Shown: positions 1-64,000 of the stretch, one piece after another
How the letters are laid out: each line of letters opens with the position of its first letter
How positions within the stretch are numbered: the first letter of the stretch is position 1
DNA from: an uncultured bacterium
GTDB lineage: Bacteria; Patescibacteriota; Saccharimonadia; Saccharimonadales; Saccharimonadaceae
DNA length: 64,000 nt
Assembly: GCA_903899655.1 (NCBI GenBank)
Contig: CAIUKF010000017.1
Coordinates: 50,586 to 114,585, forward strand
Direction of reading: 5' to 3'
Made by a program: the position numbers and the translations under genes
Notes under the pieces: generated by a model
The model's input: the letters and a program-made list of their open reading frames with translations, nothing else
Told to the model about the DNA's origin: nothing
Databases searched by the model: none

Positions 1-57
1 GAAATCGATGCTGAAGTCGAGCAAGAAATTGCCGACAACATCGACCTAGCAATCTAG
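1..57 (+). CDS. C-terminal 18 codons of a CDS that starts upstream of the window
   Basis: Frame 1 is open from base 1 to TAG at 55-57 (EIDAEVEQEIADNIDLAI*) and a hairpin terminator follows. rpoC is the usual neighbour upstream of rpsL, but the fragment is too short to say. Confidence 0.3.
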   Translation, partial: EIDAEVEQEIADNIDLAI

Positions 58-90
58 TAGATAGTAGGTAGTAGGTAGTAAAGAACAAAG

Positions 91-120
91 TAGCCTCAGG
101 TAAACCTGGGGCTATTTGTT
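91..120 (+). terminator. Rho-independent terminator of the upstream CDS
   Basis: Hairpin TAGCCTCAGG-TAAA-CCTGGGGCTA followed by a T-rich tract. Confidence 0.55.
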
Positions 121-130
121 ATTTAAAGAA

Positions 131-221
131 TTGTTTATTCCAGGGTCAGACCCTGGAATAAACACCCTGGAACAAACAATTGTTATAACAAAATATCCCA
201 AGCATAGGCTTGGGATATTTT
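131..221. other. Hairpin cluster with alternative pairings
   Basis: TTGTTTATTCCAGGG (131-145) can pair with CCCTGGAATAAACA (151-164) or with CCCTGGAACAAACAA (165-179). A 14-bp hairpin AAAATATCCCAAGC/GCTTGGGATATTTT lies at 190-221. Confidence 0.5.
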
Positions 222-343
222 ATGTAGTCAAAAATCAAATTATTTATGAGAGTGGTGGGGTGAAAGGCGATTATGGTGATGAAATTAGATATCATCTCGA
301 CATAATGCTTTCACGCAGCGGTTTCGTTTCGTACAGGAACTAA

Positions 344-422
344 ATTAGTGTCAAGTGTGGGGTCGCTAACGCAGGGTAAATGCAAGCTGAAGCTTGAATG
401 TTACGTTAGTATTGACACTAAT
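344..422. other. Three-tier nested hairpin (candidate small structured RNA or palindromic element)
   Basis: ATTAGTGTCAA (344-354) pairs with TTGACACTAAT (412-422). Inside it CTAACG (366-371) pairs with CGTTAG (404-409), around an apical palindrome CAAGCTGAAGCTTG (383-396). Confidence 0.4.
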
Positions 423-651
423 ATTAGAACCTAAAGTTAGAATATATCACAATTCTAAAAAACAAAATTTCAAAACTTATTGCGAAAACACAAAAAACCA
501 TGAAAAACATCAAGAAAACAAGAACACGCTCTTTCTGGGCCCACACACCCATAAATAATTTGACTTTTTAAATAACAAACTTAGTAAACTAACTTAATTG
601 TATTGTACCACTAACATATAATAACGTCAATATTAGTAAATATATGTCTGG

Positions 652-680
652 TTGCATATTTATCGATATTTTGTTATAAT
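652..680 (+). promoter_or_regulatory. Sigma70-like promoter for rpsL-rpsG
   Basis: TTGCAT (652-657), 17-nt spacer, TATAAT (675-680). This implies a ~220-nt leader before the rpsL ATG. Confidence 0.5.
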
Positions 681-790
681 TACACACGAGTTTACTCTTA
701 TCGGATTAACGGATTATTGAATGTGTACAGATCTGTTGGGGCCGATAAGTATGACACAGAGAGAACATGCTGAGTTCAATCTGTAAATAT

Positions 791-874
791 AGCAAATGGA
801 ATATGGCTAATGGAATATGGCGAATCGCTAATTTCAGGTGCCAATAGCCAATAGCTAAATTCCAATAGCCAATT
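791..874. repeat. GGAATATGGCTATTGG / CCAATAGC repeat family, inverted pair (site 1)
   Basis: GGAATATGGCTAATGGAATATGGCGAATCGC faces GCCAATAGCCAATAGCTAAATTCCAATAGCC. Related copies occur at 10.9, 19.2, 37.1 and 60.1 kb. Confidence 0.7.
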
Positions 875-906
875 TAATAGTCAATTAAAACGGAGTTTTT
901 AACCAA

Positions 907-1320
907 ATGCCAACAATTAATCAATTAGTGCGAAAACCACGCAAGACGGCTTTGAAAAAATCAAAGAGTCCTGCATTAGGTAAAATCCACAATGCACTTA
1001 AAACTCGTTATTACGAGCAAAACAGCCCACTAAAACGTGGTGTTTGTATTCGCGTTACGACCAAAACACCAAAAAAACCAAACTCAGCACTTCGTAAAGT
1101 TGCTCGTGTTCGTTTGACGAACCAACAAGAAGTTTGGGCATACATTGGTGGCGAAGGTCACAACCTACAAGAACACGCCGTTGTGCTGGTTCGTGGTGGT
1201 CGTGTGCCAGACTTACCAGGTGTGCGTTATCATATTGTTCGCGGTGCATTGGACCTTCAGGGTGTTGCAAAACGCCAACAAGGCCGTTCAAAGTACGGTG
1301 CTAAAAAGGAGACCAAGTAA
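907..1320 (+). CDS. rpsL: 30S ribosomal protein S12
   Basis: 137 aa with the canonical N-terminus [13 protein letters not shown] and the [10 protein letters not shown] motif; followed by rpsG. Confidence 0.97.
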
Positions 1321-1799
1321 TGCCTCGTAAAACTACAATCAATTTGCAACGTACTGTTAGCCCAGATCGCAAATACCAAAGTGTGTTAGTTCAACGCCTA
1401 ATCAACAAGTCTATGCTAGATGGCAAAAAACAAGTTGCTGAACGCGCTGTCTATGATGCTTTGGAAATTGCTGCTAAAAAACTAGGTAGCGAAAACCCAC
1501 TCGAGATTTTTGAAAAAGCTTTGAAGAATATTTCTCCAAACTTTGAAATTAAATCTAGGCGTGTTGGTGGTGCTAACTATCAAATTCCATTTCCTGTTGC
1601 TGGTCATCGCCAGATGCACTATGCCTTTTCATGGCTAGTTCAATCTGCTCGTTTACGTCATGGTTCATCATATGCTCAACGCTTGGCGCTTGAGATTATT
1701 GATGCCTGTGGTGAAACCGGTGGTGCCTTCAAGAAAAAGGAAGATACTCATCGTATGGCCGAAGCAAACCGTGCTTTCGCACACTTTGCTCGCGCTTAA
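1320..1799 (+). CDS. rpsG: 30S ribosomal protein S7
   Basis: 159 aa, MPRK start overlapping the rpsL stop (TAATG); S7-like sequence and position. Confidence 0.95.
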   Translation: MPRKTTINLQRTVSPDRKYQSVLVQRLINKSMLDGKKQVAERAVYDALEIAAKKLGSENPLEIFEKALKNISPNFEIKSRRVGGANYQIPFPVAGHRQMHYAFSWLVQSARLRHGSSYAQRLALEIIDACGETGGAFKKKEDTHRMAEANRAFAHFARA

Positions 1800-1820
1800 T
1801 AACGCTAAATATCTTAAAAA

Positions 1821-1846
1821 AGCCGGACAAATGTTCGGCTTTTTTA
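1821..1846 (+). terminator. Rho-independent terminator after rpsG
   Basis: AGCCGGA-CAAATG-TTCGGCT hairpin followed by TTTTT. Confidence 0.6.
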
Positions 1847-1896
1847 ATGTATCATAACGATTATGTTTAATTAATATATAGTGCTAAAATTAAAGA

Positions 1897-3510
1897 ATGA
1901 AAAACGTGTGGGCGGGAAAACAAATACAATCAAAAATAAGTATTTTTTTCAACGGCTTTCGGACTGTAGAACACAGTGAATCGAACGGTTTCACAATCGT
2001 CGAACTACTAGTCGTAGTCGTAATCATTGGCATCCTAGCCTCTATCTCATACATCTCATACATGGGCATATCCCAAAAAGCAACTGTTGCTGTCTTAAAA
2101 TCTGATCTTCGTAATGCTGCAACTACACTAGAACTAGATAAAACAGTCACTGGTAACTATCCAGCTAACCAAAACGATGCCAATGGTGGTAAAGGTCTAC
2201 CTAAATCCCCTGGAACATCATACCAATACACTGTAGTTGGTAATGACTACAATCTTAGTGCTACATCTGGACTACTAGCTTTTCATATCTCTTCTACTAG
2301 TGGTGGTCTAATCGAAGACAATGTTTGGTCTGGGCATACGGCGCCAGGAGGTGGCACTGTTTGGAAGCAAACTATCGCAGGTTCATCTTATGCATGTGCG
2401 ACTGGAACGAATAGTTTGGCTTATTGTTGGGGAGCTAACACTTTTGGAGCATTAGGAAATAATTCTTCTGTTGATAGCATGACGCCTGTCAGTGTTAGCA
2501 CGTCGGGGGCTATGAGTGGTAAAACGATTAAGTTTTTGGTAGGAAATAATTATAATAACTGTGCTATCGCGTCTGACGACAAAGCATATTGTTGGGGTTG
2601 GAATTCATATGGTGCGATTGGTAATAATTCGACAACTAATGCCTTGGTGCCAACTGCGGTCGATATGACTGGTGTTTTAAGTGGTAAAACGATTAAATCA
2701 ATGACTGTAGGGCAGTATAATGCATGTGCTATCGCTTCTGACGACAAAGCATATTGTTGGGGATTAAATAATGCTGGCCAAATTGGCAATAATTCGACAA
2801 CGCAAAGCCTGGTGCCTGCAGCAGTTGACACGACGGGTTATTTAAGTGGTAAAACCGTAAAATCTATTGGTATAGGTGAATATTCTGCGTGTCTAATAGC
2901 TTCAGATAATTTAGTATACTGTTGGGGTGATAATGGCAGCGGACAGTTGGGCAATACTAATGGGAGTCAAAGACATTCTCCGTATCCAGTTGATACAACA
3001 GGTGTGTTGAATGGCAAAACAGCAGTTTCTTTATCTGTAGGTGCGGAATATGCATGTATTGTCGCCTCAGATAATAATGCTTATTGTTGGGGTAGAAACG
3101 ACTACGGTACGCTAGGTAATAATTCAAATACAAGTAGTTTTGTGCCAGTTGCTGTTAATACAGCTGGCGCATTAAGTGGTAAAACGATTTTATCTGTTTA
3201 CACTAATCAAGGTGCATATTATCATACCTGTGCTTTAGCATCAGATAATAATGCATATTGTTGGGGTGTGAATTGGAATGGTCAACTTGGTGATAATACA
3301 ACGAGCACAAGTTATGTTCCCGTTGCCGTTGATAGGTCTGGGGTGTTAAGTGGTAAGACGATAAAATCTATCAATCTGGGTAGTACTTCAACTTGTTCTA
3401 CTGCTTCTGATAATAATATATATTGTTGGGGTAGTAACGGATCCGGCCAATTAGGGAATAATTCTACAGTAGATAGCCATGTTCCAGTTGTTTCAGCAAC
3501 GATACCATAA
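1897..3510 (+). CDS. Type IV pilin-like protein with a C-terminal RCC1-repeat beta-propeller
   Basis: Prepilin-type N-terminus NGFTIVELLVVVVIIGILASI (G/F cleavage context, Glu at +5). About seven repeats of the YCWGxNxxGQLGN type follow. Confidence 0.8.
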   Translation: MKNVWAGKQIQSKISIFFNGFRTVEHSESNGFTIVELLVVVVIIGILASISYISYMGISQKATVAVLKSDLRNAATTLELDKTVTGNYPANQNDANGGKGLPKSPGTSYQYTVVGNDYNLSATSGLLAFHISSTSGGLIEDNVWSGHTAPGGGTVWKQTIAGSSYACATGTNSLAYCWGANTFGALGNNSSVDSMTPVSVSTSGAMSGKTIKFLVGNNYNNCAIASDDKAYCWGWNSYGAIGNNSTTNALVPTAVDMTGVLSGKTIKSMTVGQYNACAIASDDKAYCWGLNNAGQIGNNSTTQSLVPAAVDTTGYLSGKTVKSIGIGEYSACLIASDNLVYCWGDNGSGQLGNTNGSQRHSPYPVDTTGVLNGKTAVSLSVGAEYACIVASDNNAYCWGRNDYGTLGNNSNTSSFVPVAVNTAGALSGKTILSVYTNQGAYYHTCALASDNNAYCWGVNWNGQLGDNTTSTSYVPVAVDRSGVLSGKTIKSINLGSTSTCSTASDNNIYCWGSNGSGQLGNNSTVDSHVPVVSATIP

Positions 3511-3672
3511 ATACATTTACGCAATAATTCAGGTTACAGCGCAGTCTATATACTGGTAAAATTGATAATAATCTGCTAAAATAGACATCAAGAGCTATTA
3601 TAAGTGGCAAAAATAATTAATTAACATGCATTCATCTGATGATGAAGGCGAAAAGGATAATAGGATAACCAA

Positions 3673-5760
3673 ATGGCAGAAAAACATGTCCCTCTAGTGG
3701 ACCTACGTAATATCGGAATTATTGCTCACATTGACGCGGGCAAAACAACTACTACTGAGGCTATTTTGTATCGTACTGGTTTGTCACATAAAATTGGTTT
3801 GGTCCACGAAGGTGCAACCACGACTGACTGGATGGAGCAAGAGCGTGAACGTGGTATCACGATTACTTCAGCTGCCGTTACAGCATTCTGGAAGGGTAAA
3901 AAGATTAACCTTATCGATACACCAGGTCACATCGACTTTACTGCCGAAGTTGAACGTTCTTTACGTGTCTTGGACGGTGCAGTTACGGTCTTTGACGGTA
4001 AGATGGGTGTTGAAGCACAATCTGAAACTGTTTGGCGCCAAGCTAACAAGTACAGTGTACCTCGTATCTGTTTTATTAACAAGATTAACCAAACTGGTGG
4101 CGACTTTTACAAATCACTTGATTCAATTCACCGCCGTTTAACTAAAAACGCTTTGCCAATTCACTTGCCAATTGGTTTTGAAAAAGATATCAATGGTGTT
4201 GTTGACTTGGTTGACATGAAATCTTATACGTATACTGATTTTGCCGACCATCAATTAATTGTTGGTGAAGTTCCAGCTGATATGGTTGAAAAAGCTAAGA
4301 ACGCTCGCAAATTGCTGGTTGAAGCTGCCGTTGAAGCCGATGATGAATTGTTTGAACGATTCTTGGATAAGGGTGAAGATTCAATTACGATTGATGAATT
4401 AAAGGGTGCATTGCGCAAACGTGTTTTGGCTGGCGACTTTTACCTAGTAACAGGCGGCGATGGTCGTGGTGTTATTGTCGAAAAAGTTTTGGACTTGGTT
4501 GTTGATTACTTGCCATCACCACTAGATGTTAGTGGTATTTGGGGTCATGACCCTAAAACCGGTGCTGAAATTGAACGCAAACCTGATGTCAAAGAACCTT
4601 TGTCATCACTAGCCTTCAAAATCGCAACTGACCCATTTGTTGGTAAGTTGATTTTCGTTCGTGTTTACAGTGGTCAAATGACAGCTGGTTCATACGTCCT
4701 TAACACCGTAACAGGTGAAAAAGAACGTATCGGCCGTATCGTTCGTATGCACGCTGATAAACGTGAAGATATTGATTCAATCGATGCTGGCGATATTGCT
4801 GCCGTTGTAGGTTTAAAGGGTACATTTACTGGTCATACACTATCTGACATTGCTAAACCAATTACACTTGAATCAATTACTTTCCCAGATCCTCCAGTTT
4901 CGATTGCGGTTGAACCAAAAACCAAAGCCGACCAAGAAAAAATGGGTATTGCTTTGCAACGTTTGGCTGAAGAAGACCCAACTTTCCGAATTCATACCGA
5001 TGAAGAAACTGGTCAGACAATTATGTCAGGAATGGGTGAGTTGCACTTGGATATTTTGATTGATCGTATGAAGCGCGAATTTAAGGTTGAAGCCAATATT
5101 GGTGAACCTCAGGTTGCCTTCCGTGAATCTATCAAAGGCAATTCAGACGTTCAAGGTAAACACGCTAAACAATCTGGTGGTCGTGGTCAGTACGGTGATG
5201 TCTGGGTTAAATTTGAACCAAACGAAATGGGTAAAGGCTTTGAATTTATCGATGCCATCAAGGGTGGATCAGTGCCTCAAGAGTACCGCAAACCAGTTGA
5301 AGCTGGTATTCGTGAAACATTGCTAGGCGGTGTTATTGCTGGTTATCCAGTCGTCGATGTCAAAGCGACACTTTATGACGGAAGCTACCATGATGTTGAC
5401 TCCAGTGAATTAGCCTTTAAATTGGCGGGTTCAATTGCAGCCCGTGAAGGTATCAAAAAAGCTAAACCAATTCTACTTGAACCAATCATGCGCGTCGAAG
5501 TTACTACTCCTGAAGATTTCATGGGTGACGTTATTGGCGATTTGAACAGTCGTCGTGGCCGTATCGAGGCCATGGAAGATTTAAGTGCTGGTGCTAAATT
5601 AATCAAGGCTTTCGTTCCACTGGCTAATATGTTTGGTTATACAACCGATCTAAGGTCAATGAGCCAAGGCCGTGCTGCCAGCACAATGGAACTAGCTCAG
5701 TACGAGGAAGTACCACCTAACGTTTCTCAAGAGATTATTGAAAAACGTTCAAGTAAATAA
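3673..5760 (+). CDS. fusA: Elongation factor G
   Basis: 695 aa with the GTPase motifs AHIDAGKTT and DTPGH; conserved position after rpsG. Confidence 0.97.
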
Positions 5761-5776
5761 TCCGAAACAGAATATT

Positions 5777-5805
5777 AATAAGCGACTCATTTGGGTCGCT
5801 TATTA
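5777..5805 (+). terminator. Terminator after fusA
   Basis: TAATAAGCGAC-loop-GTCGCTTATTA hairpin. Confidence 0.55.
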
Positions 5806-5872
5806 TATACCTTTGAAATCTAGTTGTTTAGAACTATAATTGATTACGATAGATAAACTTTTATTTACGATT

Positions 5873-6487
5873 ATGAAAAAAAATACAAAATTTAGCGCAT
5901 TAAATTTAGCATACTTGTTTGGCGGTGTAATATTGTTTGGTGTCGGTTTGAGTGGTTTGTCGACTAAAGATACACGTTGGTTAAATTGGCACTTTAGTCG
6001 CCTTGGTGAGGGTAGTGGATTATCGTCAATCGAATTTAATATTACGATATTGATATCAGCGGTAATCGTATATTTTATTGGCCGTGATTTGAGTATCAAT
6101 ATCGCAAGGTTGTCTCAAAAGCATGCTGTTAACGCAAGAAAAGCCCAACTAATTATCGGCTTAGCTTTTAACGCCATAGCTTTATGTCTGGTGTGCCTGG
6201 CCTTGTTTCCATTTGATCGTTTTTCGTTTGTCCATGATATTTTTGGATATTCAATGTTATATATATTTTTGGGGCTTTGTATGTTGATGCAAAAGATATT
6301 ACCTATATTTTCAAGTAGGTTTTATATTTATGGTGATTTAGTTATCTTAGTATCGGCGATTATTTATACCATCTTTATAAAATTTCGATTAATAACATTG
6401 TTAATATTCGAAGGTATTGTTTTTATTTTATTGTATATATGGTTACTAGTCTTTATTAAAGAAATTAGCCAAAAATCATCCGTCTAA
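5873..6487 (+). CDS. Hypothetical polytopic membrane protein
   Basis: ORF 5840-6487. The ATG at 5873 is preferred because TATAAT at 5835-5840 overlaps the upstream alternative start. Several hydrophobic segments. Confidence 0.55.
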   Translation: MKKNTKFSALNLAYLFGGVILFGVGLSGLSTKDTRWLNWHFSRLGEGSGLSSIEFNITILISAVIVYFIGRDLSINIARLSQKHAVNARKAQLIIGLAFNAIALCLVCLALFPFDRFSFVHDIFGYSMLYIFLGLCMLMQKILPIFSSRFYIYGDLVILVSAIIYTIFIKFRLITLLIFEGIVFILLYIWLLVFIKEISQKSSV

Positions 6488-6615
6488 TTATGCCAATTTT
6501 GTCAAGAATACACTAAATACGTCTTTACTGAATGCGATTATTTCTGTATAATGTCAGATATACGTCGTGGATATAATATTAACTACGTCTAAAAATTAAT
6601 AGGAGAATAACTACA

Positions 6616-7800
6616 ATGGCAGCAGAGTTCGACCGAACTAAACCCCATGTTAACGTAGGCACAATGGGCCACGTTGACCACGGTAAAACAACTTTAACTT
6701 CAGCAATTACTAACGTTCTTGCTCGTCGCAAACCAAGCGCAGTCAACAAAGCTGTTGACTATGCTCAAATCGACAACGCTCCAGAAGAGCGCGCCCGTGG
6801 TATTACTATTGCGTCTTCTCACCAAGAGTATGAATCAGACAAGCGCCACTACGCTCACGTCGACATGCCAGGACACGCTGACTACATCAAAAACATGATT
6901 ACTGGTGCTGCTCAAATCGACGGCGCAATCCTAGTGGTTGCTGCAAACGATGGTCCATTGCCACAAACTCGTGAACACGTTTTGTTGGCTCACCAAGTTG
7001 GTGTTCCTAAGATCCTTGTTTTCCTAAACAAGATGGACTTGGCTGATCCTGAACTAGTTGAACTAGTTGAAATGGATATTCGCGAACTGTTGGCTAAAAA
7101 CGGATTCGACGAAAATGCTCCAATCATCAAGGGTTCTGCAACTAAGGCTCTAGAAGGCGACAAAGAATCAGAAGACGCTATTATGGAACTGGTTGAAGCT
7201 CTAGACAGCTACATTCCAGAACCTGTCCGCGAACTAGACAAACCTTTCCTAATGCCAATTGAGGACGTTTTCTCAATCAAAGGCCGTGGAACAGTTGCTA
7301 CTGGTCGTATTGAACAAGGTGTCATCAAAATCAACGATCCAGTTGAAATTGTTGGTATCCGTGCAACTCAAACATCAGTTGTTACTGGTATTGAAGCTTT
7401 CAAAAAGAACCTTACCCAAGGTCAAGCAGGCGACAACGCTGGTATCTTGCTACGTGGTATTGAGCGCGAACAAATCGAACGCGGTCAAGTTGTTGTTAAA
7501 CCAGGCAGCCTAACTCCACACACCGAGTTTGAGTCTGAAGTTTACATCCTTAAAAAAGAAGAGGGTGGCCGACACACTCCATTTAGCAAAGGTTACAAAC
7601 CACAGTTTTACTTCCGTACAACTGACGTAACCGGTGAAGTTGAACTTCCAGCCGACAAAGAACTAGTTATCCCTGGCGATACACTAACTTTCAAGGTTAA
7701 ATTGCTTGCTCCAATCGCTATGGAAAAAGGTCTAACCTTTGCCATCCGCGAAGGTGGCAAAACTGTTGGTGCTGGTGTTGTTACAAACATCATCAAGTAA
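6616..7800 (+). CDS. tuf: Elongation factor Tu
   Basis: 394 aa with [17 protein letters not shown] and NKMD motifs; AGGAG Shine-Dalgarno upstream. Confidence 0.98.
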
Positions 7801-7817
7801 TCAGTTTAAATGCTAAC

Positions 7818-7849
7818 ATAAATACCTCCGAGCAATCGGAGGTATTTAT
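7818..7849 (+). terminator. Terminator after tuf
   Basis: AAATACCTCCG-AGCAA-TCGGAGGTATTT hairpin. Confidence 0.65.
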
Positions 7850-7879
7850 GTTATATCTGTTGTTTGCTATAATAAATAC

Positions 7880-8161
7880 ATGGATAAAGCAAAAAATACA
7901 AAGCGATTCGACAGAATCGATTCCCAACTTGAGCGTATTACTGCTGCAATGATTAATGGTTTTGACCGTATTGATAAAAGGTTTGAACTTACAGCATCTC
8001 AAGAAAGCCTTGATAGGCTAACTAATACGATCGATAGTTTCGTCAAAAGACTAGATGACTCTGAGATTGAACAAGTCTCACGCGATGAACAATTCAAACG
8101 TTTGTTAAGTTGGGCGCGCGAAGTCTCTAAGAAAACCGGAATTCCGCTAAGAGATTTATAG
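7880..8161 (+). CDS. Hypothetical coiled-coil protein (93 aa)
   Basis: ORF with TATAAT-like AATAAATACATG context; no recognisable family. Confidence 0.5.
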   Translation: MDKAKNTKRFDRIDSQLERITAAMINGFDRIDKRFELTASQESLDRLTNTIDSFVKRLDDSEIEQVSRDEQFKRLLSWAREVSKKTGIPLRDL

Positions 8162-8165
8162 AAGT

Positions 8166-8195
8166 AAATACCTTTAAGCAATTGGAGGTGTATTC
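8166..8195 (+). terminator. Second, diverged copy of the tuf terminator
   Basis: AAATACCTTTAAGCAATTGGAGGTGTATT closely resembles 7821-7848. Confidence 0.5.
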
Positions 8196-8217
8196 TTATA
8201 TATGTTTTTTTCTACAT

Positions 8218-8696
8218 CACCGCCCACCATTCCAACACTAATCCAACATCCTGTTTGTCTGACGCGCTTAAAATTAAATCAACTAAACTATGTATCCTGC
8301 GTAACTCGTTACCACTCAAACATACTCGGATAGCCTGGTTTAGTTGATTTAATTTTAACGGTCAAACAAAGGGATATTGTATTAGTATTGTTCATGTTGG
8401 ACGGCTAGCGATGTTTTGAATAGTCGCTAGCCACCAACTCCACCACAAACAACTCAGTCGGCTGTTAGATTACCGTAAAAATAGTCAGTTAGTTTCGTTG
8501 CTAGTCGAGGACCACCTGAACCCAATTGTTTGCTGTTCAGCAAAACAATTGGCGTGAAGGCGATCCTTCACTTTATGGTACCGTCCACGCGTACCATACA
8601 GGAAGGTCGTTCCGCAGACTACAAAGAAACTAACTGACTATTTTTAAACGCGTAATCTAAGTGGCGACTTAGGGGTTTGGGGAGGAGGGGGTGGTG
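8218..8696 (+). ncRNA. Candidate large structured RNA or nested palindromic element (~480 nt, class unknown)
   Basis: No ORF over 60 aa. A closing helix 8218-8225/8689-8696 encloses two perfect helices of 21 bp and 20 bp, plus at least five further hairpins. Details are in the findings. Confidence 0.35.
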
Positions 8697-8727
8697 AATA
8701 AAAAGATGATAGAAATTGAAGCGAATC

Positions 8728-8756
8728 TTGATTATTGTATCTGAAAATGCTACAAT
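8728..8756 (+). promoter_or_regulatory. Sigma70-like promoter for rpsJ
   Basis: TTGATT (8728-8733), 17-nt spacer, TACAAT (8751-8756). A ~110-nt structured leader follows (GTCGCATTGCGAC hairpin). Confidence 0.55.
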
Positions 8757-8867
8757 ACCTGCATATTATTTAATGATATCGACAACTCGGCAGCGACAGA
8801 ACTAAACTGGTTCGTAGCAGAGGTTACGATATAACAGTCGCATTGCGACAAGAAGGAAACCATTTAT

Positions 8868-9191
8868 ATGGCAGACAAGCAAGAACAAAGTCTACGTATT
8901 CGTATTCGCCTAAAAGCATACGATCACAAAGTCATTGACCAATCAGCAAAACAAATTATCGACACTGCAATCCGTACTGGCGCTTCAATCGCCGGTCCAG
9001 TGCCACTTCCTACGCGTCGCAGCACGTTTACGGTTGTTAAGTCACCACACGTCTACAAAAAGGGTGGTGAAGCCTTTGAAATGCGCGTTCACAAACGTCT
9101 AATCGACATTACTGACGCTACTCCAAAGACAATCGACAGTTTGCAAAACCTCAGCCTACCAGCTGGTGTTGATGCTGAAATTCGAATGTAA
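8868..9191 (+). CDS. rpsJ: 30S ribosomal protein S10
   Basis: 107 aa; the [22 protein letters not shown] core is typical of S10. Confidence 0.95.
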
Positions 9192-9209
9192 TCGAAGTTA
9201 AATCAAATT

Positions 9210-9236
9210 AAATACCCCGCATTTCGCGGGGTATTT
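9210..9236. terminator. Bidirectional terminator between rpsJ and a convergent gene
   Basis: AAATACCCCGC-ATTTC-GCGGGGTATTT, an 11-bp perfect stem flanked by A and T tracts. Confidence 0.7.
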
Positions 9237-9255
9237 AATTTGTTGAAATAACAAA

Positions 9256-9546
9256 TTACTTAGATATAGTAACTACATTACCGGTGTTAATTTTGTTAAT
9301 AATATCTAATGTATCCATTTGTATGTTTAACACCCAGATAGATAATATAAGGATATAAATAGCTAAAGCAGACCAATAAATTGTTTGATTAGTAATTCTA
9401 AAAGTTACAAAAGGTGATTGTTCTTTATATATTTGAAAGGATTGCTCGACAACACGAGGTTTGCGACGTACAACACGTTTGACCTTGGCTACCTTTGTGA
9501 CTTTTTTTGCCGCCTTTTTAACTGTTTTCTTAGCCTTAGTTGCCAT
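9256..9546 (-). CDS. Hypothetical lysine-rich single-pass membrane protein
   Basis: 96 aa with a KKxxKK-rich N-terminus followed by one hydrophobic helix. Confidence 0.5.
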   Translation of the reverse strand: MATKAKKTVKKAAKKVTKVAKVKRVVRRKPRVVEQSFQIYKEQSPFVTFRITNQTIYWSALAIYILILSIWVLNIQMDTLDIINKINTGNVVTISK

Positions 9547-9672
9547 TACGTTGCTCCTTATTTGACTATATTAATTATTTTCATTATCCTACATTGTAAA
9601 AATAAACACAAGTAGTATGATAATCTGTTAATAATACACATACCTTACATATTTGTTATACTGACATTATAA

Positions 9673-10893
9673 ATGAATACTATTTATCGTAAACGCAAGC
9701 ATTTGTATCTGACAGCTTTATTAGTTTTGATAGTAATCACTTCTGGTGTCGGTGCTTGGTACTATATTAATAATTATCAAAATAAATCAAAGGTTACTGC
9801 TTCGCAACCCGGTAAGTCTAATGCTGATACTACAGTGGTCAAAGAAGCGCCAAAAAGTGACCCCGTAATTCATATTGCGGCTATGGGTGATATGTTGGCG
9901 CATGATACGATTATTGCCAATGCCAAAACAAGTGACAGCTATGACTTTACCAAGTATTTTACAAACATTAAATCAGCCTATAAGGATGCTAATGTTGTTT
10001 TTTGTAACCAAGAGGGTTTAAGCGCTGGTGATCAGTATGGTATCAGTGGTTATCCGTCATTTAACGCCCCTACTAAATTTTCGGCAGATTTGCAGTCGGG
10101 CGCTGGCTGTAACGTTATTAATCTGGCAAATAATCATATGGGCGATAAAGGTGTTAATGCAACAAACACCACAATTGATAACTGGGCCGCCCTAAAACCT
10201 TTGGCTGTTAGCGGTGCTAATAAATCTGTTGCTGATCAAGAAAAAGTTAGCTTTGCCGAAGTGAACGGTATCAAGATTGGTTTTGTGTCATTTGCTGATT
10301 TTAACAATAATAAATCTACGCCAGATTACAGCATTAATATATATCACGATGATGCATTATTGCGTCGTTTAATAACCCAGGCTAGGGCAGGGGCTGATGT
10401 AGTAATTGTATCAATGCATTGGGGTGTCGAGGATTCGAGTATGGTAAGCACCGATCAAATAAATATGGCTAATGAACTAAGCTTGTTAGGTGTTGATGTA
10501 ATTATTGGTACTGGCCCACACGTGTTGCAAAAAGTTCAAACAATAACACGCAACGATGGCGGTAAAACTATCGTTTGGTATTCGTTGGGTAATATGCTGT
10601 CGTCACAGTTGAACATACCAGAGTTAATTGGTGGTATCGCAACATTTGATATTACTAAATCAACTGATAATAAAATTACGATTACTAACTTGGCATTTAC
10701 GCCAACATATATGCATTACGAATGGACGACTACGCAGGCCGCTAATAATGATTTATTGGCACGTAAAAATGCTATGATATATCTGTTAAGCGCTGCCGCT
10801 GAACCTTTGTCGCGTTCACTATTTAATACAACTGTTGCCGAGCAAAAGCAATATGTTGTTGACGTTTTAGGTTCTGAAGTCACGGTGAAATGA
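9673..10893 (+). CDS. CapA/PGA_cap family metallophosphoesterase-like protein
   Basis: 406 aa; N-terminal anchor, then GDMLAHD, NLANNHMGDKG and VSMHWG motifs typical of CapA-type proteins. Confidence 0.7.
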   Translation: MNTIYRKRKHLYLTALLVLIVITSGVGAWYYINNYQNKSKVTASQPGKSNADTTVVKEAPKSDPVIHIAAMGDMLAHDTIIANAKTSDSYDFTKYFTNIKSAYKDANVVFCNQEGLSAGDQYGISGYPSFNAPTKFSADLQSGAGCNVINLANNHMGDKGVNATNTTIDNWAALKPLAVSGANKSVADQEKVSFAEVNGIKIGFVSFADFNNNKSTPDYSINIYHDDALLRRLITQARAGADVVIVSMHWGVEDSSMVSTDQINMANELSLLGVDVIIGTGPHVLQKVQTITRNDGGKTIVWYSLGNMLSSQLNIPELIGGIATFDITKSTDNKITITNLAFTPTYMHYEWTTTQAANNDLLARKNAMIYLLSAAAEPLSRSLFNTTVAEQKQYVVDVLGSEVTVK

Positions 10894-10903
10894 AGAGTCT
10901 ATT

Positions 10904-11031
10904 AGAATATGGCTATTGGAATGTGGCAAAGTAGTCTCAAATAATATGTGCTATGTATAGATTCTAAGTTCATAATTAGGATGGAACTAATTGTTATTTG
11001 CTAAATTCCAATAGCCATATTCCAATAGCTA
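10904..11031. repeat. GGAATATGGCTATTGG repeat family, inverted pair between convergent genes (site 2)
   Basis: AGAATATGGCTATTGGAATGTGGCAAA (10904-10930) and AAATTCCAATAGCCATATTCCAATAGC (about 11003-11029). Confidence 0.75.
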
Positions 11032-11033
11032 AA

Positions 11034-11939
11034 CTAAATAGCGCCGTTGGCTCGCAAAGTGTCGTCGGCTGTTTGAAGGTATGGCCAAGCTTCATCAAGC
11101 GTTAATCCGCTGTCATGTAAGGCAGTTGCTAGGTCTATGCCAACATAACGAAAATGCCAAGGTTCATATTGATAACCTGTTATTGATACTTTGTCACTAG
11201 GATAACGTAAAATAAATCCGTATTTATATGAGTTATGGACTAGCCATTGACCATCGCTAGTGTCACCAAAGCAAGTGTCTAAATAGCAATTACGTGACAC
11301 AGTACTGATATCGACGGCTAAGCCTGTTTGATGCTCGCTTTGGCCGGGAAGTGCGATTGATTGATTAGCGGCAGCTAGTCCAACACTGGCTGCAGCACTG
11401 TTTAAATAGGTTTGTTGCAAAGCCGCTGAACGATAGCCACTGCCAATCATTAATTGGTTACCAGCATCATTGGCGGCCGCAAACATATTGGTTAGTGGTG
11501 TCTCGATATCGCTTCTAACTGATCGTTCGCCGTCGCTTTTGTCAGTTCGGGTTGCTACGTTCGGTGTTTTAAGGTTTGCAGGCACATAATCGATTGAAAT
11601 TGCATGAGTTTTACTGACTAAAGCCCATAAGCTAGATGTATCTGAATAGTCATCAACCAAAGCTTTGATGGGCTGAGCGCCTGGCAGATTAATGTATACA
11701 GGTTGTTTTTTTCGGGCCGCTTTGGCAGATAATTCAGCCTGAAGGTTGATTTCGTTTAATGTTTTAGTCAAAGCGGCGTCAATATTAGCAAATTGCTCGA
11801 CTTGGTAGAAGTATAAATTATAAGCTGATACAGATGTGATGACAATAAATACAAACCAAAATATAATTTTAATTAGTTTATGGTGGTTTGTTTTACTGAC
11901 TAACATGTTTAACACTATATTATCATAATAGTCGGTCAA
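11034..11939 (-). CDS. D-alanyl-D-alanine carboxypeptidase, VanY/peptidase M15B family
   Basis: 301 aa with SGYRS, SEHQTGLAVD and EPWHFRY motifs and an N-terminal membrane anchor. Confidence 0.8.
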   Translation of the reverse strand: MTDYYDNIVLNMLVSKTNHHKLIKIIFWFVFIVITSVSAYNLYFYQVEQFANIDAALTKTLNEINLQAELSAKAARKKQPVYINLPGAQPIKALVDDYSDTSSLWALVSKTHAISIDYVPANLKTPNVATRTDKSDGERSVRSDIETPLTNMFAAANDAGNQLMIGSGYRSAALQQTYLNSAAASVGLAAANQSIALPGQSEHQTGLAVDISTVSRNCYLDTCFGDTSDGQWLVHNSYKYGFILRYPSDKVSITGYQYEPWHFRYVGIDLATALHDSGLTLDEAWPYLQTADDTLRANGAI

Positions 11940-12008
11940 TATTGATTGAAGTGATAGCTTGTTATTAATAATACTGTGTCAATCTAGGCATGATATTATA
12001 AGTATCAT

Positions 12009-12443
12009 ATGGGTAAAATATCTAGAAGCAAAATATCATCGTCTGATAAATCTGGATCTATTTTAGCTAAGCTGTTGACTGTGATTGTTATTTTAGCTGT
12101 AATTGTGTTCACAGGATACGTTGTTACGACCCAAAAAGATCAATTTACCACGCTACAGATTTCGTCTTCATTACAATCCGATTTAACTTATGCATCTAAC
12201 CAAATAAAGCTTTTTCAAACTGTCGATGTAAATAGCAATTTTCCGACGGCAAATAACTGTCCGACACCTGGAGCAACTGAAGTATGTCTTGTATCACATA
12301 CTGGCAGTAAATTTATTTACGTACCAAGTAATGACACTAACCCAAAAACCTTTACTTTGGATGCTGTTAGCGATAATGATAAATTTAGTATTAAGTATCG
12401 TATTACAAATAGTACCAATCCTGTGTTAATGAGCGGTCAATAG
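12009..12443 (+). CDS. Hypothetical membrane-anchored protein with a pilin-like N-terminal helix
   Basis: 144 aa. The hydrophobic helix LLTVIVILAVIVF is followed by LQSDLTYASNQIK, which resembles the alpha1-C region of the two pilin-like proteins in this window. Confidence 0.45.
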   Translation: MGKISRSKISSSDKSGSILAKLLTVIVILAVIVFTGYVVTTQKDQFTTLQISSSLQSDLTYASNQIKLFQTVDVNSNFPTANNCPTPGATEVCLVSHTGSKFIYVPSNDTNPKTFTLDAVSDNDKFSIKYRITNSTNPVLMSGQ

Positions 12444-12524
12444 ACAAAACAAAATCAAACACATTCTTGACGCATAACAGATAGTGTGCTAGAGTTAAAT
12501 GGTAACTTATAACGAATAATAAAC

Positions 12525-12591
12525 AATTCTTGGTGAATTGGTAGGTCTATATCTTTAGAAACCGCCTCCCACCAAGAATTTTAAGTGGGAG
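12525..12591 (+). promoter_or_regulatory. Leader with mutually exclusive hairpins upstream of rplC
   Basis: AATTCTTGGTG (12525-12535) pairs with CACCAAGAATT (12570-12580). This overlaps CTCCCAC (12566-12572) / GTGGGAG (12585-12591), which contains the Shine-Dalgarno. Confidence 0.45.
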
Positions 12592-12601
12592 CAAAAGCGC
12601 T

Positions 12602-13216
12602 ATGAAAGCACTTCTCGGTACCAAAATTGGTATGACCCAAATCATCAGTGAGGATGGTGTTGCAGTTCCTGTAACGCTAATTCAAGCTGGCCCTGTGACT
12701 GTGACTCAGGTCAAAACTGTCGAAACCGACGGTTACACTGCAGTACAAGTGGCATATGGTGAGGGTAAGAACCTGAGCAAGGCCGTGGCTGGACATGTAA
12801 AACCAGCCGGAAGTAATCCGAAGCATATTCGGGAGATCCGTGTAAATCAACTACCAGAAGGCCTCTCGGTAGGAAGCACGATCGATGTAACAACATTTGC
12901 ACTTGGAGACATCGTTGATGCCACCGGTACAAGTAAAGGTAAAGGTTTTGCGGGTAACGTAAAACGACACAACTTTAATACCAGCAAGCACACTCACGGT
13001 GGTAAGGGTGATGTTCGTAAACCAGGATCAATTGGATCAATGTATCCACAAAAGGTCTTCAAGGGTAAACGAATGGCAGGACGCATGGGTCATGACCAAG
13101 TTACGGTCAAAAACCTAGTCGTTTCTTACATCGACCTTGAAAACAATTTGATTGGTCTTCGCGGTGCTGTACCAGGTCCTAAAAAAGGCCTGATAATTAT
13201 CGGAGGGAAAGCATAA
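12602..13216 (+). CDS. rplC: 50S ribosomal protein L3
   Basis: 204 aa, MKALLGTKIGMTQI start, conserved order. Confidence 0.96.
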   Translation: MKALLGTKIGMTQIISEDGVAVPVTLIQAGPVTVTQVKTVETDGYTAVQVAYGEGKNLSKAVAGHVKPAGSNPKHIREIRVNQLPEGLSVGSTIDVTTFALGDIVDATGTSKGKGFAGNVKRHNFNTSKHTHGGKGDVRKPGSIGSMYPQKVFKGKRMAGRMGHDQVTVKNLVVSYIDLENNLIGLRGAVPGPKKGLIIIGGKA

Positions 13217-13836
13217 TGGCTACAACAACTAAAAAAACGGCTGTAGCAAATGTATTACCAGATGATATTTTTGCAGTAGACGTTAAAAATCACGAATTGC
13301 TAAAACTAGCTTATGACAGCTACCTAGCAAACTCACGCCAAGCAAGTGCAACCACTTTGCAACGCGGCGAAGTTAGCGGTGGCGGTAAAAAGCCATGGAA
13401 GCAAAAAGGTACTGGTCGTGCCCGTTTCGGTTCATCACGCAACCCAATTTGGCGCGGTGGTGGTGTCGTATTCGGACCACGCGGTAACGAAAATTACACC
13501 AAGCACATTACAACAACCAGCAAGCGAGTTGCATTGCGCCAAGCATTGTCACTTTCAAACAAAGCTGGCAAAGTTGTCGTACTTGACTTCGTTCCAACTG
13601 GCAAAACGGCTGATGCTGTTAAGTTTTTGGCAGACAACAAACTAGATCGCAAGGTCTTGTTGGTTGTTGATGAAAAAACACCTGAACTGTTGCGCTCAAC
13701 TAACAATATCCAAAATATATTGTTAACTCGCGCTAGCTACCTAAGTGTTTACCACATCCTAAATGCAGATAAAATCGTTATAATACCTGCTGCTGTTGAA
13801 ACAATCACAGCATGGTTAAGCAAAGGGGAGAAGTAA
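13216..13836 (+). CDS. rplD: 50S ribosomal protein L4
   Basis: 206 aa with GGGKKPWKQKGTGRAR motif. Confidence 0.96.
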   Translation: MATTTKKTAVANVLPDDIFAVDVKNHELLKLAYDSYLANSRQASATTLQRGEVSGGGKKPWKQKGTGRARFGSSRNPIWRGGGVVFGPRGNENYTKHITTTSKRVALRQALSLSNKAGKVVVLDFVPTGKTADAVKFLADNKLDRKVLLVVDEKTPELLRSTNNIQNILLTRASYLSVYHILNADKIVIIPAAVETITAWLSKGEK

Positions 13837-13838
13837 TT

Positions 13839-14183
13839 ATGACAACTCATATTAGTATCTACCCACGCGCAACCGAAAAGGCTTATGGCCAATCAAAGAA
13901 CAATATTTATGTCTTTGACGCCCCTGTAAGTGCTAACAAGCAAGAGATTGCTGCTGCAGTCGAATTGCAATACAATGTCAAAACTGTTGGTATCAAAACT
14001 TTGGTTCAAACAGGCAAGGCAATCCGTTTTTCAACCGGCAAACGTGCTCATCCAGGTGCTACAAAGCACAAAGATTTGAAAAAGGCTTATGTTACTTTAG
14101 CTGAAGGCGACAGTATCAAAGTGTTTGAAGAAGCCGCTGCCGAAGAGCAAAAAGTTAAAACCGAAAAGAAGGAGAAGAAGTAA
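13839..14183 (+). CDS. rplW: 50S ribosomal protein L23
   Basis: The ATG at 13839 follows a GGGGAGAAG Shine-Dalgarno and the rplD stop; the ORF-track start at 13812 overlaps rplD. Confidence 0.9.
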   Translation: MTTHISIYPRATEKAYGQSKNNIYVFDAPVSANKQEIAAAVELQYNVKTVGIKTLVQTGKAIRFSTGKRAHPGATKHKDLKKAYVTLAEGDSIKVFEEAAAEEQKVKTEKKEKK

Positions 14184-15022
14184 TGCCAATCACGCAATAC
14201 AGACCAACTACTCCAGCTCGTCGCGGTATGACTACCCAAGACCTAAGTGAGATTACAACTCGTAAACCACTAAAAAGCTTGGTAAAAAGCAAAAAGCAAA
14301 ACGCTGGCCGTAACAACACTGGTCGCATCACTGTTCGTCACCGAGGTGGTGGTGTCAAACGACACTATCGTCTGTTGGACCACAAATTGGCACCAGGCCT
14401 AACTGTAACTGTTGAAGAAATCGAATACGATCCAAACCGCAGTGCTCGCATTGCTCGTGTCAAAGATCAATTTGGTCTTTATCACTACATCCTAGCTGAT
14501 ACATCAATGGTTAAGGGCAAAGTTATTGTCAGTGGCGCTGATGCTCCAGTTGAGTCAAGCAACCGCTTGCCACTAGCTAATATCCCAGTTGGTTCACAAA
14601 TTTATGCAATCGAAATTCACCCCGGCAAAGGCGCACAATTAGTTCGTTCAGCTGGTGTCGTAGCCCAATTAATGGCTAAAGAAGGTGATTATGCGTTGGT
14701 ACGTCTGCCATCAGGTGAAGTTCGTCGTTTCCGTATGGAAGCTACAGCTGCAATCGGTATGGTTGGTAACGTCCAACATCAAAATATCAAGATTGGTTCT
14801 GCCGGACGAAATCGTCGTAAGAGTATTCGACCAGGCGTTCGCGGTGTAGTAATGAATGCTGTTGATCACCCACACGGTGGTGGTGACGGTGGACGTCACG
14901 GTACAGGTAAAACACCACGTACACCATGGGGTCAATTGGCCCTGGGATATCGTACTCGCCGTCGTAAAGACGTCAGTAAGTTGATCGTAAAGACTCGCCA
15001 TGATGCGAAGAGGAAGAAGTAG
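14183..15022 (+). CDS. rplB: 50S ribosomal protein L2
   Basis: 279 aa with VMNAVDHPHGGGDG motif. Confidence 0.97.
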   Translation: MPITQYRPTTPARRGMTTQDLSEITTRKPLKSLVKSKKQNAGRNNTGRITVRHRGGGVKRHYRLLDHKLAPGLTVTVEEIEYDPNRSARIARVKDQFGLYHYILADTSMVKGKVIVSGADAPVESSNRLPLANIPVGSQIYAIEIHPGKGAQLVRSAGVVAQLMAKEGDYALVRLPSGEVRRFRMEATAAIGMVGNVQHQNIKIGSAGRNRRKSIRPGVRGVVMNAVDHPHGGGDGGRHGTGKTPRTPWGQLALGYRTRRRKDVSKLIVKTRHDAKRKK

Positions 15023-15025
15023 ACT

Positions 15026-15292
15026 ATGAGTCGTTCACTAAAAAAAGGACCGTTCGTTGACTTCAAGCTTGCTAAGAAAGTGGCGGCGCTTGGACCAGAC
15101 GACCGAACTATCATCAAAACTTGGGCACGTGCCAGTACAATCAGTCCAGATATGGTCGGACGTACTATCGCTGTCCACAACGGTAAAATGCACATTCCAG
15201 TACTGTTAAGCGAAAATATGGTTGGCCACAAACTCGGTGAGTTTAGCCCAACTCGTAAATTCCGTAAACACGGTGGAAAGGACAATAAATAA
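15026..15292 (+). CDS. rpsS: 30S ribosomal protein S19
   Basis: 88 aa, [12 protein letters not shown] start. Confidence 0.97.
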
Positions 15293-15693
15293 TGGCTAAT
15301 TCATTAACTGTCCGCGCCTACATCAAAAATATTGATCAGGCTCCACGCAAAGTCAGCCTAGTTGCCAGCCTAATCCGCCGCCGCAACGTCGCTGATGCAC
15401 TTGTTATCTTGTCACACGTTCCAAAACGCGCTGCTAAACCAGTTTTAGACGCCTTGGAAAGTGCCAAAGCTAACGCAATCAATAATCATGGACTAGATGG
15501 TAAAACACTTGTAATTTCTAAATTGTCAGTTACAACTGGCACTCGTTTGAAACGCTTCAAGCCTGCCAGCCGTGGTCGTGCCTTGCCTTTCCAAAAGAAA
15601 GCAACCAACATTCTAGTTGAAGTAACTGGTGATGTTAAGGCGAAAAAGACAGTTGAAAAGACTAAGACGACTGTCAAAAAGGAAGGTAAATAA
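15292..15693 (+). CDS. rplV: 50S ribosomal protein L22
   Basis: 133 aa; position and sequence, with a Lys-rich C-terminal tail. Confidence 0.93.
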   Translation: MANSLTVRAYIKNIDQAPRKVSLVASLIRRRNVADALVILSHVPKRAAKPVLDALESAKANAINNHGLDGKTLVISKLSVTTGTRLKRFKPASRGRALPFQKKATNILVEVTGDVKAKKTVEKTKTTVKKEGK

Positions 15694-15694
15694 T

Positions 15695-16324
15695 ATGGGA
15701 CAAAAAGTAAACCCAATTAGTTTCCGTCTTCAGGTTACCAAAAACTGGCAATCACGCTGGTTCTCTGGCAAAAAAGATTTTGCTAAATGGTTGATCGAAG
15801 ATATCAAGATTCGCGAAATCATCGAAAAACGTTTTGAAAGTCGTCCAACGATTAATCAAATCGAAATCGAACGATCAGCTAATCTAATCACTATTACAAT
15901 TCACACTGCCAAAGCTGGTGTTGTGATTGGTCGTGGTGGTGCCGGTGTAACCGAACTGAAAGCTATGATTGAAAAAATCGCTAGCCTACCAGTACGTTTG
16001 AATATCGAAGAAGTCAAGCGCCCAGAATTAGCTGCTAAATTAGTAGCTGAAAACATCGCCCGACAACTAGAACGCCGTGTTAACTTCCGTCGGGCTATCA
16101 AAATGGCCGCTCAAAACACAATGGCTGCCGGTGCTAAGGGTGTTCGCATCCAAGTCGCTGGACGTCTAAATAACGCCGAGATGGCTCGCCGCGAAAAAGT
16201 AATCGAAGGTTCTGTGCCTCTTCACACATTACGTGCTGATATTGATTACTGTGGTGCCCGCGCTCAAACTCCAGCTGGTGTTATCGGTGTTAAAGTTTGG
16301 ATTTACAAAGGCGAAAGGGTATAG
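15695..16324 (+). CDS. rpsC: 30S ribosomal protein S3
   Basis: MGQKVNPISFRL start at 15695, directly after the rplV stop; the ORF-track start at 15629 overlaps rplV. Confidence 0.95.
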   Translation: MGQKVNPISFRLQVTKNWQSRWFSGKKDFAKWLIEDIKIREIIEKRFESRPTINQIEIERSANLITITIHTAKAGVVIGRGGAGVTELKAMIEKIASLPVRLNIEEVKRPELAAKLVAENIARQLERRVNFRRAIKMAAQNTMAAGAKGVRIQVAGRLNNAEMARREKVIEGSVPLHTLRADIDYCGARAQTPAGVIGVKVWIYKGERV

Positions 16325-16327
16325 ACT

Positions 16328-16741
16328 ATGTTATTACCAAAGAAAACTAAGTACCGAAAAGTACGCAAAGGCAAAAATAAAGGCATCGCAACTCGCGGCC
16401 AATATGTCGCCTTTGGTGATTACGGCATTCAATCAATCGAGAATGAATGTATCACAAGTCGCCAAATCGAAGCTGCTCGTCAGGCAATTACTCACCACAT
16501 CGACCGTGCTGGTAAAATCTGGATCCGTATCTTCCCACACACCCCTGTTACGCGCAAGCCACAGGACGTTAAAATGGGTAGCGGAAAAGGTAACCCAGAG
16601 TTCTTCGTGGCTAAAGTTAAAGCCGGAACTATTTTGTTCGAGCTAAAAGGCGTCGACGAATCAGTTGCTCGCGAAGCAATGCGTTTAGCTGGTAATAAAC
16701 TACCAGTCAAGACAAAATTCGTTATAAAGGAGCAAATCTAA
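16328..16741 (+). CDS. rplP: 50S ribosomal protein L16
   Basis: 137 aa, [11 protein letters not shown] start. Confidence 0.96.
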
Positions 16742-16980
16742 TGGCTATTATCAAGAAATCTACTAAGACTGCTGCTAAACCAGCTGTCGAAGTTAAAACA
16801 ATTGATCAATTGGCTGTTGAACTAGCTGCTAAACAAAATGATTTAATTTCAGCAAAACGCGGACACAAGCTAGGTGAACTCACCAACCCTCGTGTTATCA
16901 CAGTTACACGTAAGCAAATAGCACGCCTTCACACTGCCATCCGAGCAGCCGTGATTGCAAGCGAAAAGGAGAATAAGTAA
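16741..16980 (+). CDS. rpmC: 50S ribosomal protein L29
   Basis: 79 aa in the conserved position between rplP and rpsQ. Confidence 0.88.
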   Translation: MAIIKKSTKTAAKPAVEVKTIDQLAVELAAKQNDLISAKRGHKLGELTNPRVITVTRKQIARLHTAIRAAVIASEKENK

Positions 16981-16981
16981 T

Positions 16982-17266
16982 ATGGCCAAGACATTGACCG
17001 GTATCGTTACGTCGGACGTAGCGGACAAAACCATTACCGTCACTGTTACTAGTCGTGAAACGCATCCTATTTATGGTAAACAGTATACTGTGAACCGCAA
17101 GTACGCCGCTCATGATGAAGCTAACATTGCCAAAATTGGTGACAAAGTAACAATCACAGAAACTCGTCCTATCTCAAAAAGAAAGACGTTCAAACTAGAA
17201 GCTGTTGTTGAAAAATCTCGTGGTTCAATCGAACTAAAAGACGAAGTAGAAACGGTAGAGGCATAA
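16982..17266 (+). CDS. rpsQ: 30S ribosomal protein S17
   Basis: [12 protein letters not shown] start at 16982 after the rpmC stop. Confidence 0.93.
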
Positions 17267-17267
17267 T

Positions 17268-17636
17268 ATGATCCAACAAGAATCCCGTCTAAAAGTCGCT
17301 GACAACTCTGGAGCCAAAGAAATTCTTTGTATCCGTGTTCTTGGTGGTACCAAAAAACGCTATGCTCGTGTTGGTGATATGATCGTCGCTACTGTCAAAG
17401 AAGCTTCAACTGTAGGTGTTGTAAAACGCAAATCAGTTGTAAAAGCAATCGTTGTTCGAACTCGCGATCAAATTCAACGCAAAGATGGTTCAACCATTTG
17501 TTTCGATGATAATGCTGCCGTAATTGTAGCTGATGACAAAACTTTAAAGGGTACTCGTGTCTTTGGACCAGTCCCACGCGAACTACGCGACCTTGGATTT
17601 TCCAAGATTATCAGCCTAGCGCCGGAGGTTTTGTAA
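17268..17636 (+). CDS. rplN: 50S ribosomal protein L14
   Basis: 122 aa, [17 protein letters not shown] start. Confidence 0.97.
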
Positions 17637-17637
17637 G

Positions 17638-17967
17638 ATGGCTACTATTAAACGAATTATCAAAGGTGATTTTGTTAAAATTATCAGTGGTGCCAGCAAA
17701 GGTACGACTGGTAAAGTTACTCAAGTTCTAGCTAAACAGAAATCTGTGCTAGTTGAAGGTGTAAATAATATTCACCGACATGTTAAACCAAGCCAAGCTA
17801 ACCCACGTGGTGGCCACAAGGACATTCAAGTTCCTGTGTCGATTCACAAAGTTGCGCTAGTTGTTGACGAAAAAAGCAACAAAACTAGCCGTGTTGGATT
17901 GGTCAAAAACGCTGATGGTGGCACAACCCGTGTTGCAACTCAGCTAAAAAATAAGGAGATCAAGTAA
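17638..17967 (+). CDS. rplX: 50S ribosomal protein L24
   Basis: 109 aa with a KOW-like GDFVKIISGASKGTTGKV segment. Confidence 0.93.
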   Translation: MATIKRIIKGDFVKIISGASKGTTGKVTQVLAKQKSVLVEGVNNIHRHVKPSQANPRGGHKDIQVPVSIHKVALVVDEKSNKTSRVGLVKNADGGTTRVATQLKNKEIK

Positions 17968-18551
17968 TGGTTAAAGCAACCAAAACATCAACGACTCCTC
18001 GCCTGAAAGCCTTATACAAAGATCAATTTGTTAAGGAACTACAAGCCGAATTGAAATTAGGAAACGTCCACCAAGTTCCTAAAATTGAAAAAATTGTAGT
18101 CAGCGTAGGAATTGGTAAAAATAAAGATGACAAGCGTCATTACGAAGTTGTCAAAAACACGCTGGTAAAAATTACTGGCCAAGCTCCAGTTGACCGTATG
18201 GCTAAAAAATCAATTGCTACATTTAAAATCCGTGCTGGTTTGAACCGTGTTGGTATTAGTGTAACTTTGCGCGGCGCTCGTATGTACGAGTTTTTGGACC
18301 GTTTAGTTAACATTTCATTACCACGTGTTCGCGACTTCCACGGTGTTAATCCAAAAGCTTTTGACAAATCTGGTAACTTTAACCTAGGAATTGTTGAACA
18401 ATCTATCTTCCCTGAACTTACATTCGAGGAAACACAGATTCTTCACGGCCTACAAGTTACTGTGGTTATATCTGGTGGCAATGCTGATTACAGCCGTGCA
18501 CTACTAGAAAAATTTGGAATACCATTCGAGAAGCAAGGAGGCAAACGATAA
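17967..18551 (+). CDS. rplE: 50S ribosomal protein L5
   Basis: 194 aa; conserved order and sequence. Confidence 0.95.
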
Positions 18552-18820
18552 TGGCTAAAAAATCTGCAATAGCTCGCGACCTAAAACGCAAGAAAATGAT
18601 TGTCAAATATGCTGCTAAACGTGCCGAATTAAAGGAATTAGGTGACCAAGAAGGTTTGGCAAAATTGCCACTTAACAGTTCACCAACTCGTTGGAAAAAC
18701 CGCGATTTACTTCACGGCCGCCCACGTGCCTTTATGCGCCGATTTGGTTTAAACCGTATTAACTTCCGTGAAAAAGCCTCAAAAGGCGAAATTCCCGGCG
18801 TAACAAAGAGTAGCTGGTAG
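18551..18820 (+). CDS. rpsN: 30S ribosomal protein S14, long cysteine-free (C-) form
   Basis: 89 aa ending in W; no CxxC pairs. Confidence 0.92.
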
Positions 18821-18834
18821 GAAAGGATAAATCT

Positions 18835-19236
18835 ATGTCATTACAATCAACTGACCCAATCGCCGACCTACTAACTCGCATTCGAAATGCAGTTATGATC
18901 GGTAAAAACGAAATTCGTGTTCCTGCAAGTAAATTAAAACTTACTGTCGCTAAAGAACTAAAAAAAGCTAAATACCTAGCTGACGTTACAGTCGAAGCCG
19001 GTAAACCTCGCGATACGATTGTTATTACAATCAACAAGCCAGGTGAAAACTCAACAATTACTGAAATTACCCGTCTGTCTAAACCAGGACGCCGTGTCTA
19101 TGTAGCTGCAAGCGACATTCCACGCATCAAAAACGGTCGCGGTATGGTACTTGTTAGTACAAGCAAAGGTGTAATACCAGGTCATGTCGCTTTCAAAGAA
19201 CGACTTGGCGGTGAATTACTACTTAAGGTATACTAG
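18835..19236 (+). CDS. rpsH: 30S ribosomal protein S8
   Basis: 133 aa with DPIADLLTRIRNA motif. Confidence 0.96.
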   Translation: MSLQSTDPIADLLTRIRNAVMIGKNEIRVPASKLKLTVAKELKKAKYLADVTVEAGKPRDTIVITINKPGENSTITEITRLSKPGRRVYVAASDIPRIKNGRGMVLVSTSKGVIPGHVAFKERLGGELLLKVY

Positions 19237-19238
19237 AT

Positions 19239-19304
19239 AGCTATCGGAATATGGCTATTGGAATATGGCAAATCGCAAATAACCAACGCCAAATTCTAAA
19301 TAGA
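19239..19304 (+). repeat. GGAATATGGCTATTGG repeat family (site 3), between rpsH and rplF
   Basis: AGCTATCGGAATATGGCTATTGGAATATGGCAAATCGCAAAT, directly after the rpsH stop. Confidence 0.75.
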
Positions 19305-19332
19305 TAAAATATAATTAACAGGAGAATAAGAA

Positions 19333-19866
19333 ATGAGTCGAATCGGAAAACTACCAATTGACGTGCCTACCGGTGTGACAATCACGGTTGACTCAGATGT
19401 TGTTACCGTCAAAGGGCCAAAAGGTCAATTGACAGTACCTCATTTGAGCGACGTGACTGTTGCGCTTGAAGGAACTCAAGCAATTGTTACACGCAAAGAT
19501 GATGAGTTTGTTGCCAAAGCGCAACATGGCTTGCAACGTGCCCTATTAAATAACGCTGTTATCGGTGTTACAAAAGGCTACGAAAAGAAACTAGAAGTTA
19601 ACGGTGTTGGTTATCGTATCAACGGCGGTGGTAACAAAATTGAATTGCTGTTAGGCTTTTCACACCCCGTAAATTACGTTGCCAAAGATGGCATCTCACT
19701 AGTTGTCGACAAAATGACGATCACAGTTGTCGGTATCGACAAACAAGCTGTTGGTCAAACTGCTGCCGAAATCCGCGCTATCAAAAAGCCTGAACCATAC
19801 AAGGGTAAAGGTATTAAATACGCTGACGAAGTATTACGCCACAAGGCTGGAAAGGCTGGTAAATAA
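19333..19866 (+). CDS. rplF: 50S ribosomal protein L6
   Basis: 177 aa, MSRIGKLPI start. Confidence 0.96.
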   Translation: MSRIGKLPIDVPTGVTITVDSDVVTVKGPKGQLTVPHLSDVTVALEGTQAIVTRKDDEFVAKAQHGLQRALLNNAVIGVTKGYEKKLEVNGVGYRINGGGNKIELLLGFSHPVNYVAKDGISLVVDKMTITVVGIDKQAVGQTAAEIRAIKKPEPYKGKGIKYADEVLRHKAGKAGK

Positions 19867-19867
19867 T

Positions 19868-20221
19868 ATGTCAAATCTAACGAAGAAGCTATTAAATCTT
19901 GGCCTACGTAAAAATCGTATCCGTGCCAAAATTTCAGGTACGACTGAACGCCCACGCTTGACTGTATCTATCAGCAACAAGCACGTTAGTGCCCAAATTA
20001 TTGATGATACCAAAGGCGCAACACTTGTCGCTAGTACAACTGTCGGTACTAAACAAACCGGTACGATTACTGAACAAGCTGCATTTGTTGGCGCAGATAT
20101 CGCAAAAAAGGCTAAAAAAGCTAAAATTAACGCAGTTGTCTTCGACCGAAATGGTCGTTTGTACGCTGGAAGATTGAGTGCCTTCGCAGAAGCTGCACGC
20201 AAGGAAGGTTTAGGATTCTAA
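19868..20221 (+). CDS. rplR: 50S ribosomal protein L18
   Basis: ATG at 19868 one base after the rplF stop; RPRLTVSISNKHVSAQIID motif. Confidence 0.93.
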   Translation: MSNLTKKLLNLGLRKNRIRAKISGTTERPRLTVSISNKHVSAQIIDDTKGATLVASTTVGTKQTGTITEQAAFVGADIAKKAKKAKINAVVFDRNGRLYAGRLSAFAEAARKEGLGF

Positions 20222-20223
20222 TC

Positions 20224-20808
20224 ATGGCTGAAGCTGTAAAAAAGACCGCAACTGACTCACGCGCACCACGCCAAAACGGCGGTCGTCGCGAACGTGACCA
20301 AGTACCGGCTGAACCAAAACAATACGAAGAAGTTGTTATTAACATCGACCGTGTGTCACGTGTGGTCAAAGGTGGACGTCGTTTCCGCTTTAAAGCCCTT
20401 GTTGTCGTAGGTGATGGTAAAAACAAAGTTGGTGTTGGTGTTGCTAAAGGCGCCGATGTCCAAGCCGCTGTTGCTAAAGCTACTAACGTTGCTAAAAAGC
20501 AAATCGTTATTATCCCAATCAGCAACGAAACAATTCCTCATGATACTGAAGTTCGCTTTGCTGGTGCTCAAGTTTTGTTAAAACCAGCCGCACTAGGTAC
20601 CGGTATTATTGCTGGTGGTGTTGTCCGTTCAGTTATCGCTGTAACCGGTATTCACAACTTGGTTTCAAAATCACTGGGATCAACTAACAAAGTTAACATT
20701 GCTTATGCAACTGTTGAAGCTTTGAAGAGTCTAGTACCACAAAGTGAATGGTTGAATGTTCCAAAGAAAAAAGTTGCTAAAAAAGCCGCTGAAGTGGAGA
20801 CAAAGTAA
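20224..20808 (+). CDS. rpsE: 30S ribosomal protein S5
   Basis: 194 aa with VNIDRVSRVVKGGRRFRF motif. Confidence 0.96.
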   Translation: MAEAVKKTATDSRAPRQNGGRRERDQVPAEPKQYEEVVINIDRVSRVVKGGRRFRFKALVVVGDGKNKVGVGVAKGADVQAAVAKATNVAKKQIVIIPISNETIPHDTEVRFAGAQVLLKPAALGTGIIAGGVVRSVIAVTGIHNLVSKSLGSTNKVNIAYATVEALKSLVPQSEWLNVPKKKVAKKAAEVETK

Positions 20809-21290
20809 TGACTAAGTATAATGAACTTCAAGTTGAAGCAAACAAAAATATCAAACGTGTTGGTCGTGGTATTGCATCAGGCCAAGGTAAAACAGCTGGA
20901 CGCGGTACAAAAGGTCAAAAAGCCCGTACTGGTAAAAAGCTACGCCCAACCTTTTCAGGTGGATCAGGTGCGCTTGCACGTCGTACTCCAAAGCTAAAAG
21001 GCTTCAAGAGTCTACGTACACCAGCTCAAATTGTCTACTTGGATCATTTAAATGTTTTCAAGGGCAAAACAGCTGACAACTTCTCGTTATTCAACGCTGG
21101 ATTAATTTCTTCACCTTATCAGGCTGTAAAAGTTATTCTACGTGGTGAACTAACCGAAACTGTTAAGTTGCATGTCTCTAGCGCCAGCAAAAGCGTTAAA
21201 GAGGCAGTTACAAAAGCCGGTGGTACTTTTGTCAAAACTGCGGTACCATTGAAAAAGGGTACTAAAGCAGCTGAAACAACTGAAAAGTAG
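20808..21290 (+). CDS. rplO: 50S ribosomal protein L15
   Basis: 160 aa with GRGIASGQGKTAGRGTKGQKAR motif; the start overlaps the rpsE stop, so there is no rpmD between them. Confidence 0.95.
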   Translation: MTKYNELQVEANKNIKRVGRGIASGQGKTAGRGTKGQKARTGKKLRPTFSGGSGALARRTPKLKGFKSLRTPAQIVYLDHLNVFKGKTADNFSLFNAGLISSPYQAVKVILRGELTETVKLHVSSASKSVKEAVTKAGGTFVKTAVPLKKGTKAAETTEK

Positions 21291-21377
21291 CATATTGTTG
21301 CACTTCCCAGGGTACCAAATGGTACCTTGCGGAGTAGCAGTAATGATAATTTAGGGGCAAGAAGGGTAAAACGACTG

Positions 21378-22790
21378 ATGAATTTCAAAACAATTTTCAA
21401 ATCACTAAAAAACCGCAACATGCTAAAACGTATGCTAATTTTGCTGGGTATTATTATTGCTTATCGCTTTTTGGCGCACGTACCAGTGCCTTTGGCCGAG
21501 CCAACTCAATTAAAAGAAGTTATCAACAGCGTCATTAGCAGCTCAGACTTGGGTGGATTCCTGAACCTGCTATCTGGTGGTGCCCTGACTAGCTTTTCGA
21601 TTGTTCTTGTTGGTATGAGCCCATTTATTACCTCATCAATCATTACTCAGCTATTGACCAAAGCAATTCCTAAACTTGAAGAATTACATAAAGACGGTGA
21701 ATCAGGTCGTCGCAAAATCAATCAATGGACTCGTATGATTGCTGTACCTCTATCAATTGTGCAATCGATTGCCTTCATTTACATCTTGCGCCAAACAATT
21801 TTAGCTAATAATACAACCGTCTTGTCTGATCCGACCATAATGGGCTGGACAGTCGCTGTTATTGCCATGAGTGCTGGATCAATTTTGTTGATGTGGCTTG
21901 GTGAGTTAATCACTGAACAAGGTGTCGGTAATGGAATCAGTCTAATCATCTTTGCAGGTATCGTTAGTCAATTACCGCAAACAATCACAACTATTAGTAG
22001 TTCATTATTTGATACATCAGCCGGTAGTTTAAATGTCTTTAACTGGTTTACGATTCCAGTCAATCCAACTTCATTTTGGATAGCCATCATCTTGGGCATT
22101 GTGTCACTAATGATTCTTTATGTACTAGTCAAGGTTAACGAAGCTCAAAGAGTTATTACTGTCAATTACGCTAAACGTGTCCAAGGCAACAGTAGCTACG
22201 GCGGCGTCAAAAGTATTCTACCTGTTAAATTAATTGCCGCTAACGTTATCCCAATTATCTTCGCAGTTGCATTTTTGTCATTGCCAGCCTTTATTGGGCA
22301 GATTTTGAAAGCCAGTGGTAACGCATCATATCAGGCACTAGCAACTAACTTAATAGCTTGGTTTCAAACACCGACACCTGGCACATGGACGGGTTCAACG
22401 ATGCAGGCTTTTATTTATCCTGCGGTCTACTTTGTACTGGTTATCATCTTTACGTATTTTTACACTGGTATTATCTTTAACTCAAATGAAATTGCTGAAA
22501 ATTTGCAAAAGCAAGGCGGATTTATTGAAGGTATCCGTCCAGGTAAACAAACCGAGGACTATCTAAATCGTACTGTTAATCGTTTGACACTTTTTGGATC
22601 ATTGACGCTAGGTATTATTGCCGTACTTCCATTCGCTGGTGAATACATGATGTACGCTATCGCTGGTATTACCGGCAGCAAGCTGTCAATCGGTGGTACC
22701 GGACTTTTGATTGTTGTATCAGTCGCCCTTGAATCATTACGTCAAATTAATTCGCGCGCCTTGATGGTGACTTACGACGACTACAAATAA
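21378..22790 (+). CDS. secY: Preprotein translocase subunit SecY
   Basis: The ATG at 21378 gives a typical SecY N-terminus; ten predicted transmembrane helices; conserved position. Confidence 0.93.
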   Translation: MNFKTIFKSLKNRNMLKRMLILLGIIIAYRFLAHVPVPLAEPTQLKEVINSVISSSDLGGFLNLLSGGALTSFSIVLVGMSPFITSSIITQLLTKAIPKLEELHKDGESGRRKINQWTRMIAVPLSIVQSIAFIYILRQTILANNTTVLSDPTIMGWTVAVIAMSAGSILLMWLGELITEQGVGNGISLIIFAGIVSQLPQTITTISSSLFDTSAGSLNVFNWFTIPVNPTSFWIAIILGIVSLMILYVLVKVNEAQRVITVNYAKRVQGNSSYGGVKSILPVKLIAANVIPIIFAVAFLSLPAFIGQILKASGNASYQALATNLIAWFQTPTPGTWTGSTMQAFIYPAVYFVLVIIFTYFYTGIIFNSNEIAENLQKQGGFIEGIRPGKQTEDYLNRTVNRLTLFGSLTLGIIAVLPFAGEYMMYAIAGITGSKLSIGGTGLLIVVSVALESLRQINSRALMVTYDDYK

Positions 22791-22824
22791 TTCAAATTGT
22801 TTGATACTTAGTAAACATTAGTGT

Positions 22825-22912
22825 AATATAGTCCGTGGGGTGCTTTATGATAGTTTTCATAAGGCTGAGATCATACCCAATTAACTTGATCCGGATAATG
22901 CCGGCGTAAGGA
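22825..22912 (+). promoter_or_regulatory. TPP (THI-box) riboswitch
   Basis: GGGGTGC...GGCTGAGA...ACCC...CTTGATCCGGATAATGCCGGCGTAAGGAG matches the conserved THI-box core. The 3' end includes the Shine-Dalgarno of the next gene. Confidence 0.85.
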
Positions 22913-22918
22913 GTAGAT

Positions 22919-23575
22919 ATGAGTAATATAACATTAGATAAACCAGCGTTTTTAGTAGGCGCTGGTATTTTTAATATAAGCATATATAAAAAACAATGGT
23001 CAGATAATTATACAATTATCGGTGTCGACGGTGGTGCCGACAGTCTAGCAAAAATTGGCGTAACACCAGATTATATTATTGGCGATTTAGATTCGATTAT
23101 TGATCCAATCAAATACGGCAAGTCATCAACAGTAATCAGAGTTGCCGAACAGGATACAACTGATTTTGAAAAAGCTTTGATTTACTTCGATGCACCACTG
23201 TATTTATGCATTGGTTTTACTGGCTCACGATTTGATCATACAATCGAAGTTTTGCATATTTTTACAAAATTTCGTAACAAAACAATTATTTGTTTTCACT
23301 ATAACGATTTAATATTCGTAGTACCTAACGATTGGAAGCCTAAATTATCCATCGGAACGCGTGTGTCGTTGTTCCCAATTGAGCCTACTAACATACACTC
23401 AACAACCGGACTAAAATATTCTGCAACTGGACTCAACCTTGTTATGGGGTCAATAATAAGTACGTCAAATGAAGCAATCTCTAATCAGATTGAAGTGAAA
23501 TACGATAAAGGGCTGCTTGTTGGTATAGTGCCGGCCAGTCAATACAAAAACATAATTAATTCATTAGGACTTTAA
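22919..23575 (+). CDS. thiN: Thiamine pyrophosphokinase
   Basis: 218 aa with GVDGGAD, GDLDS, EQDTTDFEKAL and GFTGSRFDH motifs, as in ThiN/TPK. Confidence 0.8.
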   Translation: MSNITLDKPAFLVGAGIFNISIYKKQWSDNYTIIGVDGGADSLAKIGVTPDYIIGDLDSIIDPIKYGKSSTVIRVAEQDTTDFEKALIYFDAPLYLCIGFTGSRFDHTIEVLHIFTKFRNKTIICFHYNDLIFVVPNDWKPKLSIGTRVSLFPIEPTNIHSTTGLKYSATGLNLVMGSIISTSNEAISNQIEVKYDKGLLVGIVPASQYKNIINSLGL

Positions 23576-23576
23576 C

Positions 23577-24959
23577 ATGAACTTAGCTTTTATTGATTAC
23601 ATATTTATTGTTGCATATATGTTTGGTATTTTAGTGCTGGGGTTATGGTCTATGAAACGCGGCAAGTCAGACGAAGATTATCTTTTGGCTGGACGAAAAT
23701 TGACACTACCTGCCATGGTAATGTCACTTGTAACTACTTGGTATGGAGCTATTTTAGGTGTAGGTGAATTAGTCTTTAGATATGGTATTGTCGGTTGGGT
23801 AACACAAGGGTTGTTATGGTATGTAATATATCTATTTTTTGCATTGATGATGGCCAAAAAAGTACAAAATTCGAAAAAAATAACTATCGCGGATCATTTG
23901 ATGGAAAAAAGCGGCAAAAAGTCAGCATTTGTCGGAACAATCTTAACATATATTATGACATCTCCCGCTCCATACATATTGTCATTGGGCGTTGTTATAG
24001 ATATGATTTTTGGAATCGGTTTGTTTTTGTCGATCCTAATAGGATCATTGATTAGCGGCATATACATTTGGAGTGGCGGATTTAGATCTGTCGTTAGAGT
24101 TGACGGCTTACAATTTGCATTAATGTATTTTGGATTTGGCGCTTTATTAATTGGAGCAATTATTCATTTTGGTGATATGTCATTTTTTATTAATAAATTA
24201 CCACCAACACATTTGACGTTTACCGGCGAACTACCGATTTTAACAATTGCCGCATGGGGACTAATGGCTTTATGGACTTTGGTGGATCCAGACTTCTTTC
24301 AGCGATGTTACGCTTCAGGGTCAGACAAAATAGCGCGTAACGGAATACTTTGGTCAATTCTATTTTGGTTTATTTTTGACATGCTAACTTTAATAACAGG
24401 TTTGTATGCAACAGCGGCCTTTCCAAATGCCGAACCAACAAGCATATATTTCGTATTAGCGGATAACGTTTTACCGTTTGCTATAAAAGGAATTTTTTGT
24501 GTATCTGTACTGGCTATAATTATGTCAACTATGGATTCATTTTTGTTTACTAGCGGCACAATTATGGGCAAAGACCTACTTGGACTTGTTTATCCAAAAG
24601 TTAGACTAAAAAAACTTAGCCGAATTGGTATCGTAATAACTATAGTAGTATCACTAATATTAATTGTGTTGTTCAAGTCGGTCATAGGAATTATATATGT
24701 ATTAGGAACAGTCGGCGTATCGGCATTACTTTTGCCAGTTTTATTAGCGATATTTTCAAAGCATAAAATGAATGATAATATCGTGCTGTCTGGTATGTTA
24801 GCCGCAATTACGACTTCGGTGATTTGGCTTATTGGAGGTTTGATAAATAGCGTAGAGGGATGGCCTCAGTATTGGTTTGGAATAGATCCGATGTATGTCG
24901 GATTAGTAGCAAGCTTGATAGTTTATATATTGACAAGAAAAATATTATTTATCGATTAA
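23577..24959 (+). CDS. Sodium:solute symporter family transporter (probable thiamine or precursor uptake)
   Basis: 460 aa, about 12-13 transmembrane helices, YLLAGRKL motif; starts one base after thiN, downstream of the TPP riboswitch. Confidence 0.7.
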   Translation: MNLAFIDYIFIVAYMFGILVLGLWSMKRGKSDEDYLLAGRKLTLPAMVMSLVTTWYGAILGVGELVFRYGIVGWVTQGLLWYVIYLFFALMMAKKVQNSKKITIADHLMEKSGKKSAFVGTILTYIMTSPAPYILSLGVVIDMIFGIGLFLSILIGSLISGIYIWSGGFRSVVRVDGLQFALMYFGFGALLIGAIIHFGDMSFFINKLPPTHLTFTGELPILTIAAWGLMALWTLVDPDFFQRCYASGSDKIARNGILWSILFWFIFDMLTLITGLYATAAFPNAEPTSIYFVLADNVLPFAIKGIFCVSVLAIIMSTMDSFLFTSGTIMGKDLLGLVYPKVRLKKLSRIGIVITIVVSLILIVLFKSVIGIIYVLGTVGVSALLLPVLLAIFSKHKMNDNIVLSGMLAAITTSVIWLIGGLINSVEGWPQYWFGIDPMYVGLVASLIVYILTRKILFID

Positions 24960-24986
24960 GCATATTACTAACATAAACGTTATGAT

Positions 24987-26048
24987 ATGATGTTTGTAAT
25001 GCAAAATAAAATACCTAAAATAAAAAGAACAGGCTTTTCGATAATTGGTTTAATCCTTGTCGTAATACTAATCGCTATTATTACTTTAGTGATCACGGTC
25101 GTATATCGTGGAGTTATTAAAAAAGTTGACGTTTCAGATATGCAAACTGACCTTGCGAGCGTATCTAGTATAATAATGTCAAACAAAACGGCAGACGGTA
25201 ATTTTCCTTTATCGTTGAAAGTTGCAAATAACGGCAAGGCGATTGTCAGTCGTATCGGAACCGAATACCAATATGAAGTAAACAATACGACTACACCAAA
25301 AACATTCTGCGTTACAGCTAGCAAAGGTACGACTAACTACAAGGTGATAAACGGCAGCACACCAACACTAGGAACATGCCCTGGTTTTCAGGCTGTGATG
25401 TATTTAGACGCTGGAAATGTTGCATCATATCCTGGCGATGGTACAACTTGGTTTGATTTAAGTAGTAACAAAAACGATGTTACTTTAAATAATGGTATTA
25501 GCTATGACAATGAAAACGGCGGAGTATTTATATTCGATGGAGTTGATGATTATGCCAGCAAAAATACCAAAGGCTCACTAATTAGTGACCCTACTTTAAA
25601 TAATTACAAATTATCATACTCATTTTGGGCAGACGTATTATCAAGTAATTCATATTATATAATCAGTAGCGGCGCCCAGACTTCAAGTACAGGAATTTCA
25701 TTTAGCTACCAAGCTGGCGGGCCTTTTTATAGTATTCGCGGTACGACAAAAAACATATCATCGTCAGTTAGTGATTTTCCGTTAAATAAATGGATAAATT
25801 GGACAGTTACATCTGATGGACAAAATAGTTATCTATATAAAAACGGTGAATTGCAATCATCAACTGCGTTTTCATCAGGATCTAGCGACGCTAAGTACAC
25901 CGATTTAACAATCGGAACACCAAATAATACCAAAGGAAAGTACATGACGAACATGAAGCTTGCGTCATTATTGATATACGACCGAACATTAACCCCACAA
26001 GAGGTACAACAAAACTTTGACTTCAGCCGTAGCAGATATGGGTTATAG
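24987..26048 (+). CDS. Pilin-like protein with a C-terminal LamG/concanavalin-like lectin domain
   Basis: N-terminus KRTGFSIIGLILVVILIAII is prepilin-like but has Gly instead of Glu at +5. The C-terminal part resembles LamG_3 (DGVDDYAS, WINWTVTSDG, LYKNGEL, IYDRTLTPQEVQQNF). Confidence 0.7.
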   Translation: MMFVMQNKIPKIKRTGFSIIGLILVVILIAIITLVITVVYRGVIKKVDVSDMQTDLASVSSIIMSNKTADGNFPLSLKVANNGKAIVSRIGTEYQYEVNNTTTPKTFCVTASKGTTNYKVINGSTPTLGTCPGFQAVMYLDAGNVASYPGDGTTWFDLSSNKNDVTLNNGISYDNENGGVFIFDGVDDYASKNTKGSLISDPTLNNYKLSYSFWADVLSSNSYYIISSGAQTSSTGISFSYQAGGPFYSIRGTTKNISSSVSDFPLNKWINWTVTSDGQNSYLYKNGELQSSTAFSSGSSDAKYTDLTIGTPNNTKGKYMTNMKLASLLIYDRTLTPQEVQQNFDFSRSRYGL

Positions 26049-26063
26049 TATTTGTTTCAAAAG

Positions 26064-26091
26064 TTGACACGCAAACGTGTTGCGATATAAT
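26064..26091 (+). promoter_or_regulatory. Sigma70-like promoter upstream of infA
   Basis: TTGACA (26064-26069), 16-nt spacer, TATAAT (26086-26091). Confidence 0.45.
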
Positions 26092-26192
26092 AGTTATATA
26101 AATAGCGCAGAAAATATATACAGGCGTTAATTTTCTTGATATTAACTCTTTACGTTAGCCTTTAAGTGGTGTATAATCGGTTATTGTAATCT

Positions 26193-26417
26193 ATGGCTAG
26201 TCAAAAAGAAGTAATTAAATTGCAGGGGAAGGTAGTGGAATCACTGCCTAATACTCAATTTAAGGTCGAATTAGAGAATGGCCACAGTATAATTGCCCAC
26301 ATTTCAGGTAAAATGCGCAAGCACTATATCCGACTTGTGCCAGGCGATAAAGTGGAAGTCGAGTTGACTCCTTACGACCTTAGTAAGGGAAGAATCAGCT
26401 TCCGCTTAAAGGATTAA
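26193..26417 (+). CDS. infA: Translation initiation factor IF-1
   Basis: 74 aa with an S1-like fold sequence, [21 protein letters not shown]. Confidence 0.96.
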
Positions 26418-26456
26418 ATTTAATTCGCTCAGGCGAACAGGAGTAAATGAACGCTT

Positions 26457-26573
26457 ATGAAGGTTCGTGCAAGTGTCAAAAAAATTAGTCCAGATGATCA
26501 ACTAGTACGCCGTAAAGGTATATTACGCATCATCAACAAGAAAAAACCTAAAAATAAGCAAAGGCAGGGTTAA
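26457..26573 (+). CDS. rpmJ: 50S ribosomal protein L36, cysteine-free (C-) form
   Basis: Not in the ORF track because it is only 38 aa: [38 protein letters not shown]. Conserved position between infA and rpsM. Confidence 0.9.
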
Positions 26574-26575
26574 GC

Positions 26576-26962
26576 ATGGCTCGAATTTCTGGGGTAACAA
26601 TCCCATCAGAAAAGCAAGTTCAGATCGCTTTGACGTATATATACGGCATCGGTCCAAAATTTGCTAGTAGCATCCTTGCGGCGGCGAAAGTTGAGCCGAC
26701 CACTCGGGTGAAAGATCTCACCGAGGCTGAAGAACAACGTCTACGCGATATAATCGACACTGATTATACCGTTGAAGGCGATTTGCAGCGTCTGGTGACA
26801 AATAATATTAAACGCTTAAAAGACATTAGTTCATACCGTGGACTACGTCACAAAAATGGTCTTCCTGTCCGTGGACAGCGAACTCGCACAAACGCCAAAA
26901 CTCGCAAGGGTAAAGGCGTCGCAGTTGGTGGAACCCAGAAAAAAGCGGCAACTAAAACTTAG
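26576..26962 (+). CDS. rpsM: 30S ribosomal protein S13
   Basis: 128 aa, [10 protein letters not shown] start. Confidence 0.96.
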
Positions 26963-26977
26963 GAAAGGAATTAGATT

Positions 26978-27385
26978 ATGGCAGAAGCAAATACTACAGC
27001 TCCAAAAGCAACAGTCCGTAAAAAGCAGCGCCGATCGGTTCCTGCTGGTCAGTTGCACGTTCAAGCGACATTTAATAATACAATCGTAACGTTTACCGAC
27101 AAAAAAGGTAACGTACTTACCACTTCTAGCGCCGGCGCCTCAGGCTTCCGTGGCAGCAAAAAGGGTACAGCATACGCATCACAAATTGCAGCCGAAAAAG
27201 TTGCCGATATTGCTAAAAACCAATTCGGTGCTAGTTCAGTCGATGTCTTTATCAAAGGCGTAGGCCTTGGCCGCGACGCAGCTATTCGTGCAATGGGTGC
27301 CTTCAACATTACTGTTGACAGTATCTCTGATGTAACCGGAATACCACATGGTGGTGTTCGTCCACGCAAAGCGAGAAGGGCATAA
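26978..27385 (+). CDS. rpsK: 30S ribosomal protein S11
   Basis: 135 aa with TDVTGIPHGGVRPRKARR C-terminus. Confidence 0.96.
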   Translation: MAEANTTAPKATVRKKQRRSVPAGQLHVQATFNNTIVTFTDKKGNVLTTSSAGASGFRGSKKGTAYASQIAAEKVADIAKNQFGASSVDVFIKGVGLGRDAAIRAMGAFNITVDSISDVTGIPHGGVRPRKARRA

Positions 27386-27388
27386 ACT

Positions 27389-28018
27389 ATGGCACGAGAT
27401 ATTTCTCCTATTGTTAAACAAAGCCGACGTGAAGGGTTCGCTCTTCACCCAAAGGCTCACAAAGTTATGGCTCACAAGACTGGTATTCCAGGCCAACATG
27501 GTGGTGGACGCCCAGGCAAACCAAGTCTATATTTGACACAACTTCGTGAAAAACAAAAAGTTCGCCGTACTTACGGCCTACTTGAAAAGCAATTTGCTAA
27601 ATTGGTAGTCGAAGCTGATCGCATGAGCGGTCAACTAGGCATTCTTCCAGGTGAGGCAATGTTGCAATTACTTGAACGACGCATCGATAACGCAGTTTAC
27701 CGCGCTGGTTTTGCAACTAGCCGCCGTGCTGCTCGTCAACTTGTTGGTCACGGACACTTCCTATTAAACGGTCGCCGTGTCAATATTCCTTCAATCCGTC
27801 TAAAAGTTGGTGATGAAATCGTTGTTCGTCCAAAAAGCGCAAAATCTGGTTACTTTAGTCAACTTGAAGAAGTAGTTAATAATTCAGTCCAAGAACCACT
27901 AAGCTGGTTAAAGAGTGATGACAAAAAAATTACTATCACAGTTACTGGTTTACCAAAACGCGAAGAAGCCGAAGCAGATATCAAAGAACAGCTAATCGTT
28001 GAGTATTACTCACGTTAA
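27389..28018 (+). CDS. rpsD: 30S ribosomal protein S4
   Basis: 209 aa with an S4 RNA-binding domain. Confidence 0.95.
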   Translation: MARDISPIVKQSRREGFALHPKAHKVMAHKTGIPGQHGGGRPGKPSLYLTQLREKQKVRRTYGLLEKQFAKLVVEADRMSGQLGILPGEAMLQLLERRIDNAVYRAGFATSRRAARQLVGHGHFLLNGRRVNIPSIRLKVGDEIVVRPKSAKSGYFSQLEEVVNNSVQEPLSWLKSDDKKITITVTGLPKREEAEADIKEQLIVEYYSR

Positions 28019-28039
28019 AGGGTAAGGAGCCTAATAATA

Positions 28040-28963
28040 ATGACAAAAGTTATTTACAACCCAGCACTAGCAAGTATTGACGAACAAAGTTCGACTATTG
28101 CAACATTTAATATCGAACCACTTCACGCCGGCTATGGTAACACCCTAGGTAACAGCTTACGACGCGTCCTTCTTTCAAGTATCGAAGGTGCCGCTGTTGT
28201 TGCTTTCCGCATCGAAGGTGCTAGCCACGAATTTGCAACTGTCGCCGGAATCCGCGAAGACGTAGTTGATATTATGTTAAATATCAAAAACATTCGCCTA
28301 AAAGTTCACAGCGATCAACCAGTTGAATTACGCCTCGAGAAAAAAGGTGCCGGCGCTGTTACAGCCGCTGACATCAAAACTAACGCTGACGTTGAAGTAA
28401 TCAACCCAGACCAAGTCATCTGCAATATCGACGATCCTAAAAAATCTGTTGTTATTGACCTAGTTGTCGAATCTGGCCGTGGTTACCAAACTATCGAAAA
28501 CTCAAGCGCAAAACGAATCCACAGCGACATGATTGCAGTTGATGCTATCTTTAGCCCAGTAATTCGCGTTCGCTACAAAGTTGAAGGTACACGCGTTGGT
28601 CAAGAGACAAACCTGGACAAATTGCTGTTAACAGTCGAAACTGACGGTTCATTAACTCCACGCCAAGCATTTGAAGAAGCCGCTGCTATTTTGGTTAACC
28701 AATATACTGCACTTGCTGGTTCAACTGTTATCGAATCTGCTCCAGCATTGGGACAGAATCAAGGTGGTGAGAAAAACGAACTAAATACCCCAATCGAAGA
28801 ATTAAATCTAACTGCCCGAACAGCTAATGCCTTGATTAACAACGAAATCCGCACCGTTCACGACCTTGTCACATTAAGTGAACAAGACCTACGCGAACTA
28901 AAGGGTTTTGGCACCAAAGCATTGGATGAAGTCAAAGAGAAATTGACGGAGCTGGAACTTTAA
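28040..28963 (+). CDS. rpoA: DNA-directed RNA polymerase alpha subunit
   Basis: 307 aa with an LGNSLRRVLLSSIEGAA N-terminal domain motif and a C-terminal helix-hairpin-helix. Confidence 0.96.
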   Translation: MTKVIYNPALASIDEQSSTIATFNIEPLHAGYGNTLGNSLRRVLLSSIEGAAVVAFRIEGASHEFATVAGIREDVVDIMLNIKNIRLKVHSDQPVELRLEKKGAGAVTAADIKTNADVEVINPDQVICNIDDPKKSVVIDLVVESGRGYQTIENSSAKRIHSDMIAVDAIFSPVIRVRYKVEGTRVGQETNLDKLLLTVETDGSLTPRQAFEEAAAILVNQYTALAGSTVIESAPALGQNQGGEKNELNTPIEELNLTARTANALINNEIRTVHDLVTLSEQDLRELKGFGTKALDEVKEKLTELEL

Positions 28964-28965
28964 AT

Positions 28966-29370
28966 ATGCACAGACATGGATATGTAGGACGCAAGTTTGG
29001 TCGCGAACGCGATCAACGACGCGCATTAATCAAAGGCCTAGCCACCAGTTTGGTGTTAAATGGCAAAATCGAAACTACTTTGCCTAAGGCTAAAGAATTA
29101 GTTCGTTATATTGAAAAACTCATCACAAAAGCTAAAAAAGGCGATTTGGCAAACCGACGCCGCGTTATTGCAGGGCTTAGCACCGAAGCTGCAGCTTACA
29201 AGCTGTTCGATGTTATTGCACCTCAACTAACCAAGCGCACCAGTGGTCACGTTCGTGTTGAACGAACCGAATTACGCGTTGGCGACGGTACTCAGATGGC
29301 AACAATTTCTTTTGTTGATGAAATTAACTCTACACCAGTAGAAACAAAGACAAAGGAGGTGAAAGCGTAA
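28966..29370 (+). CDS. rplQ: 50S ribosomal protein L17
   Basis: 134 aa, MHRHGYVGRKFGRERDQRRAL start. Confidence 0.95.
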   Translation: MHRHGYVGRKFGRERDQRRALIKGLATSLVLNGKIETTLPKAKELVRYIEKLITKAKKGDLANRRRVIAGLSTEAAAYKLFDVIAPQLTKRTSGHVRVERTELRVGDGTQMATISFVDEINSTPVETKTKEVKA

Positions 29371-29810
29371 TGGTTAATGCTAAAACGTATTCACAAAAAC
29401 CAACCGAAGTAACTCGTCGTTGGATTCTTATCGATGCTTCAACCGCACCTTTGGGTCGCGTTTCGACAGCAATCGCTAAATATTTAATTGGCAAATACAA
29501 ACCAACTTACACACCGCACACTGATGCTGGCGACTATGTAGTTGTTATCAATGCCAAGGATGTAGTTGTTACTGGCACCAAAGAAACTGACAAGATGTAT
29601 TATCATTACTCAGGCTTCCCAGGTGGTCTTAGCGAAGCAACTTTGGGCCAATTACGCCTAAAAGCCCCTGAAAAAATTATCGAAATCGCTGTCAAAGGTA
29701 TGATTCCTGTCAACAAACTAACCGCAGAGCGCATGAAGCGCCTACGCGTGTTTGCTGGTGATGCTCATACTCACACTGCGCAGACTCCAACGAAAGTAGA
29801 GGTTAAATAA
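29370..29810 (+). CDS. rplM: 50S ribosomal protein L13
   Basis: 146 aa with WILIDASTAPLGR motif. Confidence 0.95.
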   Translation: MVNAKTYSQKPTEVTRRWILIDASTAPLGRVSTAIAKYLIGKYKPTYTPHTDAGDYVVVINAKDVVVTGTKETDKMYYHYSGFPGGLSEATLGQLRLKAPEKIIEIAVKGMIPVNKLTAERMKRLRVFAGDAHTHTAQTPTKVEVK

Positions 29811-29812
29811 TT

Positions 29813-30211
29813 ATGGCTGAAGCTAAATATCTTTACGGTCTAGGACGACGCAAAAGTGCAACTGCACAAGTTCGTTTAACACCCGGTAAAGGCAAAATTA
29901 CGATCAATAACAAACCAGCTGCTGAGTACTTTAACGAAAACAAGTCTCAACTAGCTGAAATTACTGATCCACTAGCGCTAGTTAACAAGCAAAAAGATTT
30001 TGATGCTACAATTGTCGTCAAAGGCGGTGGTGTATCTGGTCAAGTTGATGCAATCAAACTAGCAATTGCTAAGGCAATTACAGTTGGATTCGCTGACCTT
30101 CGCACCGTTCTTAAAAAAGCTGAGTTCCTTAAACGTGACTCACGCGAAAAAGAACGCAAGAAATACGGCCTACGATCTGCTCGCAAACGCGAACAGTTCT
30201 CGAAACGCTAG
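29813..30211 (+). CDS. rpsI: 30S ribosomal protein S9
   Basis: 132 aa with the typical S9 C-terminus KKYGLRSARKREQFSKR. Confidence 0.96.
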   Translation: MAEAKYLYGLGRRKSATAQVRLTPGKGKITINNKPAAEYFNENKSQLAEITDPLALVNKQKDFDATIVVKGGGVSGQVDAIKLAIAKAITVGFADLRTVLKKAEFLKRDSREKERKKYGLRSARKREQFSKR

Positions 30212-30237
30212 GTTTTCTGCACAAATTATTACATTTA

Positions 30238-30262
30238 CCCCAGATTCATTTCTGGGGTTTTT
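30238..30262 (+). terminator. Terminator ending the ribosomal superoperon
   Basis: CCCCAGA-TTCATT-TCTGGGG hairpin followed by TTTTT. Confidence 0.7.
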
Positions 30263-30399
30263 GTCTGTGTATGATTATGTTTTTTAATTCATTTACTAAA
30301 TGCCGTAATGTGGTTACATTTCATTGCACTAATGTTATAATATAATAGTAATAATTTTGAAGAATTTATAAAGTACAAGGAATATGGTATAATAACAAT

Positions 30400-30639
30400 A
30401 TGAGCAGTATTCAACAAGATTATCAGTACTATATAAAACACCAACTCGAACTTGTCAAAAAATATGGTGGTAGATATATTGTAATTAAAGATAGTGAAGT
30501 TGTTGGTTCATACGACTCCGAAATAGAAGCCTATGAAGATGCTAAAAGTAAATACGTACTTGGAACGTTCATTATAAAACCATGCTTGCCTCAAAATGAA
30601 GAACCTAAAAATATACTAAACACTAGGGCGTATTTCTAA
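30400..30639 (+). CDS. Hypothetical small acidic protein (79 aa), partner of the downstream protease
   Basis: ORF ends 5 nt before the next start; no family recognised with confidence. Confidence 0.5.
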   Translation: MSSIQQDYQYYIKHQLELVKKYGGRYIVIKDSEVVGSYDSEIEAYEDAKSKYVLGTFIIKPCLPQNEEPKNILNTRAYF

Positions 30640-30644
30640 GTCAT

Positions 30645-31160
30645 ATGAATCGGATAGATGCGTTTACGGTTAAATATAATGCACTATCAAATGTAATAAA
30701 TAGCCAAGTTGGGGTTTGTGCGCCTTTTAGCCAAAACGACCCTGCGCCTGAAATTAACAAGCACGTTGCAATATGGGACACTGGCGCTAGCTGTACAGTA
30801 ATTACTCAAAAAGTTGTTGATGGACTAAATTTAAAACCTATCGATATTGTAATGGCTAGTTCGGCATCAGCGACTGAGCCGACAGAAGTATATTTGATTA
30901 ATTTATTATTGCCGAATAACATCATGATTCCTGGTTTGCGGGTCTTAAAAATGAACGTAGCAAATTCAGATGTATTAGTTGGTATGGACATCATAAACCT
31001 CGGTGACTTATCTGTTACGAATCACGAGGGTAAGACATGTATGTCCTTCCGACTTCCATCAATGCATGAAGTTGACTATGTCAAACGTATTGAAGAAAAC
31101 TTGAAAAAGAAAAGTAATCCAAAGACAAAAAAGCGCAGAAAAAAGAATAGACGAAAATAA
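30645..31160 (+). CDS. Retropepsin-like (clan AA) aspartic protease with a basic C-terminal tail
   Basis: 171 aa with the active-site context AIWDTGAS, a second motif VLVGMDIINL, and the tail KKKSNPKTKKRRKKNRRK. Confidence 0.65.
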   Translation: MNRIDAFTVKYNALSNVINSQVGVCAPFSQNDPAPEINKHVAIWDTGASCTVITQKVVDGLNLKPIDIVMASSASATEPTEVYLINLLLPNNIMIPGLRVLKMNVANSDVLVGMDIINLGDLSVTNHEGKTCMSFRLPSMHEVDYVKRIEENLKKKSNPKTKKRRKKNRRK

Positions 31161-31350
31161 TTATTTTATCGACTCTATGCTTACATTTTTAAGCATATAT
31201 AGTTTTTCATTTGTATTTTTAGGCTTCGCATACTAACATCTAACCTCGAAATATGTTATAATAAAGAAATGAGCATATTAAACACAAACAAACAATATAT
31301 CTAGTCTTTTTGTAACATACTAAACCTAACTGCTATAATAAAGGACATAT

Positions 31351-32388
31351 ATGACAAAACCTGTAATTTTAACTGGAATCCGAGCCAATAATGATTTAAC
31401 AATCGGTAATTATTTTGGTGCAATCTTGCCAATTATTGATATGGCCAAAAAGCGGTCAGCTGATTATCAAATTAATATGTTTATTCCTGATTTGCATAGC
31501 TTTACGACTCCAATCGACCACAGTAATTTGTATAATCAAATTATTCACAACGCTCGTTTGTTTGTCGCTGCTGGTTTGCCAATCGATAATGACAGTATTT
31601 ATTTGTACCGCCAAAGTTACATCCCAGCTCACAGTGAGATGACTTGGATTTTGGATTGTTTTACTGGTTTTGGCGAGATGAGCCGTATGACTCAATTCAA
31701 AGACAAATCAGGTACGGTCGGTGACGACCGCACAAGTGTTGGTTTGTTTAACTATCCAGTTTTAATGGCTGCCGACATTTTGCTATACAACGCTCAATAC
31801 GTACCAGTTGGTGAAGACCAAAGTCAACATTTGGAATTTACGCGTGACATTGGTGAGCGCATGAATAGTCGTTTTGGCGATATTTTTACCATTCCTGATG
31901 CTGTTAAGGCTCAACACGAATTCTTTGGCAATGACCAAGGTTTGCGCATCAAAGATTTAATTGATCCAACTAAAAAGATGAGCAAAAGTGACGAATCTGG
32001 TCGTGGTGTCATTTTCCTTAGCGATAAACCTGCTGACGCCGCTAAAAAGGTAATGGGTGCCACAACCGACAATTTGGCGTCAATTCATTTTGACCGAGTT
32101 AACCAACCAGGTATCAGCAACTTGCTGGAAATTTTGGCATTACTACGTGGCGTATCACGCGACAGCGTTGTGGCTGAATTTGAAGGCCAAGCTAAATATG
32201 GTGAATTTAAATCAATCGTTGCTGGTGAAGTTGAAAAGTTTTTGACAGACTTTCAATCACGTTTGGCGCAGGTTGATGACAGCGCCGTTCTAGCTAAACT
32301 TGAACAATCCGAACGTGACCTGATGCCGATTGCTAATGCAACACTACTGAGGGCTCAGCAGGCCGTCGGTCTAAGGCCCAAGGCTTAA
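31351..32388 (+). CDS. trpS: Tryptophan--tRNA ligase
   Basis: 345 aa with a HIGH-like TIGNYFGA segment, KMSKS, and a GEDQSQHLEFTRD motif. Confidence 0.92.
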   Translation: MTKPVILTGIRANNDLTIGNYFGAILPIIDMAKKRSADYQINMFIPDLHSFTTPIDHSNLYNQIIHNARLFVAAGLPIDNDSIYLYRQSYIPAHSEMTWILDCFTGFGEMSRMTQFKDKSGTVGDDRTSVGLFNYPVLMAADILLYNAQYVPVGEDQSQHLEFTRDIGERMNSRFGDIFTIPDAVKAQHEFFGNDQGLRIKDLIDPTKKMSKSDESGRGVIFLSDKPADAAKKVMGATTDNLASIHFDRVNQPGISNLLEILALLRGVSRDSVVAEFEGQAKYGEFKSIVAGEVEKFLTDFQSRLAQVDDSAVLAKLEQSERDLMPIANATLLRAQQAVGLRPKA

Positions 32389-32390
32389 TC

Positions 32391-33557
32391 GTGGTAAAAG
32401 TATCAAGTCGCGATATTCTGGACGTCCTGCGCCGCTTTGAATTGGCTAACGATGACAACGTGCCTCGCAATGTCGAATCTGTTAAAATGTCACATCCTAA
32501 CCCAATCAATACTTTGGCAGCATTTAGATTTAACAAAAATGCTTTCTTTATATTATTCGACGATACCGCCGAAGATGACATTGAATACGTTGTCAAGCAA
32601 ATCAAAGTAAAAAAACCAAATCTGAATGGTGAATTGTTAAAAAACCCAACCGACAGCGAGACGACCTATGCCATTCCTTTCCATGGCAAAGATTGTTATT
32701 TATACTCTGTTATTTCTGAAAAAAAGCGCCTCGACAGCGAACTAGCTAAACGTTATCCAGATACGTCGCGCAGCACCTGGCAAAAACACATCAAAGCCGG
32801 CCACGTTAGCGTTAACAGTGTGGTTACAACATCAACCAAACATGATGTTACCGATGTTGATGATATTGCCATTACGATGCCCGATGCGCCTGATTTTAGT
32901 GCCAACGAACTGCCAATCATCTATATTGACGACAACGTGATTGTAATTGATAAACCATCTGGTATTTTGTCACACGCCAAAGGTGCCTTAAACGAAGAAT
33001 TTACAGTGGCTGAGTTTTTCCGCCGCTATTCTACCTACAACAGCGATACAAATCGTCCAGGTATTATTCACCGTTTAGACCGAGATACCAGTGGTATTAT
33101 GATTGGTGCCCGCAATGCTGATACAGCAACTATGCTGCAAAAGCAATTTGCTGATCGCAAAACTAAAAAGACTTATTATGCGATTGTTGAAGGCATGCCT
33201 AAGTTAGACAAAGCCAACATCGATTTACCAATCGGCCGCAATCCATCAGCACCCAGCACTTTCCGCGTCGACAGCAAAGGTAAATCAGCTATTACTCGAT
33301 ATGAAGTCATTGCATCTGATAAAAAGTATTCATTAGTTAAATTGCAGCCTCAAACCGGCCGCACCCACCAATTACGTGTTCATATGACATATTTAAATAC
33401 ACCAATTTTGGGTGATAAAGTTTACGGAAAACCTTCAAAACGATTGTATTTACACGCCAAAATTCTGGAAATCACAATTCCTGTCAGCAGCCGTCGTACT
33501 TTCGATTCACCAGTCCCGTCAGATTTAACTGATTTCTTTCCTGATGTAAAACTATGA
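32391..33557 (+). CDS. RluA/RluD-family pseudouridine synthase with an ~100-aa N-terminal extension
   Basis: GTG start; S4-like segment, HRLDRDTSG catalytic motif, and GRTHQLRVH. Confidence 0.85.
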   Translation: MVKVSSRDILDVLRRFELANDDNVPRNVESVKMSHPNPINTLAAFRFNKNAFFILFDDTAEDDIEYVVKQIKVKKPNLNGELLKNPTDSETTYAIPFHGKDCYLYSVISEKKRLDSELAKRYPDTSRSTWQKHIKAGHVSVNSVVTTSTKHDVTDVDDIAITMPDAPDFSANELPIIYIDDNVIVIDKPSGILSHAKGALNEEFTVAEFFRRYSTYNSDTNRPGIIHRLDRDTSGIMIGARNADTATMLQKQFADRKTKKTYYAIVEGMPKLDKANIDLPIGRNPSAPSTFRVDSKGKSAITRYEVIASDKKYSLVKLQPQTGRTHQLRVHMTYLNTPILGDKVYGKPSKRLYLHAKILEITIPVSSRRTFDSPVPSDLTDFFPDVKL

Positions 33558-33659
33558 TTCCCGTTAGAACTCTGCAATATAATTTCTCAAATTTAATACT
33601 GGTGCGAATAAATCGAAAGATTATTAGAACCTATAAAATAAATAAGGAGTTCTAACGGG
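33557..33659 (+). promoter_or_regulatory. 14-bp perfect inverted repeat bracketing the rluD-holB intergenic region
   Basis: TCCCGTTAGAACTC (33557-33570) and GAGTTCTAACGGGA (33646-33659). The right arm overlaps the holB Shine-Dalgarno (AAGGAG) and abuts the ATG. Confidence 0.5.
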
Positions 33660-34490
33660 ATGATTAGACCTATCATCAATCCAACCAGCCAAATTAAACT
33701 TTTGGCTGTGACAAAACACCTGCCACAATCTTTGCTGTTGACTGGCGAACCTGGTGTTGGACTTAGTACAATCAGCCTGTATATTGCCGAACTTGTCGGT
33801 GTTAATCCTGTAATTATTTTGCCTGAAAAAGATGAAAAGATTGATATCGAAAAGGGAATTATCAGCGTCGATATTATGCGTCGTTTGTATAACGACACGC
33901 GCACCAAAACAACGGGTGATAGAGTAATTATCATTGATTATGCCGAACGCATGACACACCAAGCCCAAAACGCTTTTTTGAAATTACTCGAAGAGCCTGG
34001 CGTCGGCGTTCATTTTATTATCGTGGCACAATCAGTTAATAAATTATTGCCAACAATTTTGTCACGCGTTGAAGTGCTGGATATTAAAAATATATTGACC
34101 AGACAGTCCGAACAATTGTTAGATATATTGAATGTTACAGACACAACAAAACGTTCACAATTGATATTCATGGCCGATGGTAGACCGGCAGAACTGACTC
34201 GTTTAAGTCAAAATAATGAATATTTCGACAAACGTAGCACCACTGTCCGCGATGCTCGTGAATTGCTACGCGGCAGTATATATCAAAAACTATTAATTGC
34301 CCACAAATACAAAGACGATCGCGCCAATGCCTTGGTATTGCTGACCGATATGTCGAATATATTAAAACGCACAATTATTGCTAATCCACAGGTTGATAAT
34401 TTGAATAAAATTGATGATATTTTGAACGCTTATCAGCAAATCGAAGCCAACGGTAATATCAGGCTGTGCCTAGCACGAATGATTCTTTAG
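33660..34490 (+). CDS. holB: DNA polymerase III delta-prime subunit-like protein
   Basis: 276 aa with LLTGEPGVGLST, AQNAFLKLLEEP and PTILSR motifs. Confidence 0.75.
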   Translation: MIRPIINPTSQIKLLAVTKHLPQSLLLTGEPGVGLSTISLYIAELVGVNPVIILPEKDEKIDIEKGIISVDIMRRLYNDTRTKTTGDRVIIIDYAERMTHQAQNAFLKLLEEPGVGVHFIIVAQSVNKLLPTILSRVEVLDIKNILTRQSEQLLDILNVTDTTKRSQLIFMADGRPAELTRLSQNNEYFDKRSTTVRDARELLRGSIYQKLLIAHKYKDDRANALVLLTDMSNILKRTIIANPQVDNLNKIDDILNAYQQIEANGNIRLCLARMIL

Positions 34491-34526
34491 CCGAACGCAA
34501 GAAATCTGTTATAATAAATACCAGAT

Positions 34527-35177
34527 ATGTTTGGACTATTATTAATTGTACTGCTGGGGGTTTGGGCGATATATCAACGCCAAACCATTACCGAAGCTAC
34601 GGCTGATTTACCAGCTAAACTAGCCGAAAAGTTGGATCAATTATGGACAATTGCGCAGGAATCACTAGTAACAAATAAGTATTTACGTGCTGAAAAGGCC
34701 TTACTGACCATCTTGCGTGTTGATGAACGTAATGCCAGTGCCTACAATCGTTTAGGTATTTTATATGCCAAACAACGGTCACTTAGCGACGCGATTGAAT
34801 GTTTCGAGATTGCTCAATCACTTGAACCAAGTGCCAGCAGCCTGCATAACGTTGGATTGATTTATTTTGAAACTCAAAATTATGACAAAGCCGCCTTGGC
34901 ATTTGAGCAAGCCTTGGCAATTGATGGTGATTTGGCCTCACGACACATTGCCTATGCTAAAGTTCAAGAAAAGCTAGGTCATGATGAAAAGATGATAAAA
35001 TCGCTGGAAAGGGCAGTCGAATTAGACCCAATCCCTCAAACACTGAATATTTTGGCTGATGCTTATGAGCGCACCGGATCAGCCGAACTAGCTCTTAGCT
35101 TACGCGAAAAAGCTGCCAAAATGATTATTCCTCAAGGTCAACCACGACGTATTCGTCAGCCTCGACGGGTGATGTAA
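34527..35177 (+). CDS. TPR-repeat protein with an N-terminal membrane anchor
   Basis: 216 aa with several 34-aa TPR-like units (AYNRLGILYAKQ, HNVGLIYFETQNYDKA). Confidence 0.7.
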   Translation: MFGLLLIVLLGVWAIYQRQTITEATADLPAKLAEKLDQLWTIAQESLVTNKYLRAEKALLTILRVDERNASAYNRLGILYAKQRSLSDAIECFEIAQSLEPSASSLHNVGLIYFETQNYDKAALAFEQALAIDGDLASRHIAYAKVQEKLGHDEKMIKSLERAVELDPIPQTLNILADAYERTGSAELALSLREKAAKMIIPQGQPRRIRQPRRVM

Positions 35178-35182
35178 TTTGG

Positions 35183-35443
35183 TTTAGAGAAGGACATCGC
35201 CTCGCTATGCTCGTCTCCTCCGTTTGCTTATTAAAATATGTAAAAATATGATTAGTTATGAGAAGAACATCGGCTAAAGCCTCCTCCGCTCATTTGCGAA
35301 AAAATGTAAACACTTTTTCGGCTTCAATCGCTACGCCGACCTTCGGAGTATTTTATTGTTAAAACAATAAAACTCCGAAGGTTCGAGATCCACCGTCAGG
35401 TCTAAATTAAAATATCCCATCACAAGGATGGAATATTTTAATT
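35183..35443. repeat. Cluster of tRNA-Tyr-derived fragments and long hairpins
   Basis: TTAGAGAAGGACATCGCCTCG (35184) and GAGAAGAACATCGGCT (35260) resemble the tRNA-Tyr 3' end. CCTTCGGAG/CTCCGAAGG forms a 19-bp hairpin at 35340-35382. CTCCGAAGGTTCGAGATCC (35373-35391) is an inverted copy of the tRNA-Tyr variable/T arm. Confidence 0.55.
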
Positions 35444-35528
35444 TGGTGCTGAGAGAAGGACTCGAACCTTCGGAGCCAAAAGGCGGGAGATTTACAGTCT
35501 CCTGTGATTGCCACTACACGATCTCAGC
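35444..35528 (-). tRNA. tRNA-Tyr (GTA)
   Basis: 85 nt. Perfect 7-bp acceptor GCTGAGA/TCTCAGC, anticodon loop CTGTAAA, long variable arm, T arm GAAGG-TTCGAGT-CCTTC, encoded CCA. Confidence 0.92.
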
Positions 35529-35532
35529 GAAT

Positions 35533-35607
35533 TGGAGCCGACTCTCGGGATTGAACCGAGGACCTTCACTTTACAAAAGTGTTGCTCTACCACTGAGCTA
35601 AGTCGGC
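35533..35607 (-). tRNA. tRNA-Thr (TGT)
   Basis: 75 nt. Acceptor GCCGACT/AGTCGGC, anticodon loop TTTGTAA, T arm CTCGG-TTCAATC-CCGAG, encoded CCA. Confidence 0.88.
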
Positions 35608-35609
35608 AC

Positions 35610-36023
35610 TTATACTATTTTAACATATTTTTCTCTACGCCAAAGCCTTCCGTGTCCTTTATTTAGATTTTTATAGTTTTTTGTTAAAGAATGGCAGTTT
35701 GGACATAGCAGTATTAGGTTTTCCTCACTATTATTCTCGGAGTTACCGTCGATGTGATCTACTTCTAGCATTATATTATTAGTATATGGGCTTACTCTAT
35801 TCCAATCACATATCGCGCATTTACTATTATATTTATCAAAAACGTATCTAATAACATTCTTAGAAAGACTTTTTGTAGATATACCTCTAGCCCCATCTTC
35901 TTTACCTAATTTCCACCTTGCGATGTAAATAGAATATATATGATTCCTCTGACATTTATTAGAGCAGTACTTAACCGAATGTCTTTTAGATAGTTGATTG
36001 CTACATTCTAAGCATATTTTCAT
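35610..36023 (-). CDS. HNH endonuclease with an N-terminal zinc ribbon
   Basis: 137 aa with CLECSNQL...YCSNKCQ and EVDHIDGNSENNSEENLILLCPNCH. The stop lies 3 nt from the tRNA-Thr 5' end on the same strand. Confidence 0.8.
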   Translation of the reverse strand: MKICLECSNQLSKRHSVKYCSNKCQRNHIYSIYIARWKLGKEDGARGISTKSLSKNVIRYVFDKYNSKCAICDWNRVSPYTNNIMLEVDHIDGNSENNSEENLILLCPNCHSLTKNYKNLNKGHGRLWRREKYVKIV

Positions 36024-36114
36024 ATATTTATCATACTACAAATCAAACAATAAGTCCTAATACTCAAATATTTGGTTTTGGGGCTGTTTTTTGTTACAAT
36101 TATTCAGTAATTAT

Positions 36115-36190
36115 GCCGCGATAGCTCAGCCGGTAGAGCGCAAACTCGGTAAGTTTGAGGTCTCGGGTTCGATTCCCGATCGTGGCTCCA
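36115..36190 (+). tRNA. tRNA-Thr (GGT) with C at position 33
   Basis: 76 nt. Acceptor GCCGCGA/TCGTGGC, anticodon stem CAAAC/GTTTG, loop TCGGTAA, T arm TCGGG-TTCGATT-CCCGA, encoded CCA. Confidence 0.88.
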
Positions 36191-36201
36191 TTTGTAATTC
36201 A

Positions 36202-36225
36202 ACCGCCTAATCTGGGCGGTTTTTG
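36202..36225 (+). terminator. Terminator after tRNA-Thr(GGT)
   Basis: ACCGCC-TAATCTG-GGCGGT hairpin followed by TTTT. Confidence 0.7.
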
Positions 36226-36238
36226 TTATAATAAACAT

Positions 36239-36733
36239 ATGGCAACATTTAGTTTTGACACCGTATCCGAATATAACAAAGCCGAGATGAACAACGTCTT
36301 TGCTATGACCGAAAAAGAAATCAGCAATCGCTATGACTTTAAAGGCACACCAGCTCAGATTGATTGGCTAGACGACAAAGATGGCTTTAAAATCATTGGC
36401 GCCAACGAATGGCAAATCGACAGCATTATTGATATTATCCGTAAAAAGTTAGCCTCGCGCGAACAAAGCAGTAAAACCCTCGATTTAACCGGTGAAGTCG
36501 TCGTCAGCAACATGAAAGCAACTAAAAAAGCACCATTCATTGCCAAACTTGACCAAGACAAAGCTAAACAAATTACCAAATTATTGCACGACCAAGCTCC
36601 CAAAGTTAAAACCCAAATCCAAGGCGACACCGTTCGCGTCACCAGTGGCAGCAAAGACGACCTACAATTCGCTATGCAACTGATTCGGGCCCAAGACTTC
36701 GACTTTCCGGTCACTTTCAATAACTTCCGTTAG
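36239..36733 (+). CDS. yajQ: YajQ family nucleotide-binding protein (UPF0234)
   Basis: The ATG at 36239 (MATFSFDTVSEYNKAEMNN) lies after the tRNA and its terminator; the sequence ends FPVTFNNFR as YajQ does. The ORF-track start at 36155 overlaps the tRNA. Confidence 0.88.
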   Translation: MATFSFDTVSEYNKAEMNNVFAMTEKEISNRYDFKGTPAQIDWLDDKDGFKIIGANEWQIDSIIDIIRKKLASREQSSKTLDLTGEVVVSNMKATKKAPFIAKLDQDKAKQITKLLHDQAPKVKTQIQGDTVRVTSGSKDDLQFAMQLIRAQDFDFPVTFNNFR

Positions 36734-36832
36734 CCTCTTGTGATAATCACCATATTTTGGTATAATTACCTCTAATAATGTATATGCACCCGCGATTTAG
36801 ATAATAAATGCGGAATAAAAGGATATTTAATA

Positions 36833-37039
36833 ATGGCAAAAAAGAACACCAAGCGTAAATTAGTCGGTCTAGTAAGCAGCCTCAGCGGCCACCGTACATA
36901 CTACACCAGCAAAAACACTCAAAACACTTCAGACAAATTAGTCTTGAAAAAGTTTGACCCAATTGCACGCGAACATGCAACTTACACTGAAACCAAGGGC
37001 AACCTAGGTCGCAACGAAGTCAAAGAACGCAAGGGATAG
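36833..37039 (+). CDS. rpmG: 50S ribosomal protein L33, cysteine-free (C-) form
   Basis: 68 aa; KLVGLVSSLSGHRTYYTSKNTQNTSDKLVLKKFDPIAREHATYTETK parallels E. coli L33. Confidence 0.88.
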   Translation: MAKKNTKRKLVGLVSSLSGHRTYYTSKNTQNTSDKLVLKKFDPIAREHATYTETKGNLGRNEVKERKG

Positions 37040-37043
37040 GGTT

Positions 37044-37197
37044 TGGCTATTAGCTATTGGAATATGGCTATTGGCAAATAATAATACAAAATATAAAACT
37101 CCGGGTTATCCGGAGTTTTTTGATATTGCCAGATTACAATAGCCGACTGCTAACTTTATGCCAATAGCCATATTCCATATTCTATATTCCAATAGCT
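37044..37197. repeat. GGAATATGGCTATTGG repeat family, inverted pair around a bidirectional terminator (site 4)
   Basis: GGCTATTAGCTATTGGAATATGGCTATTGGC (37044-37076) and GCCAATAGCCATATTCCATATTCTATATTCCAATAGC (37159-37197) flank the hairpin AAAACTCCGG-GTTAT-CCGGAGTTTT (37096-37121). Confidence 0.8.
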
Positions 37198-37199
37198 AA

Positions 37200-39152
37200 T
37201 TACTTAGCTATCAAATCCAACAAAGTAGCCACGTACTCAGCATGAGTCCATGTTAGTGGGGCAGGCGATATAATCTGATTTGTTGCGGGATCGATTTGCT
37301 CGGCCATCACACCAGTACTAAGGGCGTGACTTTTGGCCCAATCCAGAATCGTTAATGCCTTATCAGTTTTGCCTGAATCAATATAATATTGAGCCAACCA
37401 AAACGACGTAATAAACCACAAATTACCAGTTATGCCGGGGCTTACTCGGCGATATTCGTCATTTTCGTATCTTGGCAGGCCAATAGCACCACTATTAATT
37501 CCAAATAGCTGCTCAACAGTCTCAACTGAAGTTTTCATTTGGGGGCTTTTTGCGTCGAATAGACCAAATATATAGGCACCAAAAACGCTTGAACAATCTA
37601 CAATTCCATCTTTAATAATTTGTCCATCCCGTACAGTTAAACCACGATAAAAGACTTTTCGATCATCATGATACAAATGCTTATGTGCTGCTGTTTGTAT
37701 ATCATTTGCAGCTAAACGCCATTTGACAGCATTATCTTGGTCTTTGGCGGCAGTTGCTAAATCAGAAGCAGCAATCAACGCGGCATATGTAACGGCAGTC
37801 GTATATGTGCTCGTCAAGAATGTTTGTTCCCATAAATCATAGCTTGGCTTTGGTAGTCCGGTTATCTCGTCAACATATTCAGTCATGAAATTAGCCATTG
37901 GGATAATCATGCTGTGATAAAATTCTTTTAACAAACTCGGATCAGGATGCAGTTGGTAATATTGATTAAACATGAACACTGGTAAGGCAGTCTCATCCTC
38001 TTGAATCGGCGGCGCAACCAAACCATCTTCATGAACATATGAATGCCAACTACTGCCCAATGCGCCATCAGCGCGATATTTATGCATCATATAACCATCA
38101 GGATGCATGCCATGTTTAGTAAATTGGAAAAACCTGTACGCTTCTTCCTTGTAACCCATACGAATCAATGGCCAAATAGCGTACGCGCCATCACGTGGCC
38201 AACTATAAGCATAGGCATCGCGTGAGTAATTCAACATAGACGTATCAGTACTGGCAATTATTGCGCCACGAATATCAATTTGTGATTTAATCACCATTAT
38301 ACTTTGCAAAAATGACTCGCGATAATCAGTCGGAATCTTATCAATAACACTGTAAGTCGGCGCTAGCCATTTATCCCACCAATCAGCAGTCTTTTGCAGA
38401 TTAGTTAATGCACTGTCTTCCTGAATTGTTTTATGTATATTTAACGCTTCACGAGTAGTAGTGCCAGCTGCAATCCAATAATGAACACGTTCGGAACTAT
38501 TTGCACCAATATCCATTTTAAACCTTATAGTCGAATCAACTCGGCCGTGTTCGACATTGTTCATTCCTAGCGACCCGTCGTCAGCATCGCGGTAAGTACC
38601 TTCACGTCCCTCGATACCAAATAAACCAACAGTATATTGATCAAACGGTTTGCCTTTATATTCGCCAGATACAACAAAAGCCCGACGCCCACGGTAATGT
38701 AAAATAGCGTTACTATCAGGGATATATTGTGCGGTATCAGTGTTGCTGCGCGAATCACCAATAGCAAAAGCTTGGTGCATAAACAATCTGACGTCGCGTG
38801 AATGATTATGTAAGTTTACAACATGAATATTTCTAAAGAACACGTTAACATCCGAGTCAACAAAATCGTCAAACTCTAACAAAATGCCTTGCTTTTCATT
38901 TTTAGCGATAATATGCCCAACAAGTGCACTATGCGGATAGCGAAACGTAAATACCCAGTCATTTTGATTATTATTTGGGTTATCTATCCAACTAATTGAA
39001 TCATCAACCCATACGCCAATACGATGTCGCAGATTGCCACCAGCTGAGTGATTTTCAAATCCGACATAAGGATAGTAAAAGTCGTGTACTGTGCCGTAAC
39101 CATTTAACCCGACGTGCAATTCACCATTACTTAGGACTATCGGCCTAGCCAT
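37200..39152 (-). CDS. Glycoside hydrolase family 15 (glucoamylase/glucodextranase-like)
   Basis: 650 aa with an SWPRDGAYAIWP motif and an (alpha/alpha)6-type C-terminal half. Confidence 0.8.
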   Translation of the reverse strand: MARPIVLSNGELHVGLNGYGTVHDFYYPYVGFENHSAGGNLRHRIGVWVDDSISWIDNPNNNQNDWVFTFRYPHSALVGHIIAKNEKQGILLEFDDFVDSDVNVFFRNIHVVNLHNHSRDVRLFMHQAFAIGDSRSNTDTAQYIPDSNAILHYRGRRAFVVSGEYKGKPFDQYTVGLFGIEGREGTYRDADDGSLGMNNVEHGRVDSTIRFKMDIGANSSERVHYWIAAGTTTREALNIHKTIQEDSALTNLQKTADWWDKWLAPTYSVIDKIPTDYRESFLQSIMVIKSQIDIRGAIIASTDTSMLNYSRDAYAYSWPRDGAYAIWPLIRMGYKEEAYRFFQFTKHGMHPDGYMMHKYRADGALGSSWHSYVHEDGLVAPPIQEDETALPVFMFNQYYQLHPDPSLLKEFYHSMIIPMANFMTEYVDEITGLPKPSYDLWEQTFLTSTYTTAVTYAALIAASDLATAAKDQDNAVKWRLAANDIQTAAHKHLYHDDRKVFYRGLTVRDGQIIKDGIVDCSSVFGAYIFGLFDAKSPQMKTSVETVEQLFGINSGAIGLPRYENDEYRRVSPGITGNLWFITSFWLAQYYIDSGKTDKALTILDWAKSHALSTGVMAEQIDPATNQIISPAPLTWTHAEYVATLLDLIAK

Positions 39153-40374
39153 TCAGCCCTCCGGTATGGTGATAGTGATGCAATCGCCACCTCAGGTCGC
39201 GAATTACATTCATGACGTACAAAAAGGCATCATAAGGTGATTCGTATGGACTAAAGTAGGCATGAACGTCGCCATCACTAAACCATTTAGTACACATATA
39301 GTAGACATGGTCTGAAGTCTGTAATTTACGCCAATCACTGATTAATTCCAAATCACCAGTTAACAGAATATCTTCTTCCATTGAATAGATATATCGCATA
39401 GCTTCTTGTTGCATACTATTACCCAACCAAGCAGTCAAATCGCGTTCGGTGTCAGCCCAGGTGACAGTATTTGGCATACTAATCTCACCAGATGGTTCAA
39501 ATTCGTCGATTGCACCTGATACGGTATAAAATGTGTTTGCGGGGTTACTGAGCCATTTACCAACAAAAGCTTCAAAGAAATCAAAGATTCCAGTATCTTT
39601 CCACTGGTGCTCGCCGAATGTTTCATAGTCCATAAACAAGTTAATGATTGGCTGCTGGTCAATTGATGCATTAGCCCATTCACTATAAGTATCAGCCGAC
39701 AATGGCCACGCTGCCCAATCTTTATTACTAAAACGAAAGGCGATATCATCACTTAAACGATAATTTTTCATTAATAACGCAATGTTAGTTGTGCCAGCAG
39801 GACGATAAACATGGTTTGGACTGCGCCATTCCAAAATTGGATCCCAACCCTCGGCTAAAATACCCTTAAATCCACGATCGTCAGCCCATTTTGCCAAACT
39901 GTCGTTATATGACAGCTCGGTATTACGGAAAACTTTAGTTTCGACGCCAAATAATTCACGAATCTTGGCCTGATGAGCATCAACTTGACGTTCAAATTCA
40001 CCTAAACTAAAGAAAAAGGCGAGTGAGTGATAATAAGTCTCGGCAACAATCTCAACCCGACCGGTTTTAACCAATCTTTGGAAGCTTTCAATAACATCAG
40101 GTGCCCATTTTTCGGCTTGTTCAATGAATGTGCCAGTGATACTTAACGACACTTTAAACTCAGGGTTATTAGCTAACAATTTTTCCAACAATTCGTTCAT
40201 TGGACGATAAGATTTGTCGGCAACTTTTTTGAAAACTTGCTCGTTATTACGTTCAGTATCATACGCAGGCTCGTCGTAATAATCATGTTTCACAGCTGTA
40301 TCAAACACGCTATATTTGCGTACGCGGAAAGGTTGGTGTACGTGTAGGTATAAGACTATTCCACGCTTGCTCAT
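39145..40374 (-). CDS. Glycoside hydrolase family 57 (alpha-amylase/branching-type)
   Basis: The ATG at 40374 (MSKRGIVLYLHVHQPFR) overlaps the upstream stop as ATGA; the HQP motif is typical of GH57. Confidence 0.78.
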   Translation of the reverse strand: MSKRGIVLYLHVHQPFRVRKYSVFDTAVKHDYYDEPAYDTERNNEQVFKKVADKSYRPMNELLEKLLANNPEFKVSLSITGTFIEQAEKWAPDVIESFQRLVKTGRVEIVAETYYHSLAFFFSLGEFERQVDAHQAKIRELFGVETKVFRNTELSYNDSLAKWADDRGFKGILAEGWDPILEWRSPNHVYRPAGTTNIALLMKNYRLSDDIAFRFSNKDWAAWPLSADTYSEWANASIDQQPIINLFMDYETFGEHQWKDTGIFDFFEAFVGKWLSNPANTFYTVSGAIDEFEPSGEISMPNTVTWADTERDLTAWLGNSMQQEAMRYIYSMEEDILLTGDLELISDWRKLQTSDHVYYMCTKWFSDGDVHAYFSPYESPYDAFLYVMNVIRDLRWRLHHYHHTGGLNG

Positions 40375-41594
40375 GCTGTTACTCCTTGTTGGCTTTTGTT
40401 GTATATTTTTATGCATAAATCTGCGACATCGTTCCATGATATTTTATCATACTCATGCTTAATATTCTGCTGCATTTCGGTTTTTAATGCTGCCGAAGTT
40501 GCAATTCCAATTAATTGATCAGCCAATACATCTTCGTCCCAAAAATCGTATCTGAAAATGCTGTGCAATACTTCACCGACACCAGATTGACGCGAGATAA
40601 TCAAGGCGTTGCCATGATGTGCGGCCTCAAGGGCAGTTAAACCAAATGGCTCACTAACCGAACTCATTACAAAGATATCACCGACACTGTATGCGTCGCG
40701 CCATTGTTTACCACGAACAAATCCAGTAAAGAATACTTTGTCAGATATGCCTAAACTTGATGCTAATGCAATCAGTTCATCACGCTGTTCGCCGTCGCCA
40801 GCCAGCAAAAAGACTAATTTGTCATATTTTTCACAGGCCCTTGCAGCGGCGCGAATAAAGTTGGCCAAGCCTTTTTGAATCGTAAACCTAGTAATCGTAA
40901 CGACAATTGTGTAGCCCTCGGCTTTTAAAGCCTCTAGGTACTTGTATGTATCAAAGTCATAGACATATCCGTCATCAAAGCTAGTAGTATCAATTGCATT
41001 ATAAACAACTTCAATCTTGTCCTCAGGAATGCCATATTTTTGAACAATAATGTTTTTAGTAATATTACTGACGGCGATAATACGATCCGCCATCATCAAA
41101 CCTTGATATTCAATTTCGTGAACTAGAGGATTGCCACTGTTACTGCCAGATCGATCAAATTCAGTTGCATGAACATGGACGATTAGTGGTGCATCGGTTA
41201 ATTCCTTGGCTCGCATACCGGCTTCCATCGTCAACCAGTCATGAGCATGAATAACATCAGGTTTTACACTGCGAACTAAACGCTCAACAAATTGAACATA
41301 ACGTTTTTGAACGCCACGCATGTCTTTTAAATCATTAATATCAGCTTTGGATAGTGTTTTATCTAACACTTTTGAGCTATCGTATGTACCTAAACCATAG
41401 CGTTCAAGAGGGGTTAGACCAGTAGCGCTGTGTACAGTCATAAATTCAGTACCAGGATGATGTGCAGTATAAGGCACGACAAAGTCAATTTTAGCCCCTT
41501 TTAAGGCCAATGCTTTGGACATATGATAACAAGCTACGCCTAACCCACCACTGTTGTGAGGAGGAAGCTCCCACCCTAGCATTAATATCTTCAT
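40371..41594 (-). CDS. Glycogen synthase-like glycosyltransferase (GT4/GT5)
   Basis: The ATG at 41594 gives MKILMLGWELPPHNSGGLGVA (a KxGGL-type motif). The upstream GTG at 41636 has no properly spaced Shine-Dalgarno. Confidence 0.75.
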   Translation of the reverse strand: MKILMLGWELPPHNSGGLGVACYHMSKALALKGAKIDFVVPYTAHHPGTEFMTVHSATGLTPLERYGLGTYDSSKVLDKTLSKADINDLKDMRGVQKRYVQFVERLVRSVKPDVIHAHDWLTMEAGMRAKELTDAPLIVHVHATEFDRSGSNSGNPLVHEIEYQGLMMADRIIAVSNITKNIIVQKYGIPEDKIEVVYNAIDTTSFDDGYVYDFDTYKYLEALKAEGYTIVVTITRFTIQKGLANFIRAAARACEKYDKLVFLLAGDGEQRDELIALASSLGISDKVFFTGFVRGKQWRDAYSVGDIFVMSSVSEPFGLTALEAAHHGNALIISRQSGVGEVLHSIFRYDFWDEDVLADQLIGIATSAALKTEMQQNIKHEYDKISWNDVADLCIKIYNKSQQGVTA

Positions 41595-41823
41595 ACCGCT
41601 ATGTACAAGTTGCCAATGTGTTGGCCAACTAACCACTCCTTTTTAATTACATACGCGCGTTCTTACGACAATTATATGACTACGCTTACGCTTTTGCAAC
41701 ACTTTAAATTAATTAATTATTCTGTTACAATATTTCAGTAACGAATTAATAATTAGGAGTAAGATATGTCATTTGCTGGCGGATACTAATACAAATACTT
41801 AGTTCAATCACAATTAATACTAT

Positions 41824-41898
41824 AGGGGTATAGTACAACGGTTAGTATATGGGTTTCCAAAACCTAGGATCATGGTTCGATTCCGTGTACCCCTGCCA
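41824..41898 (+). tRNA. tRNA-Trp (CCA)
   Basis: 75 nt. Acceptor AGGGGTA/TACCCCT, anticodon loop TTCCAAA, T arm CATGG-TTCGATT-CCGTG, discriminator G, encoded CCA. Confidence 0.9.
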
Positions 41899-43473
41899 AT
41901 TTAGACGGACAGCCTCTTCGGAGGCTTTTTGTATCTGTTGAGGCATGGTTCTAACCTCATCAAGCTGTGCTCGTATTGATTTTATGTTCAGCCTCACTGG
42001 TTCAAGCCATTCGAAAGGTGTTATTTGTAGTTTTCCTTCAAATAATATCGGGTTCTGACCAATTGAGAGCAGTATATGCTTTTTGTCTAAAATGCCGCCC
42101 GTGACAAACTTCTCGTTTGCATTTGTGAGTCGTTCGAATGTTTTTGTGGCAAATTCGTACCAATTTTCGGCACGATTTGCTGTGTCAGACTGGTCTTGGT
42201 GTATTTCCTTCAGCTCAGCCTTTAATTGTTTGCTTTTACGTTCGTATTCATGATTGTCAATGAGTTTTTTACTCGCCATATCGAGGAGGTTATCAAGTTG
42301 ACTCTCGATACTTATAGCCGTAGCACTCTGCATGGTATTAACGCTTTTTCTGTCTTTAGTTTCTTCGTCAGCCATCTCTCGAAAAGATTGCATTGCCCAT
42401 TCTTCAAGCTGTGGTGTAAGTTCGTAGCTATCAAGTAGCACATTTAATTCGTTGTATAGTTTATCTTCCTTCTTATAACTATAAATTTTTACTTGTGAGC
42501 ACCCGCCTCGTTTGCCGGTACAGTGATAGTATCGATGTACCGTCTCACCGCCGTTCTTGAGCTTCTTGGTCTTCGCTTGTGCGGTAATCATGCAACCACA
42601 TTCACCACAGCGTATAAAGCCTCTAAGCGCGAATTCCTTGCGTTGGGCTAAGTGTGGGTAACCACGGCTACCAAGTAGACTCTGAACCTTATCATATTCA
42701 TCTTGTGTAATCATTGCGGGAAACTCCGCAGGGTAAAACCTATATTGATCGTATGGATCGGGTACTAAGCCCGCATATCGTATATTTCTAAATATCTGAT
42801 ATAAGGTCGATCTTGAAAGCGGTTTATTGCCACTTTTACTGCGTTCAACTGTACGATATTTCCAGTCATTATTCATTGTGCGCATAATATCCTGCACGCT
42901 ATGTTCACCCGTTAAAAATAGGTCAAAGGCCTGACGGATAAGAGGGAACCGTACCGGATCCTTTATCACACGCTTTGTTATAAGGTCATTCAAGTAGCCT
43001 TGGGGAGCTACACCCGTTAAACCACCATTCTTGCGCTTTGTTTCATTGCCGCGTTTGACATCTTTGCTTAACTTCGAAGAAAAATATTGAGACTGGCTCA
43101 TAGTCATCTGTAACATCATAATTCCCTCTGGTGAATTATCAAATGTAAAACTTGCAAACTTTAGGTCCTTCAAGACACCTTTGCGAATACGGTAGGTGAT
43201 AGCCGAAGCATCCATTTCGTTTCGTGAAAGCCTATCAGGGTGCCATGCAACTATACCGTCAATCTTGCCATCATCGATCATCTTAAGAATTGAAGCAAAT
43301 ACAGGCCGTTTATCTGGCTCGGCTGCACTTTTACTTTCATCAAGCACATCGACAATATTCAAGTCACTGAATCGCTCGCTTATTTTATCGCGCTGCGCTT
43401 CTTTAGATAATACTTGCCGTTCTTCATCCTCTGTGGATTTACGAACGTATCCTATATAGCGTAATTTGTTCAT
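41842..43473 (-). CDS. Large serine recombinase (integrase)
   Basis: 543 aa. Resolvase-type N-terminus YIGYVRKSTEDEERQ, recombinase domain, zinc ribbon CGECGC...YYHCTGKRGGC, then a coiled-coil. The last ~19 codons are antisense to tRNA-Trp. Confidence 0.85.
   Translation of the reverse strand: MNKLRYIGYVRKSTEDEERQVLSKEAQRDKISERFSDLNIVDVLDESKSAAEPDKRPVFASILKMIDDGKIDGIVAWHPDRLSRNEMDASAITYRIRKGVLKDLKFASFTFDNSPEGIMMLQMTMSQSQYFSSKLSKDVKRGNETKRKNGGLTGVAPQGYLNDLITKRVIKDPVRFPLIRQAFDLFLTGEHSVQDIMRTMNNDWKYRTVERSKSGNKPLSRSTLYQIFRNIRYAGLVPDPYDQYRFYPAEFPAMITQDEYDKVQSLLGSRGYPHLAQRKEFALRGFIRCGECGCMITAQAKTKKLKNGGETVHRYYHCTGKRGGCSQVKIYSYKKEDKLYNELNVLLDSYELTPQLEEWAMQSFREMADEETKDRKSVNTMQSATAISIESQLDNLLDMASKKLIDNHEYERKSKQLKAELKEIHQDQSDTANRAENWYEFATKTFERLTNANEKFVTGGILDKKHILLSIGQNPILFEGKLQITPFEWLEPVRLNIKSIRAQLDEVRTMPQQIQKASEEAVRLNWQGYTESNHDPRFWKPIY
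41911..41931 (+). terminator. Terminator after tRNA-Trp
   Basis: AGCCTC-TTCG-GAGGCT hairpin followed by TTTTT. It lies inside the antisense 3' end of the recombinase ORF. Confidence 0.65.
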
Positions 43474-43627
43474 TATTTCTCCTTACACAAAGGGCGACTC
43501 GGTTGTTGACACAGTACGTAGCAAGAAGCTATTTCCTGATACCGAGCCGCCCTTATAGGTCGGGAAAATATATACTTCCTGCTTATTTACGTATTGTGCC
43601 AACTCTTTAATTATACCATTTTTTACC

Positions 43628-44971
43628 TCACCATTTAAGGTCTAAAGTCCTTTTCTCCACCCTATACGTTCCTATATACTTTTTATTTTCATCTGTTAAG
43701 ACCATTGGAAAGATATGGCGTGTACGCTTATCTTCATCTTCGGCTTGTGGCTTTTCCCATTCGATATGGCCTGCGTTAGCGAGCTGTGGGAGTATTTCTT
43801 TACGTAATTGATCGCCATTCAACGAAATGCCTTCAATGCTCCGATGATAAGTATTTAATTCCTGAGGCGTAAGCCCAATCTTATGAAGATTCATATCTTC
43901 CCATAAGTCCTTATTGGTTTTTAGAGCTTTAGCAAATTTCTCTAAATAGGCCGGTAAGATGTACTTTTTATAATGTATCAAGACAGTAGGCGAAATGTTG
44001 AGATTCTGGCTTTCGAAAAAATCCTGCCAAAGTATGAATGCTTGATCAATATCAGATTGCGTTGCAATAATGCGACCATTCTCGTCTTGGCGATGCCAGA
44101 CATTTAAAAGCGTAATAGATTTAATTAATTCCATTAAGTGAGCAATGTCACGTTGATGTCTAGGCTTCAAAATACCTACAATCTCCAAAAACTTTCTTTT
44201 GATTTCGTCTTCGTTAGGAATGATAATATTATCGACTTTCGCATTTCGAATAGAAATAATGCGGGACATTAACATTTGACGATCATAGTCGTGTTTAACA
44301 GCCTCATTAAATTTCTTAGCATTAGCTCCTAGCTTTACTCGTACTTCAATACCTTGTAATATCTTTTCTTGAGTCGCCTCAGGACTAAGTAGGATGGCAC
44401 GAGTAGCCTCTTGTTCATCAAGCCGAAGACCAGCAGAGCAAAATATAGTTGCGCAATATCCCCTTAGGACAATATCGTCGGTTTTATTGCGACCTTTATT
44501 CTTATTTACGAAACTATAATTCAAATTTTTATCATCATGAGACATTAAAGCACGAAGTTTTTCCTGTAATAATGGGTTTGGCATTTCATAAAAGATTAGT
44601 ATTTTACGTTCCAGCGATACAATTTTTATATTCGTTTTCGGGTCAATCTCACCTTCGCCATAAAAGAATGAGGCTGGACTAGCGCCACTTCTCTCAATTC
44701 TGTCTTCCTTGGGAAATAATTTAGCGATCTCACTAACGAGGTATGTCTTACCTGTTGAACTTGGGGCGTTGAGGCTCACGTTGATTTGACTATCATCCGT
44801 ATACGCCGACAACATGCACAAAAATATAATCTTCTTATTGCTATCATCATCTTTAATTGTCATAGAGAGTACCTCAGCAACATCATCAAGTGTAATTTCG
44901 CCAGACTCCATTTTATGCTCTTTGTCGCTATCAGATCTGTCACTGAACTTCTTAATCGGGTCATCATTCAT
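43628..44971 (-). CDS. P-loop NTPase, probable replication helicase of the element
   Basis: 447 aa with a Walker A (NAPSSTGKT) and a Walker B-like KILIFYEM, positioned between small element genes and the recombinase. Confidence 0.45.
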   Translation of the reverse strand: MNDDPIKKFSDRSDSDKEHKMESGEITLDDVAEVLSMTIKDDDSNKKIIFLCMLSAYTDDSQINVSLNAPSSTGKTYLVSEIAKLFPKEDRIERSGASPASFFYGEGEIDPKTNIKIVSLERKILIFYEMPNPLLQEKLRALMSHDDKNLNYSFVNKNKGRNKTDDIVLRGYCATIFCSAGLRLDEQEATRAILLSPEATQEKILQGIEVRVKLGANAKKFNEAVKHDYDRQMLMSRIISIRNAKVDNIIIPNEDEIKRKFLEIVGILKPRHQRDIAHLMELIKSITLLNVWHRQDENGRIIATQSDIDQAFILWQDFFESQNLNISPTVLIHYKKYILPAYLEKFAKALKTNKDLWEDMNLHKIGLTPQELNTYHRSIEGISLNGDQLRKEILPQLANAGHIEWEKPQAEDEDKRTRHIFPMVLTDENKKYIGTYRVEKRTLDLKW

Positions 44972-45230
44972 GGTTCACTCCTTTAATTGTTAGATTGCTT
45001 GTAATTTCTGCAATACGGATTGTTTTTGAAAACTGCTGAAAATTTAGAGTCTGCAATAACTCTGTCTGTGTAGAGTTTTTTAATACCCATTGAAGATATC
45101 TTGAGTAAATATCAGTCAGCGAATCCTCGTATTTCTTAGCATAACTGCTTGTATTTATTCCAATCGTTAAGAATTGAACGAGACGTTTAACGATTATCGG
45201 ATCTTTATAGGGTGCTATTACATTCGCCAT
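44964..45230 (-). CDS. Hypothetical protein (88 aa)
   Basis: ORF overlapping the downstream gene by 8 nt, with an AAAGGAG Shine-Dalgarno upstream. Confidence 0.5.
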   Translation of the reverse strand: MANVIAPYKDPIIVKRLVQFLTIGINTSSYAKKYEDSLTDIYSRYLQWVLKNSTQTELLQTLNFQQFSKTIRIAEITSNLTIKGVNHE

Positions 45231-45235
45231 AATAA

Positions 45236-45403
45236 TTAGTGATCTCCTTTGTTATTGTTGTTTATAAATTTTCGTTGTGCCTTTACAAGTACGAAACGCA
45301 TAATAGCCAAACCAGCACTTTGGACTTCTTCGTCTGTATAATCCAAACCGAGTTCTTTCAAGAGGATTTTAAGACTACAAACACGCTCAATACTAAGTTT
45401 CAT
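45236..45403 (-). CDS. Hypothetical small protein (55 aa), not in the ORF track
   Basis: ATG at 45403, 3 nt after the upstream stop: MKLSIERVCSLKILLKELGLDYTDEEVQSAGLAIMRFVLVKAQRKFINNNNKGDH. It fills the gap in a tightly packed operon. Confidence 0.4.
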   Translation of the reverse strand: MKLSIERVCSLKILLKELGLDYTDEEVQSAGLAIMRFVLVKAQRKFINNNNKGDH

Positions 45404-45406
45404 GTC

Positions 45407-45649
45407 TTAGCCGTTTGCGTATGCACGTTCGCTAAGTTTTTTAAAATTATCAACAAATGTTCTAGCTTTGAGATGTATTCGATCAGATTGATATAAATTT
45501 GTATATTTATCCAAATCTCTATCATCGACTACATAGAAGTACATCAGCCCACCCGGTTCCATACCTACCGATGACACCCTAAATCTACAACACATAAGTG
45601 CTGCTACAAGCCAAGGGTCGTTAAACCTCACAGTTTGCCGCTTCGCCAT
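45407..45649 (-). CDS. Hypothetical small protein (80 aa), phage/plasmid-like
   Basis: ORF with an AGGAGAATAATT Shine-Dalgarno context. The pattern WLVAALM...MYFYVVDD...TFVDNFKKL resembles small phage proteins; this identification is weak. Confidence 0.45.
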   Translation of the reverse strand: MAKRQTVRFNDPWLVAALMCCRFRVSSVGMEPGGLMYFYVVDDRDLDKYTNLYQSDRIHLKARTFVDNFKKLSERAYANG

Positions 45650-45716
45650 AATTATTCTCCTTTCTGTTAGTTGATACTCCCAGAATAGAAAATAAGACTC
45701 AGTCAGTTGTCAGTTT

Positions 45717-46496
45717 TTAATTTAGCTCTAAATGCCAACCATTCTCATAATCGTTAGCAATACAGTCATAGCCGATAATTGGATAAAGTTCCCTGCGGAG
45801 TTCTGAGATTAATTTTACTAGCGTTCTTTCCGGTTTTTTCAAATTTTTATGCTTAAATACACCAGAAGAACTATCAAGAAAATCATCGTATGTACTAGTT
45901 GATTTGCCATTATCTAGCAAAATTCGTAATGCCTGCATATGCCCATTGCGCAGAAAAAATGGCCTGCCTTTATATGAAACTCCCGTGCCTGATATTATGA
46001 GATTCTTATATTTTGAGTCACTAAATTTGTCATATCGTTTAATATTTTTAGAAATTATCTGATTATTTATGTATGTCCTTAATCCGTCCCAATCAACATT
46101 TATTAATTTAAACTGCAAATATCGCTCGCTTAAATCACTTGGCAATTTCTCTATGACTTTTATTATTGCTTCTTCCGACAAAGCTTTACCAGTTTTAATA
46201 TTTTCATAAAACCCTACTAATCCGTGCGAATTCTGCCGATAAGCCCATCGCGGTCCAATTGGCGTAATAATAGATCTCAGCTTCAGCAGTTCTAGTGCCT
46301 CTTCTTGAGCTATATAATCAAGGTTTAGTCTAACTTCAAAATCAAAAAGTTTCTGCTGCCTATAGTCGCACAAAGAAGAGTAGAGTTCTTGAATTGAATT
46401 TGTTTTCATATATCGATCCAAATCAGACTTCAATAGAGGCTTCTTGATAAAAGCTTTTTTGAATAGCAGTAATTCTGTAATCATAGCTGTAACCAT
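45717..46496 (-). CDS. Hypothetical protein with an OmpR/PhoB-like winged-helix C-terminus (putative element regulator)
   Basis: 259 aa. The C-terminal GRPFFLRNGHMQALRILLDNG...RTLVKLISELRRELYPI...YENGWHLE follows the trans_reg_C pattern. Confidence 0.45.
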   Translation of the reverse strand: MVTAMITELLLFKKAFIKKPLLKSDLDRYMKTNSIQELYSSLCDYRQQKLFDFEVRLNLDYIAQEEALELLKLRSIITPIGPRWAYRQNSHGLVGFYENIKTGKALSEEAIIKVIEKLPSDLSERYLQFKLINVDWDGLRTYINNQIISKNIKRYDKFSDSKYKNLIISGTGVSYKGRPFFLRNGHMQALRILLDNGKSTSTYDDFLDSSSGVFKHKNLKKPERTLVKLISELRRELYPIIGYDCIANDYENGWHLELN

Positions 46497-46531
46497 TTTC
46501 CAACATTAATCACTTTTATACAAACCCTTAG

Positions 46532-46540
46532 TGATATAAT
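46532..46540 (+). promoter_or_regulatory. Extended -10 promoter for the NHL-gene leader
   Basis: TGATATAAT (TGn plus TATAAT at 46535-46540). The predicted transcription start near 46547 coincides with the first base of the leader's outer helix. Confidence 0.45.
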
Positions 46541-46546
46541 TAAAAA

Positions 46547-46677
46547 GTCTTACTTTCATAACGAACCGAATACGCATTTTTATGTGGTTCGCCGGTCAAA
46601 AACGGCACCCGCATAAACATTTCGGCGAAAGTCGGTTTGTGAAATGGAAGTAAGACACCTTGTGGGTGTCGTTTTTT
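46547..46677 (+). promoter_or_regulatory. Riboswitch-like or attenuator leader with an intrinsic terminator (class unknown)
   Basis: The outer helix GTCTTACTTTC (46547-46557) / GGAAGTAAGAC (46646-46656) encloses at least three hairpins, one with a GAAA tetraloop. The terminator GACACC-TTGTG-GGTGTC plus T6 (46654-46677) overlaps the 3' strand of the outer helix. Confidence 0.45.
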
Positions 46678-46698
46678 ATTTACAAATAAGGAGATCTT

Positions 46699-47832
46699 AT
46701 GACAAAATCAGTCCATCGCTTTGATATAAAGAAGGTTGTAACTGTCCTTATTGTGATTCTTGTAATATTAGGTGTGGTAGCTATTATCGTGAATACGATA
46801 TTCAACAATGCCTACATTAATAGTGTTCGCGGAACAATACAAAAATTTGCAGGTACTGGTGATGAAGGTACTCCGACAGTTGGATCAGCAGTCCACAGCA
46901 AGCTAGATGTACCGAGAGGTGTTGCTGTAGACGATAAAGGTATAGTTTACATAGCGGATAGCGGCAATAGTGTAATAGAGCGTATAGATAGTTCTGGCAA
47001 GTTAACTATTTATGCTGGAAATGGTACTACAGCCAAGCCTACGCCTGGTCCTGCGTCCAAAAGTAGCTTATGTTTTCCGGCCGGAATGGCCACAGATAAA
47101 TACGGCAACCTGTTTGTAGCAGACATGGTAGCGAATATGGTTGTGAAAATAACTCCTGACGGTATATTGACTATCGTTGCCGGGACAGGTAAGCAAGCTT
47201 CGCCTAGTGCTGGAACTGCCGTAAACAGCAACCTCAACAGCCCGACAGACGTAGCGGCAGATATCGATGGCAACATATATATAGCTGATTTTGGTAACAA
47301 TACTATAGACAAGGTTGATTCCAACGGTATTTTGAGTATATTCGCAGGAACCGGCTCATCAGGCACTCCAAATCTACCGCTTTTTTCACCTTGGGGCATA
47401 GACGTTGACTATATGGATAACGTATATGTGGCAGACAGTAAAGCAAACTCAGTTCTACGTTATGATCCAAAGGGTGTTTTTACGGGAATTATTGCAGGGA
47501 CTAGCGAAGCTGGTCAACCCACCCCTGGCCGCGCCAAAGATAGTAAATTGAATTATCCTACTGATGTTGCGTTCAACCCAACAAATGGTGACATCTATAT
47601 AGCAGATTCCGGTAATAACCTTATAGAACGAGTTAAGAACGATGGCACTTTGAGTATTATTGCCGGTAATGGCGATTCTGGTATGCCTACTTTTGGTGCG
47701 CTAGCAACAAGCAGTAGTATTGGTGACGTTCAGAGCTTAGCTATAAGATATTATGATTCGAGTTTATTATTAGTTAATTCGCAAAAACATATGGTGATAC
47801 AACTTCCATATATAACTCAACAAGATAATTAG
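46699..47832 (+). CDS. NHL-repeat beta-propeller protein with an N-terminal membrane anchor
   Basis: 377 aa with six repeats of the LxxPxGVAVDxxGNIYIADxGNNxI type. Confidence 0.8.
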   Translation: MTKSVHRFDIKKVVTVLIVILVILGVVAIIVNTIFNNAYINSVRGTIQKFAGTGDEGTPTVGSAVHSKLDVPRGVAVDDKGIVYIADSGNSVIERIDSSGKLTIYAGNGTTAKPTPGPASKSSLCFPAGMATDKYGNLFVADMVANMVVKITPDGILTIVAGTGKQASPSAGTAVNSNLNSPTDVAADIDGNIYIADFGNNTIDKVDSNGILSIFAGTGSSGTPNLPLFSPWGIDVDYMDNVYVADSKANSVLRYDPKGVFTGIIAGTSEAGQPTPGRAKDSKLNYPTDVAFNPTNGDIYIADSGNNLIERVKNDGTLSIIAGNGDSGMPTFGALATSSSIGDVQSLAIRYYDSSLLLVNSQKHMVIQLPYITQQDN

Positions 47833-47844
47833 GAATATCGTAAT

Positions 47845-48504
47845 ATGAAAAAGATATATAAACTACGTCCTACCAAAAAAATCAGAACGCTGCTAAAGCG
47901 CTTACTGTCGCTAACACCTAAAACAATCACCATTATTATCATTGCACTCGTGTTCTGTACTGGCGCTAGTGCACTCTATATTCATAATTCTTATAGGACT
48001 GATCCTAAATCGCCTATCGGCACGCCAGCAAAAACTAACATTACGCCAGTCATTTCAACGCCCCAGCAAACTATCCAGCCATCGTCGTCAACGTCAACGA
48101 CACCTACTCCGAGTAGTTCAAGCTCAAAGGCATCAAGCTATAGACCGTTTCTGTGTAATAATGTCCCGATCGCTCATCAAACTGAGTATCGAGATAATGA
48201 CTCCATGGCTGCAGGTGAGACAAAACTCGTCTACCAAGGTAAAGACGGATATGTCATTTCCTGTACGGCCGACTCAAATGGATACACACCGCCAACGAAC
48301 GGGATGAGAGTCGAACCTGTGAACGATACGGTAGAAAAGGGCACAGGGCTTGACGAGCAGCAACAACAGCAAGCGGACGCAGAAAAAGCCGCAAGAGACC
48401 AACGATATACCCTTAATTTAGCTCAATGTTTTCAGAGTCTAAAGGCACGGGGTGCCAGTGATGAGCAAGCTACATCTGCGTGTAGTAGTACTGTAAAATA
48501 TTAA
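47845..48504 (+). CDS. Membrane-anchored protein with a Ser/Thr/Pro-rich linker and a G5-like segment
   Basis: 219 aa with a transmembrane helix, the linker SSSTSTTPTPSSSSSKASS, then AAGETKLVYQGKDGYVISCT. Confidence 0.45.
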   Translation: MKKIYKLRPTKKIRTLLKRLLSLTPKTITIIIIALVFCTGASALYIHNSYRTDPKSPIGTPAKTNITPVISTPQQTIQPSSSTSTTPTPSSSSSKASSYRPFLCNNVPIAHQTEYRDNDSMAAGETKLVYQGKDGYVISCTADSNGYTPPTNGMRVEPVNDTVEKGTGLDEQQQQQADAEKAARDQRYTLNLAQCFQSLKARGASDEQATSACSSTVKY

Positions 48505-48560
48505 ACATATCGTTCATTCCCAACTAACTAATTCTTACCCATAAGATATATAATGGTTTT

Positions 48561-49217
48561 ATGGTTAATTCATTTATTGAAGACTCTAAAGACGCGAAGA
48601 ATAGTCTGTTACTCAATGGAAAATATCTAACCGATTGTATCGACAAACTTGACCGTAATGATGACCAAGATATTGAATATTATTCTCACTTGAAAGACTT
48701 CCCAGTAAATAGTGGCCAGCTTTGCGATGACATATATCAAGCCGCAAATAACGATGTGATATTACTTGCACTAATTGGTGCGAGAGTGTTGTTCGAGGAC
48801 TTAATTAACATAAGCTATATAGAATCTTTGGATTCATCCAAAAGAATGGAAGTTTCTAATGATTGGTTTAGAATTTCTAACGACCAAAATGCAAATAAAT
48901 CTAAACTCAACAGTAAAACCGTAAAGGAAAGAGCAGAAATCGCCGGAACTGACATTCTGAGTATATATAACACTGAATATGCAGAATTATGTAATTATTC
49001 CCACAGCACAGCTCAGAGGGCTATATTAAACATCCCAGAACATCGTGCCATTCTAGCTCAAAAAACAATATTATTAAGCCTTCAAGCATATGCCGGAATA
49101 TTGTCGACTATTTCTAAAATTATTGATAAAACTGTAAACGATAGGATAGAAGGTACAATTAGCCAAATTTTTTCTAAATATAAAGAAACTGTCGTAGAAG
49201 CAAAGCTACAAACATGA
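48561..49217 (+). CDS. Hypothetical all-alpha protein (218 aa), first gene of a coupled pair
   Basis: TATAAT at 48549-48554 lies 6 nt before the ATG with no Shine-Dalgarno. The stop overlaps the next start (ATGA). Confidence 0.5.
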   Translation: MVNSFIEDSKDAKNSLLLNGKYLTDCIDKLDRNDDQDIEYYSHLKDFPVNSGQLCDDIYQAANNDVILLALIGARVLFEDLINISYIESLDSSKRMEVSNDWFRISNDQNANKSKLNSKTVKERAEIAGTDILSIYNTEYAELCNYSHSTAQRAILNIPEHRAILAQKTILLSLQAYAGILSTISKIIDKTVNDRIEGTISQIFSKYKETVVEAKLQT

Positions 49218-50257
49218 GCGAAGATTTATCCAAAGATACAGCTAACCAAGAAGAAAACCATGAAAAGAGTGTCCTAGACCTCAATTCAAAAGTTTTTCAT
49301 CAAAATATTCATTTACCAACCGACTTCGAAAAGCAAATTGCAAATATGGTAAATATTGCTCGTGAAGCATCTAAGGTTTATGTTCCGATTATTAAACTAG
49401 AAATTCCTAAAATTTATTTTGTTACTACGCAGTTCGCTGAAGTATTTCGTCAAGGGCAGTTAGCTCTTTCTGAATCCATTAGTAGGATTGTAAAAAGTGG
49501 CGTTTTAGACTCAATCCAGAAAATTACAGAATCAGTTGGTAGGCTTACCGATGGGATAAAGTCTCATTTTCCAGATAACTGGCCATCGAATGGCATGGAT
49601 AAATGCGATGACCTATGTATACAAGGTGTGCCGATTGTATTTATACCACGCAAAGATATTGTAACGAAAATCATCAGTGCAAAGAACATGACTGGGATTA
49701 AGCAAGTACTGTGGCGGAACGACCAATTAATAATTGAAGATTGCGAAACGATAATTATGCAGTCTAATTGGTTAAGCCGGGATATGAAAGATCAAATAGT
49801 GGAAGGCATAGAGTCCTATAAAGATGGGAGATATCGTGCTGCACAGAGCACGGCTAATGTGGCATTCGATAGTCTATTAAATGAAATCATTGATATTCGT
49901 GCCTGGAGAAAAACAAACACGAAACCAAAACAGCTATCACATGCAAAAGTGAAGCAATTGACCAATGAATTTAGTGGAGATATTTTGGAGCTACCAATGA
50001 GTAGGGCGCCATTTTATACACTACTGATGTTTCCTATAATAGGTGAAATGTTGTCGCCATTCGAAATAGGAGATAAGACAACTTACGCCAAAGACTTTAA
50101 TAGACATATGTCTGCGCATACAGTAGCAGCTAAGCAATATATAAGGACTAATGCGCTGCTCGCGCTGATGGTCGTGTCGAGTATATGTAAAGTCACTCAA
50201 TTGCGTGGTAAGAATTGGATGCAAACTTCAGCCAAAGAGTATGGCATTGATATTTAG
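49214..50257 (+). CDS. Hypothetical protein with a C-terminal HEPN-like domain (Rx4H motif)
   Basis: 347 aa. The helix GRYRAAQSTANVAFDSLLNEI and the motif FNRHMSAHT (R-x4-H), followed by a hydrophobic helix, match the HEPN pattern. Confidence 0.45.
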   Translation: MSEDLSKDTANQEENHEKSVLDLNSKVFHQNIHLPTDFEKQIANMVNIAREASKVYVPIIKLEIPKIYFVTTQFAEVFRQGQLALSESISRIVKSGVLDSIQKITESVGRLTDGIKSHFPDNWPSNGMDKCDDLCIQGVPIVFIPRKDIVTKIISAKNMTGIKQVLWRNDQLIIEDCETIIMQSNWLSRDMKDQIVEGIESYKDGRYRAAQSTANVAFDSLLNEIIDIRAWRKTNTKPKQLSHAKVKQLTNEFSGDILELPMSRAPFYTLLMFPIIGEMLSPFEIGDKTTYAKDFNRHMSAHTVAAKQYIRTNALLALMVVSSICKVTQLRGKNWMQTSAKEYGIDI

Positions 50258-50420
50258 AAAAAATAAATATTTACCGCCACTTAACATGATAATGATATCT
50301 AACGTCATAAATTTACCACCCCCCCCACAAGCCCTAAACTATATAGGAATGGTCCGATGGTGCGCCTTAGCTGTTCTCGTTTGAGTCAATTGGATCACTA
50401 TTTGACTGTGGAATAACTCA

Positions 50421-50457
50421 TCAATAAAGTTCTAACTTCGTTCAGTATGCTCTGCCA
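50421..50457 (+). repeat. 37-nt intergenic repeat, copy 1
   Basis: TCAATAAAGTTCTAACTTCGTTCAGTATGCTCTGCCA. Confidence 0.8.
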
Positions 50458-50470
50458 AACATAAGCAGTA

Positions 50471-50989
50471 TCATTCTATTAAGCTTTTATAAGCATCCGC
50501 AAATTTATCATTATATCCTAAGCTTAAATCAAAATACTTAATATCATATTTAGAACATTCTTTCTCGATTTCAACACTTGCTTGAATAATTCTTTCCGCC
50601 AAGTCCTCAAGTTGATTCCGAGTTACTCGTTCAACCCATTTATCATGTTTAGTGTAATCGAGCATGTTATCAACCGAGACTTTGGACATACCAAGAAAGA
50701 CAGCCTTAACGTCACATTTTTCCCCTAATATATATGCGTGCTGAGGTGTAAATGAATCACCCTCAATAGTATAATCGGGACCAACAGGTAACATCCGTTC
50801 AATAAACTGTTCAAGATAAGGAAAAAACCTTTCAGACTTATTCCTATCGTAAAATGAGGGGATTCCTGCAGGCTTCAACATTACAGTTAATCCATCGGTA
50901 GAAACGTAGGCTATTTTTTTGTCATTTAGTAGCTTTTGAGCAAGCGTACTTTTGCCCATTCGTGGTGGTCCGCCGATAAGATATAGCAT
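50471..50989 (-). CDS. P-loop kinase-like ATPase
   Basis: 172 aa with Walker A LIGGPPRMGKSTLAQKL; about the size of small nucleotide or metabolite kinases. Confidence 0.6.
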   Translation of the reverse strand: MLYLIGGPPRMGKSTLAQKLLNDKKIAYVSTDGLTVMLKPAGIPSFYDRNKSERFFPYLEQFIERMLPVGPDYTIEGDSFTPQHAYILGEKCDVKAVFLGMSKVSVDNMLDYTKHDKWVERVTRNQLEDLAERIIQASVEIEKECSKYDIKYFDLSLGYNDKFADAYKSLIE

Positions 50990-51041
50990 TTTACAAGTAT
51001 ATCAATATACGTCAAATGCTACTAAGTTTTGATCTACGTTA

Positions 51042-51078
51042 CTAATAAAGTTCTAACGTCGTTCAGTATGGTCTGCCA
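51042..51078 (+). repeat. 37-nt intergenic repeat, copy 2
   Basis: CTAATAAAGTTCTAACGTCGTTCAGTATGGTCTGCCA. Its AAGTTCTAACGTC also pairs with GACGTTAGAACTT at 51116-51128. Confidence 0.8.
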
Positions 51079-51154
51079 TGAACTCTTCATCTGTTAATTA
51101 TCATAGGCCAAACAAGACGTTAGAACTTAAGACTTCGTTATTCCAGACAATAGG

Positions 51155-51916
51155 CTACTGTGAGTCCCACTTGAACCATCTGATCCCAATGAAACTAAAT
51201 GCAATTATATAACCCAGATTAGCCAATAGAGCGTAGGTTGTATCTTGGTTCCACGATGTAGCGCTCAAAGCGCCTTGGAATAGAGTCATGACCGTTCCCA
51301 AGGGAGTCCACTTGGCGACCTGCTGAAGAACATCGCCGAATACACCACTTATACCAAGAAAGCCCAGTAAAAATAGAGCAATAAAAACAATCCTTACCAC
51401 TGCATTTACGGTTTCGGCTGATTTTAATAGCCCTACTATGGCCTGACCGATGCTCAAGAATACTGCTCCACCAATCGTTGCAATAAACAAAACCAAAATA
51501 TAATCAAGAACCGTGAGGTTAACGTGATAAATGATGCCGCCAACTACTAGAACGGCAACAGCAATAACCAGGTTAGCAATAACTTGGACCAATAGTCGAC
51601 TAACCATTATCGCCCATCCGGGAGCAGGAGTGACTCGAAGCCTCTGAAAAACACCGCCGTCTCTATCCCGAGCAAGAGTCAAAGTATAGCCCTGAAGCGA
51701 CGAGGATATGATGCCTATCGTAATGCTGATGGCAAAAATATAGGAAGGTCCACCAAGCCGAGCCTGAGCTTTGTTCGAACTGTACGCAAACAATAAAATA
51801 ACCGGTATTAGAACACTAAGAAATAGTGCTCTAACGTTCCTAATGAGGACATTTAGATCGGCCTGGAACAGGTAGCGTAGGGATTTAATCGGGTTAGTTT
51901 TATTCACGAATCTCAC
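51155..51916 (-). CDS. ABC-2 type transporter permease
   Basis: 253 aa with six hydrophobic helices; overlaps the upstream ATPase gene by 17 nt. Confidence 0.75.
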   Translation of the reverse strand: MRFVNKTNPIKSLRYLFQADLNVLIRNVRALFLSVLIPVILLFAYSSNKAQARLGGPSYIFAISITIGIISSSLQGYTLTLARDRDGGVFQRLRVTPAPGWAIMVSRLLVQVIANLVIAVAVLVVGGIIYHVNLTVLDYILVLFIATIGGAVFLSIGQAIVGLLKSAETVNAVVRIVFIALFLLGFLGISGVFGDVLQQVAKWTPLGTVMTLFQGALSATSWNQDTTYALLANLGYIIAFSFIGIRWFKWDSQ

Positions 51917-52673
51917 TCCCAGTTAAACCAATAAATACGTCTTCAAGAGTCACTTTACCATGGGCAACTTTCCGGACAGCTGGGTCATTCTTGTGCTTTT
52001 TGATCAAACCCGACGGTGTCTCGATCGTGAGTATTTTTCCGTGGTCAATGATTGCAAGTCTATCACAAACGGCTTGAGCCTCTTCCATCGAGTGGGTCGT
52101 TAGCAATATACTTCCGCCATCTTTGCGAATATGCTCGATGCGATCCCAAAGTTGTCTGCGTGATTGCGGGTCAAGACCAGCAGTCGGCTCGTCAAGTAAC
52201 AGTATTAAAGGACTATGGATGGTAGCAATGTATAGAGAAAGGCGCTGTTGTTGACCACCAGACAACTGCTTATACCGTTTAGATTTTTCTTTTTCGAGTC
52301 CGATTGTTTGCAGTGATTCACTAATATCTCTGTCTAAGAGTTTGACATTATATAACCCTGCGAATAACTTGATGATTTGCTTAATTGACAGCTCTGGTTG
52401 GAAACTAGTCGTCTGTAACTGGACACCCATAATAGCTTTTGCTTGCATTGGATGTGTTTGTAAATCGACACCCTCTAAAAGTAGCGTGCCAGACTTTGGC
52501 TTGATAAGACCTTCAATTACACTTAAAGCACTCGTTTTTCCGGCCCCATTAGGGCCAAGAAGTCCAAAGATTTCACCATGTTTTATACTAAATGTTATGT
52601 CGTCAACTGCTATATTGCTGCCGTAACTAATTGATAAGTTTTTCACCTCTAGAATATTTTTGTGGGTAGGCAT
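51900..52673 (-). CDS. ABC transporter ATP-binding protein
   Basis: 257 aa with Walker A GPNGAGKTS, signature LSGGQQQR and Walker B LLLDEPT. Confidence 0.92.
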   Translation of the reverse strand: MPTHKNILEVKNLSISYGSNIAVDDITFSIKHGEIFGLLGPNGAGKTSALSVIEGLIKPKSGTLLLEGVDLQTHPMQAKAIMGVQLQTTSFQPELSIKQIIKLFAGLYNVKLLDRDISESLQTIGLEKEKSKRYKQLSGGQQQRLSLYIATIHSPLILLLDEPTAGLDPQSRRQLWDRIEHIRKDGGSILLTTHSMEEAQAVCDRLAIIDHGKILTIETPSGLIKKHKNDPAVRKVAHGKVTLEDVFIGLTGSEIRE

Positions 52674-52733
52674 ATATTAATTATAGCAAAGAAAGGCAAG
52701 TAGCTAAAACGAACCGTCACGCCAGCGTTGACA

Positions 52734-52770
52734 TCAATAAAGTTCTAACTTCGTCTAGGATGGTCTGCCA
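52734..52770 (+). repeat. 37-nt intergenic repeat, copy 3
   Basis: TCAATAAAGTTCTAACTTCGTCTAGGATGGTCTGCCA, 60-100 nt upstream (on the minus strand) of the ABC ATPase start. Confidence 0.8.
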
Positions 52771-52927
52771 AATTTGTTAACAGGTACAAAAGGTTCCATA
52801 ATTTATTTTATGGAATCTTTTTTGTATTTCGTATCTGTTAATTTGGTTCTATTCTATGTAGGTGCAATGTTATAAATATATTCTTATGCTTTGAAATAAC
52901 TAATCATAGGTATATTTTATAAACACT

Positions 52928-53230
52928 ATGAATATATCAAAATTATCACCAGGTACGTCCGAAGAATTTAACCAGGTTTTATTAGAATGGAAAGAATCTT
53001 CTGAGAATAATAGACAACTATTTGCAAAATACATCAAAAATGACAACATGTCGTTCGATGCAGCTAAAAAACTATGTGAAAAAATTAATGATGATGCCGA
53101 AAAAGAGGGTACTGATTGGATGCATTACTTAGCAAAAGATGATGAAATGCGCGATATTTTACTGCGAGTAATGGAAGCTGAAATAGCATACGCGAAACAT
53201 CAAAAAGAAATATCAAAGACCAATAAATAG
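52928..53230 (+). CDS. Hypothetical protein (100 aa)
   Basis: ORF only; acidic and helical, no family recognised. Confidence 0.45.
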   Translation: MNISKLSPGTSEEFNQVLLEWKESSENNRQLFAKYIKNDNMSFDAAKKLCEKINDDAEKEGTDWMHYLAKDDEMRDILLRVMEAEIAYAKHQKEISKTNK

Positions 53231-53239
53231 ATAAATAAA

Positions 53240-53312
53240 CGTGAATTTTGTGTAATATCGCACTAAATTCACGATATATCGACTAAATACCGTGAATATT
53301 TATCATATTCAC
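53240..53312. promoter_or_regulatory. Two GTGAAT/ATTCAC inverted repeats (operator-like)
   Basis: CGTGAATTT (53240-53248) / AAATTCACG (53265-53273), and GTGAATAT (53293-53300) / ATATTCAC (53305-53312). Confidence 0.4.
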
Positions 53313-53329
53313 TGACAAGATAGCATTAA

Positions 53330-53439
53330 GGTACATAATATATCGCTTATGGTTACATAATACATCTGTTACTAACACGTACATGGTTACATAATCATTA
53401 GTTGACGAGGCCGCAGGTATACAAAAATAAATATGTAAC
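53330..53439. repeat. Iteron-like GGT(T)ACATAAT repeats
   Basis: GGTACATAAT (53330-53339), GGTTACATAAT (53351-53361) and GGTTACATAAT (53385-53395) are direct copies. ATATGTAAC (53431-53439) is inverted. Confidence 0.55.
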
Positions 53440-53635
53440 ATGCGCACGATTACCGATATATTTACCGTTATATTGGCGCGTAAATAGCGCGAATGTGGCG
53501 CAATTACAAGCAACCAAAGCTGACTTCAATTAGTTATAGTAACCTTGTCGGGACTATTGTCACCCTAAACAGACTAAAATCTATCTCATACGACAAAAAT
53601 GACAAAATATTTATAAAATATGCTAAAATTGTCGT

Positions 53636-54634
53636 ATGGCATTAAACAAAAGCAGTTCATATGTACTACTAAATATTCTGGCTGGACGCAACACGGCAGC
53701 GATGATAAGTGAGTATATGACGAATATAGATATTCGATCTATTCAACGTTCACTAACTAGGTTAGTCGAGCTTGGAGTTATAAAACGAAATGGAATCAAT
53801 AATCCAACCTATAATATTGCGTATTCAAAACTTATCAGCACCGAAATACCTGACAAGCTAATAATTAATGAAGATAGGCCTGAAAGCTCTTTGAACTTTG
53901 ACCTTATCGATTGGCTAAAATCAATTCCCGAAAGTGAACTGGAATTTGCTTTAGGGTTAGACAAAATGATACTAGATAGCATTGGTACAAGTGGCAAAAT
54001 GACCGCTAAAGACCTAGAATACCTGACAGTCGAGCTGTCATGGAAGTCTTCGGCACTGGAAGGTAACACCTATACATTACTAGACACACAGCTTCTTTTA
54101 CTAGAAGGCATTAAAGCAAAAGATAAGACAGAGTTTGAAACTCAGATGATTCTTAACCACAAGAACGCTATTTCATTTATTGTTGAAAATAGTGATTTAT
54201 TTAAAAAAGATATTAAATATAGCACCCTAGAGGAACTTCATCGAATTATTAGCCACAATCTAGGAATCGATAGTGGCCTACGTAAAAAAATAATCCGAAT
54301 TAGCGCCAGTAACTATCAACCCTTGTCTAATCCTCATCAGTTAAGGGAATGTGCAGATTCAGTACTGGGAATTATTAGTAACATAAATAGTCCTGTCCTG
54401 CGGTCTTTATTGGCGCTGGCGCTAATACCATACCTACAAACCTTTGAAGATGGCAACAAACGAACTGGGCGCATGTTGGCGAATGGTATATTGATTCATT
54501 CTATCTCTCGTGGATTTAGTTTGCGCAGGTTGACAGCACGACAACTTGCCTTGGCATATTTATCTTTTTATGAGTTCAATAGTTTAAAGGCGCTGTCTGA
54601 TTTGTTAGCTGCTGAATTAAGCAAGCCAGTATAA
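53636..54634 (+). CDS. Fic/DOC family protein with an N-terminal winged-helix domain and a degenerate active-site motif
   Basis: 332 aa. It has the inhibitory-helix motif SSALEGN. The Fic motif reads QTFEDGNKRTGR where HxFx(D/E)GNGRxxR is expected (His to Gln, Gly to Lys). Confidence 0.7.
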   Translation: MALNKSSSYVLLNILAGRNTAAMISEYMTNIDIRSIQRSLTRLVELGVIKRNGINNPTYNIAYSKLISTEIPDKLIINEDRPESSLNFDLIDWLKSIPESELEFALGLDKMILDSIGTSGKMTAKDLEYLTVELSWKSSALEGNTYTLLDTQLLLLEGIKAKDKTEFETQMILNHKNAISFIVENSDLFKKDIKYSTLEELHRIISHNLGIDSGLRKKIIRISASNYQPLSNPHQLRECADSVLGIISNINSPVLRSLLALALIPYLQTFEDGNKRTGRMLANGILIHSISRGFSLRRLTARQLALAYLSFYEFNSLKALSDLLAAELSKPV

Positions 54635-54870
54635 TTCAATATTTGGGTTTTGAGCATTTTTCAGTCCTGCTCAGCACTACTCGAACTAGTCGAGATTCTT
54701 TTCAATTACCTCGACCCAACTAATGCAGTTAGTACAAGCCGTATAATGAGGAAGACAGTGGGAGGTAATTTTTTCTAAACTAACAGACACCACTAAAGAC
54801 AGTGGTTTGACATATCATCTGTTTATGCTATTATTATTTTACTAATATACTGTATTGGCGTTGTTTAATA

Positions 54871-54903
54871 AGTCGGATTATTTTGGTATGTCGTGTGGTC
54901 GAG
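54871..54903. repeat. Cassette inverted repeat, left arm 1
   Basis: AGTCGGATTATTTTGGTATGTCGTGTGGTCGAG is complementary to 55271-55277 plus 55315-55340. Confidence 0.7.
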
Positions 54904-54946
54904 ACGCTATACTATTCTTATTTATAATCTCATAACAAACAAAAAT

Positions 54947-55255
54947 ATGGAAAATTATAAAAAATTCAATTGGAAAAAAGTTGAAGACGAAGCTGATCTT
55001 TCGTTCTATGAGGTATCGTTAATACTTAACGATTGTTTGAATATGGCCATAAGCATCGCAAAGAATGTCTATAGAAAAGAGATAGAAAATAATATTTTTG
55101 ATTGGTTTATAGAATATGAGAATGAAGCAATTGCAGAGATTGCAGAAGGCCCCTATCTGACTTTTCAAAAAGAGTCTCAAAAGGCTGTTGTCTTCAAAGA
55201 AGCTCGCAGATATATGCGAGCGAACATTGGAGTACCCCAGGGTGTTACTGAATAA
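54947..55255 (+). CDS. Hypothetical small protein, cassette paralog 1 (102 aa)
   Basis: The ATG at 54947 (MENYKKFNWKKV) lies inside the inverted-repeat-bounded unit. It is a paralog of 55454-55795. Confidence 0.55.
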   Translation: MENYKKFNWKKVEDEADLSFYEVSLILNDCLNMAISIAKNVYRKEIENNIFDWFIEYENEAIAEIAEGPYLTFQKESQKAVVFKEARRYMRANIGVPQGVTE

Positions 55256-55256
55256 T

Positions 55257-55340
55257 CATATGACAGCGCTCTCGACCGCGCCGTCATATGGTACAGGCAA
55301 ACAGCTGACTCCCGCACGACATACATAAAATAATCCGATT
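55257..55340. repeat. Post-stop hairpin plus cassette right arm 1
   Basis: Hairpin CATATGACAGCGC-TCTCGACC-GCGCCGTCATATG (55257-55290), then CACGACATACATAAAATAATCCGATT (55315-55340). Confidence 0.7.
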
Positions 55341-55377
55341 TAGAATGCCTAGATACTTATGTTAGAGTTATTTAATA

Positions 55378-55408
55378 AGTCGAATTATTTTAGTGTCCTG
55401 TGGTCGAG
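55378..55408. repeat. Cassette inverted repeat, left arm 2
   Basis: AGTCGAATTATTTTAGTGTCCTGTGGTCGAG. Confidence 0.7.
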
Positions 55409-55453
55409 CGTAGGGCAATTATGTTTTATAATAATTAATAAAATACCAAATAT

Positions 55454-55795
55454 ATGAACAACAAAAATACAATTGTGAATACTGAGGAGATTGATCAAAC
55501 CAGATTCAATTGGGATAAAGTGTCAAAAAAGGCAAACCTCCACAGATTTACGATTTCAGACATACTAAACGAGGTTGTTGATATCCACATCAGTGTGGCA
55601 AGAAATGTTTACAAAGATGATATCAAGAATGGTATCAATAAATGGTATAAAAGTTTTGAGAAAAGGTCAATCCCTAGTCTTCGGAGGTATTTGAGATATA
55701 GTACTGACGAAGAAAAAAAAGTTGTTTACAAAGAAGTAAAAAGATATATGAAGGCAAACATTTTTTATGGTATGCCTTCAAAGAAAATTAAATAA
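55454..55795 (+). CDS. Hypothetical small protein, cassette paralog 2 (113 aa)
   Basis: Shares FNWxKV, ILN, NVY and VV(F/Y)KE(A/V)(R/K)RYM(R/K)ANI with paralog 1. Confidence 0.55.
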   Translation: MNNKNTIVNTEEIDQTRFNWDKVSKKANLHRFTISDILNEVVDIHISVARNVYKDDIKNGINKWYKSFEKRSIPSLRRYLRYSTDEEKKVVYKEVKRYMKANIFYGMPSKKIK

Positions 55796-55799
55796 TTAT

Positions 55800-55880
55800 A
55801 TGATGGCGCACTCGACCGCGCCGTCATGTAATGTAGGTATTGAGGCGACTCCCACAGGGCACATTAAAATAATCCGATTT
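55800..55880. repeat. Post-stop hairpin plus cassette right arm 2
   Basis: Hairpin ATGATGGCGC-ACTCGACC-GCGCCGTCAT (55800-55827), then GGCACATTAAAATAATCCGATT (55858-55879). Confidence 0.7.
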
Positions 55881-56039
55881 GTTAGTTTCTAAAATACATA
55901 AACTATGGTTTATGTATTGAATGAAATTATTTGAGCAGTTTTTAGGCATGTTCAGAACCTTATGGGGTGTCACCCTGCTAATAATAAATACCTCTTAAAA
56001 TATAATATTATTGCTATGATTAATATCAGGAGTGTATTT

Positions 56040-56285
56040 ATGAAAAAGACCAACGATACATATTGCATCGTGTTCAAAGTAAATAATATAACTGAACGTT
56101 ATTATCGCGACAAAGAAGGCTGGCTAAAAATTAGCAATAAAGGTCGCGTTTTTCGTGCTACGGCCGAACAAGTTATGAACCATCTGTTACCAGCCTTAGC
56201 CTTCAGCGACAAACTCGGCCTGACAGTCACAGTTGAACATTATGAAAAACCTTATTGGCAAACCCTAGAAGTTAGGGAAGAATAA
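56040..56285 (+). CDS. Hypothetical protein (81 aa)
   Basis: ATG at 56040, 7 nt after an AGGAG Shine-Dalgarno. The ORF-track start at 55962 has no Shine-Dalgarno. Confidence 0.5.
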   Translation: MKKTNDTYCIVFKVNNITERYYRDKEGWLKISNKGRVFRATAEQVMNHLLPALAFSDKLGLTVTVEHYEKPYWQTLEVREE

Positions 56286-56300
56286 TCTGCAGATAATTAT

Positions 56301-56864
56301 TTAGATTTTGCCAATCAAATCAACACCAGGTTGTAAAGTTTCATCACCTGGTTGCCAGTTGGCAGGGCAGACGTTGCCACCGTGTTCACGAACAAATTTG
56401 GCCGCTTGCAATTTACGTAGCATTTCTTTGGCGCTGCGACCGATGTCATTGTTATGAATTTCGATTGTCTTTAACACGCCATCTGGGTCAATAATGAAGG
56501 TTCCGCGTAACGCCAAACCTTCTTCTTCGATATAGACACCAAACATTTTTGAAACTTTTCCAGTTGGATCGGCCAACATTGGATATTCAATCTTGCCAAT
56601 AGCAGGTGATTCGTCGTGCCAAGCTTTATGAACAAAGGCTGTATCAGTGCTGATACTCATAATTTCGCCACCCAAATCTTGAACTTGTTCGTAATATTCA
56701 GCTGCGTCTTGTAATTCAGTTGGGCATACAAATGTAAAATCGGCTGGATAAAATATCAAAACAACCCATTTACCTTTATAATCAGACAACTTAATTTTAT
56801 TTATGTCGCCTTTGTAAAAAGCGTCTAATTCAAATTCCGGTACAACTGCATTAATATTTATCAT
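56301..56864 (-). CDS. Peroxiredoxin (AhpC/Prx1-type 2-Cys)
   Basis: 187 aa with the peroxidatic motif FTFVCPTE and a resolving Cys in GNVCPANW. Confidence 0.92.
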   Translation of the reverse strand: MININAVVPEFELDAFYKGDINKIKLSDYKGKWVVLIFYPADFTFVCPTELQDAAEYYEQVQDLGGEIMSISTDTAFVHKAWHDESPAIGKIEYPMLADPTGKVSKMFGVYIEEEGLALRGTFIIDPDGVLKTIEIHNNDIGRSAKEMLRKLQAAKFVREHGGNVCPANWQPGDETLQPGVDLIGKI

Positions 56865-56986
56865 AATTTTTCTCCTTATTCTGTATAAAGTATATTCTTA
56901 TAAATATCCGCTGTATATAGCTTGCGCATAACAAACCTGAACGTTGATAGGTTATCGAAGATATATTATTTGCTATAATATATCCT

Positions 56987-57424
56987 ATGGAACCTTTCGA
57001 TAAAGTATTTGTTATTGTCTACAGAATTATTGATAATTCATTAGAATTTTTGGCGTTAAAGCCTAACCCAGAGCCAGGCAGAAATACAGATGATTACGTA
57101 ATTACAGGTGGGGTTGAAGATTATGATATTTCTTTTGAAGCCGCAGCACTGCGTGAAGTGGCTGAAGAAATTGGCGTAGTGTCAAATGATATCATTAGCC
57201 TTGATTACACAATTAATTACACAGACCACATAACCCACGAAAAACACGCCGAACATTGTTTTGGTGTAAAAGTTGATGACAGTAAAATCGTATTAAACTT
57301 CGAGCACATTGATTACAAATGGCTTGATAAAAACGATTTTATTAATACAATTTGGTGGGATTACGATAAAACTATACTCGAAAAAATGATTGATACTATC
57401 GAAATACGCGAAACTGTTAATTAA
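56987..57424 (+). CDS. NUDIX hydrolase
   Basis: 145 aa with Nudix box GGVEDYDISFEAAALREVAEEIGV. Confidence 0.8.
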   Translation: MEPFDKVFVIVYRIIDNSLEFLALKPNPEPGRNTDDYVITGGVEDYDISFEAAALREVAEEIGVVSNDIISLDYTINYTDHITHEKHAEHCFGVKVDDSKIVLNFEHIDYKWLDKNDFINTIWWDYDKTILEKMIDTIEIRETVN

Positions 57425-57478
57425 TGATGGTGTTTGTTGTACTTCATTAGATATATAAAAATGGTGTAGAATAAAGCT

Positions 57479-58072
57479 ATGACTAAAGTTGAAGTATTAA
57501 TTGAAGGTTATGCGACAGGTCATAATGACGTTGAAAAAATATCACCATCTGTTGTTTTAATAGAAACTGATAAGAATAAAATAATAGTTGACCCAGGTTT
57601 CAATAGGAAAGAACTAATGGATGCCTTGGCTCACAAAAATATTGCGACTAGCCAAGTTGATTTTGTTATCCTGACTCATACACACCTAGATCACTGCTTG
57701 TTAGTTGGAGCTTTTGAAAATGCAATAATACTGGATAGTAGTGACCAGTTTTTTCAAAATGGCGAAATTAAAAGTCAAGACGAGCACACCTTAGGCCATA
57801 GTATTCAAATAATCAAGACTCCCGGACATGATCAATTTCATTGTTCTGTTGCAATTAACACCGATGATATGGGCACAGTAGTTATTGCTGGCGATATTTT
57901 TTGGTGGACGTCTGATACAGAACCTTCCAAAGATTATGACACTTTACTCGCATTGAATGACCAATACGTGAAAGATAAAGACGCTTTAATTGAAAGTCGA
58001 AAAATAGTTTTACAAATCGCAGATTATATAATTCCTGGACATGGAAAAATGTTCAAAAATATATGTAAATAA
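57479..58072 (+). CDS. MBL-fold metallo-hydrolase
   Basis: 197 aa with HTHLDH, plus downstream TPGHD and IPGHG motifs. Confidence 0.8.
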   Translation: MTKVEVLIEGYATGHNDVEKISPSVVLIETDKNKIIVDPGFNRKELMDALAHKNIATSQVDFVILTHTHLDHCLLVGAFENAIILDSSDQFFQNGEIKSQDEHTLGHSIQIIKTPGHDQFHCSVAINTDDMGTVVIAGDIFWWTSDTEPSKDYDTLLALNDQYVKDKDALIESRKIVLQIADYIIPGHGKMFKNICK

Positions 58073-58122
58073 TATCTACTTTTTTTCTATGCTTTAAATC
58101 TATAATATGCTAATGTTTATTT

Positions 58123-58971
58123 ATGATAAAAAAACAAATCAATGATATAAAACCAAAAGTTTGGCGAATCTTGTTAATCACTGGACTAATCACATACATT
58201 ATCAAAATCTTAGCCACATTTATTAATGGGTTTTTAAATGGCTATCCCGATAGTTACACAATCACAAGCTGGTTTACTGACTTGTCCGTGCCATTAGTTG
58301 CTTTTATTATTGGCATCATTTTGTCTAATTGGAGGCAGCCCAAAAATCGCATTCAATTTGCTGGTGTTTTTGCGATTAATGCATACTTACTGTGTCTAAT
58401 CGGCAGACAATTATTGCCGTATTTAAGTAACGCTTGGGGTCCTTGGGGTATGTTAGTGCAAGAAACCATGCCAGCGATAGTCGTATTATTCGTTCAGACG
58501 GTCATTTCTATAATTCTAATTTTTAGACATAACAAAAAACAGCCAGTCGACCCAAAGTTATTTATCTTAATTTTTGTTTTTATCGCATTATTAGTACAGG
58601 CGGTACAAACTGCTCAGCAATTACCAGCAATGATTAATTTTACATTGCATGCCAATAATATTTGGAATACACCTGTACTGCCAATTGTTATCTGGCTAGT
58701 GTTAGTTGTACCTGTAATTATTTTTGCAGCATTAATAGTGATTAACAGTATATATCTAAAGCCGATAAAAAATATCTTTAATAGGTTATTTTTAGCTAGC
58801 CTTACTGCCGTATATGCGTCCATAGCCATTAGCTCATTAACAATCACCGTTGGATCATTAACCCCTCTTCATGATATCGTGAGCCTTTGGGTCTGTATTG
58901 TTGGCTACTCAATAGGGCTAATATTTGACGTCGTTATTATACAACGCCTTCGTACGCTGTCGGTAAAATAA
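58123..58971 (+). CDS. Hypothetical polytopic membrane protein
   Basis: 282 aa, about 8 hydrophobic helices. Confidence 0.55.
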   Translation: MIKKQINDIKPKVWRILLITGLITYIIKILATFINGFLNGYPDSYTITSWFTDLSVPLVAFIIGIILSNWRQPKNRIQFAGVFAINAYLLCLIGRQLLPYLSNAWGPWGMLVQETMPAIVVLFVQTVISIILIFRHNKKQPVDPKLFILIFVFIALLVQAVQTAQQLPAMINFTLHANNIWNTPVLPIVIWLVLVVPVIIFAALIVINSIYLKPIKNIFNRLFLASLTAVYASIAISSLTITVGSLTPLHDIVSLWVCIVGYSIGLIFDVVIIQRLRTLSVK

Positions 58972-58999
58972 ATTGTATACAGAATTTATAATTCAATAA

Positions 59000-59029
59000 C
59001 AAAATACGCCACAATAAAGTGGCGTATTT
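59000..59029. terminator. Bidirectional terminator
   Basis: AAAATACGCCAC-AATAAA-GTGGCGTATTTT. Confidence 0.7.
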
Positions 59030-59045
59030 TGTTATTTAGCGACAC

Positions 59046-59243
59046 CTAAAGGTTTATCAACCAAATAAATACACCAATCGAGACCATGGTTAGTGCGATA
59101 AACAAACCGAGTCCAACAGGTGAGCCCCAGCTGAACCACGAGCCCCATGCTCGCCAGTGTTGTACTGGCCAACCATAGTTTTCACGATAGCTCTTCCATT
59201 CTTCAAGCTGTCTTTTGGTTTTTTCTTCTTTCGTTTCTTTCAT
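59046..59243 (-). CDS. Hypothetical small membrane protein (65 aa)
   Basis: ORF with a Trp-rich segment and one transmembrane helix. Confidence 0.45.
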   Translation of the reverse strand: MKETKEEKTKRQLEEWKSYRENYGWPVQHWRAWGSWFSWGSPVGLGLFIALTMVSIGVFIWLINL

Positions 59244-59445
59244 ATACTTTTTCCTTGTATAAATTTAGATTAATTTACTCGACCCATAAATTAATGCTTT
59301 CAGATGAAACCGCAGCCTCTTTATGTCCAAGCAAGACGAGGGTTGTATAGCGGAATTGTTTCATAATTATAATATCAGTAACGATAAAGCCCGTCCAATG
59401 TATTTGCAATAAATACTAATTGGCATTTATTGCTATAATTCATAC

Positions 59446-59877
59446 ATGAATCAACAAGAATGGGAAGCATCAATCGAAAAAGCCGCTATAGTATCAGCCT
59501 GTCTAATCAAAAAAGATAATAAGTATTTATTGGTTCAAGAAAGCCAGCCTAAAGCATACGGCCTGTGGAATTTGCCAGCCGGCCATGTCGATAAGGGTGA
59601 AAAAATACGCGAAGCTGCTATCAGGGAAACAAAAGAAGAAACAGGTTTTGATGTAAAGCTTATAAATGAAGTTGCTATCTTACACGAAGAATCACATAAT
59701 GCCGTAAAGCATATTTTCACAGCTGAAATTATTGGTGGCGAGCTTACCATCGAAGAAGACGAAATTTTAGATATAAAATGGCTAACATACGATGAAGTCA
59801 AAGAATTAAATAACTCCGGCAAACTTCACCGTCCATGGGTTTGGGATATAATCAACAAAGACCATGTTACTAGTTAG
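59446..59877 (+). CDS. NUDIX hydrolase
   Basis: 143 aa with Nudix box [22 protein letters not shown]. Confidence 0.85.
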
Positions 59878-60000
59878 ACTAGTTTAATCTAGACCAATAT
59901 ATATTTTTCTACGATCACAGTTATAAATTGACAATTAGCATATGTTATGTCAATATAGTTGTATAAGTTTTCTATTTAGAAAGTTATATAAGTACATTAA

Positions 60001-60034
60001 CAAATCATATTATTTTAGGACATGTCGATGTGTC
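60001..60034. repeat. Cassette inverted repeat, left arm 3
   Basis: AAATCATATTATTTTAGGACATGTCGATGTGTCC is complementary to 60641-60677. Confidence 0.6.
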
Positions 60035-60133
60035 CAACCTTAATTAACCAATATAAATATAATCAGTCAAAGGCTAAATGATATAGGAATATATTCTATA
60101 TTCTATATTCGTTAGTTCAATGATCAAAAAAAC

Positions 60134-60544
60134 ATGGACAGTTACGACAGACTAATGTTATTAGGTACTAGTATAAGATTGCTGGTATCCAGTTTTGTTT
60201 CGTCTTTAGTATTAGTAATTATTGGATACGAAGTAATTAATTTTTGTTTCAATTTCTGGAAACTAACATTAATAATCACTATATTAATATTACTGATAAA
60301 ATTTGCAAAACGCGGCATAATAGCGTTGATTGAGGAAACATATAAACTTAAAAGACCAGGTTCTTTAGGTGTATATATAATCAATGGGGTTACAGCGACC
60401 GTATTTGCAAGTGCCTTTTTGTTATATATTAATAATAATATAACAAATACATTAACAGCTGTGGATAGTTTTATTATTATAGGCTGCTACGTAATTTGTA
60501 GTATAGTTGTTAGTTCTGTACAGAGTGGACCGCCACTTGGTTAA
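60134..60544 (+). CDS. Hypothetical membrane protein (136 aa) inside the third inverted-repeat-bounded unit
   Basis: ORF with four hydrophobic helices. Confidence 0.5.
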   Translation: MDSYDRLMLLGTSIRLLVSSFVSSLVLVIIGYEVINFCFNFWKLTLIITILILLIKFAKRGIIALIEETYKLKRPGSLGVYIINGVTATVFASAFLLYINNNITNTLTAVDSFIIIGCYVICSIVVSSVQSGPPLG

Positions 60545-60640
60545 TGTCAACAAATATTGGATCTCTTGCTAGGCAAGAGATCCCGATGCTGCAAAATTAG
60601 ATTGAGTTAATGTCGAGCTTTCGCTCCGTTAACTGCAGAC

Positions 60641-60677
60641 ACACCGCACTACGACATGTCAATAAAATAATCTGATT
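60641..60677. repeat. Cassette inverted repeat, right arm 3
   Basis: ACACCGCACTACGACATGTCAATAAAATAATCTGATTT. Confidence 0.6.
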
Positions 60678-60691
60678 TGATATATTTATAA

Positions 60692-60715
60692 ATAGAGCCT
60701 CAGTGGGCTCTATTT
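60692..60715 (+). terminator. Terminator
   Basis: ATAGAGCC-TCAGT-GGGCTCTAT hairpin followed by TTT. Confidence 0.6.
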
Positions 60716-60762
60716 TGTATTAAAACTCATATATGTAAACAAGTTTGTTATTATATATTCAG

Positions 60763-61362
60763 ATGAAATTACAAGTTACACTTCCGACTGATCACAAACT
60801 GCATCGTTTTTGTATTGAATGCAATGCCGATGGCGTTGAACCGTTATATATTGACGGACTTAAAAAATATTATTGTAAAGTTTGTAAGCAAACTAATAAT
60901 GTATCGATATATTTAGGGCCAACGACCAAAGTTTGGACAGACGATAATATTGAAATATGGCACGAAACAGCTGGTATCTTTGTCCGAAACTCTGAAGGAA
61001 AATATTTGTTTTACCAACGTGACACTTTTCCATATTCATTAACCATACCAGCAGGGCACGTTGACATTAACGACACACCCGAACAATCAGCCAGCAGGGA
61101 ACTGCGTGAAGAAAACAGCATTACCGGCAAATTGACTAAGTTATTTGAAACCGATATCCCAGGGGACAGTTGCAGCGGTGGCGCAGATTTTCACAAGTGG
61201 CACGTCTTTGTAACCGATTTTACCGATGATATCAATAATGTAACCATTTTAGAAGAAGGCCATAGTCCAATTTGGCTGAACATCGATGAAATATTACAAT
61301 GTGATATTACTTTTGCAGTCAGATATATAATCGAAAATTTTAAAGATAAATTTACTCAGTAA
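60763..61362 (+). CDS. NUDIX hydrolase with an N-terminal zinc ribbon (NudC-like architecture)
   Basis: ATG at 60763; CIECNADG...YCKVCKQ, then Nudix box GHVDINDTPEQSASRELREENSITG. Confidence 0.75.
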   Translation: MKLQVTLPTDHKLHRFCIECNADGVEPLYIDGLKKYYCKVCKQTNNVSIYLGPTTKVWTDDNIEIWHETAGIFVRNSEGKYLFYQRDTFPYSLTIPAGHVDINDTPEQSASRELREENSITGKLTKLFETDIPGDSCSGGADFHKWHVFVTDFTDDINNVTILEEGHSPIWLNIDEILQCDITFAVRYIIENFKDKFTQ

Positions 61363-61390
61363 TTAGATGTACGTGTTTATGTTATGATTA

Positions 61391-62074
61391 ATGTTATACA
61401 TGATTACAGTAAATAATTTAACCAAGATATATAAATTAGGCAAAGTTGAAACCAAAGCACTGTCAAGCGTCACATTTGATATCGAAAAGGGCAATATAGT
61501 CGGACTGATGGGCAAAAGTGGATCAGGCAAAACAACATTAATTCGCCAGATGAGTCTAATCGACAGGCCTAACGACGGCAGTATAATAATTGACAACATA
61601 GACGTTATTGGCTTATCCGAAGGCAAACGTTCAAAGCTACGATTAAATACACTTGGCTATGTTTTTCAAGAATATGCACTGATTCCCGAACTAACAGCGT
61701 TAGAAAACGTCTATTTACCAGCAATGATGTTGGGCGCCAACAGCACCGCATACAAACAAAAAGCCAAAGAGTTACTAACAACTGTTGGCTTAGAAAATGA
61801 GATATTTCATTTACCCAAAGAACTATCTGGCGGCCAACAGCAACGTGTCGCGATTGCGCGAGCAATGATTAATAATCCAAAAGTAATATTTGCCGACGAG
61901 CCAACCGCTAATTTGGACAGTATTTCGGCCAAAACTGTCATGGAGACATTACAAAATATGAACAAAACAACAGGTGTCACAATTATCTTTGTGTCACACG
62001 ATCCTGATGACAAAAAATACGCCAATCAACTGATTTTTCTAAAGGATGGCAAAATAACCGAGGAGTATGTATGA
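61391..62074 (+). CDS. ABC transporter ATP-binding protein (MacB/LolD/FtsE-like)
   Basis: Walker [10 protein letters not shown], signature [14 protein letters not shown], Walker B IFADEPT. An alternative start at 61400 is possible. Confidence 0.9.
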
Positions 62075-63288
62075 AATACTTGCGTTCACTTCGCGTTTCG
62101 ATATTTTTGGCGGTTCGTTCATTATGGCGTGGCAACAAAGGCATCACAACACTTACAATCACGATGCTAGCCTTGATATATATCAATTTATTATTTTTGC
62201 CATCATTAATTGAAGGTTTAGGTTATAAAGTCAGCCAACAACTAATTGAGACTCTAACAAGTAATGTGATATTAACTTCATCCAGCAGCAACTCAAATAT
62301 TTCTAACGTCGATGAATTATTAAACAAAGTCCAATCAAACACAGATGTCAGCGGGGCAACGCCTGCACTAAGAATCGGCACCCAAATCAGCAAAGGCGAC
62401 ACATCAAACGTTTGGTCAGTTGATGCAATCGACCCTGCAACATACGGCGATGTCTTTTCGACACCAAATAATATGATTGAAGGTACATTTTTGGATAAAA
62501 CCGACACAGATTCAATCGTACTAGGTGTTGAAATAGCCGGTGCTGGACAAACTGGTCTACAAGGATATGCCGCATCACTGAAAAATGTTCATACTGGTGA
62601 TATCGTTACTATCAGTTTAATAAATGGCAAAACTCATGACTTTACTGTCAAAGGTATATTTAAAAACGACTTTTTACAATCAGATCAAAGAGCATATATC
62701 TCACAAGATGAAGCCTCAGTATTATTGCCAACAACAGTAAACCATGCAACGTCAATTTATGTTAAATCAAAAGGCGTCAACAGTGACATTAGTCTTGGCG
62801 ACAAGCTAATATCAGAACAACCTGGAATAAAATACCAAACATCAGATGACTTGGCGGGCTCAGTCAAAGACCAGTTAAAGACATTTGATTTAATTAACCG
62901 AATTCTGAAAATAATTTCACTTATCGTTGCCTCGATAACTGTATTTATCGTTACCTATGTAGATTTAATCAATAAACGCAAACAAATTGGCATCGAAAGA
63001 GCAATCGGCATTCAGTCCAAAGCTATCATTGGTAACTATTTATTAAAATCGATATTTTTTGCCGCACTTGGAATTGGAATTGGAATTTTAGTCTTCTTGT
63101 ACGTTCTTGTGCCACTTGTCATTCAACACCCTTTCAAATTCCCATACGGTTATGTCAGTTTATACATCGACCAAGCCGCGATGATTCAAAACGCCATAAT
63201 ACTAGCCATCGTGGCATTCATTTCGTCGCTAGTACCAGCCGTTCAATCAGTCAGAATCAAGATACTTGATGCAATTTGGGGAATATAA
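62071..63288 (+). CDS. ABC transporter permease, FtsX/MacB family
   Basis: 405 aa with an N-terminal transmembrane helix, a large periplasmic-type domain and a C-terminal FtsX-like 3-helix bundle; overlaps the ATPase gene by 4 nt. Confidence 0.8.
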   Translation: MKYLRSLRVSIFLAVRSLWRGNKGITTLTITMLALIYINLLFLPSLIEGLGYKVSQQLIETLTSNVILTSSSSNSNISNVDELLNKVQSNTDVSGATPALRIGTQISKGDTSNVWSVDAIDPATYGDVFSTPNNMIEGTFLDKTDTDSIVLGVEIAGAGQTGLQGYAASLKNVHTGDIVTISLINGKTHDFTVKGIFKNDFLQSDQRAYISQDEASVLLPTTVNHATSIYVKSKGVNSDISLGDKLISEQPGIKYQTSDDLAGSVKDQLKTFDLINRILKIISLIVASITVFIVTYVDLINKRKQIGIERAIGIQSKAIIGNYLLKSIFFAALGIGIGILVFLYVLVPLVIQHPFKFPYGYVSLYIDQAAMIQNAIILAIVAFISSLVPAVQSVRIKILDAIWGI

Positions 63289-63335
63289 TCACTGAATAAC
63301 GCTAATATTGAAAAACAGTTATAATAAAATAAAAT

Positions 63336-63911
63336 ATGGAACAATTAAAAACAAAAATCTTATCACTTCCAATCTGGGTGTATGTAATCGGCTGGTTGTT
63401 TTACCTATACCTATTTTTCCAAATCCTTGGTTTTAAGGCTGATAATTCAAATAATGTTATTTTAAGTGGCCTATACTTTGTTGAATTTGGCATTCATGAA
63501 GTGTCGCATATGATTGTGGCGTTTTTGCCTCAAATCTATGTAGCAATTGCTGGATCATTTGGTGAAATAAGTTTTACTTTACTTATTTTGTTCGCCACGA
63601 TAAAGGCAAAATCATATTTTGCCAGCATTTTTGCAGGATTATGGACGATGTTGGCAATGAATTGCGTTGGAATCTACATGTCGGACGCTAGGGCCCAATT
63701 ACTGCCACTGGCAGGCCCTGGTGACAATGTTTATCACGATTGGCACTTTGTATTCGGTCAACTTGATTGGCTGAATTACGATGGCATTATCGGTGGCACA
63801 GTCCGAGGCATTGGTGACGCCATTGGGATTGCAGCTTTAATTTTTGGATTAGTATTGATTATCATTAAAATTAAACAATTACTTACCAATAAATCGAATG
63901 CCACAATTTAA
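63336..63911 (+). CDS. Hypothetical membrane protein
   Basis: 191 aa, 5-6 hydrophobic helices, HEVSH motif. Confidence 0.5.
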   Translation: MEQLKTKILSLPIWVYVIGWLFYLYLFFQILGFKADNSNNVILSGLYFVEFGIHEVSHMIVAFLPQIYVAIAGSFGEISFTLLILFATIKAKSYFASIFAGLWTMLAMNCVGIYMSDARAQLLPLAGPGDNVYHDWHFVFGQLDWLNYDGIIGGTVRGIGDAIGIAALIFGLVLIIIKIKQLLTNKSNATI

Positions 63912-63932
63912 TAATATTATTTAAAAAAGTGT

Positions 63933-63966
63933 GAGCAGGACGTTGTTAAACATCCTGCTCGGTTTT
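63933..63966 (+). terminator. Terminator
   Basis: GAGCAGGA-loop-TCCTGCTC hairpin followed by GGTTTT. Confidence 0.55.
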
Positions 63967-64000
63967 CATTCAATTTCGAACAATTTAGTAACGATCTTGT

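Follow-up and report, generated by a model that had tools for sequence, protein, structure and literature searches.

The window analysed here, a stretch of 64,000 nucleotides from an uncultured bacterium of the Saccharimonadaceae, holds between tuf and rpsJ about 480 nt of nested helices, which raises the question of what kind of element such a structure represents. An initial annotation had read it as a single closed, multi-branched RNA or, failing that, as nested palindromic insertions. The helices on which that reading was built were all found in place, namely the closing helix CACCGCCC (8218-8225) with GGGTGGTG (8689-8696), which includes one G-T pair; the pairing of TGTTTG (8252-8257) with CAAACA (8363-8368); the perfect 21-bp helix of the first arm (8268-8288 with 8338-8358); the 9-bp hairpin at 8403-8432; and, in the second arm, the pairing of TTAGATTAC (8465-8473) with GTAATCTAA (8652-8660), a long helix that we measured as 25 nt and 96% complementary (8476-8500 with 8622-8646), and three inner hairpins (8522-8552, 8554-8571 and 8571-8601). 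The reported G-run at 8672-8694 was also present, as part of a G-rich 3' arm paired with a C-rich 5' arm.

The fold lies far beyond chance on either strand (z about -17 against shuffles). The plus strand reached -221.5 kcal/mol compared with -122.8 +/- 5.9 for shuffles (z = -16.6), and the minus strand -223.7 kcal/mol (z = -17.1). The two strands fold equally well, so neither one is preferred when the region is taken in full. The region had also been called free of ORFs; this was confirmed for 8202-8700, where the longest ORF is at most 43 aa, but a 93-aa ORF (7880-8161) lies between tuf and the structured part. Rfam, which the initial annotation had named as a check, matched no family: Rfam 15 returned only a TPP riboswitch and tRNAs across the whole window, only miRNA-hairpin noise below threshold within 8000-9000 (at gathering and permissive thresholds), and nothing in nine related loci.

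We show that two paralogous hairpin repeats, both non-coding and termed T1 and T2, form a head-to-head doublet at 8215-8698, and that both belong to a dispersed multicopy family with 180-280 nt per repeat. The apparently closed architecture, with its closing helix and two arms, arises because two homologous hairpin elements stand head to head in inverted orientation. The features of the locus are as follows.

7880-8161, plus strand: 93-aa coiled-coil-like ORF (ORF93), neighbour of the doublet, outside the element.
8204-8214, no strand assigned: T-rich left flank GTTTTTTTCTA, which in the MFE structure pairs with the A-rich right flank (8698-8707) and lengthens the palindrome.
8215-8414, minus strand favoured (read 8414 to 8215): T1-type hairpin element (H1), about 200 nt, defined by family alignments and folding energy.
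8268-8358, minus strand: T1 inner stem of 21 perfect base pairs, enclosing the tip; the pairing is kept across subfamilies while the sequence differs.
8293-8332, minus strand: T1 core, UAUCC-GAGUAUGUUUGA-(GU GGUA AC)-GAGUUACGCA-GGAUA, comprising P1, an irregular internal loop and the P2 mini-hairpin.
8403-8432, no strand assigned: junction palindrome GGCTAGCGA / TCGCTAGCC, made by the inner ends of T1 and T2; point of cargo insertion in relatives.
8421-8698, plus strand favoured: T2-type hairpin element (H2), about 280 nt, homologous to T1 and inverted.
8476-8646, plus strand: near-perfect 25-bp stem with the T2 apical domain; a 174-nt block missing from the L005 copy.
8501-8622, plus strand: T2 core (..UAGU-CGAGGACCACCUGAACCC ... 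GGUCGUUCCGCA-GACUA..), defined by alignment of T2 copies.
8652-8694, plus strand: G-rich 3' outer arm of T2 with the G-run, pairing with the C-rich 5' arm at 8431-8473 (43 nt, 77% complementary).
8728-8756, plus strand: rpsJ promoter-like site, TTGATT-17-TACAAT with TG, outside the doublet and retained in all relatives.

The two halves favour opposite strands, T1 folding to -87.2 kcal/mol on the minus strand compared with -66.8 on the plus strand, and T2 to -136.8 kcal/mol on the plus strand compared with -124.5 on the minus strand. The three inner hairpins of the T2 core are lineage-specific insertions, and the minimal T2 form, in L099, has just 38 nt between the conserved halves; C-rich and G-rich arms analogous to those of T2 were seen in a2-type copies, and other doublets are likewise bracketed by T-runs and A-runs. 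Against the window, a T1 covariance model (R1) built from 94 cores gave one real match, at 8274-8351 on the minus strand (72.6 bits, E = 1.6e-21), and no further T1 or T2 arms were found in the 64 kb.

Outside the window, the individual palindromes proved to be dispersed, which the initial annotation had named as the sign of mobile repeats rather than of one RNA. A sister Saccharibacteria MAG, ELA178, whose EF-Tu is the same as that of the window, carries at least nine T1 copies on three contigs, or roughly one per 60-70 kb; a second MAG contributed six further T1-bearing contigs and a third MAG one, and T2 and chimeric copies were mapped at other loci as well. A scan of JGI metagenomes with the tip motif gave at least 120 matches, whose hosts have GC contents of 34-51%. 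Saccharibacteria share the T1 tip sequence with loci encoding free-living-type metabolism, and exact blocks of 10-12 nt are common to hosts whose housekeeping proteins are about one-third identical (only about 33-35% for SmpB and RluB-like proteins). Identity among T1 copies is 97-99% across unrelated loci and other MAGs, compared with 93.8% for syntenic fusA-tuf DNA, and two class-B copies separated by 3 kb share 98.9%. The T1 element of the window itself shows 97-98% identity to copies that occupy unrelated loci in other MAGs. Every copy is intergenic, some of them lying between convergent genes that overlap in relatives, and many lie at contig ends. The tip pattern had zero matches in 2.9 million viral contigs, in which three matches to the class-A junction pattern were attributed to chance, lying inside a phage gene; 50,697 phage records and 72,556 plasmid records gave no match. 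The family, which extends beyond Saccharibacteria to other uncultured bacteria, is apparently undescribed: our literature search returned no paper linking Saccharibacteria or Patescibacteria to such repeats, and the tip 12-mers were not found in it.

Single copies are numerous, and doublets also flank housekeeping genes. We refer to the favoured folding strand of each repeat as its R strand. In 14/14 head-to-head T1-T2 pairs the R strands diverge from the centre, and empty doublets have a conserved spacer of about 6 nt. T1-T1 inverted pairs were also found (L022 and L034), and an outward-facing T1...T1 pair in L112 encloses a hydrolase and LysRS, with no transposase. The element ends pair with each other, as CATC...GATG in class A and AAAATCAGGTGTGGCT/AGCCACACCTGATTTT in class B, such that lineages differ in sequence and complementarity is kept.

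The R strand folded better in 22/24 copies and, in a larger set, in 82 of 92, the other strand being better in 5 (mean difference -14.4 kcal/mol). Inner stems of 48 class-A copies comprised 46 distinct arm sequences, in which we counted 541 Watson-Crick pairs, 55 G-U pairs on the R strand and just 12 A-C appositions. The conserved tip of about 45 nt consists of P1, an irregular internal loop and a mini-hairpin of 2-3 bp, usually with a GNA or GNNA loop; 22 of its positions are invariant because the search pattern imposed them. Pairing in the tip was 94.7% for P1 and 96.8% for P2, with compensatory changes in both, and 0/500 shuffles reached the observed score. RNAalifold independently recovered P1 and P2, plus a U-G/C-G pair that is workable only on the R strand. 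Tolerance of G-U (G-T) pairs and covariation fit RNA and single-stranded DNA alike. Class-B copies are branched and are not simple palindromes; GC-GNA-GC is the predominant form of P2 and of the additional class-B hairpin, and resembles the d(GCGNAGC) mini-hairpins of DNA, which are unusually stable. Opposite the tip, the complementary strand contains TATCCTG|C, similar to the MOBP/VirD2 nick consensus YATCCTG|Y, a likeness that we treat as a lead. These data show that in each repeat just one strand is under selection to fold, that the R strands of a doublet always run outward, and that stem sequences drift through compensatory change while the tip module is conserved. From the strand-specific folding it follows that T1 and T2 act in the manner of a hairpin signal in single strands, which does not imply membership of the attC family.

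Several other identities for the conserved part were rejected. A conserved small ORF across the hairpin is incompatible with a 1-nt indel in the tip that shifts the frame between subfamilies. Known motifs, comprising the hammerhead, twister, pistol, hatchet and hairpin ribozymes, group II domain V and the kink-turn, as well as dif/Xer sites, DnaA boxes and Tn3 inverted repeats, gave chance-level short matches only, and those with an Rfam model were not detected by Rfam.

Among close relatives, the doublet is not conserved as a unit; where EF-Tu and S10 are the same, it may be missing, split, inverted, truncated or rearranged. L001 and L014 have the same EF-Tu and S10 and no doublet. In L012, the doublet is split, inside the loop of the junction palindrome, by 1063 bp with DUF4352 and HTH genes, an arrangement that could be an assembly mis-join at the repeat. 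L005 has an inverted and truncated doublet, and in L002 and L004 the halves are placed around other genes, with an ORF93 homologue between the two hairpins. The cargo between halves comprised DUF4352 with XRE-HTH, TM2 with an Ltp lipoprotein, and, in L002, small membrane-like ORFs; the 93-aa ORF matched no Pfam family above cut-off, and a 107-aa ORF of L001 had no homology to a 117-aa ORF of L002. No more insertion polymorphisms were found in the 12 strain contigs that span 13.5-55 kb of the window. In other species, filled and empty orthologous sites measured 473 vs -3 nt, 254 vs 11, about 454 vs 62-64, and 393-635 vs 20. We thus show that the doublet has been gained, lost, inverted, truncated and split among near-identical strains, and that accessory genes can separate its halves. 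An S10 operon leader was rejected, the doublet lying upstream of the rpsJ promoter-like site and being missing from L001 and L014 despite an identical S10 protein; at this locus, the doublet is probably a passenger between ORF93 and the rpsJ promoter and would not regulate tuf or rpsJ.

We searched the surroundings of the copies for machinery that could move them. Within the commonest 25 of 134 Pfam families from 120 immediate neighbours, the recurrent ones were housekeeping only, and no transposase, recombinase or integrase was seen. Phmmer searches that used IS200, IS608 TnpA and E. coli RAYT proteins as probes, a weak test, found no Y1/HUH protein in six-frame translations of 1.3 Mb, and no autonomous copy or related IS with the same ends was present in the roughly 1.3 Mb of flanks. 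Neither the flanks of 19 aligned copies, nor four filled/empty comparisons, nor L057 showed a consistent direct repeat as a target-site duplication; the filled/empty joints are blurred because the sites come from different species.

The family shares with MITEs and with Correia/NEMIS, ERIC, RUP and BOX repeats a short (<600 bp), non-coding, multicopy, dispersed and intergenic character with long hairpins, and with MITEs and palindromic repeats in general the presence/absence polymorphism among strains and the near-identical copies within a genome; its pairing ends also recall the terminal inverted repeats of MITEs. The earlier suggestion of MITE-like insertions came close to the mark, but the elements lie side by side rather than nested, and three of their traits would be unusual in MITEs, namely that the structured tip is conserved, that the stems vary and covary, and that folding is strand-specific. 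MITEs conserve their terminal inverted repeats and leave the interior free, whereas in T1 and T2 conservation lies in the tip and the arms diverge with compensation; in addition, no parental IS or target-site duplication was found in the data examined, and the T1 tip occurs both in Saccharibacteria and in free-living-metabolism loci. REPINs, which depend on RAYT Y1 transposases, offer a parallel in their recurrent inverted doublet and single-stranded hairpin form, and such a system would rely on one gene elsewhere whose enzyme works in trans, with no target duplication expected. However, REPIN/REP units are 20-40 nt with a conserved 5' tetranucleotide and hundreds of copies, compared with 180-280 nt and about 10-20 copies per genome here, the T1 and T2 doublet is heterotypic, and no RAYT or IS200-like gene was detected in that weak test of 1.3 Mb. 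IS200/IS605-derived PATE carry left-end and right-end hairpins on the same strand, in an orientation tied to the lagging-strand template; we rejected this identity, as the halves favour opposite strands and the R strand showed no bias relative to local GC skew (38 vs 45), which speaks against lagging-strand template dependence of the IS200/IS605 kind. The hairpins of rolling-circle replicons and ssDNA phages (sso, dso, d(GCGNAGC) and HUH nick sites) are similarly long and orientation-specific with a conserved tip sequence, and GC-GNA-GC mini-hairpins are a shared feature, but T1 and T2 occur in many chromosomal copies, have neither a Rep nor a relaxase nearby, and gave no viral, phage or plasmid match.

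Taken together, a non-autonomous mobile hairpin doublet that is recognised in single-stranded form by a putative factor is the best reading and, in our judgement, a probable one by a narrow measure. The repeats would be non-autonomous mobile elements that are copied or moved via an intermediate in single-stranded form, whose folded R strand offers the tip to a protein acting in trans and encoded at another site. For this intermediate we favour DNA over RNA, given the likeness of the GC-GNA-GC mini-hairpins to d(GCGNAGC). The doublet would then be a minimal transposon-like unit with T1 and T2 as its ends, present as an empty carrier in the window and as a cargo-bearing one in relatives. A bolder proposal, which we hold tentatively and with clearly less confidence, is that T1 and T2 are the ends of a previously unrecognised carrier of mobile gene cassettes, or that the tip is a new class of functional RNA or ribozyme. 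Each end of such a carrier would be a long single-stranded hairpin presenting the 45-nt structured module to a putative enzyme, and its occurrence in candidate-phyla-radiation bacteria and in bacteria with free-living metabolism would probably extend it across phyla.

The reading as one ornate RNA of about 480 nt, closed by 8218-8225 and 8689-8696, appears highly improbable: it draws on the high predicted stability and the single G-T pair of the closing helix, but both strands are equally stable, the closing helix is formed by the homologous ends of two inverted elements, each half is found alone elsewhere, the halves favour opposite strands, and the unit is absent, split, inverted or truncated in relatives. 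OLE, GOLLD, ROOL and HEARO/omega RNA are likewise several hundred nt long with many helices and no ORF, but no covariance model matched, the region is not a single unit and its halves favour opposite strands, and the neighbouring genes that we examined included no IscB or TnpB-like ORF. A set of related small non-coding RNAs with defined structure, transcribed as R-strand molecules of 200-280 nt divergently from the centre or by read-through, with the tip binding a protein or acting in catalysis or processing and the multicopy distribution being secondary, seems rather unlikely to us. It would account for the strand-specific folding, the covariation of P1, P2 and stems with conserved loop nucleotides, and the branched class-B copies; moreover, in L012, L023 and L002 outward transcription of the cargo genes would enter the flanking hairpin in its R-strand version, and a doublet ensures one R-strand hairpin for either transcribed strand. 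However, no sigma-70-like promoter was found on either strand of 8200-8700, R-strand hairpins are followed by A-runs and not by a U-tract, and their orientation relative to neighbouring genes is unbiased. The 2-3-bp mini-hairpins carry GNA triloops and no GNRA or UNCG tetraloops, Rfam is silent, and variable presence among near-identical strains, together with 97-99% identity between copies at unrelated loci, is unusual for RNA genes. On current evidence, with no internal promoter, orientation bias or Rfam match, the doublet is probably not an independent or cis-regulatory RNA gene.

Integron attC sites, like these repeats, are imperfect hairpins that keep structure over sequence, have one active strand and adjoin small accessory genes, and the doublets might accordingly be DNA recombination sites bounding gene cassettes, analogous to attC or to Xer-dependent dif, with the R strand as substrate of a site-specific recombinase that would insert and excise accessory genes at the doublet centre. 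Three different cargos lying exactly between halves, an insert that splits the junction palindrome, the conserved spacer of empty doublets and a folding strand comparable to attC bottom strands agree with this idea, which nevertheless seems improbable: attC sites conserve R and L boxes at the hairpin base with a variable tip, the reverse of T1 and T2, and are arrayed in one orientation next to intI, whereas these pairs are inverted and dispersed among housekeeping genes. Many copies are single or flank housekeeping genes as doublets, no integrase-like gene recurs beside them, and the cargo joints have no shared crossover sequence. We assign a similarly low probability to palindromic repeats akin to REP, ERIC or Correia, either passive or domesticated by the host, that would insulate transcription in both directions or stabilise mRNA 3' ends and would have no dedicated machinery. 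Their intergenic placement, including sites between convergent genes that overlap in relatives, the great stability of the hairpins on both strands, and the position of this pair between the tuf/ORF93 transcription unit and the rpsJ promoter would suit such roles, but these need no 45-nt tip conserved across hosts with such divergent SmpB and RluB-like proteins, leave one-strand selection unexplained, and find no terminator-like U-tract.

In the tiny, streamlined genomes of Saccharibacteria and other ultra-small bacteria, the ways in which genes are gained and lost are little known. This hairpin family marks hotspots of difference among near-identical strains, with superinfection-exclusion-type and lipoprotein genes between hairpins, and may therefore be a vehicle or a landmark for accessory-gene flux. 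Breaking metagenome assemblies, as shown by the many copies at contig ends, T1/T2 repeats can also pass for large RNAs. The 10-12-nt tip blocks shared across distant hosts, combined with covarying stems, are the signature of a specific molecular partner, and the tip motif is a concrete handle on that partner via the covariance model and phylogenetic profiling. Should the proposal of a new carrier or RNA class be true, this would be a structured motif as widespread as the known small ribozymes, yet missing from Rfam.

The folded region between tuf and rpsJ consists of two homologous hairpin repeats in inverted orientation, termed T1 (H1) and T2 (H2).

Features of the tuf-rpsJ interval (R strand, the better-folding strand of each repeat; T1 and T2 delimited by aligning the left half with the reverse-complemented right half)
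6616-7800, tuf, left neighbour of the folded region
7880-8161, 93-aa ORF (ORF93), between tuf and the folded region
8215-8414, T1, R strand minus
8421-8698, T2, R strand plus
8868-9191, rpsJ, right neighbour of the folded region

All helices listed in the initial annotation were recovered at their coordinates, and the region is ORF-free as described, with internal ORFs of at most 43 aa. RNA folding of the plus strand of 8200-8710 yielded -221.5 kcal/mol, compared with -122.8 +/- 5.9 for dinucleotide shuffles (z = -16.6), and the minus strand was equally stable (-223.7 kcal/mol, z = -17.1). These scores place the folded region far beyond chance, and the strand symmetry is a first sign of palindromic DNA instead of one oriented RNA. 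The aligned halves are homologous: each has a 5' arm rich in C, a 3' arm rich in G, the junction ACGCG...TTAAAA and a long, nearly perfect AT-rich stem, and their tips contain related conserved blocks. The T2 tip is ~85 nt longer, the surplus corresponding to three small hairpins already annotated. The 9-bp palindrome at 8403-8432 represents the inner ends (GGCTAGCGAYRT) of T1 and T2 facing each other, and what had been read as a closing helix forms because the outer ends of the two copies, being homologous and inverted, pair with each other. Rfam 15 returned no match in the region at gathering thresholds and only sub-threshold plant miRNA hairpin models at E <= 10. The arms are not repeated elsewhere within the 64-kb window, neither strand of 8200-8700 showed a promoter-like site, and the R-strand hairpins are not followed by a U-tract.

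Taken singly, each element folds more stably on its R strand, which for T1 reads 5'-ACATCGCTAGCC...GGTGATG-3'. Window T1 reached -87.2 kcal/mol on the minus (R) strand versus -66.8 on the plus strand, and T2 -136.8 on the plus (R) strand versus -124.5 on the minus strand; because the two R strands lie on opposite window strands, neither strand is preferred over the region as a whole. The R strand was more stable in 22 of 24 local copies, with 144 G-U pairs against 90 on the other strand, and in 82 of 92 metagenomic copies (the other strand in 5; mean difference -14.4 kcal/mol). Among 48 copies of architectural class A, the 14 bp adjoining the tip comprised 46 different arm sequences, yet 541 of the opposed positions were Watson-Crick, 55 were G-U when read on the R strand and just 12 were A-C, demonstrating that the stems are kept paired through compensatory change, on one strand.

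The tip itself has the order P1 - GAGUAUGUYUGA - P2 - GAGUUACGCA - P1'. In an alignment of 94 distinct tips, P1 was paired in 94.7% and P2 in 96.8%, with double changes in both; 22 positions were fixed by the search pattern and do not count towards invariance, the YUGA block, P1 and P2 having been left free. The pairing score was reached by 0 of 500 shuffles and slid controls collapsed. RNAalifold independently found P1 and P2, and added within the loop GUA/UAC and a U-G/C-G pair, the latter working on the R strand only. The loops of P2 and of an extra hairpin in class B copies are mostly GC-GNA-GC or GNNA. The T2 tip is paralogous (GAGGACYACCYGAAC ... UCGUUCCGCA), and a T1 covariance model found only 8274-8351 (minus, 72.6 bits) in the window, the runner-up scoring 9.8 bits. 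On the complementary strand of the tip, TATCCTG|C resembles the MOBP/VirD2 nick consensus, which we take as a lead only.

Close relatives, defined as contigs whose EF-Tu or S10 protein is identical to that of the window, were compared by BLASTN. Seven contigs (L003, L006, L009-L011, L013, L015) match the arrangement of the window, with identities of 98.7-100%. In L001 and L014, an unrelated 107-aa membrane-type ORF lies in place of 8170-8746 between flanks that are 96% identical, and in L005, 8249-8472 and 8647-8690 are present but inverted and 8473-8646 is missing. L002 and L004, from the NCBI Saccharibacteria MAG ELA178, carry one T1 directly 3' of the tuf terminator and a second T1 of another subtype, inverted, just upstream of the rpsJ promoter, with an 82-aa ORF93 homologue and a 117-aa ORF in between. 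L012 contains a 1063-bp insertion within the junction-palindrome loop; DNA left of its T1 comes from another locus (TylF, T2SSE) and its downstream part is 99.99% identical to the window. Either the repeat was the site of a very recent rearrangement, or the assembly was joined wrongly there. Whichever applies, the 480-nt region is not conserved as a unit. Just upstream of the complete T1 of L012, positions 2212-2260 hold a lone 5' arm (ACATCACCACCCCCTCATCCCC...TGTTTGTCT) of an a2-type hairpin (C-rich/G-rich arms), which looks like the remnant of an earlier copy.

The S10 operon is itself interrupted by ~3.4 kb between rpsJ and rplC (8868-12602), encoding a 96-aa ORF (minus), a PGA_cap/CapA-like protein (9673-10893), a VanY peptidase (minus) and a 144-aa ORF. 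L002 and L004 lack the PGA_cap gene, and this break is therefore also strain-variable. A two-gene insert at 30216-31322 (DUF5678 and an aspartyl-protease-like ORF) is shared by the window, L153 and L155 and absent from strain L154, the rest of which aligns at 95.6-99.1%. Units of 14 nt (CTATTGGAATATGGC and complement) make up another dispersed intergenic repeat, unrelated to the hairpins, at 779-872, 10899-11032, 19237-19294 and 37036-37199, in short arrays and inverted pairs (e.g. 10899-10930 and 10997-11028). A large serine recombinase (41824-43473, minus, 543 aa; Resolvase, Recombinase and Zn_ribbon) abuts a tRNA gene and is followed rightwards to ~55 kb by a Fic protein (53636-54634) and numerous ORFs that match no family; together these probably form an integrated element. 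A TPP riboswitch (22826-22930, plus, 68 bits) immediately 5' of the gene for thiamine pyrophosphokinase (22919-23575), followed by an SSF-family transporter gene (23577-24959), plausibly constitutes a thiamine salvage operon. At 1897-3510, a 537-aa protein combines a pilin-like N-terminal methylation motif with RCC1 repeats encoded by 165-nt tandem units (2551-3384).

In T1-T2 pairs (doublets) from many species, the R strands diverge from the centre in 14 of 14 cases; T1-T1 inverted pairs were also seen (L022, L034). Empty doublets keep ~6 nt (TTTGAR) between their inner ends. Others carry cargo between the halves: DUF4352 lipoprotein and XRE-type HTH genes in L012, a TM2 + Ltp-lipoprotein gene in L023, and in L002 the ORF93 homologue with a small ORF that itself has weak membrane-protein matches only. 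An extra hairpin, ACATTTTCCAAGGT-N-ACCTTGGAA, lies ~60-90 nt past the T1 inner end at several unrelated loci (L012, L023, L028, L030), suggesting that T1 has a longer variant or that a remnant of shared cargo persists there.

A class-specific pattern applied to GTDB, one genome per species, returned 14 loci. ELA178 has nine matches on three contigs, a second freshwater MAG has six contigs with matches, several ending at the repeat, and a third MAG has one. Further copies, T2-type or chimeric, were located by BLAST. Every copy is intergenic, among housekeeping genes such as dnaE, galU, uvrA, pheST, murG, ftsA and tsaBE. Window T1 is 97-99% identical to T1 copies of unrelated loci and other MAGs, whereas in their syntenic fusA-tuf coding DNA, ELA178 and the window share only 93.8% identity, which points to recent duplication or transfer. 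Between species, four orthologous intergenic sites were filled in one and essentially empty in others; in L099, for example, 473 nt separate convergent uvrA from its neighbour, and in L030 and L103 the same genes overlap.

The tip motif alone (CCTGCGTAACTC N8-18 ACATACTCGG) occurred in at least 120 JGI metagenome stretches. The matches listed come from sources including lakes, sediments, salt marsh, hypersaline mats and soils, with host loci of 34 to 51% GC and orthologous SmpB or RluB-like proteins down to 33-35% identity. Class B copies are ~182 nt and branched, and their loci encode molybdopterin oxidoreductase, a FadB-like enzyme, methylmalonyl-CoA mutase, MetE and DPP-IV, a repertoire that we take to be unlike Saccharibacteria, judged against CPR genomes in general, which makes it probable that the tip module extends across phyla. 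On the 3.2-kb contig L057, from a non-Saccharibacteria host, two directly oriented class B copies (123-304 and 3059-3240, 98.9% identical) bracket a DPP-IV-like peptidase gene. The motif had zero matches in 2.9 million viral contigs and none in phage and plasmid record collections.

The region is thus firmly established as two dispersed, non-coding hairpin repeats arranged head to head, whose structured tip is conserved and whose folding is strand-specific; they vary between strains and spread recently. The proposal of one large RNA is rejected, given two homologous inverted elements, neither strand favoured overall and 480 nt that are not a conserved unit. The alternative of MITE-like insertions was broadly right and is incomplete as a description. 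The elements behave as REPIN or MITE repeats do, and as do single-strand hairpin signals of the attC or sso kind, yet fail defining features of each. Consistent target-site duplications were not found in aligned copy flanks, in filled and empty sites of different species, where the joints are blurred, or in L057; no transposase or recombinase recurred among the 25 most frequent of 134 neighbouring Pfam families; and no Y1/HUH homologue was detected in 1.3 Mb with IS200, IS608 TnpA and E. coli RAYT sequences as phmmer queries.

We infer that the repeats are non-autonomous mobile elements, whose movement or copying would involve a single-stranded intermediate with a tip that a trans-acting protein may recognise. 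The main rival is a family of structured RNAs, which one-strand folding would also fit. R-strand orientation showed no bias relative to neighbouring genes or local GC skew, and this, together with the lack of promoters and terminators, the GNA-type mini-hairpins and the mobile-element-like behaviour, leads us to lean towards a DNA rather than an RNA intermediate. A literature search retrieved no description of such elements, the tip 12-mers occurring in none of the searched papers, and the hairpin-repeat family appears to be undescribed so far. It is unusual enough to be worth following up, given the conservation of the tip, the covariation of the arms, the constant T1/T2 geometry, the cargo and the presence in very different hosts.

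Follow-up and report, generated by a model that had tools for sequence, protein, structure and literature searches.

RESULTS

A large serine integrase gene runs antisense into tRNA-Trp

The window, by which we mean the whole 64,000-nucleotide stretch of DNA that was analyzed, comes from an uncultured member of the Saccharimonadaceae. At the junction studied here, it holds the following features.

41824-41898, plus strand: intact host tRNA-Trp(cca) gene (ARAGORN; Rfam RF00005, 59.7 bits at 41824-41895); the B arm of attL consists of its T arm, acceptor 3′ strand, and CCA
41842-43473, minus strand: large serine integrase (large serine recombinase, LSR) gene, int, in its integrated form, 543 amino acids
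41893-41899, no strand: shared core CTGCCAA, read on the minus strand as Q527-W526-N525
41899-41931, plus strand: P′ arm of attL, including an element-supplied predicted intrinsic terminator for tRNA-Trp
41911-41926 and 41927-41931: stem-loop and T-run of that terminator, dual-coded with int residues QIQKASEEAVRLN

The original prediction placed the recombinase stop codon inside tRNA-Trp and read the last codons as antisense to the tRNA and to a terminator hairpin, and both placements hold. The stop codon occupies 41842-41844, and the overlap between int and the tRNA gene is 57 nt long, comprising codons 526 to 543 and the stop. Residues 1 to 525 are encoded by the element (41899-43473), residues 526 and 527 fall within the att core, with W526 as the antisense of the tRNA CCA, and residues 528 to 543 are antisense tRNA (41845-41892). 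The codons AAA GCC TCC GAA GAG GCT (KASEEA) are the exact reverse complement of AGCCTCTTCGGAGGCTTT at 41911-41928. Because 58 of 80 related loci likewise have an antisense tRNA across the 3′ end of the integrase gene, the arrangement is not due to chance.

Judged by its three LSR domains and by the fold of a close relative, the open reading frame (ORF) is a genuine large serine recombinase. Pfam matched its residues 7 to 151 to Resolvase (PF00239; E = 1.5e-19) and gave matches above the cut-off to Recombinase (PF07508; 31.9 bits) and Zn_ribbon_recom (PF13408; 28.1 bits), and the protein matched the PHROG 95 integrase at an E value of 2e-70. The catalytic RKS motif (R11-K12-S13) occupies invariant columns of the family alignment. 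For a relative that is 65% identical to the integrase, the best Foldseek matches were full-length serine integrase-att complexes (E = 3.5e-16), and the structure model of this relative has long helices at residues 353 to 448 with beta strands on either side.

The integrase belongs to a plasmid-like element beside two older remnants

Beyond int, the locus continues to the right as listed.

43628-44971, minus strand: MCM-like AAA+ helicase, putative replication protein, 447 amino acids
44964-45230, minus strand: backbone gene, 88 amino acids; no matches for the window protein
45236-45403, minus strand: backbone gene, 55 amino acids; no matches for the window protein
45407-45649, minus strand: backbone gene, 80 amino acids; no match for the window protein, counterparts in relatives match DUF5659
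45717-46496, minus strand: backbone gene, 259 amino acids; no matches for the window protein
46699-47832, plus strand: cargo, NHL-repeat protein (Pfam)
47845-48504, plus strand: cargo, G5-domain protein (Pfam)
48561-49217, plus strand: cargo, weak DUF5677-like protein (Pfam)
49214-50257, plus strand: cargo, 347-amino-acid protein with no assigned family
50419-50459, plus strand: attR of the current element (repeat D1a), P arm plus core CTGCCAA at 50452-50458
50429-50436: T-loop look-alike GTTCTAAC in the attR P arm
50459-51080, no strand: older remnant cassette with a P-loop kinase-like ORF (50471-50989, minus strand), ending in the attR-like repeat D1b (51040-51080)
51081-52772, no strand: oldest remnant cassette with an ABC-2 permease (51155-51916, minus strand) and an ABC ATPase (51900-52673, minus strand), ending in the attR-like repeat D1c (52732-52772)
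52773-52826, plus strand: B′ arm and displaced native tRNA-Trp terminator (ggttccataa...ttatggaatc, then a T-run)

On sequence grounds, positions 41899-50457 of the window are an integrated mobile element of ~8.56 kb that is plasmid-like and not a phage. Its backbone consists of the large serine integrase, the MCM-like helicase, and four small or unknown genes, and tblastx showed that backbone segments at 44964-46496 are conserved with L021, L023, L025, L028, L102, and L103. Pfam, PHROGs, and PDB sequence searches with the 447-residue protein were empty, and we provisionally named it MCM-like because fold comparison alone gave an answer: the best Foldseek matches to its AlphaFold model (pLDDT 80.6) were MCM2-7 and archaeal MCM (E = 5e-11, TM 0.47). 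PF27228 is present in many of its homologues, and two homologues are fusions with Toprim domains. None of the element genes was recognizable as a recombination directionality factor; any of the four small backbone genes could be a candidate for this role. The cargo genes (46699-50257) encode secreted-type proteins and are missing from related elements, which marks them as variable cargo. Pfam found no relaxase or type IV secretion domains in the element proteins. With an integrase, a putative replication protein, a circular relative, and no conjugation genes, the element appears to fit the integrative plasmid-like class, which is an integrative mobilizable element in the broad sense. A prophage was considered and rejected, as the integrase is the sole PHROG match, genes for capsid, tail, terminase, or lysis functions are absent, and IMG/VR gave no relatives.

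To the right of the element, the two older attR-like scars with their leftover cargo, which reach to 52772, indicate that the end of tRNA-Trp is a repeatedly used landing site. Simple tandem accretion would need extra deletions, because unrelated cargo, and not integrase remnants, follows D1b and D1c. The P-loop kinase and the ABC transporter were also considered as conserved right-end genes of related elements and were rejected, since tblastn showed no such association.

The att site lies inside int, and integration probably exchanges the integrase tail

[quoted passage not shown] CTGCCAA is the sole block common to attL, D1a, D1c, and the reconstructed attB and attP, and D1b shares it as CTGCCA; at the core position, TGG (W) is invariant in family alignment A2. 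This comparison suggests that the crossover takes place inside CTGCCAA, at or next to CCA. As the only sequence shared by the att sites is also codons Q527-W526-N525, the crossover had been correctly predicted to lie within or next to the 3′ end of the recombinase gene. That attL and attR share just these 7 nt, with no long repeats flanking the element, fits serine integrase att sites. Direct repeats of the tRNA 3′ half on both sides of an element are a signature of tyrosine integrases; such repeats were considered here and rejected, as just the 7-nt core recurs. Blastn-short and an inverted-repeat search found no inverted spare copy of attP within the element.

Joining the first repeat (D1a) to 41899 recreates attP, and the integrase, which in this free form has 544 amino acids, then ends in ...NWQSILNEVRTLLMSYSTVK and a stop codon. 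The minus strand of D1a encodes this native integrase tail (WQSILNEVRTLLMSYSTVK, then a stop), and the sequence left of D1a (50270-50420) can be aligned with that found downstream of int in a circular relative (L102). The contig of that relative, which carries integrase P0028, has a 127-nt terminal overlap that implies a circle of 6,984 bp with the same backbone as the window element (free relative, 7.0 kb; integrated element, 8.6 kb).

The integrated form of the integrase has the tail GYTESNHDPRFWKPIY, and the simulated excised form has SILNEVRTLLMSYSTVK, which matches the native-tail homologues P0011, P0028, P0061, P0071, and P0098. The native tail is conserved in homologues without an adjoining tRNA, one of them on a circular contig. 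Thus, as proposed in the original prediction, integration remodels the recombinase C terminus. Alignment with homologues agrees: homology among the recombinases stops at the CCA codon and does not run through the tRNA-overlapping codons in unrelated contexts, and the tails beyond it differ by target tRNA. In the predicted structure, a long helix modeled with confidence (residues 511 to 539, pLDDT 80 to 93) has the native tail as its second half, and the integrated tail places helix breakers (G, P) in this helical stretch. Because the att site is inside the gene, the free and integrated states encode different enzymes.

Proposed mechanism and mobility of this copy

We propose that attP lies inside the last ~20 codons of the element's own integrase gene and that the integrase would recombine it with the extreme 3′ end of tRNA-Trp, with the crossover within CTGCCAA. 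After integration, the tRNA would remain intact, lose its own terminator, and gain the hairpin and T-run that lie antisense within the QIQKASEEA codons. The int gene would lose its native 17-codon tail, left behind at attR ~8.5 kb away, and would read 16 antisense-tRNA codons to a chance stop. To this account as a whole, that is, an element at the 3′ end of tRNA-Trp, attP inside int, a tail swap, and a new terminator, we assign a probability of about 0.85, and the earlier interpretation of the locus is largely supported.

This copy is probably still mobile. An opposing view would make the element a fixed, decaying remnant in which the overlap is a fossil junction without present function and the enzyme, deprived of half of its C-terminal helix, is inactive. 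The helix breakers in the integrated tail agree with that view, as do D1b and D1c, int-less scars showing that such elements decay at this very site. However, the int ORF is intact and keeps the catalytic motif in its invariant columns, the P arm and core of attR are also intact, and integrases with 92 to 95% identity sit at tRNA-Trp in other metagenome-assembled genomes (MAGs; L021, L022, and L028), which suggests recent spread. Moreover, the free configuration is seen in ~10% of the homologue clusters, including one on a circular contig. We consider decay unlikely, though worth keeping in view, and prefer to read the element as one that can probably still excise.

A predicted tRNA terminator is embedded in the integrase codons

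The hairpin and TTTTTG are the sole terminator-like site in 41600-43700, with a folding energy of -13.7 kcal/mol (z = -2.75). A hairpin and T-run directly 3′ of the tRNA were found in 33 of the 58 tRNA-overlap loci versus 78 of 3,689 control windows (2.1%; p ~6e-40), a p value that overstates independence because the related loci are phylogenetically linked; the 17 distinct stems among the family hairpins are a better measure. Among these stems is a compensatory pair (AGCCTC/GAGGCT to AGCATC/GATGCT). The native terminator, beyond 52772, is now separated from the tRNA by 10.9 kb. It is common to the closest relative, G002, where the sequence homologous to 52773-52826 follows a tRNA 3′-end remnant (L014, 6878-6930), and in the window it follows D1c only, not D1a or D1b. 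It had been suggested that the element supplies part of the tRNA or its terminator. Given the displaced native terminator and the conserved hairpin in the int ORF, this stands for the terminator; it does not stand for the tRNA body, of which the element supplies essentially none, just the shared 7-nt core.

Conservation of the hairpin may partly reflect binding-site or protein constraints, because its sequence coincides with part of the P′ arm and with codons of a conserved peptide. Taken further, the hairpin in the QIQKASEEA codons would be kept as an integrase binding site in the P′ arm or as a needed peptide, and not for tRNA termination: it lies 13 to 28 nt from the core, within a P′ half-site of canonical size, and KASEEA is kept in most close homologues regardless of target tRNA. 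In distant clades, however, the peptide and the stem sequence are wholly different (KKSLLEAL, KEKSGAFGSA, and KKDNLPNQQVVLS), but the same place still has, in the tRNA orientation, a stem of 6 bp or more with a T-run after it. The hairpin is also directional, because on the integrase strand the A/T run precedes it instead of following it, and we know of no LSR half-site that needs a hairpin. It is thus rather improbable that binding or peptide function accounts for the hairpin, and termination of tRNA-Trp remains its predicted role.

Integrase-free sites occur in relatives

Comparison with relatives without the insert showed that the left flank (35437-41899) is syntenic in seven same-genus genomes and that the similarity ends at CCA (41898/41899). 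All seven keep tRNA-Trp and its upstream genes with no integrase, so sites lacking the integrase do exist among relatives. Collinearity with G002 (90% nucleotide identity) resumes at ~52765, after D1c. The same junction was found in five independent MAGs (L013, L021, L022, L023, and L028). In G019, a 57-residue match to the integrase C terminus beside tRNA-Trp was considered as a host-supplied C terminus at an empty site and rejected, as that contig ends inside the same element.

Some mobile elements do bring tRNAs with them, tRNA genes are typical assembly break points, and the G019 contig does end inside the integrase, but it is hardly credible that the element carried tRNA-Trp in or that MAG assembly created a chimeric junction at a repeated tRNA, given the integrase-free relatives with the same upstream genes, the host-like DNA into which the contig continues on both sides, the return of collinearity with G002, and the identical junction in independent MAGs.

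The attP arm carries a T-loop look-alike

Integration at the tRNA 3′ end would place the T-loop in the B arm, and a similar motif occurs in the P arm. GT[TC][AC]GAAC begins at position 22 from TGG in all seven attP-type arms, which come from three phyla, and the T-loop antisense TCGAA begins at position 19 in 35 of 36 scored tRNAs. Between the B arm and the P arm, T[AC]GAAC is shifted outward by exactly 5 bp. This is the same size as the published shift of the zinc-ribbon-domain motif in LSR sites, which is 5 bp farther out in attP than in attB (PMC3783163). We suggest that the zinc-ribbon domain would read the tRNA T-loop in attB and its look-alike 5 bp farther out in attP, which would account for the movement of the family from one tRNA species to another. 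In the P′ and B′ arms, we saw no clear or convincing inverted copy of the motif, so these sites lack evident dyad symmetry, which LSR sites are expected to have. TTTAGAC (+2 to +8) and GTTAAC (+6 to +11) were considered as dyad partners and rejected as evidence, both being weak and misplaced.

A second, direct copy of GTTCTAAC is seen directly in the sequence at 41948-41955 (plus strand), where it codes for an internal EVRT of the integrase; this copy is restricted to the Saccharibacteria clade.

The layout is shared by a large family

The overlapping tRNAs cover 16 specificities: Trp, Tyr, Arg, Gly, Gln, Lys, His, Leu, Asp, Asn, Ser, Pro, Ile, Phe, Ala, and Thr (as a neighbor). Native tails occur in 11 of the best 120 homologue clusters, and ~100 others have a tail that is of the tRNA type or stops at once. 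The family holds more than 3,200 protein clusters at the least (at E ≤ 1e-10), is present in 27 of the 41 genomes of this order, and occurs also in Bacteroidota, Planctomycetota, Chloroflexota, Nitrospirota, and others. The tRNA-end layout with the att site in the gene is common to this very large, barely described family. The view that serine integrases uncommonly target tRNA genes is right for the literature, where genomic-island reference work gives none known to do so (Hudson et al. 2015, PMC4383910), and wrong for this lineage, where such targeting is very common. In the literature searched, we found no description of tRNA-targeting LSRs in CPR/Patescibacteria.

DISCUSSION

Like the integrases of Listeria A118/LI, phiC31, Bxb1, and SPbeta, the enzyme described here has the domain order resolvase, recombinase, and zinc ribbon with coiled coil, and the fold of its 65%-identical relative matches the solved complexes. 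Between its P and B arms, a candidate recognition motif lies 5 bp farther from the center in attP than in attB, as in the canonical sites; the P′ and B′ arms gave no convincing inverted motif. In contrast, it is at most 25% identical to any phage or plasmid record. To our knowledge, the att sites of known LSRs lie outside their own genes and their targets are mostly protein-coding genes, whereas in this family attP would lie inside int and the target would be the universal 3′ end of a tRNA.

The closest published parallels are DsiB of Dehalococcoides, at ssrA, and Int of phage Mx8. DsiB is a serine recombinase of ~540 amino acids whose gene lies beside attL and in every case runs at its 3′ end into the tDNA on the other strand (McMurdie et al. 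2011, PMC3146451). Its stop codon is outside the island, its C termini are divergent, the islands occur in tandem at one site, and the authors suggested that the circular form may be the only one with a complete gene (PMC3146451). Compared by description, DsiB shares with our enzyme the size of ~540 residues and a 3′ end that overlaps attL and the tDNA antisense, here by 57 nt. The targets differ (ssrA, a tmRNA, there and tRNA-Trp here), as do the modules: DsiB is accompanied by a second, small serine recombinase (DsiA) and by RecF-, ParB-, and Mom-like genes, none of which Pfam found in our element, which has an MCM-like replication protein instead. The account of DsiB does not describe an embedded terminator, a native tail, or a T-loop mimic like those seen here (PMC3146451). 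A Dehalococcoidaceae relative (L070, 34% identity) has a native VRT tail and no tmRNA nearby, and a search from this relative returned 13 loci in other phyla and no Dehalococcoides mccartyi locus.

Mx8 is a tailed phage and its Int a tyrosine recombinase, whereas a small plasmid-like element and a large serine recombinase are involved here. The two are alike in that attP is inside the integrase gene and integration yields a recombinant gene with a new 3′ end. In Myxococcus phage Mx8, attP is within the integrase coding sequence, and integration turns intP into intX, with a new 3′ end and altered enzyme properties (PMC6070905).

In the portion of the tycheposon report drawn on here (Hackl et al., bioRxiv 10.1101/2020.12.28.424599), nearly all of the Prochlorococcus elements use tyrosine recombinases, and 27 of 937 carry a large serine recombinase. 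As presented there, tycheposons, like the present element, are small, integrate at tRNA genes, carry replication genes and cargo, and form islands by repeated insertion and decay; that portion describes no overlap of an LSR gene with a tRNA and no tail swap.

A more speculative reading, which we think doubtful, is that the tail swap is a built-in state switch and that the family is a naturally retargetable tRNA integrase. If so, only the free circle would encode a complete enzyme, with its C-terminal helix running through the att core, and the enzyme of the integrated copy would stop short at the core, with arbitrary antisense-tRNA residues as its cap. Activity, direction, or stability could then differ between the two forms, as reported for IntP and IntX of Mx8, and direction could be controlled without a directionality factor or on top of one. 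If the enzyme reads two features universal to tRNAs, the T-loop and CCA, changing ~4 to 7 nt beside CCA in attP would retarget the element to another tRNA, which would explain the 16 target specificities among close relatives.

Returning to the account of integration at the tRNA end, a whole serine-integrase family appears to target tRNA genes, against a reference statement that none is known to (PMC4383910). The integrase coding sequence doubles, on the opposite strand, as a predicted terminator for the host tRNA, and an attP arm that imitates the T-loop with a 5-bp offset gives a concrete, testable model of how targets are chosen and changed. For CPR bacteria, which are ultra-small and have few genetic tools, a compact and self-contained integrase/att pair for a universal gene could be useful. 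Elements of this family appear to be a main route by which cargo accumulates beside tRNAs in such genomes.

Overlap of the integrase and tRNA genes

The original prediction described a large serine recombinase (LSR) reading antisense through the 3' half of tRNA-Trp and the hairpin behind it. ARAGORN, Rfam, the open reading frame (ORF), and the reverse complement all bear this out as written:

41824-41898, + strand, tRNA-Trp(cca), called by ARAGORN, Rfam 59.7 bits
41842..43473, - strand, integrase ORF of 543 aa, an LSR

The integrase stop and the last 18 codons lie inside the tRNA-Trp gene, where the W526 codon (TGG) stands opposite the tRNA's CCA end on the other strand. Three LSR domains were found in the ORF, each over its Pfam cut-off, and the protein matches PHROG 95 "integrase" (E 2e-70). 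The KASEEA codons are the exact reverse complement of AGCCTCTTCGGAGGCTTT, whose stem-loop with the following TTTTTG is the sole terminator-like site within 41600-43700 (fold -13.7 kcal/mol, z = -2.75). The feature is real, and reading it as an integration junction was essentially right.

The overlap is a family habit and not a local accident. We drew 80 related loci, with identities from 95% to 28%, from GTDB species representatives, and in 58 of them the integrase 3' end runs into a tRNA gene on the opposite strand, with overlaps of 12 to >130 nt. The tRNAs targeted in these 58 include Trp, Tyr, Arg (three anticodons), Gly, Gln, Lys, His, Leu, Asp, Asn, Ser, Pro, Ile, Phe, and Ala. The hosts are mostly Saccharibacteria and other Patescibacteria, with Bacteroidales (tRNA-Pro), Planctomycetota, and more besides. 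Members with no tRNA, in metagenome-assembled genomes (MAGs) of Abditibacterium, Chitinophaga, and Dehalococcoidaceae, end in ..(E/D)(E/D)VRT(F/L).. instead. Among up to 8,000 candidates, integrase homologues form at least 3,242 clusters at E <= 1e-10, and 27 of 41 genomes of the same order contain a match. The window's own genome (Saccharibacteria type, 0.92 Mb in 18 contigs) holds a second such pair on another contig, C2, and therefore carries two elements of this design:

C2:8902-10662, + strand, second LSR, 586 aa, 32% identical
C2:10651-10726, - strand, tRNA-Pro(tgg), overlapped by the last 12 nt of the second LSR

Separately, one Bacteroides MAG contig has an integrase with a native (free-form) tail and a tRNA-Pro on the same strand ~800 nt upstream (1318-1393, +), a layout unlike the usual downstream antisense tRNA. 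Contig C9 of the window's genome carries, in addition to the normal 75-nt tRNA-Trp, an 87-nt tRNA (175941-176027, +) with the long variable arm of class II architecture, which ARAGORN calls tRNA-Trp, anticodon CCA.

Boundaries of the element

The prediction proposed a comparison with relatives lacking the insert, and seven same-genus genomes provide it. All are collinear with the window through the left-hand genes and the tRNA, similarity ends at 41898/41899, and in none of the seven does an integrase follow tRNA-Trp; other sequence stands there. In G002, the closest relative (90% nucleotide identity), collinearity is back only at window ~52765, so the window has ~10.9 kb extra. Three direct repeats lie to the right of the integrase:

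50419-50459, D1a, direct repeat ending in CTGCCA
51040-51080, D1b, direct repeat ending in CTGCCA
52732-52772, D1c, direct repeat ending in CTGCCA

Pairwise identity among them is 83-100%, and tRNA-Trp itself ends in the same CTGCCA. A hairpin and T-run come after D1c alone; they are homologous to those behind a tRNA 3'-end remnant in G002 and are the displaced native tRNA-Trp terminator. We identify D1a as the attR junction of the present element, which spans 41899-50457 (~8.56 kb), because the tail simulated with D1a matches real homologues (see below) and the DNA to its left aligns with a circular relative. D1b and D1c are scars that earlier insertions left. Still present with them are a gene of P-loop kinase type and an ABC transporter, and the scars are incompatible with simple tandem accretion unless further deletions occurred.

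The sequence after D1a (50459-50471, ACATAAGCAGTAT) is like that directly 3' of tRNA-Trp in another relative, G003 (locus L016; AGAATAAGCAGTAT), which suggests that it once abutted tRNA-Trp, before the present element arrived. G002 has the 3' end of tRNA-Trp twice more in partial form (locus L014, 6680-6700 and 6858-6878), <=360 bp downstream of the gene. These copies are tRNA-like and not attP-arm-like, and look like scars of a different element, probably of the tyrosine-integrase type, at the same hotspot. Downstream of the island, a region that varies among relatives (54285-60678) contains several direct-repeat families between short ORFs, including a 71-nt pair of 75% identity (e.g., 55251-55321 and 55791-55861) and families of 17-33 nt.

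Exchange of the integrase C-terminus

CTGCCAA is the sole sequence common to the tRNA junction and the repeats, and the crossover must therefore lie within it, in line with the proposal of a site within or next to the integrase 3' end; the integrase gene contains attP. A spare inverted copy of attP was sought in the element by blastn-short and an inverted-repeat search, and none was found. We simulated the excised circle by joining D1a to base 41899. This simulated form encodes an integrase of 544 aa ending ...RLNWQ-SILNEVRTLLMSYSTVK-stop, whereas the integrated form ends ...RLNWQ-GYTESNHDPRFWKPIY-stop. The simulated tail is not arbitrary, since a minority of homologues do have such a C-terminus: that of P0011 (83% identical) is WQGVLEQVRTLLVAPAH-stop and that of P0028 WCRVLVEVRTLLLDYSTV-stop, and P0061, P0071, P0098, and others have similar tails. 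The best 120 homologue clusters comprise ~100 with antisense-tRNA tails (..DSNPR.., ..ESNHD..) or a stop <=5 residues past the W, versus 11 with the native "VRT" tail and 3 of another kind. The expectation that integration remodels the integrase C-terminus is thus upheld. Two homologues, P0013 and P0064, share a third conserved tail, ..RTFxxDDxxxDxxE[IV]RQ[LI][IL]DED.., neither tRNA-antisense nor native VRT.

The AlphaFold model of P0028, a free-form relative (mean pLDDT 81.5), matches solved serine integrase-att complexes over its whole length (SPbeta-type, phiC31, Bxb1, and LI; E down to 3.5e-16). Its last residues form one long helix (511-539, pLDDT 80-93), and since this passes through the core-encoded W525, integration would halve the predicted helix and append residues that include glycine and proline.

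A probable terminator supplied by the element

For each integrated locus, we scanned the 60 nt after the tRNA in the tRNA's orientation, which is integrase coding sequence on the opposite strand, for a perfect stem of >=6 bp starting <=22 nt from the tRNA end, whose loop measures 3-8 nt and which is followed by >=4 T in 6. Such a structure was present in 33 of 58 loci versus 78 of 3,689 control windows (2.1%) drawn from these genes on their antisense strand (binomial p ~6e-40, inflated because the loci are related). The positive loci have 17 different stem sequences. One pair is compensatory (AGCCTC/GAGGCT to AGCATC/GATGCT, changing E to D), and in the clades that target Pro, Lys, Asn, His, and Ile tRNAs, both stems and encoded peptides are wholly unrelated. 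The T-run lies 3' of the stem in the tRNA direction only. Structure is kept across loci; sequence and peptide are not, a signature that argues for selection on RNA or DNA structure. Most simply, the conserved hairpin is a predicted intrinsic terminator, replacing the one stranded at attR. The proposal that the element supplies the tRNA's terminator is borne out structurally, with the native one displaced behind D1c.

A model for site recognition

The CCA is encoded by the tRNA gene in 44 of 58 integrated loci and is read by the integrase as an invariant W. With positions counted from its TGG, 35 of the 36 tRNAs scored have the antisense T-loop, TCGAA, beginning at 19. All seven available attP-type arms (three in the window, loci L101 and L102, and the Abditibacterium and Dehalococcoidaceae MAGs) have GT[TC][AC]GAAC beginning at 22. 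The attP T[AC]GAA therefore starts at 24, exactly 5 bp outward of the tRNA T-loop. More distant members have GTT CGA AC at these codons, which is identical to the T-loop heptamer. For the Listeria LI integrase, site discrimination depends on a 5-bp shift of the zinc-ribbon-domain motif, which occupies half-site positions 16-24 in attP but 11-19 in attB (PMC3783163). Because the window's family has the same offset, in one arm, the analogy suggests that it may use the universal T-loop as its attB-side motif, with a look-alike in attP. Variable bases beside the CCA would define the chosen tRNA, and the attP DNA motif would account, at least in part, for the conserved "VRT" peptide. Inverted T-loop-like motifs, expected in the P' and B' arms, were sought and not found there, which is the model's weak point. 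Within the Saccharibacteria clade only, a second copy of GTTCTAAC (41948-41955, +), 50 nt past the tRNA end, encodes an internal EVRT of the integrase; it has the same orientation as the attR-arm copy and the T-loop of the tRNA.

Nature and standing of the element

A phage was considered and rejected; the integrase alone matches phage families, and there are no relatives in IMG/VR. The P0028 contig (JGI; 7,111 nt) has a 127-nt terminal direct overlap and so implies a 6,984-bp circle. This circle has no tRNA. It shares the window element's backbone, with genes for a DUF5659 protein, a small ORF product, a 447-aa protein, and the integrase, and its DNA downstream of the integrase aligns with the window immediately left of D1a. 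The window's 447-aa protein has no Pfam match; among its >1,500 homologues, many have PF27228 and two are fused to Toprim domains. In its predicted structure (pLDDT 80.6), the window protein is similar to AAA+ helicases of the MCM2-7 and archaeal MCM kinds (E 5e-11, TM 0.47). The backbone (41899-46650) is conserved across relatives, and the cargo (46699-50257: NHL-repeat, G5-domain, and two unknown proteins) is variable. The lack of phage relatives, the MCM-like neighbor, the conserved backbone with variable cargo, and the 7-kb circular relative together point to an element that is small, integrative, plasmid-like, and probably self-replicating.

Parts of this design have precedents in Dehalococcoides islands, in phage Mx8, which is a tyrosine-integrase system, and in tycheposons. 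According to Hudson et al. (2015, PMC4383910), no integrase of the serine family is known to have a tRNA gene as its target. McMurdie et al. (2011, PMC3146451) described Dehalococcoides islands at the tmRNA gene, where the 3' end of the serine recombinase gene (DsiB) overlaps the tDNA on the other strand, and speculated that this gene is complete only on the circle. In Mx8, the int gene contains attP and acquires a different 3' end on integration, which alters its properties (PMC6070905). Among the Prochlorococcus tycheposons found at tRNAs, a minority have an LSR (bioRxiv 10.1101/2020.12.28.424599). Our literature search found no paper that describes this tRNA-targeting family of LSRs in CPR bacteria, and none on its native tail, on the terminator embedded in the gene, or on the mimicry of the T-loop. 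The very large LSR family to which the window's integrase belongs is essentially undescribed for tRNA targets, and the window element is an LSR integrative element of the DsiB/Mx8 design.

Follow-up and report, generated by a model that had tools for sequence, protein, structure and literature searches.

What do long inverted repeats do around single small genes in a bacterium with a very reduced genome? Patescibacteria, Saccharibacteria among them, carry tiny genomes and depend on host bacteria to live on; to our knowledge little is known about how they express their genes, or how they gain and lose strain-specific ones. In the window analyzed here (the whole stretch of DNA under study, 64,000 nucleotides), two adjacent orphan genes are each bracketed by about 35 mutually complementary bases; together with their flanks they are designated units U1 and U2. 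The observation is real, and the design recurs beyond the coordinates first reported for it. A first-pass annotation of the locus offered three readings, namely an array of gene cassettes, non-autonomous elements bounded by terminal inverted repeats (TIRs), or mRNAs whose 5' and 3' ends pair.

Structure of units U1 and U2

The coordinates and sequences originally given for both units were all confirmed on re-reading of the window. The U1 left arm, as first delimited (54871-54903), finds its partners in CTCGACC (55271-55277) and CACGAC...CCGATT (55315-55340), and U2 repeats this design with the segments 55378-55408, 55811-55817 and 55858-55879. At their full extent, the two units comprise the following features.

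54866-55342, plus strand: unit U1, ORF enclosed by mutually pairing arms
54866..54907, plus strand: U1 left (5') arm, containing GGTCGAG at 54897-54903; 36 bp with the right arm
54947..55255, plus strand: U1 ORF, 102 aa, orphan, all-helical, without a Shine-Dalgarno sequence
55257..55290, plus strand: U1 post-stop hairpin, loop CTCGACC; 13-nt arms, 92% complementary
55300..55342, plus strand: U1 right (3') arm, pairing with the U1 left arm
55373-55884, plus strand: unit U2, ORF enclosed by mutually pairing arms
55373..55412, plus strand: U2 left (5') arm, containing GGTCGAG at 55402-55408; 36 bp with the right arm
55454..55795, plus strand: U2 ORF, 113 aa, paralog of the U1 protein
55795..55832, plus strand: U2 post-stop hairpin, loop CTCGACC; 15 bp including two G-U pairs
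55841..55884, plus strand: U2 right (3') arm, pairing with the U2 left arm

The cognate arms form 36 bp in either unit, with energies of -45.6 kcal/mol in U1 and -41.8 kcal/mol in U2, which were reached by none of 3000 random pairs of the same geometry in the window (mean -12, best -31 to -33). The 14-mer core of the arms, allowing up to two mismatches, occurs 9 times against 1.4 expected. The likeness between U1 and U2 continues for approximately 15-30 nt beyond the left arm. Both post-stop hairpins are real, that of U2 now being placed at 55795-55832, and their loop CTCGACC is indeed the complement of GGTCGAG in the left arms of U1 and U2 (starts at 54897 and 55402). The bare 7-mer GGTCGAG/CTCGACC is not enriched: counting both strands, the 64-kb window contains 6 copies, where our own estimate would predict about 8 (128,000 positions / 4^7); its relevant feature is conservation at homologous positions rather than abundance. 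The palindrome described between the two ORFs is present, yet the U2 left arm pairs with the U1 right arm at only -28.3 kcal/mol, below the cognate long-range pairing.

Enclosed proteins and their flanks

The two proteins are diverged paralogs, as had been claimed (40% identical, E = 9e-26), and conservation is higher in the flanks than in the genes: between U1 and U2, the left arm is 84%, the hairpin 81% and the right arm 78% identical, whereas the ORF DNA is 54% identical. Comparison of the window with the L001 allele of U1 gives 99% identity over the non-coding positions 54804-54950 and 97% over 55252-55342. For the U1 ORF, the same comparison yields a dN/dS of 0.40 (dS = 0.76, dN = 0.31), and its dN is about 15 times that of neighboring genes; the enclosed genes evolve approximately 10-15 times faster than their neighbors. 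On these comparisons, the non-coding flanks of U1 are more strongly constrained than the ORF. Synonymous divergence of the neighboring genes varies widely (dS 0.12-0.63), which shows mosaic recombination between lineages.

U1 and U2 are orphan, fast-evolving coding genes. Their proteins have no Pfam or NCBIfam match above the curated thresholds and no PHROGs match, and the single PADLOC match, of U1 to PDC-M27B, is sub-significant (E = 0.0012). The family consists of four sequences in collections of 5.8 billion and 1.84 billion proteins, a search for viral relatives found none, and a confident AlphaFold model (pLDDT 87) has no match in the PDB. A diversity-generating retroelement was considered and rejected: neither a reverse transcriptase nor a template repeat is present, and changes in the ORF occur along its full length.

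Further units in the window

The first-pass annotation held that a lack of further copies would speak against its proposal. A search of the window found two additional units, U3 and U4, with the same arm core AARTCnnATTATTT.

59998-60684, plus strand: unit U3, arms sharing the core with U1 and U2; unrelated ORF inside
59998..60040, plus strand: U3 left arm, AAATCATATTATTTTAGGACATGTCGATGTGTCC; 31 bp with the right arm, -33.9 kcal/mol
60134..60544, plus strand: U3 ORF, 136 aa, putative membrane protein by its hydrophobicity, unrelated to U1 and U2
60559..60583, plus strand: U3 post-stop hairpin, 11 bp, perfect
60632..60684, plus strand: U3 right arm, pairing with the U3 left arm
229-574, no strand assigned: unit U4 in the rpoC-rpsL spacer; no convincing ORF
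229..268, no strand assigned: U4 arm beside the rpoC terminators; 32 bp with its partner, -30.7 kcal/mol
532..574, no strand assigned: U4 arm on the rpsL side, pairing with the 229..268 arm

The four units, 340-690 nt long, lie within about 84 kb of the genome. Among the 81 ORFs of the window, a local-alignment scan of upstream against downstream flanks detected an enclosing inverted repeat in U1, U2 and U3 only (scores 16-19.5 against 8.9 +/- 2.2). The GGTCGAG/CTCGACC pair is absent from both U3 and U4. Family searches found no family for the U3 protein. Within U4, a 42-aa hydrophobic ORF on the minus strand begins inside an arm, and it is not clearly kept in the orthologous unit of L029, for which reason a type I toxin was rejected for U4. 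The same idea was rejected for the other units: toxins of this type are small (under about 60 aa) and hydrophobic, with a start region masked by the fold-back and an antisense RNA, whereas the U1 and U2 proteins (102 and 113 aa) are soluble and helical, the U3 protein is 136 aa long, and the start regions are unpaired in the predicted folds.

Promoter-like and terminator-like sites and predicted RNA folds

Around the arms, the following candidate signals and pairing segments were recognized.

54807..54834, plus strand: U1/U2 promoter-like site, TTGACA, 16-nt spacer, TG-c-TATTAT; extended -10; 11 of 12 consensus positions
54842..54865, plus strand: U1 leader, pairing with the spacer 55343-55366 in minimum-free-energy and centroid folds
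55343..55366, plus strand: U1-U2 spacer, 3' strand of the lengthened U1 stem in the predicted fold
55894..55917, plus strand: U2 terminator-like hairpin, AT-rich, ATACATAAAC-TATG-GTTTATGTAT; kept in L001
60690..60720, plus strand: U3 intrinsic terminator, canonical-looking, AAATAGAGCC-tcagt-GGGCTCTATTT then TGTATT; about 10 nt past the right-arm core
602..630, minus strand: U4 promoter-like site, TTGACG, 17-nt spacer, TG-g-TACAAT; directed into U4
190..221, no strand assigned: U4 terminator-like hairpin, bidirectional; 8 nt outside the arm opposite the promoter side

Three independent units share a common layout, in which a promoter-like site lies approximately 30-40 nt outside one arm and a terminator-like hairpin 8-14 nt outside the other, all promoter and terminator calls being consensus matches only. 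The U1/U2 promoter-like site is conserved (TTGACT in L001, TTGACG in L010) and predicts a transcription start at about 54842, some 25 nt ahead of the U1 left arm. At U3, a TTGACA is found at 59929, outside one arm, and the L029 version of the U4 site retains TG-a-TACAAT. The hairpin at 55894..55917 begins 10 nt past the U2 right arm and 14 nt past the conserved ...CCGATTT core, and the stem of the U4 hairpin at 190..221 carries compensatory changes in L029. The ends of mobile elements would not be expected three times inside a ready-made promoter-terminator frame.

With respect to the predicted folds, the long-range stem appears in every unit, in the minimum-free-energy as well as the centroid structure (z = -5.8 to -11), and the start regions of U1-U3 are left unpaired. 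The predicted dicistronic RNA of 1084 nt folds into two separately closed domains, with the leader-spacer pairing lengthening the U1 stem to about 55 bp. A rival promoter-like site is located inside U1, downstream of the left arm (TCGAGA-18-TATAAT, 54899-54928), and U2 and L010 contain a comparable conserved TTTTATAATAATTAAT. If this internal promoter-like site were the true start, the left arm would be untranscribed and closure of the transcript by the arms would fail for U1 and U2.

Three to four G-U pairs give the plus-strand RNA of U1, of its variant U1' and of U2 a stability advantage of 7-9 kcal/mol over the minus strand. The U2 hairpin shares this asymmetry (-22.1 vs. -14.9 kcal/mol) whereas the U1 and L001 hairpins do not, and for the arms of U3 and U4 it is the minus strand that gives the slightly stronger pairing. 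Such inconsistency across units counts against pairing in RNA, and the G-U vs. A-C strand bias, which favors the plus strand in U1 and U2 but not in U3 and U4, was set aside as a deciding argument. The polarity of the arms relative to the gene was also dropped as an argument, because an inverted repeat reads alike on either strand.

As to the scans themselves, the hairpin at 55894..55917 falls under the G+C criterion of the terminator scan and has a weak T-run, and the U3 terminator at 60690..60720, unlisted by the scan under its T-run criterion, was read directly from the sequence. Scanning all genes with RNAduplex and flanks of 150 nt gave no discrimination, and the local-alignment scan took its place.

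Co-variation of the arms

The arms vary from unit to unit, and both arms within one unit change together. Cognate pairs have energies between -30.7 and -45.6 kcal/mol, compared with -16 to -33 kcal/mol for non-cognate combinations, the one exception being the U1 left arm with the U2 right arm (-45.4 kcal/mol). Between U1 and U2, a G-C pair becomes C-G and an A-U pair becomes G-C; a C-to-U change in the L001 arm retains a G-U pair; and in the orthologous U4 of L029 both arms are rewritten (ATTATTTATG to AATATTSAAGG) with 32 bp retained. Both-sided changes were counted at 10 of the 27 pairs of the arm alignment, which covers six unit versions from one narrow lineage and is statistically weak. 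The alignment suggests that pairing is kept by compensatory change, although the concerted change of the arms could also stem from DNA-level gene conversion between inverted repeats.

Strain variation at the unit loci

An identical arrangement in all relatives, which the first-pass annotation would have counted against itself, was not observed: units are gained and lost between relatives. The U1/U2 locus occurs in three variants, with U1 followed by U2, with U1' alone, or with a U2-type gene directly behind the U1 promoter. Junctions of gain and loss sit inside the conserved outer arms, in direct repeats of 16-21 nt, so that ordinary unequal homologous recombination explains the gain and loss of U2; as evidence for breakpoints exactly at the repeat ends, these junctions are ambiguous. 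In relatives, the U4 site is vacant, holds another unit, or holds a gene that has no arms; the rpoC-rpsL site is empty in L032 and L035, where the surrounding sequence differs too, so that there is no clean excision. At U3, the strain-variable block begins at 59852, 145 nt ahead of the arm, and for both U3 and U4 the strain-variable segment exceeds the arm-bounded piece. The cargo of all units is orphan and strain-variable, and contig ends are clustered in their vicinity. Fic-linked loci that are more distant (84% identity) carry no arms. Gene order and strands agree in every distinct arrangement among the contigs read (20 with an identical AhpC and 20 with an identical U2 protein), as reported by assemblies, which show the majority orientation; in L001-L003 and L010, the gene orientation is the same as in the window.

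Paired arms were found in none of 185,579 species genomes, nor in JGI metagenomes or IMG/VR. As for single occurrences of the arm pattern, the GTDB species genomes contain 12 matches in unrelated taxa (0 with a partner arm), the JGI metagenomes two chance matches, and IMG/VR 120 single matches with no partner arm. Searches of phage and plasmid DNA gave no match. Searched against Rfam, the whole window gave no match at the gathering threshold, and the U4 and U1/U2 regions gave none that was credible at E <= 1. No recombinase, integrase or invertase appears among the Pfam labels precomputed for approximately 55 kb (window positions ~45-74 kb plus the rpoB-tuf and S10-L4 regions). The only transposase found, in the same samples (L039), belongs to the IS110 family, whose elements, as far as we know, have no long terminal inverted repeats.

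Transcript-end pairing as the proposed explanation

The best reading, which we hold tentatively and with slightly less than even confidence, is that the arms are transcript-end closing stems that insulate modules of accessory genes and probably direct their processing. On this view, the units would be self-contained modules from which this Candidatus Saccharibacteria genome expresses small accessory genes that vary between strains. Sequence near the 5' end of each transcript would pair with sequence near the 3' end to give a closing duplex of 31-38 bp (about 55 bp in U1); a duplex of at least 20 bp between unit-flanking sequences is present throughout (31-38 bp, -30.7 to -45.6 kcal/mol). U1 and U2 would be co-transcribed from the promoter at 54807-54834, and the co-transcript would fold into two separately closed domains followed by the terminator hairpin. 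Since a duplex of this length is a natural substrate of RNase III, the likeliest role would be that each cistron is insulated and excised, its ends being left base-paired and shielded from exonucleases. We infer that both arms are transcribed, paired in vivo and acted on by RNase III. The conserved outer arm and the post-stop hairpin would probably serve as recognition or stability elements, and the hairpin loop may pair with GGUCGAG of the 5' arm.

Directly oriented stretches of 15-20 identical bases are common to the arms of different units. The arms may therefore double as passive crossover points through which strains would gain, lose or replace units. Among the three readings offered originally, pairing between mRNA ends appears to fit best, given the bracketing promoter- and terminator-like sites, the co-varying arms and the predicted two-domain fold. 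It does not explain why outer arm sequence is common to unrelated cargo. Should the stems behave in this way, they would constitute a portable 'plug-in' frame in which a new small gene is expressed, excised from any transcript and stabilized, and the same sequences would give recombination a handle for gene swaps between strains. The enclosed genes, fast-evolving and without relatives, are thus candidates for host-interaction or conflict functions.

Comparison with known systems

An enclosing-stem design has not previously been described in this uncultured bacterial group. The proposed logic is that of the processing stalks of rRNA operons and of the early polycistronic mRNAs of phage T7, in which flanking long-range duplexes of at least 20 bp let RNase III cut out units. 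Like those, U1-U4 would be closed by a long-range duplex of at least 20 bp and include tandem units; they differ in that the enclosed sequences are small accessory genes coding for proteins and, in one unit, non-coding, that the arms have lineage-specific sequence, and that cleavage is a prediction. Correia repeat-enclosed elements of Neisseria are about 100-155 bp long, are not known to carry genes, and number around a hundred copies; their insertion is at TA and brings about a duplication. The RNA hairpin formed by their inverted repeats binds RNase III, their ends can create promoters, and their strain-variable presence affects neighboring genes (PMC2649163). The present units, in contrast, are 340-690 nt long, contain ORFs and occur as four copies in about 84 kb with no duplication. 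Pairing of 5' and 3' regions controls stability, processing or translation of the icaR mRNA of Staphylococcus aureus and of hok and other type I toxin mRNAs. There it masks the ribosome-binding site; in the folds predicted for the present units, by contrast, the start region stays unpaired, the stems are considerably longer, and the products of U1-U3 are not small toxins.

Each of four rival readings (integron, MITE, Xer/dif, inversion switch) falls short on one or more of its defining tests. Integron cassettes resemble the units in their small, often orphan, tandem ORFs, in imperfect palindromes conserved more in structure than in sequence, and in strain-variable arrays. However, the halves of attC are adjacent, 3' of the ORF, whereas cognate halves here flank the ORF some 390-590 nt apart, and the units sit in their own promoter-terminator frame with no attI seen. 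An integron was rejected because there are no RYYYAAC/GTTRRRY core sites and no IntI, attI or Pc in the ~55 kb labeled, and the adjacent U1-right and U2-left halves pair worse than cognate ones. At the junctions (CCGATTT/AGAATG and CCGATTT/GTTAGTT; CCGATTT/ATTAGTT in L001), the near-misses to the R' site, GTTAGAG (55358) and GTTAGTT, fail the consensus, and no RYYYAAC partner occurs. Of the proposed gene-cassette array, variable unit content therefore stands and the integron hallmarks are absent.

MITEs and mobile insertion cassettes consist of inverted repeats around a short transposase-less segment, sometimes with a passenger gene (PMC10969869). The units likewise have terminal inverted repeats; unlike MITEs, they have no target-site duplications, no near-identical dispersed copies or cognate IS among the sequences covered, and variable segments that exceed the repeat-bounded piece. 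Sites of the dif type are 28 bp long, with an 11-6-11 layout for XerC and XerD and an ATAA-N6-TTAT center. In the dif modules of Acinetobacter, genes lie between inversely oriented short sites and are shuffled among replicons and strains (PMC6449649). Adjacent units here do not share one site. Xer/dif recombination was rejected, as the arm GACATACATAA-AATAAT-CCGATTTAGAA, set against the general dif consensus, has no 11-6-11 layout, no TTAT-type XerD half and no internal dyad.

Alternative explanations

It is unlikely that the arms act in DNA as terminal inverted repeats or recombination sites of non-autonomous units with passenger genes, similar to a mobile insertion cassette or a split-palindrome cassette and moved by an enzyme encoded elsewhere. 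Such cassettes would account for an arm core common to four units with unrelated, orphan and strain-variable cargo, for unit content that varies by strain with junctions of the U1/U2 locus inside arms, for the empty rpoC-rpsL site and for the contig breaks near units, and an IS110-family transposase is at hand in the same samples. They fit poorly with the lack of any visible target-site duplication beside the arms (the sequence at the U1-U4 repeat ends reads with no adjoining direct repeat of 2-10 bp), with variable segments at U3 and U4 larger than the arm-bounded piece and an empty site that is no clean excision, and with the absence of paired arms from the outside collections and of a recombinase from the labeled neighborhood. 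The U2 junctions in direct repeats need homologous recombination only, the U1-U2 similarity outside the left arm is that expected of tandem duplication, and recognition of terminal repeats by a protein predicts no compensatory change in the inner arm. Of the TIR-bounded element suggested by the first-pass annotation, the repeats thus remain; target-site duplication, arm-bounded variation, outside copies and a cognate transposase do not. Were the arms DNA recombination sites nonetheless, they would define a new cassette system. One specific form of it, which we regard as improbable, sees in the arms the two separated halves of one structured recombination site, belonging to a novel Saccharibacteria cassette system: an excised unit would carry right arm, spacer and left arm as a cognate, attC-like hairpin of about 95 nt, and integration would open the hairpin mid-way, leaving its halves on either side of the cargo. 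If true, bacteria with very reduced genomes would have a new way to shuffle their small accessory genes.

The repeats might also have no function, being a tandem duplication with relics whose flanks are conserved through recent recombination between lineages and not through selection. U1/U2 is clearly a tandem duplication, and the dS range of 0.12-0.63 across neighboring genes does show mosaic recombination; but arms and hairpins are still 78-84% identical and pairing where the proteins are down to 40% identity, U3, U4 and L029 retain stems of 31-32 bp despite differing sequences, and enclosing repeats are confined to these units, which makes the idea rather improbable. Still less credence is given to phase variation, in which a site-specific invertase would flip the DNA between arms and so switch the gene off relative to an outside promoter, or give it other neighbors. 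Inverted repeats of about 35 nt with a common core at several loci are the signature of switches served by one invertase, the U1 promoter lies outside the repeat, and recombination between arms would homogenize them too. This is nevertheless very unlikely, given a single orientation throughout the assemblies examined (though these report the majority orientation, and a switch of low frequency might escape them), no invertase in the annotated neighborhoods, and arms that are bulged and 79-94% complementary, whereas switch repeats are usually near-perfect.

Highly improbable, finally, is a role as regulatory palindromes in DNA, with the arm core and GGTCGAG/CTCGACC serving as operators, for example for the adjacent HTH-Fic protein, whose binding at both ends of a gene would permit looping or repression. 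Binding of a protein needs no co-variation of inner arms within a unit, U3 and U4 have no GGTCGAG/CTCGACC pair, the core is rewritten in both arms together in L029, and the 7-mer is no more frequent in the window than expected. These points stand against outer arm sequence that is conserved across unrelated cargo, an internal promoter-like site whose -35 region shares sequence with the left arm, and GTCGAG/CTCGAC half-sites that recur immediately after the Fic gene, within a repeat of about 100 nt.

54677..54726, plus strand: repeat 'A', left copy, including CTCGAACTAGTCGAG and CCTCGACCC

In L001, repeat A is present as a direct repeat on both sides of the entire module formed by the promoter and U1.

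Units Enclosed by Complementary Arms

The first-pass annotation had described two paralogous small genes, each bracketed by inverted repeats (the left and right arms) and followed by a hairpin. All of the sequences it named for both units were recovered by direct read-out at the positions given, and the two proteins share 40% identity (E = 9e-26). A search of the window with the arm motif A[AG]TC..ATTATTT returned four forward and four reverse-complement sites, amounting to a left and a right site for each of four units, and one further stray match. The units are as follows.

Arm-enclosed units of the window
54866-55342, U1, with an ORF at 54947-55255 (102 aa)
55373-55884, U2, with an ORF at 55454-55795 (113 aa)
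59998-60684, U3, enclosing a 136-aa hydrophobic ORF unrelated to U1/U2, with its own post-stop hairpin (60559-60583)
229-574, U4, in the rpoC-rpsL spacer, without a convincing ORF

In both U1 and U2 the G+C-rich hairpin begins no more than 2 nt past the stop codon, and its 8-nt loop contains CTCGACC, complementary to GGTCGAG at the inner end of the left arm. As had also been claimed, the coding DNA is less conserved between the two units (54% identity) than the left arm (84%), the post-stop hairpin (81%) or the right arm (78%).

The cognate arms, i.e., the two arms of one unit, form 36 bp around the ORF in both U1 (-45.6 kcal/mol) and U2 (-41.8 kcal/mol), whereas 3000 random pairs of the same geometry from the window averaged -12 kcal/mol, with the best at about -32 and none near the U1 and U2 values. 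A long-range stem closes the fold of every unit in both MFE and centroid predictions (z = -5.8 to -11). Among the 81 ORF-defined genes of the window, an upstream/downstream inverted repeat was observed for U1, U2, and U3 only (scores of 16-19.5 vs. 8.9 ± 2.2), the sole other high score being due to tRNA genes.

Co-variation and Interpretation of the Arms

The inner stems of U1 and U2 differ by G-C to C-G and A-U to G-C replacements plus wobble changes, and the right arm of L001, a contig from a related lineage, has a C-to-U change that retains a G-U pair. The related contig L029 has a U4 ortholog in the same position, with both arms rewritten (ATTATTTATGRG to AATATTSAAGGG) and still forming 32 bp (-40.1 kcal/mol). 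An alignment of six arm pairs contains both-sided changes in 10 of 27 base pairs, and when every left arm is combined with every right arm (6 x 6), the cognate pairs are the most stable, with one exception. Judged from the sequences, the co-variation of a unit's arms argues for selection on pairing. DNA-level homogenisation of both arms could also produce it, and the strand-specific G-U evidence is mixed across units.

Of the readings proposed in the first-pass annotation (a gene-cassette array, TIR-bounded elements with passenger genes, or mRNAs with paired ends), pairing of the arms in the transcript is the best supported. The arms would form a closing stem that insulates each cistron and probably directs RNase III-type processing and end protection, a reading that we find plausible but somewhat short of probable. 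On this reading the same arm sequences also act as passive recombination handles, which would explain the cassette-like gain and loss of units. As for mobile cassettes or MITE-like elements, no target duplications or clean empty sites were seen, no copies elsewhere in the genome and metagenome collections searched, and no associated enzyme in the roughly 55 kb with Pfam labels. As integron attC sites the arms have the wrong geometry and no core sites, and no integrase appears in that labelled 55 kb; as Xer/dif modules they lack the 11-6-11 layout. For inversion switches, a single orientation was seen in the assemblies of the 20-contig look-ups, which represent the majority orientation, and binding of a protein to the arms as operators leaves their co-variation unexplained. 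Each of these alternatives fails at least one test and is rated less likely, and a split-hairpin cassette recombination system is considered improbable.

No described counterpart of the arm sequences or of the U1/U2 proteins was matched in Rfam and protein searches, and no account of stems that enclose genes in Saccharibacteria turned up in a literature search. The principles (closing stems, RNase III stalks, and repeat-enclosed elements) are already known elsewhere.

Predicted Transcription Signals

Promoter- and terminator-like signals of the units
54807-54834, U1 promoter-like site, TTGACA-16-TGcTATTAT (11/12), also in L001 and the related contig L010
55894-55917, AT-rich hairpin 3' of the U2 right arm
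59929, TTGACA upstream of U3
60690-60720, canonical-looking terminator 3' of the U3 right arm
630 to 602, minus strand, best U4 promoter-like site, TTGACG-17-TGgTACAAT, directed into the unit
190-221, bidirectional terminator hairpin of U4, 8 nt outside the other arm

Given these positions, a promoter-arm-cargo-arm-terminator layout of predicted signals is common to three independent units (U1/U2, U3, and U4). The L029 version of the U4 site retains TGaTACAAT and has compensatory changes in the terminator hairpin. Transcription of U1 is predicted to start ~25 nt upstream of the left arm, and no comparable promoter-like site was found in the U1-U2 interval. In the fold of the predicted U1-U2 transcript (54842-55925), each unit forms a closed domain of its own, and the terminator hairpin comes after the second; here the U1 leader (54842-54865) pairs with the inter-unit spacer (55343-55366), giving a U1 stem of about 55 bp. 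An important caveat is a second promoter-like site downstream of the U1 left arm (TCGAGA-18-TATAAT, 54899-54928); the corresponding place in U2 and L010 holds a conserved TTTTATAATAATTAAT.

The arm core also yields outward-facing -10-like hexamers (AATAAT), as in the U1 right arm (55305-55334, plus strand, CTGACT-18-AATAAT) and the U3 left arm (60009-60036, minus strand, TGGACA-16-AATAAT). Like Correia elements, the arms could thus give rise to promoters that read outward.

Variation among Related Lineages

At the Fic-AhpC locus, where U1 and U2 lie downstream of an HTH-Fic gene and an AhpC gene is a neighbour, every arrangement returned for the window lineage is U1-U2 in identical orientation (look-ups of 20 contigs each). 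The related contigs L001-L003 carry a single U1-type unit, with the junction within TAAAATAATCCGATTT, and in L010 a U2-type gene (72% identical) directly follows the U1 promoter, its left arm being a hybrid of a U1-like outer and a U2 inner part. All of these differences can be accounted for by unequal crossing-over between direct repeats of 16-21 nt supplied by the arms. L001 additionally has a direct repeat of ~100 nt (9727-9830 and 10470-10565), including CTCGAAC..GTCGAG..CCTCGACCC, around the whole promoter-U1-terminator module; its window counterparts are 54677-54726 and 55930-55990, the right copy being mostly deleted. Its appearance suggests duplication of a promoter-proximal region or the scar of an insertion.

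The rpoC-rpsL spacer was compared among lineages sharing an identical S12 protein.

Content of the rpoC-rpsL spacer
L032, L035: empty
Window, L030, L034: U4
L029: a different arm-enclosed unit
L031: an armless gene for a 177-aa hydrophobic protein, with a promoter of its own and a 25-nt hairpin repeat on either side

The empty site does not correspond to a clean excision, and at U3 the block differing from the L001 lineage starts 145 nt ahead of the arm; the arms are thus not generally boundaries of variable DNA. The spacer (86-900 in the window; compared with L029, L031, L032, and L035) is a variation hotspot of 410, 850, 908 or 1037 nt with four contents, between a conserved rpoC terminator and a conserved rpsL promoter/leader. 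The 25-nt hairpin-forming repeat, TTTTGCAAGGTCCGTCYYTGYAA, lies on both sides of the L031 gene (about 3040-3070 and 3715-3760) and of the L029 unit (about 3160-3185 and 3720-3760), and may mark where insertion or recombination took place ahead of the rpsL promoter. Stop-codon-rich tandem repeats (TAGTAGGTAGTAG...) immediately follow the rpoC stop codon (window 50-85), and their inverted partners (CTACTACCTACTA) lie downstream and upstream of rpsL in L032 (3590-3720), forming long hairpins. On the minus strand of U4 (424-552), a strongly hydrophobic 42-aa ORF, with its ATG inside the arm and downstream of the minus-strand promoter-like site, is similar in appearance to a type I toxin whose start codon is masked; its L029 counterpart is just a weakly similar 37-aa GTG ORF.

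Proteins of U1 and U2

Searches of 5.8 billion clustered proteins and of 1.84 billion representatives yielded a U1/U2 family of four members, one of which is a fragment, and no match to a protein family lay above threshold. AlphaFold predicts a bundle of helices with confidence (pLDDT 87), for which no PDB neighbour was found.

Divergence of U1, U2, and neighbouring genes
U1, window vs. L001: dN 0.31, dS 0.76, dN/dS 0.40
U2, window vs. L010: dN 0.18, dS 0.49, dN/dS 0.37
Neighbouring genes: dN about 0.02, dS 0.12-0.63

These divergence values identify the ORFs as genuine coding sequences, with protein change about 10-15 times faster than in the neighbours. The flanks of U1 differ from those of L001 at one position in 147 nt (5') and three in 91 nt (3').

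Genomic Surroundings

The window (G+C ~38%) contains rpoC, rpsL, rpsG, a pilin-like gene, fusA, and tuf. Its lineage is known solely from ENA and Logan metagenome assemblies, and was not found in GTDB species representatives or the JGI contigs scanned. The 332-aa HTH-Fic protein upstream of the units (53636-54634) is conserved across Saccharibacteria, with hundreds of relatives at 60-70% identity labelled Candidatus Saccharibacteria, Saccharimonadales or Patescibacteria. It has a SoFic-like PADLOC match (E = 1e-13) and the Fic motif LQTFEDGNKRTGR, in which the catalytic His is apparently replaced. A 92% identical copy in the related contig L039 adjoins an IS110-type transposase, FtsK, and an OLD-like ATPase, a neighbourhood that looks like a mobile element. 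Directly after the units, a conserved 81-aa ORF (56040-56285), far shorter than RusA, has weak, sub-threshold matches to RusA-like Holliday-junction resolvases in two libraries (NCBIfam, E = 0.011; PHROG_34, E = 0.0012).

Near-perfect long local hairpins (arms of 21-32 nt, 91-100% complementary) lie by the ribosomal-protein operons at 10899-11028, 8268-8358, 8476-8646, and about 790-880, and a ATGGAATATGGC / GCCAATAGCCAAT motif is common to the rpsL upstream region and 10.9 kb; this repeat family is an unrelated one. In the str operon, rpsG and fusA are separated by an insertion (1897-3510) encoding a 537-aa pilin-like protein that has RCC1 repeats and, at its N terminus, a methylation motif. 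A TPP riboswitch at 22826-22930 exceeds the Rfam gathering score.
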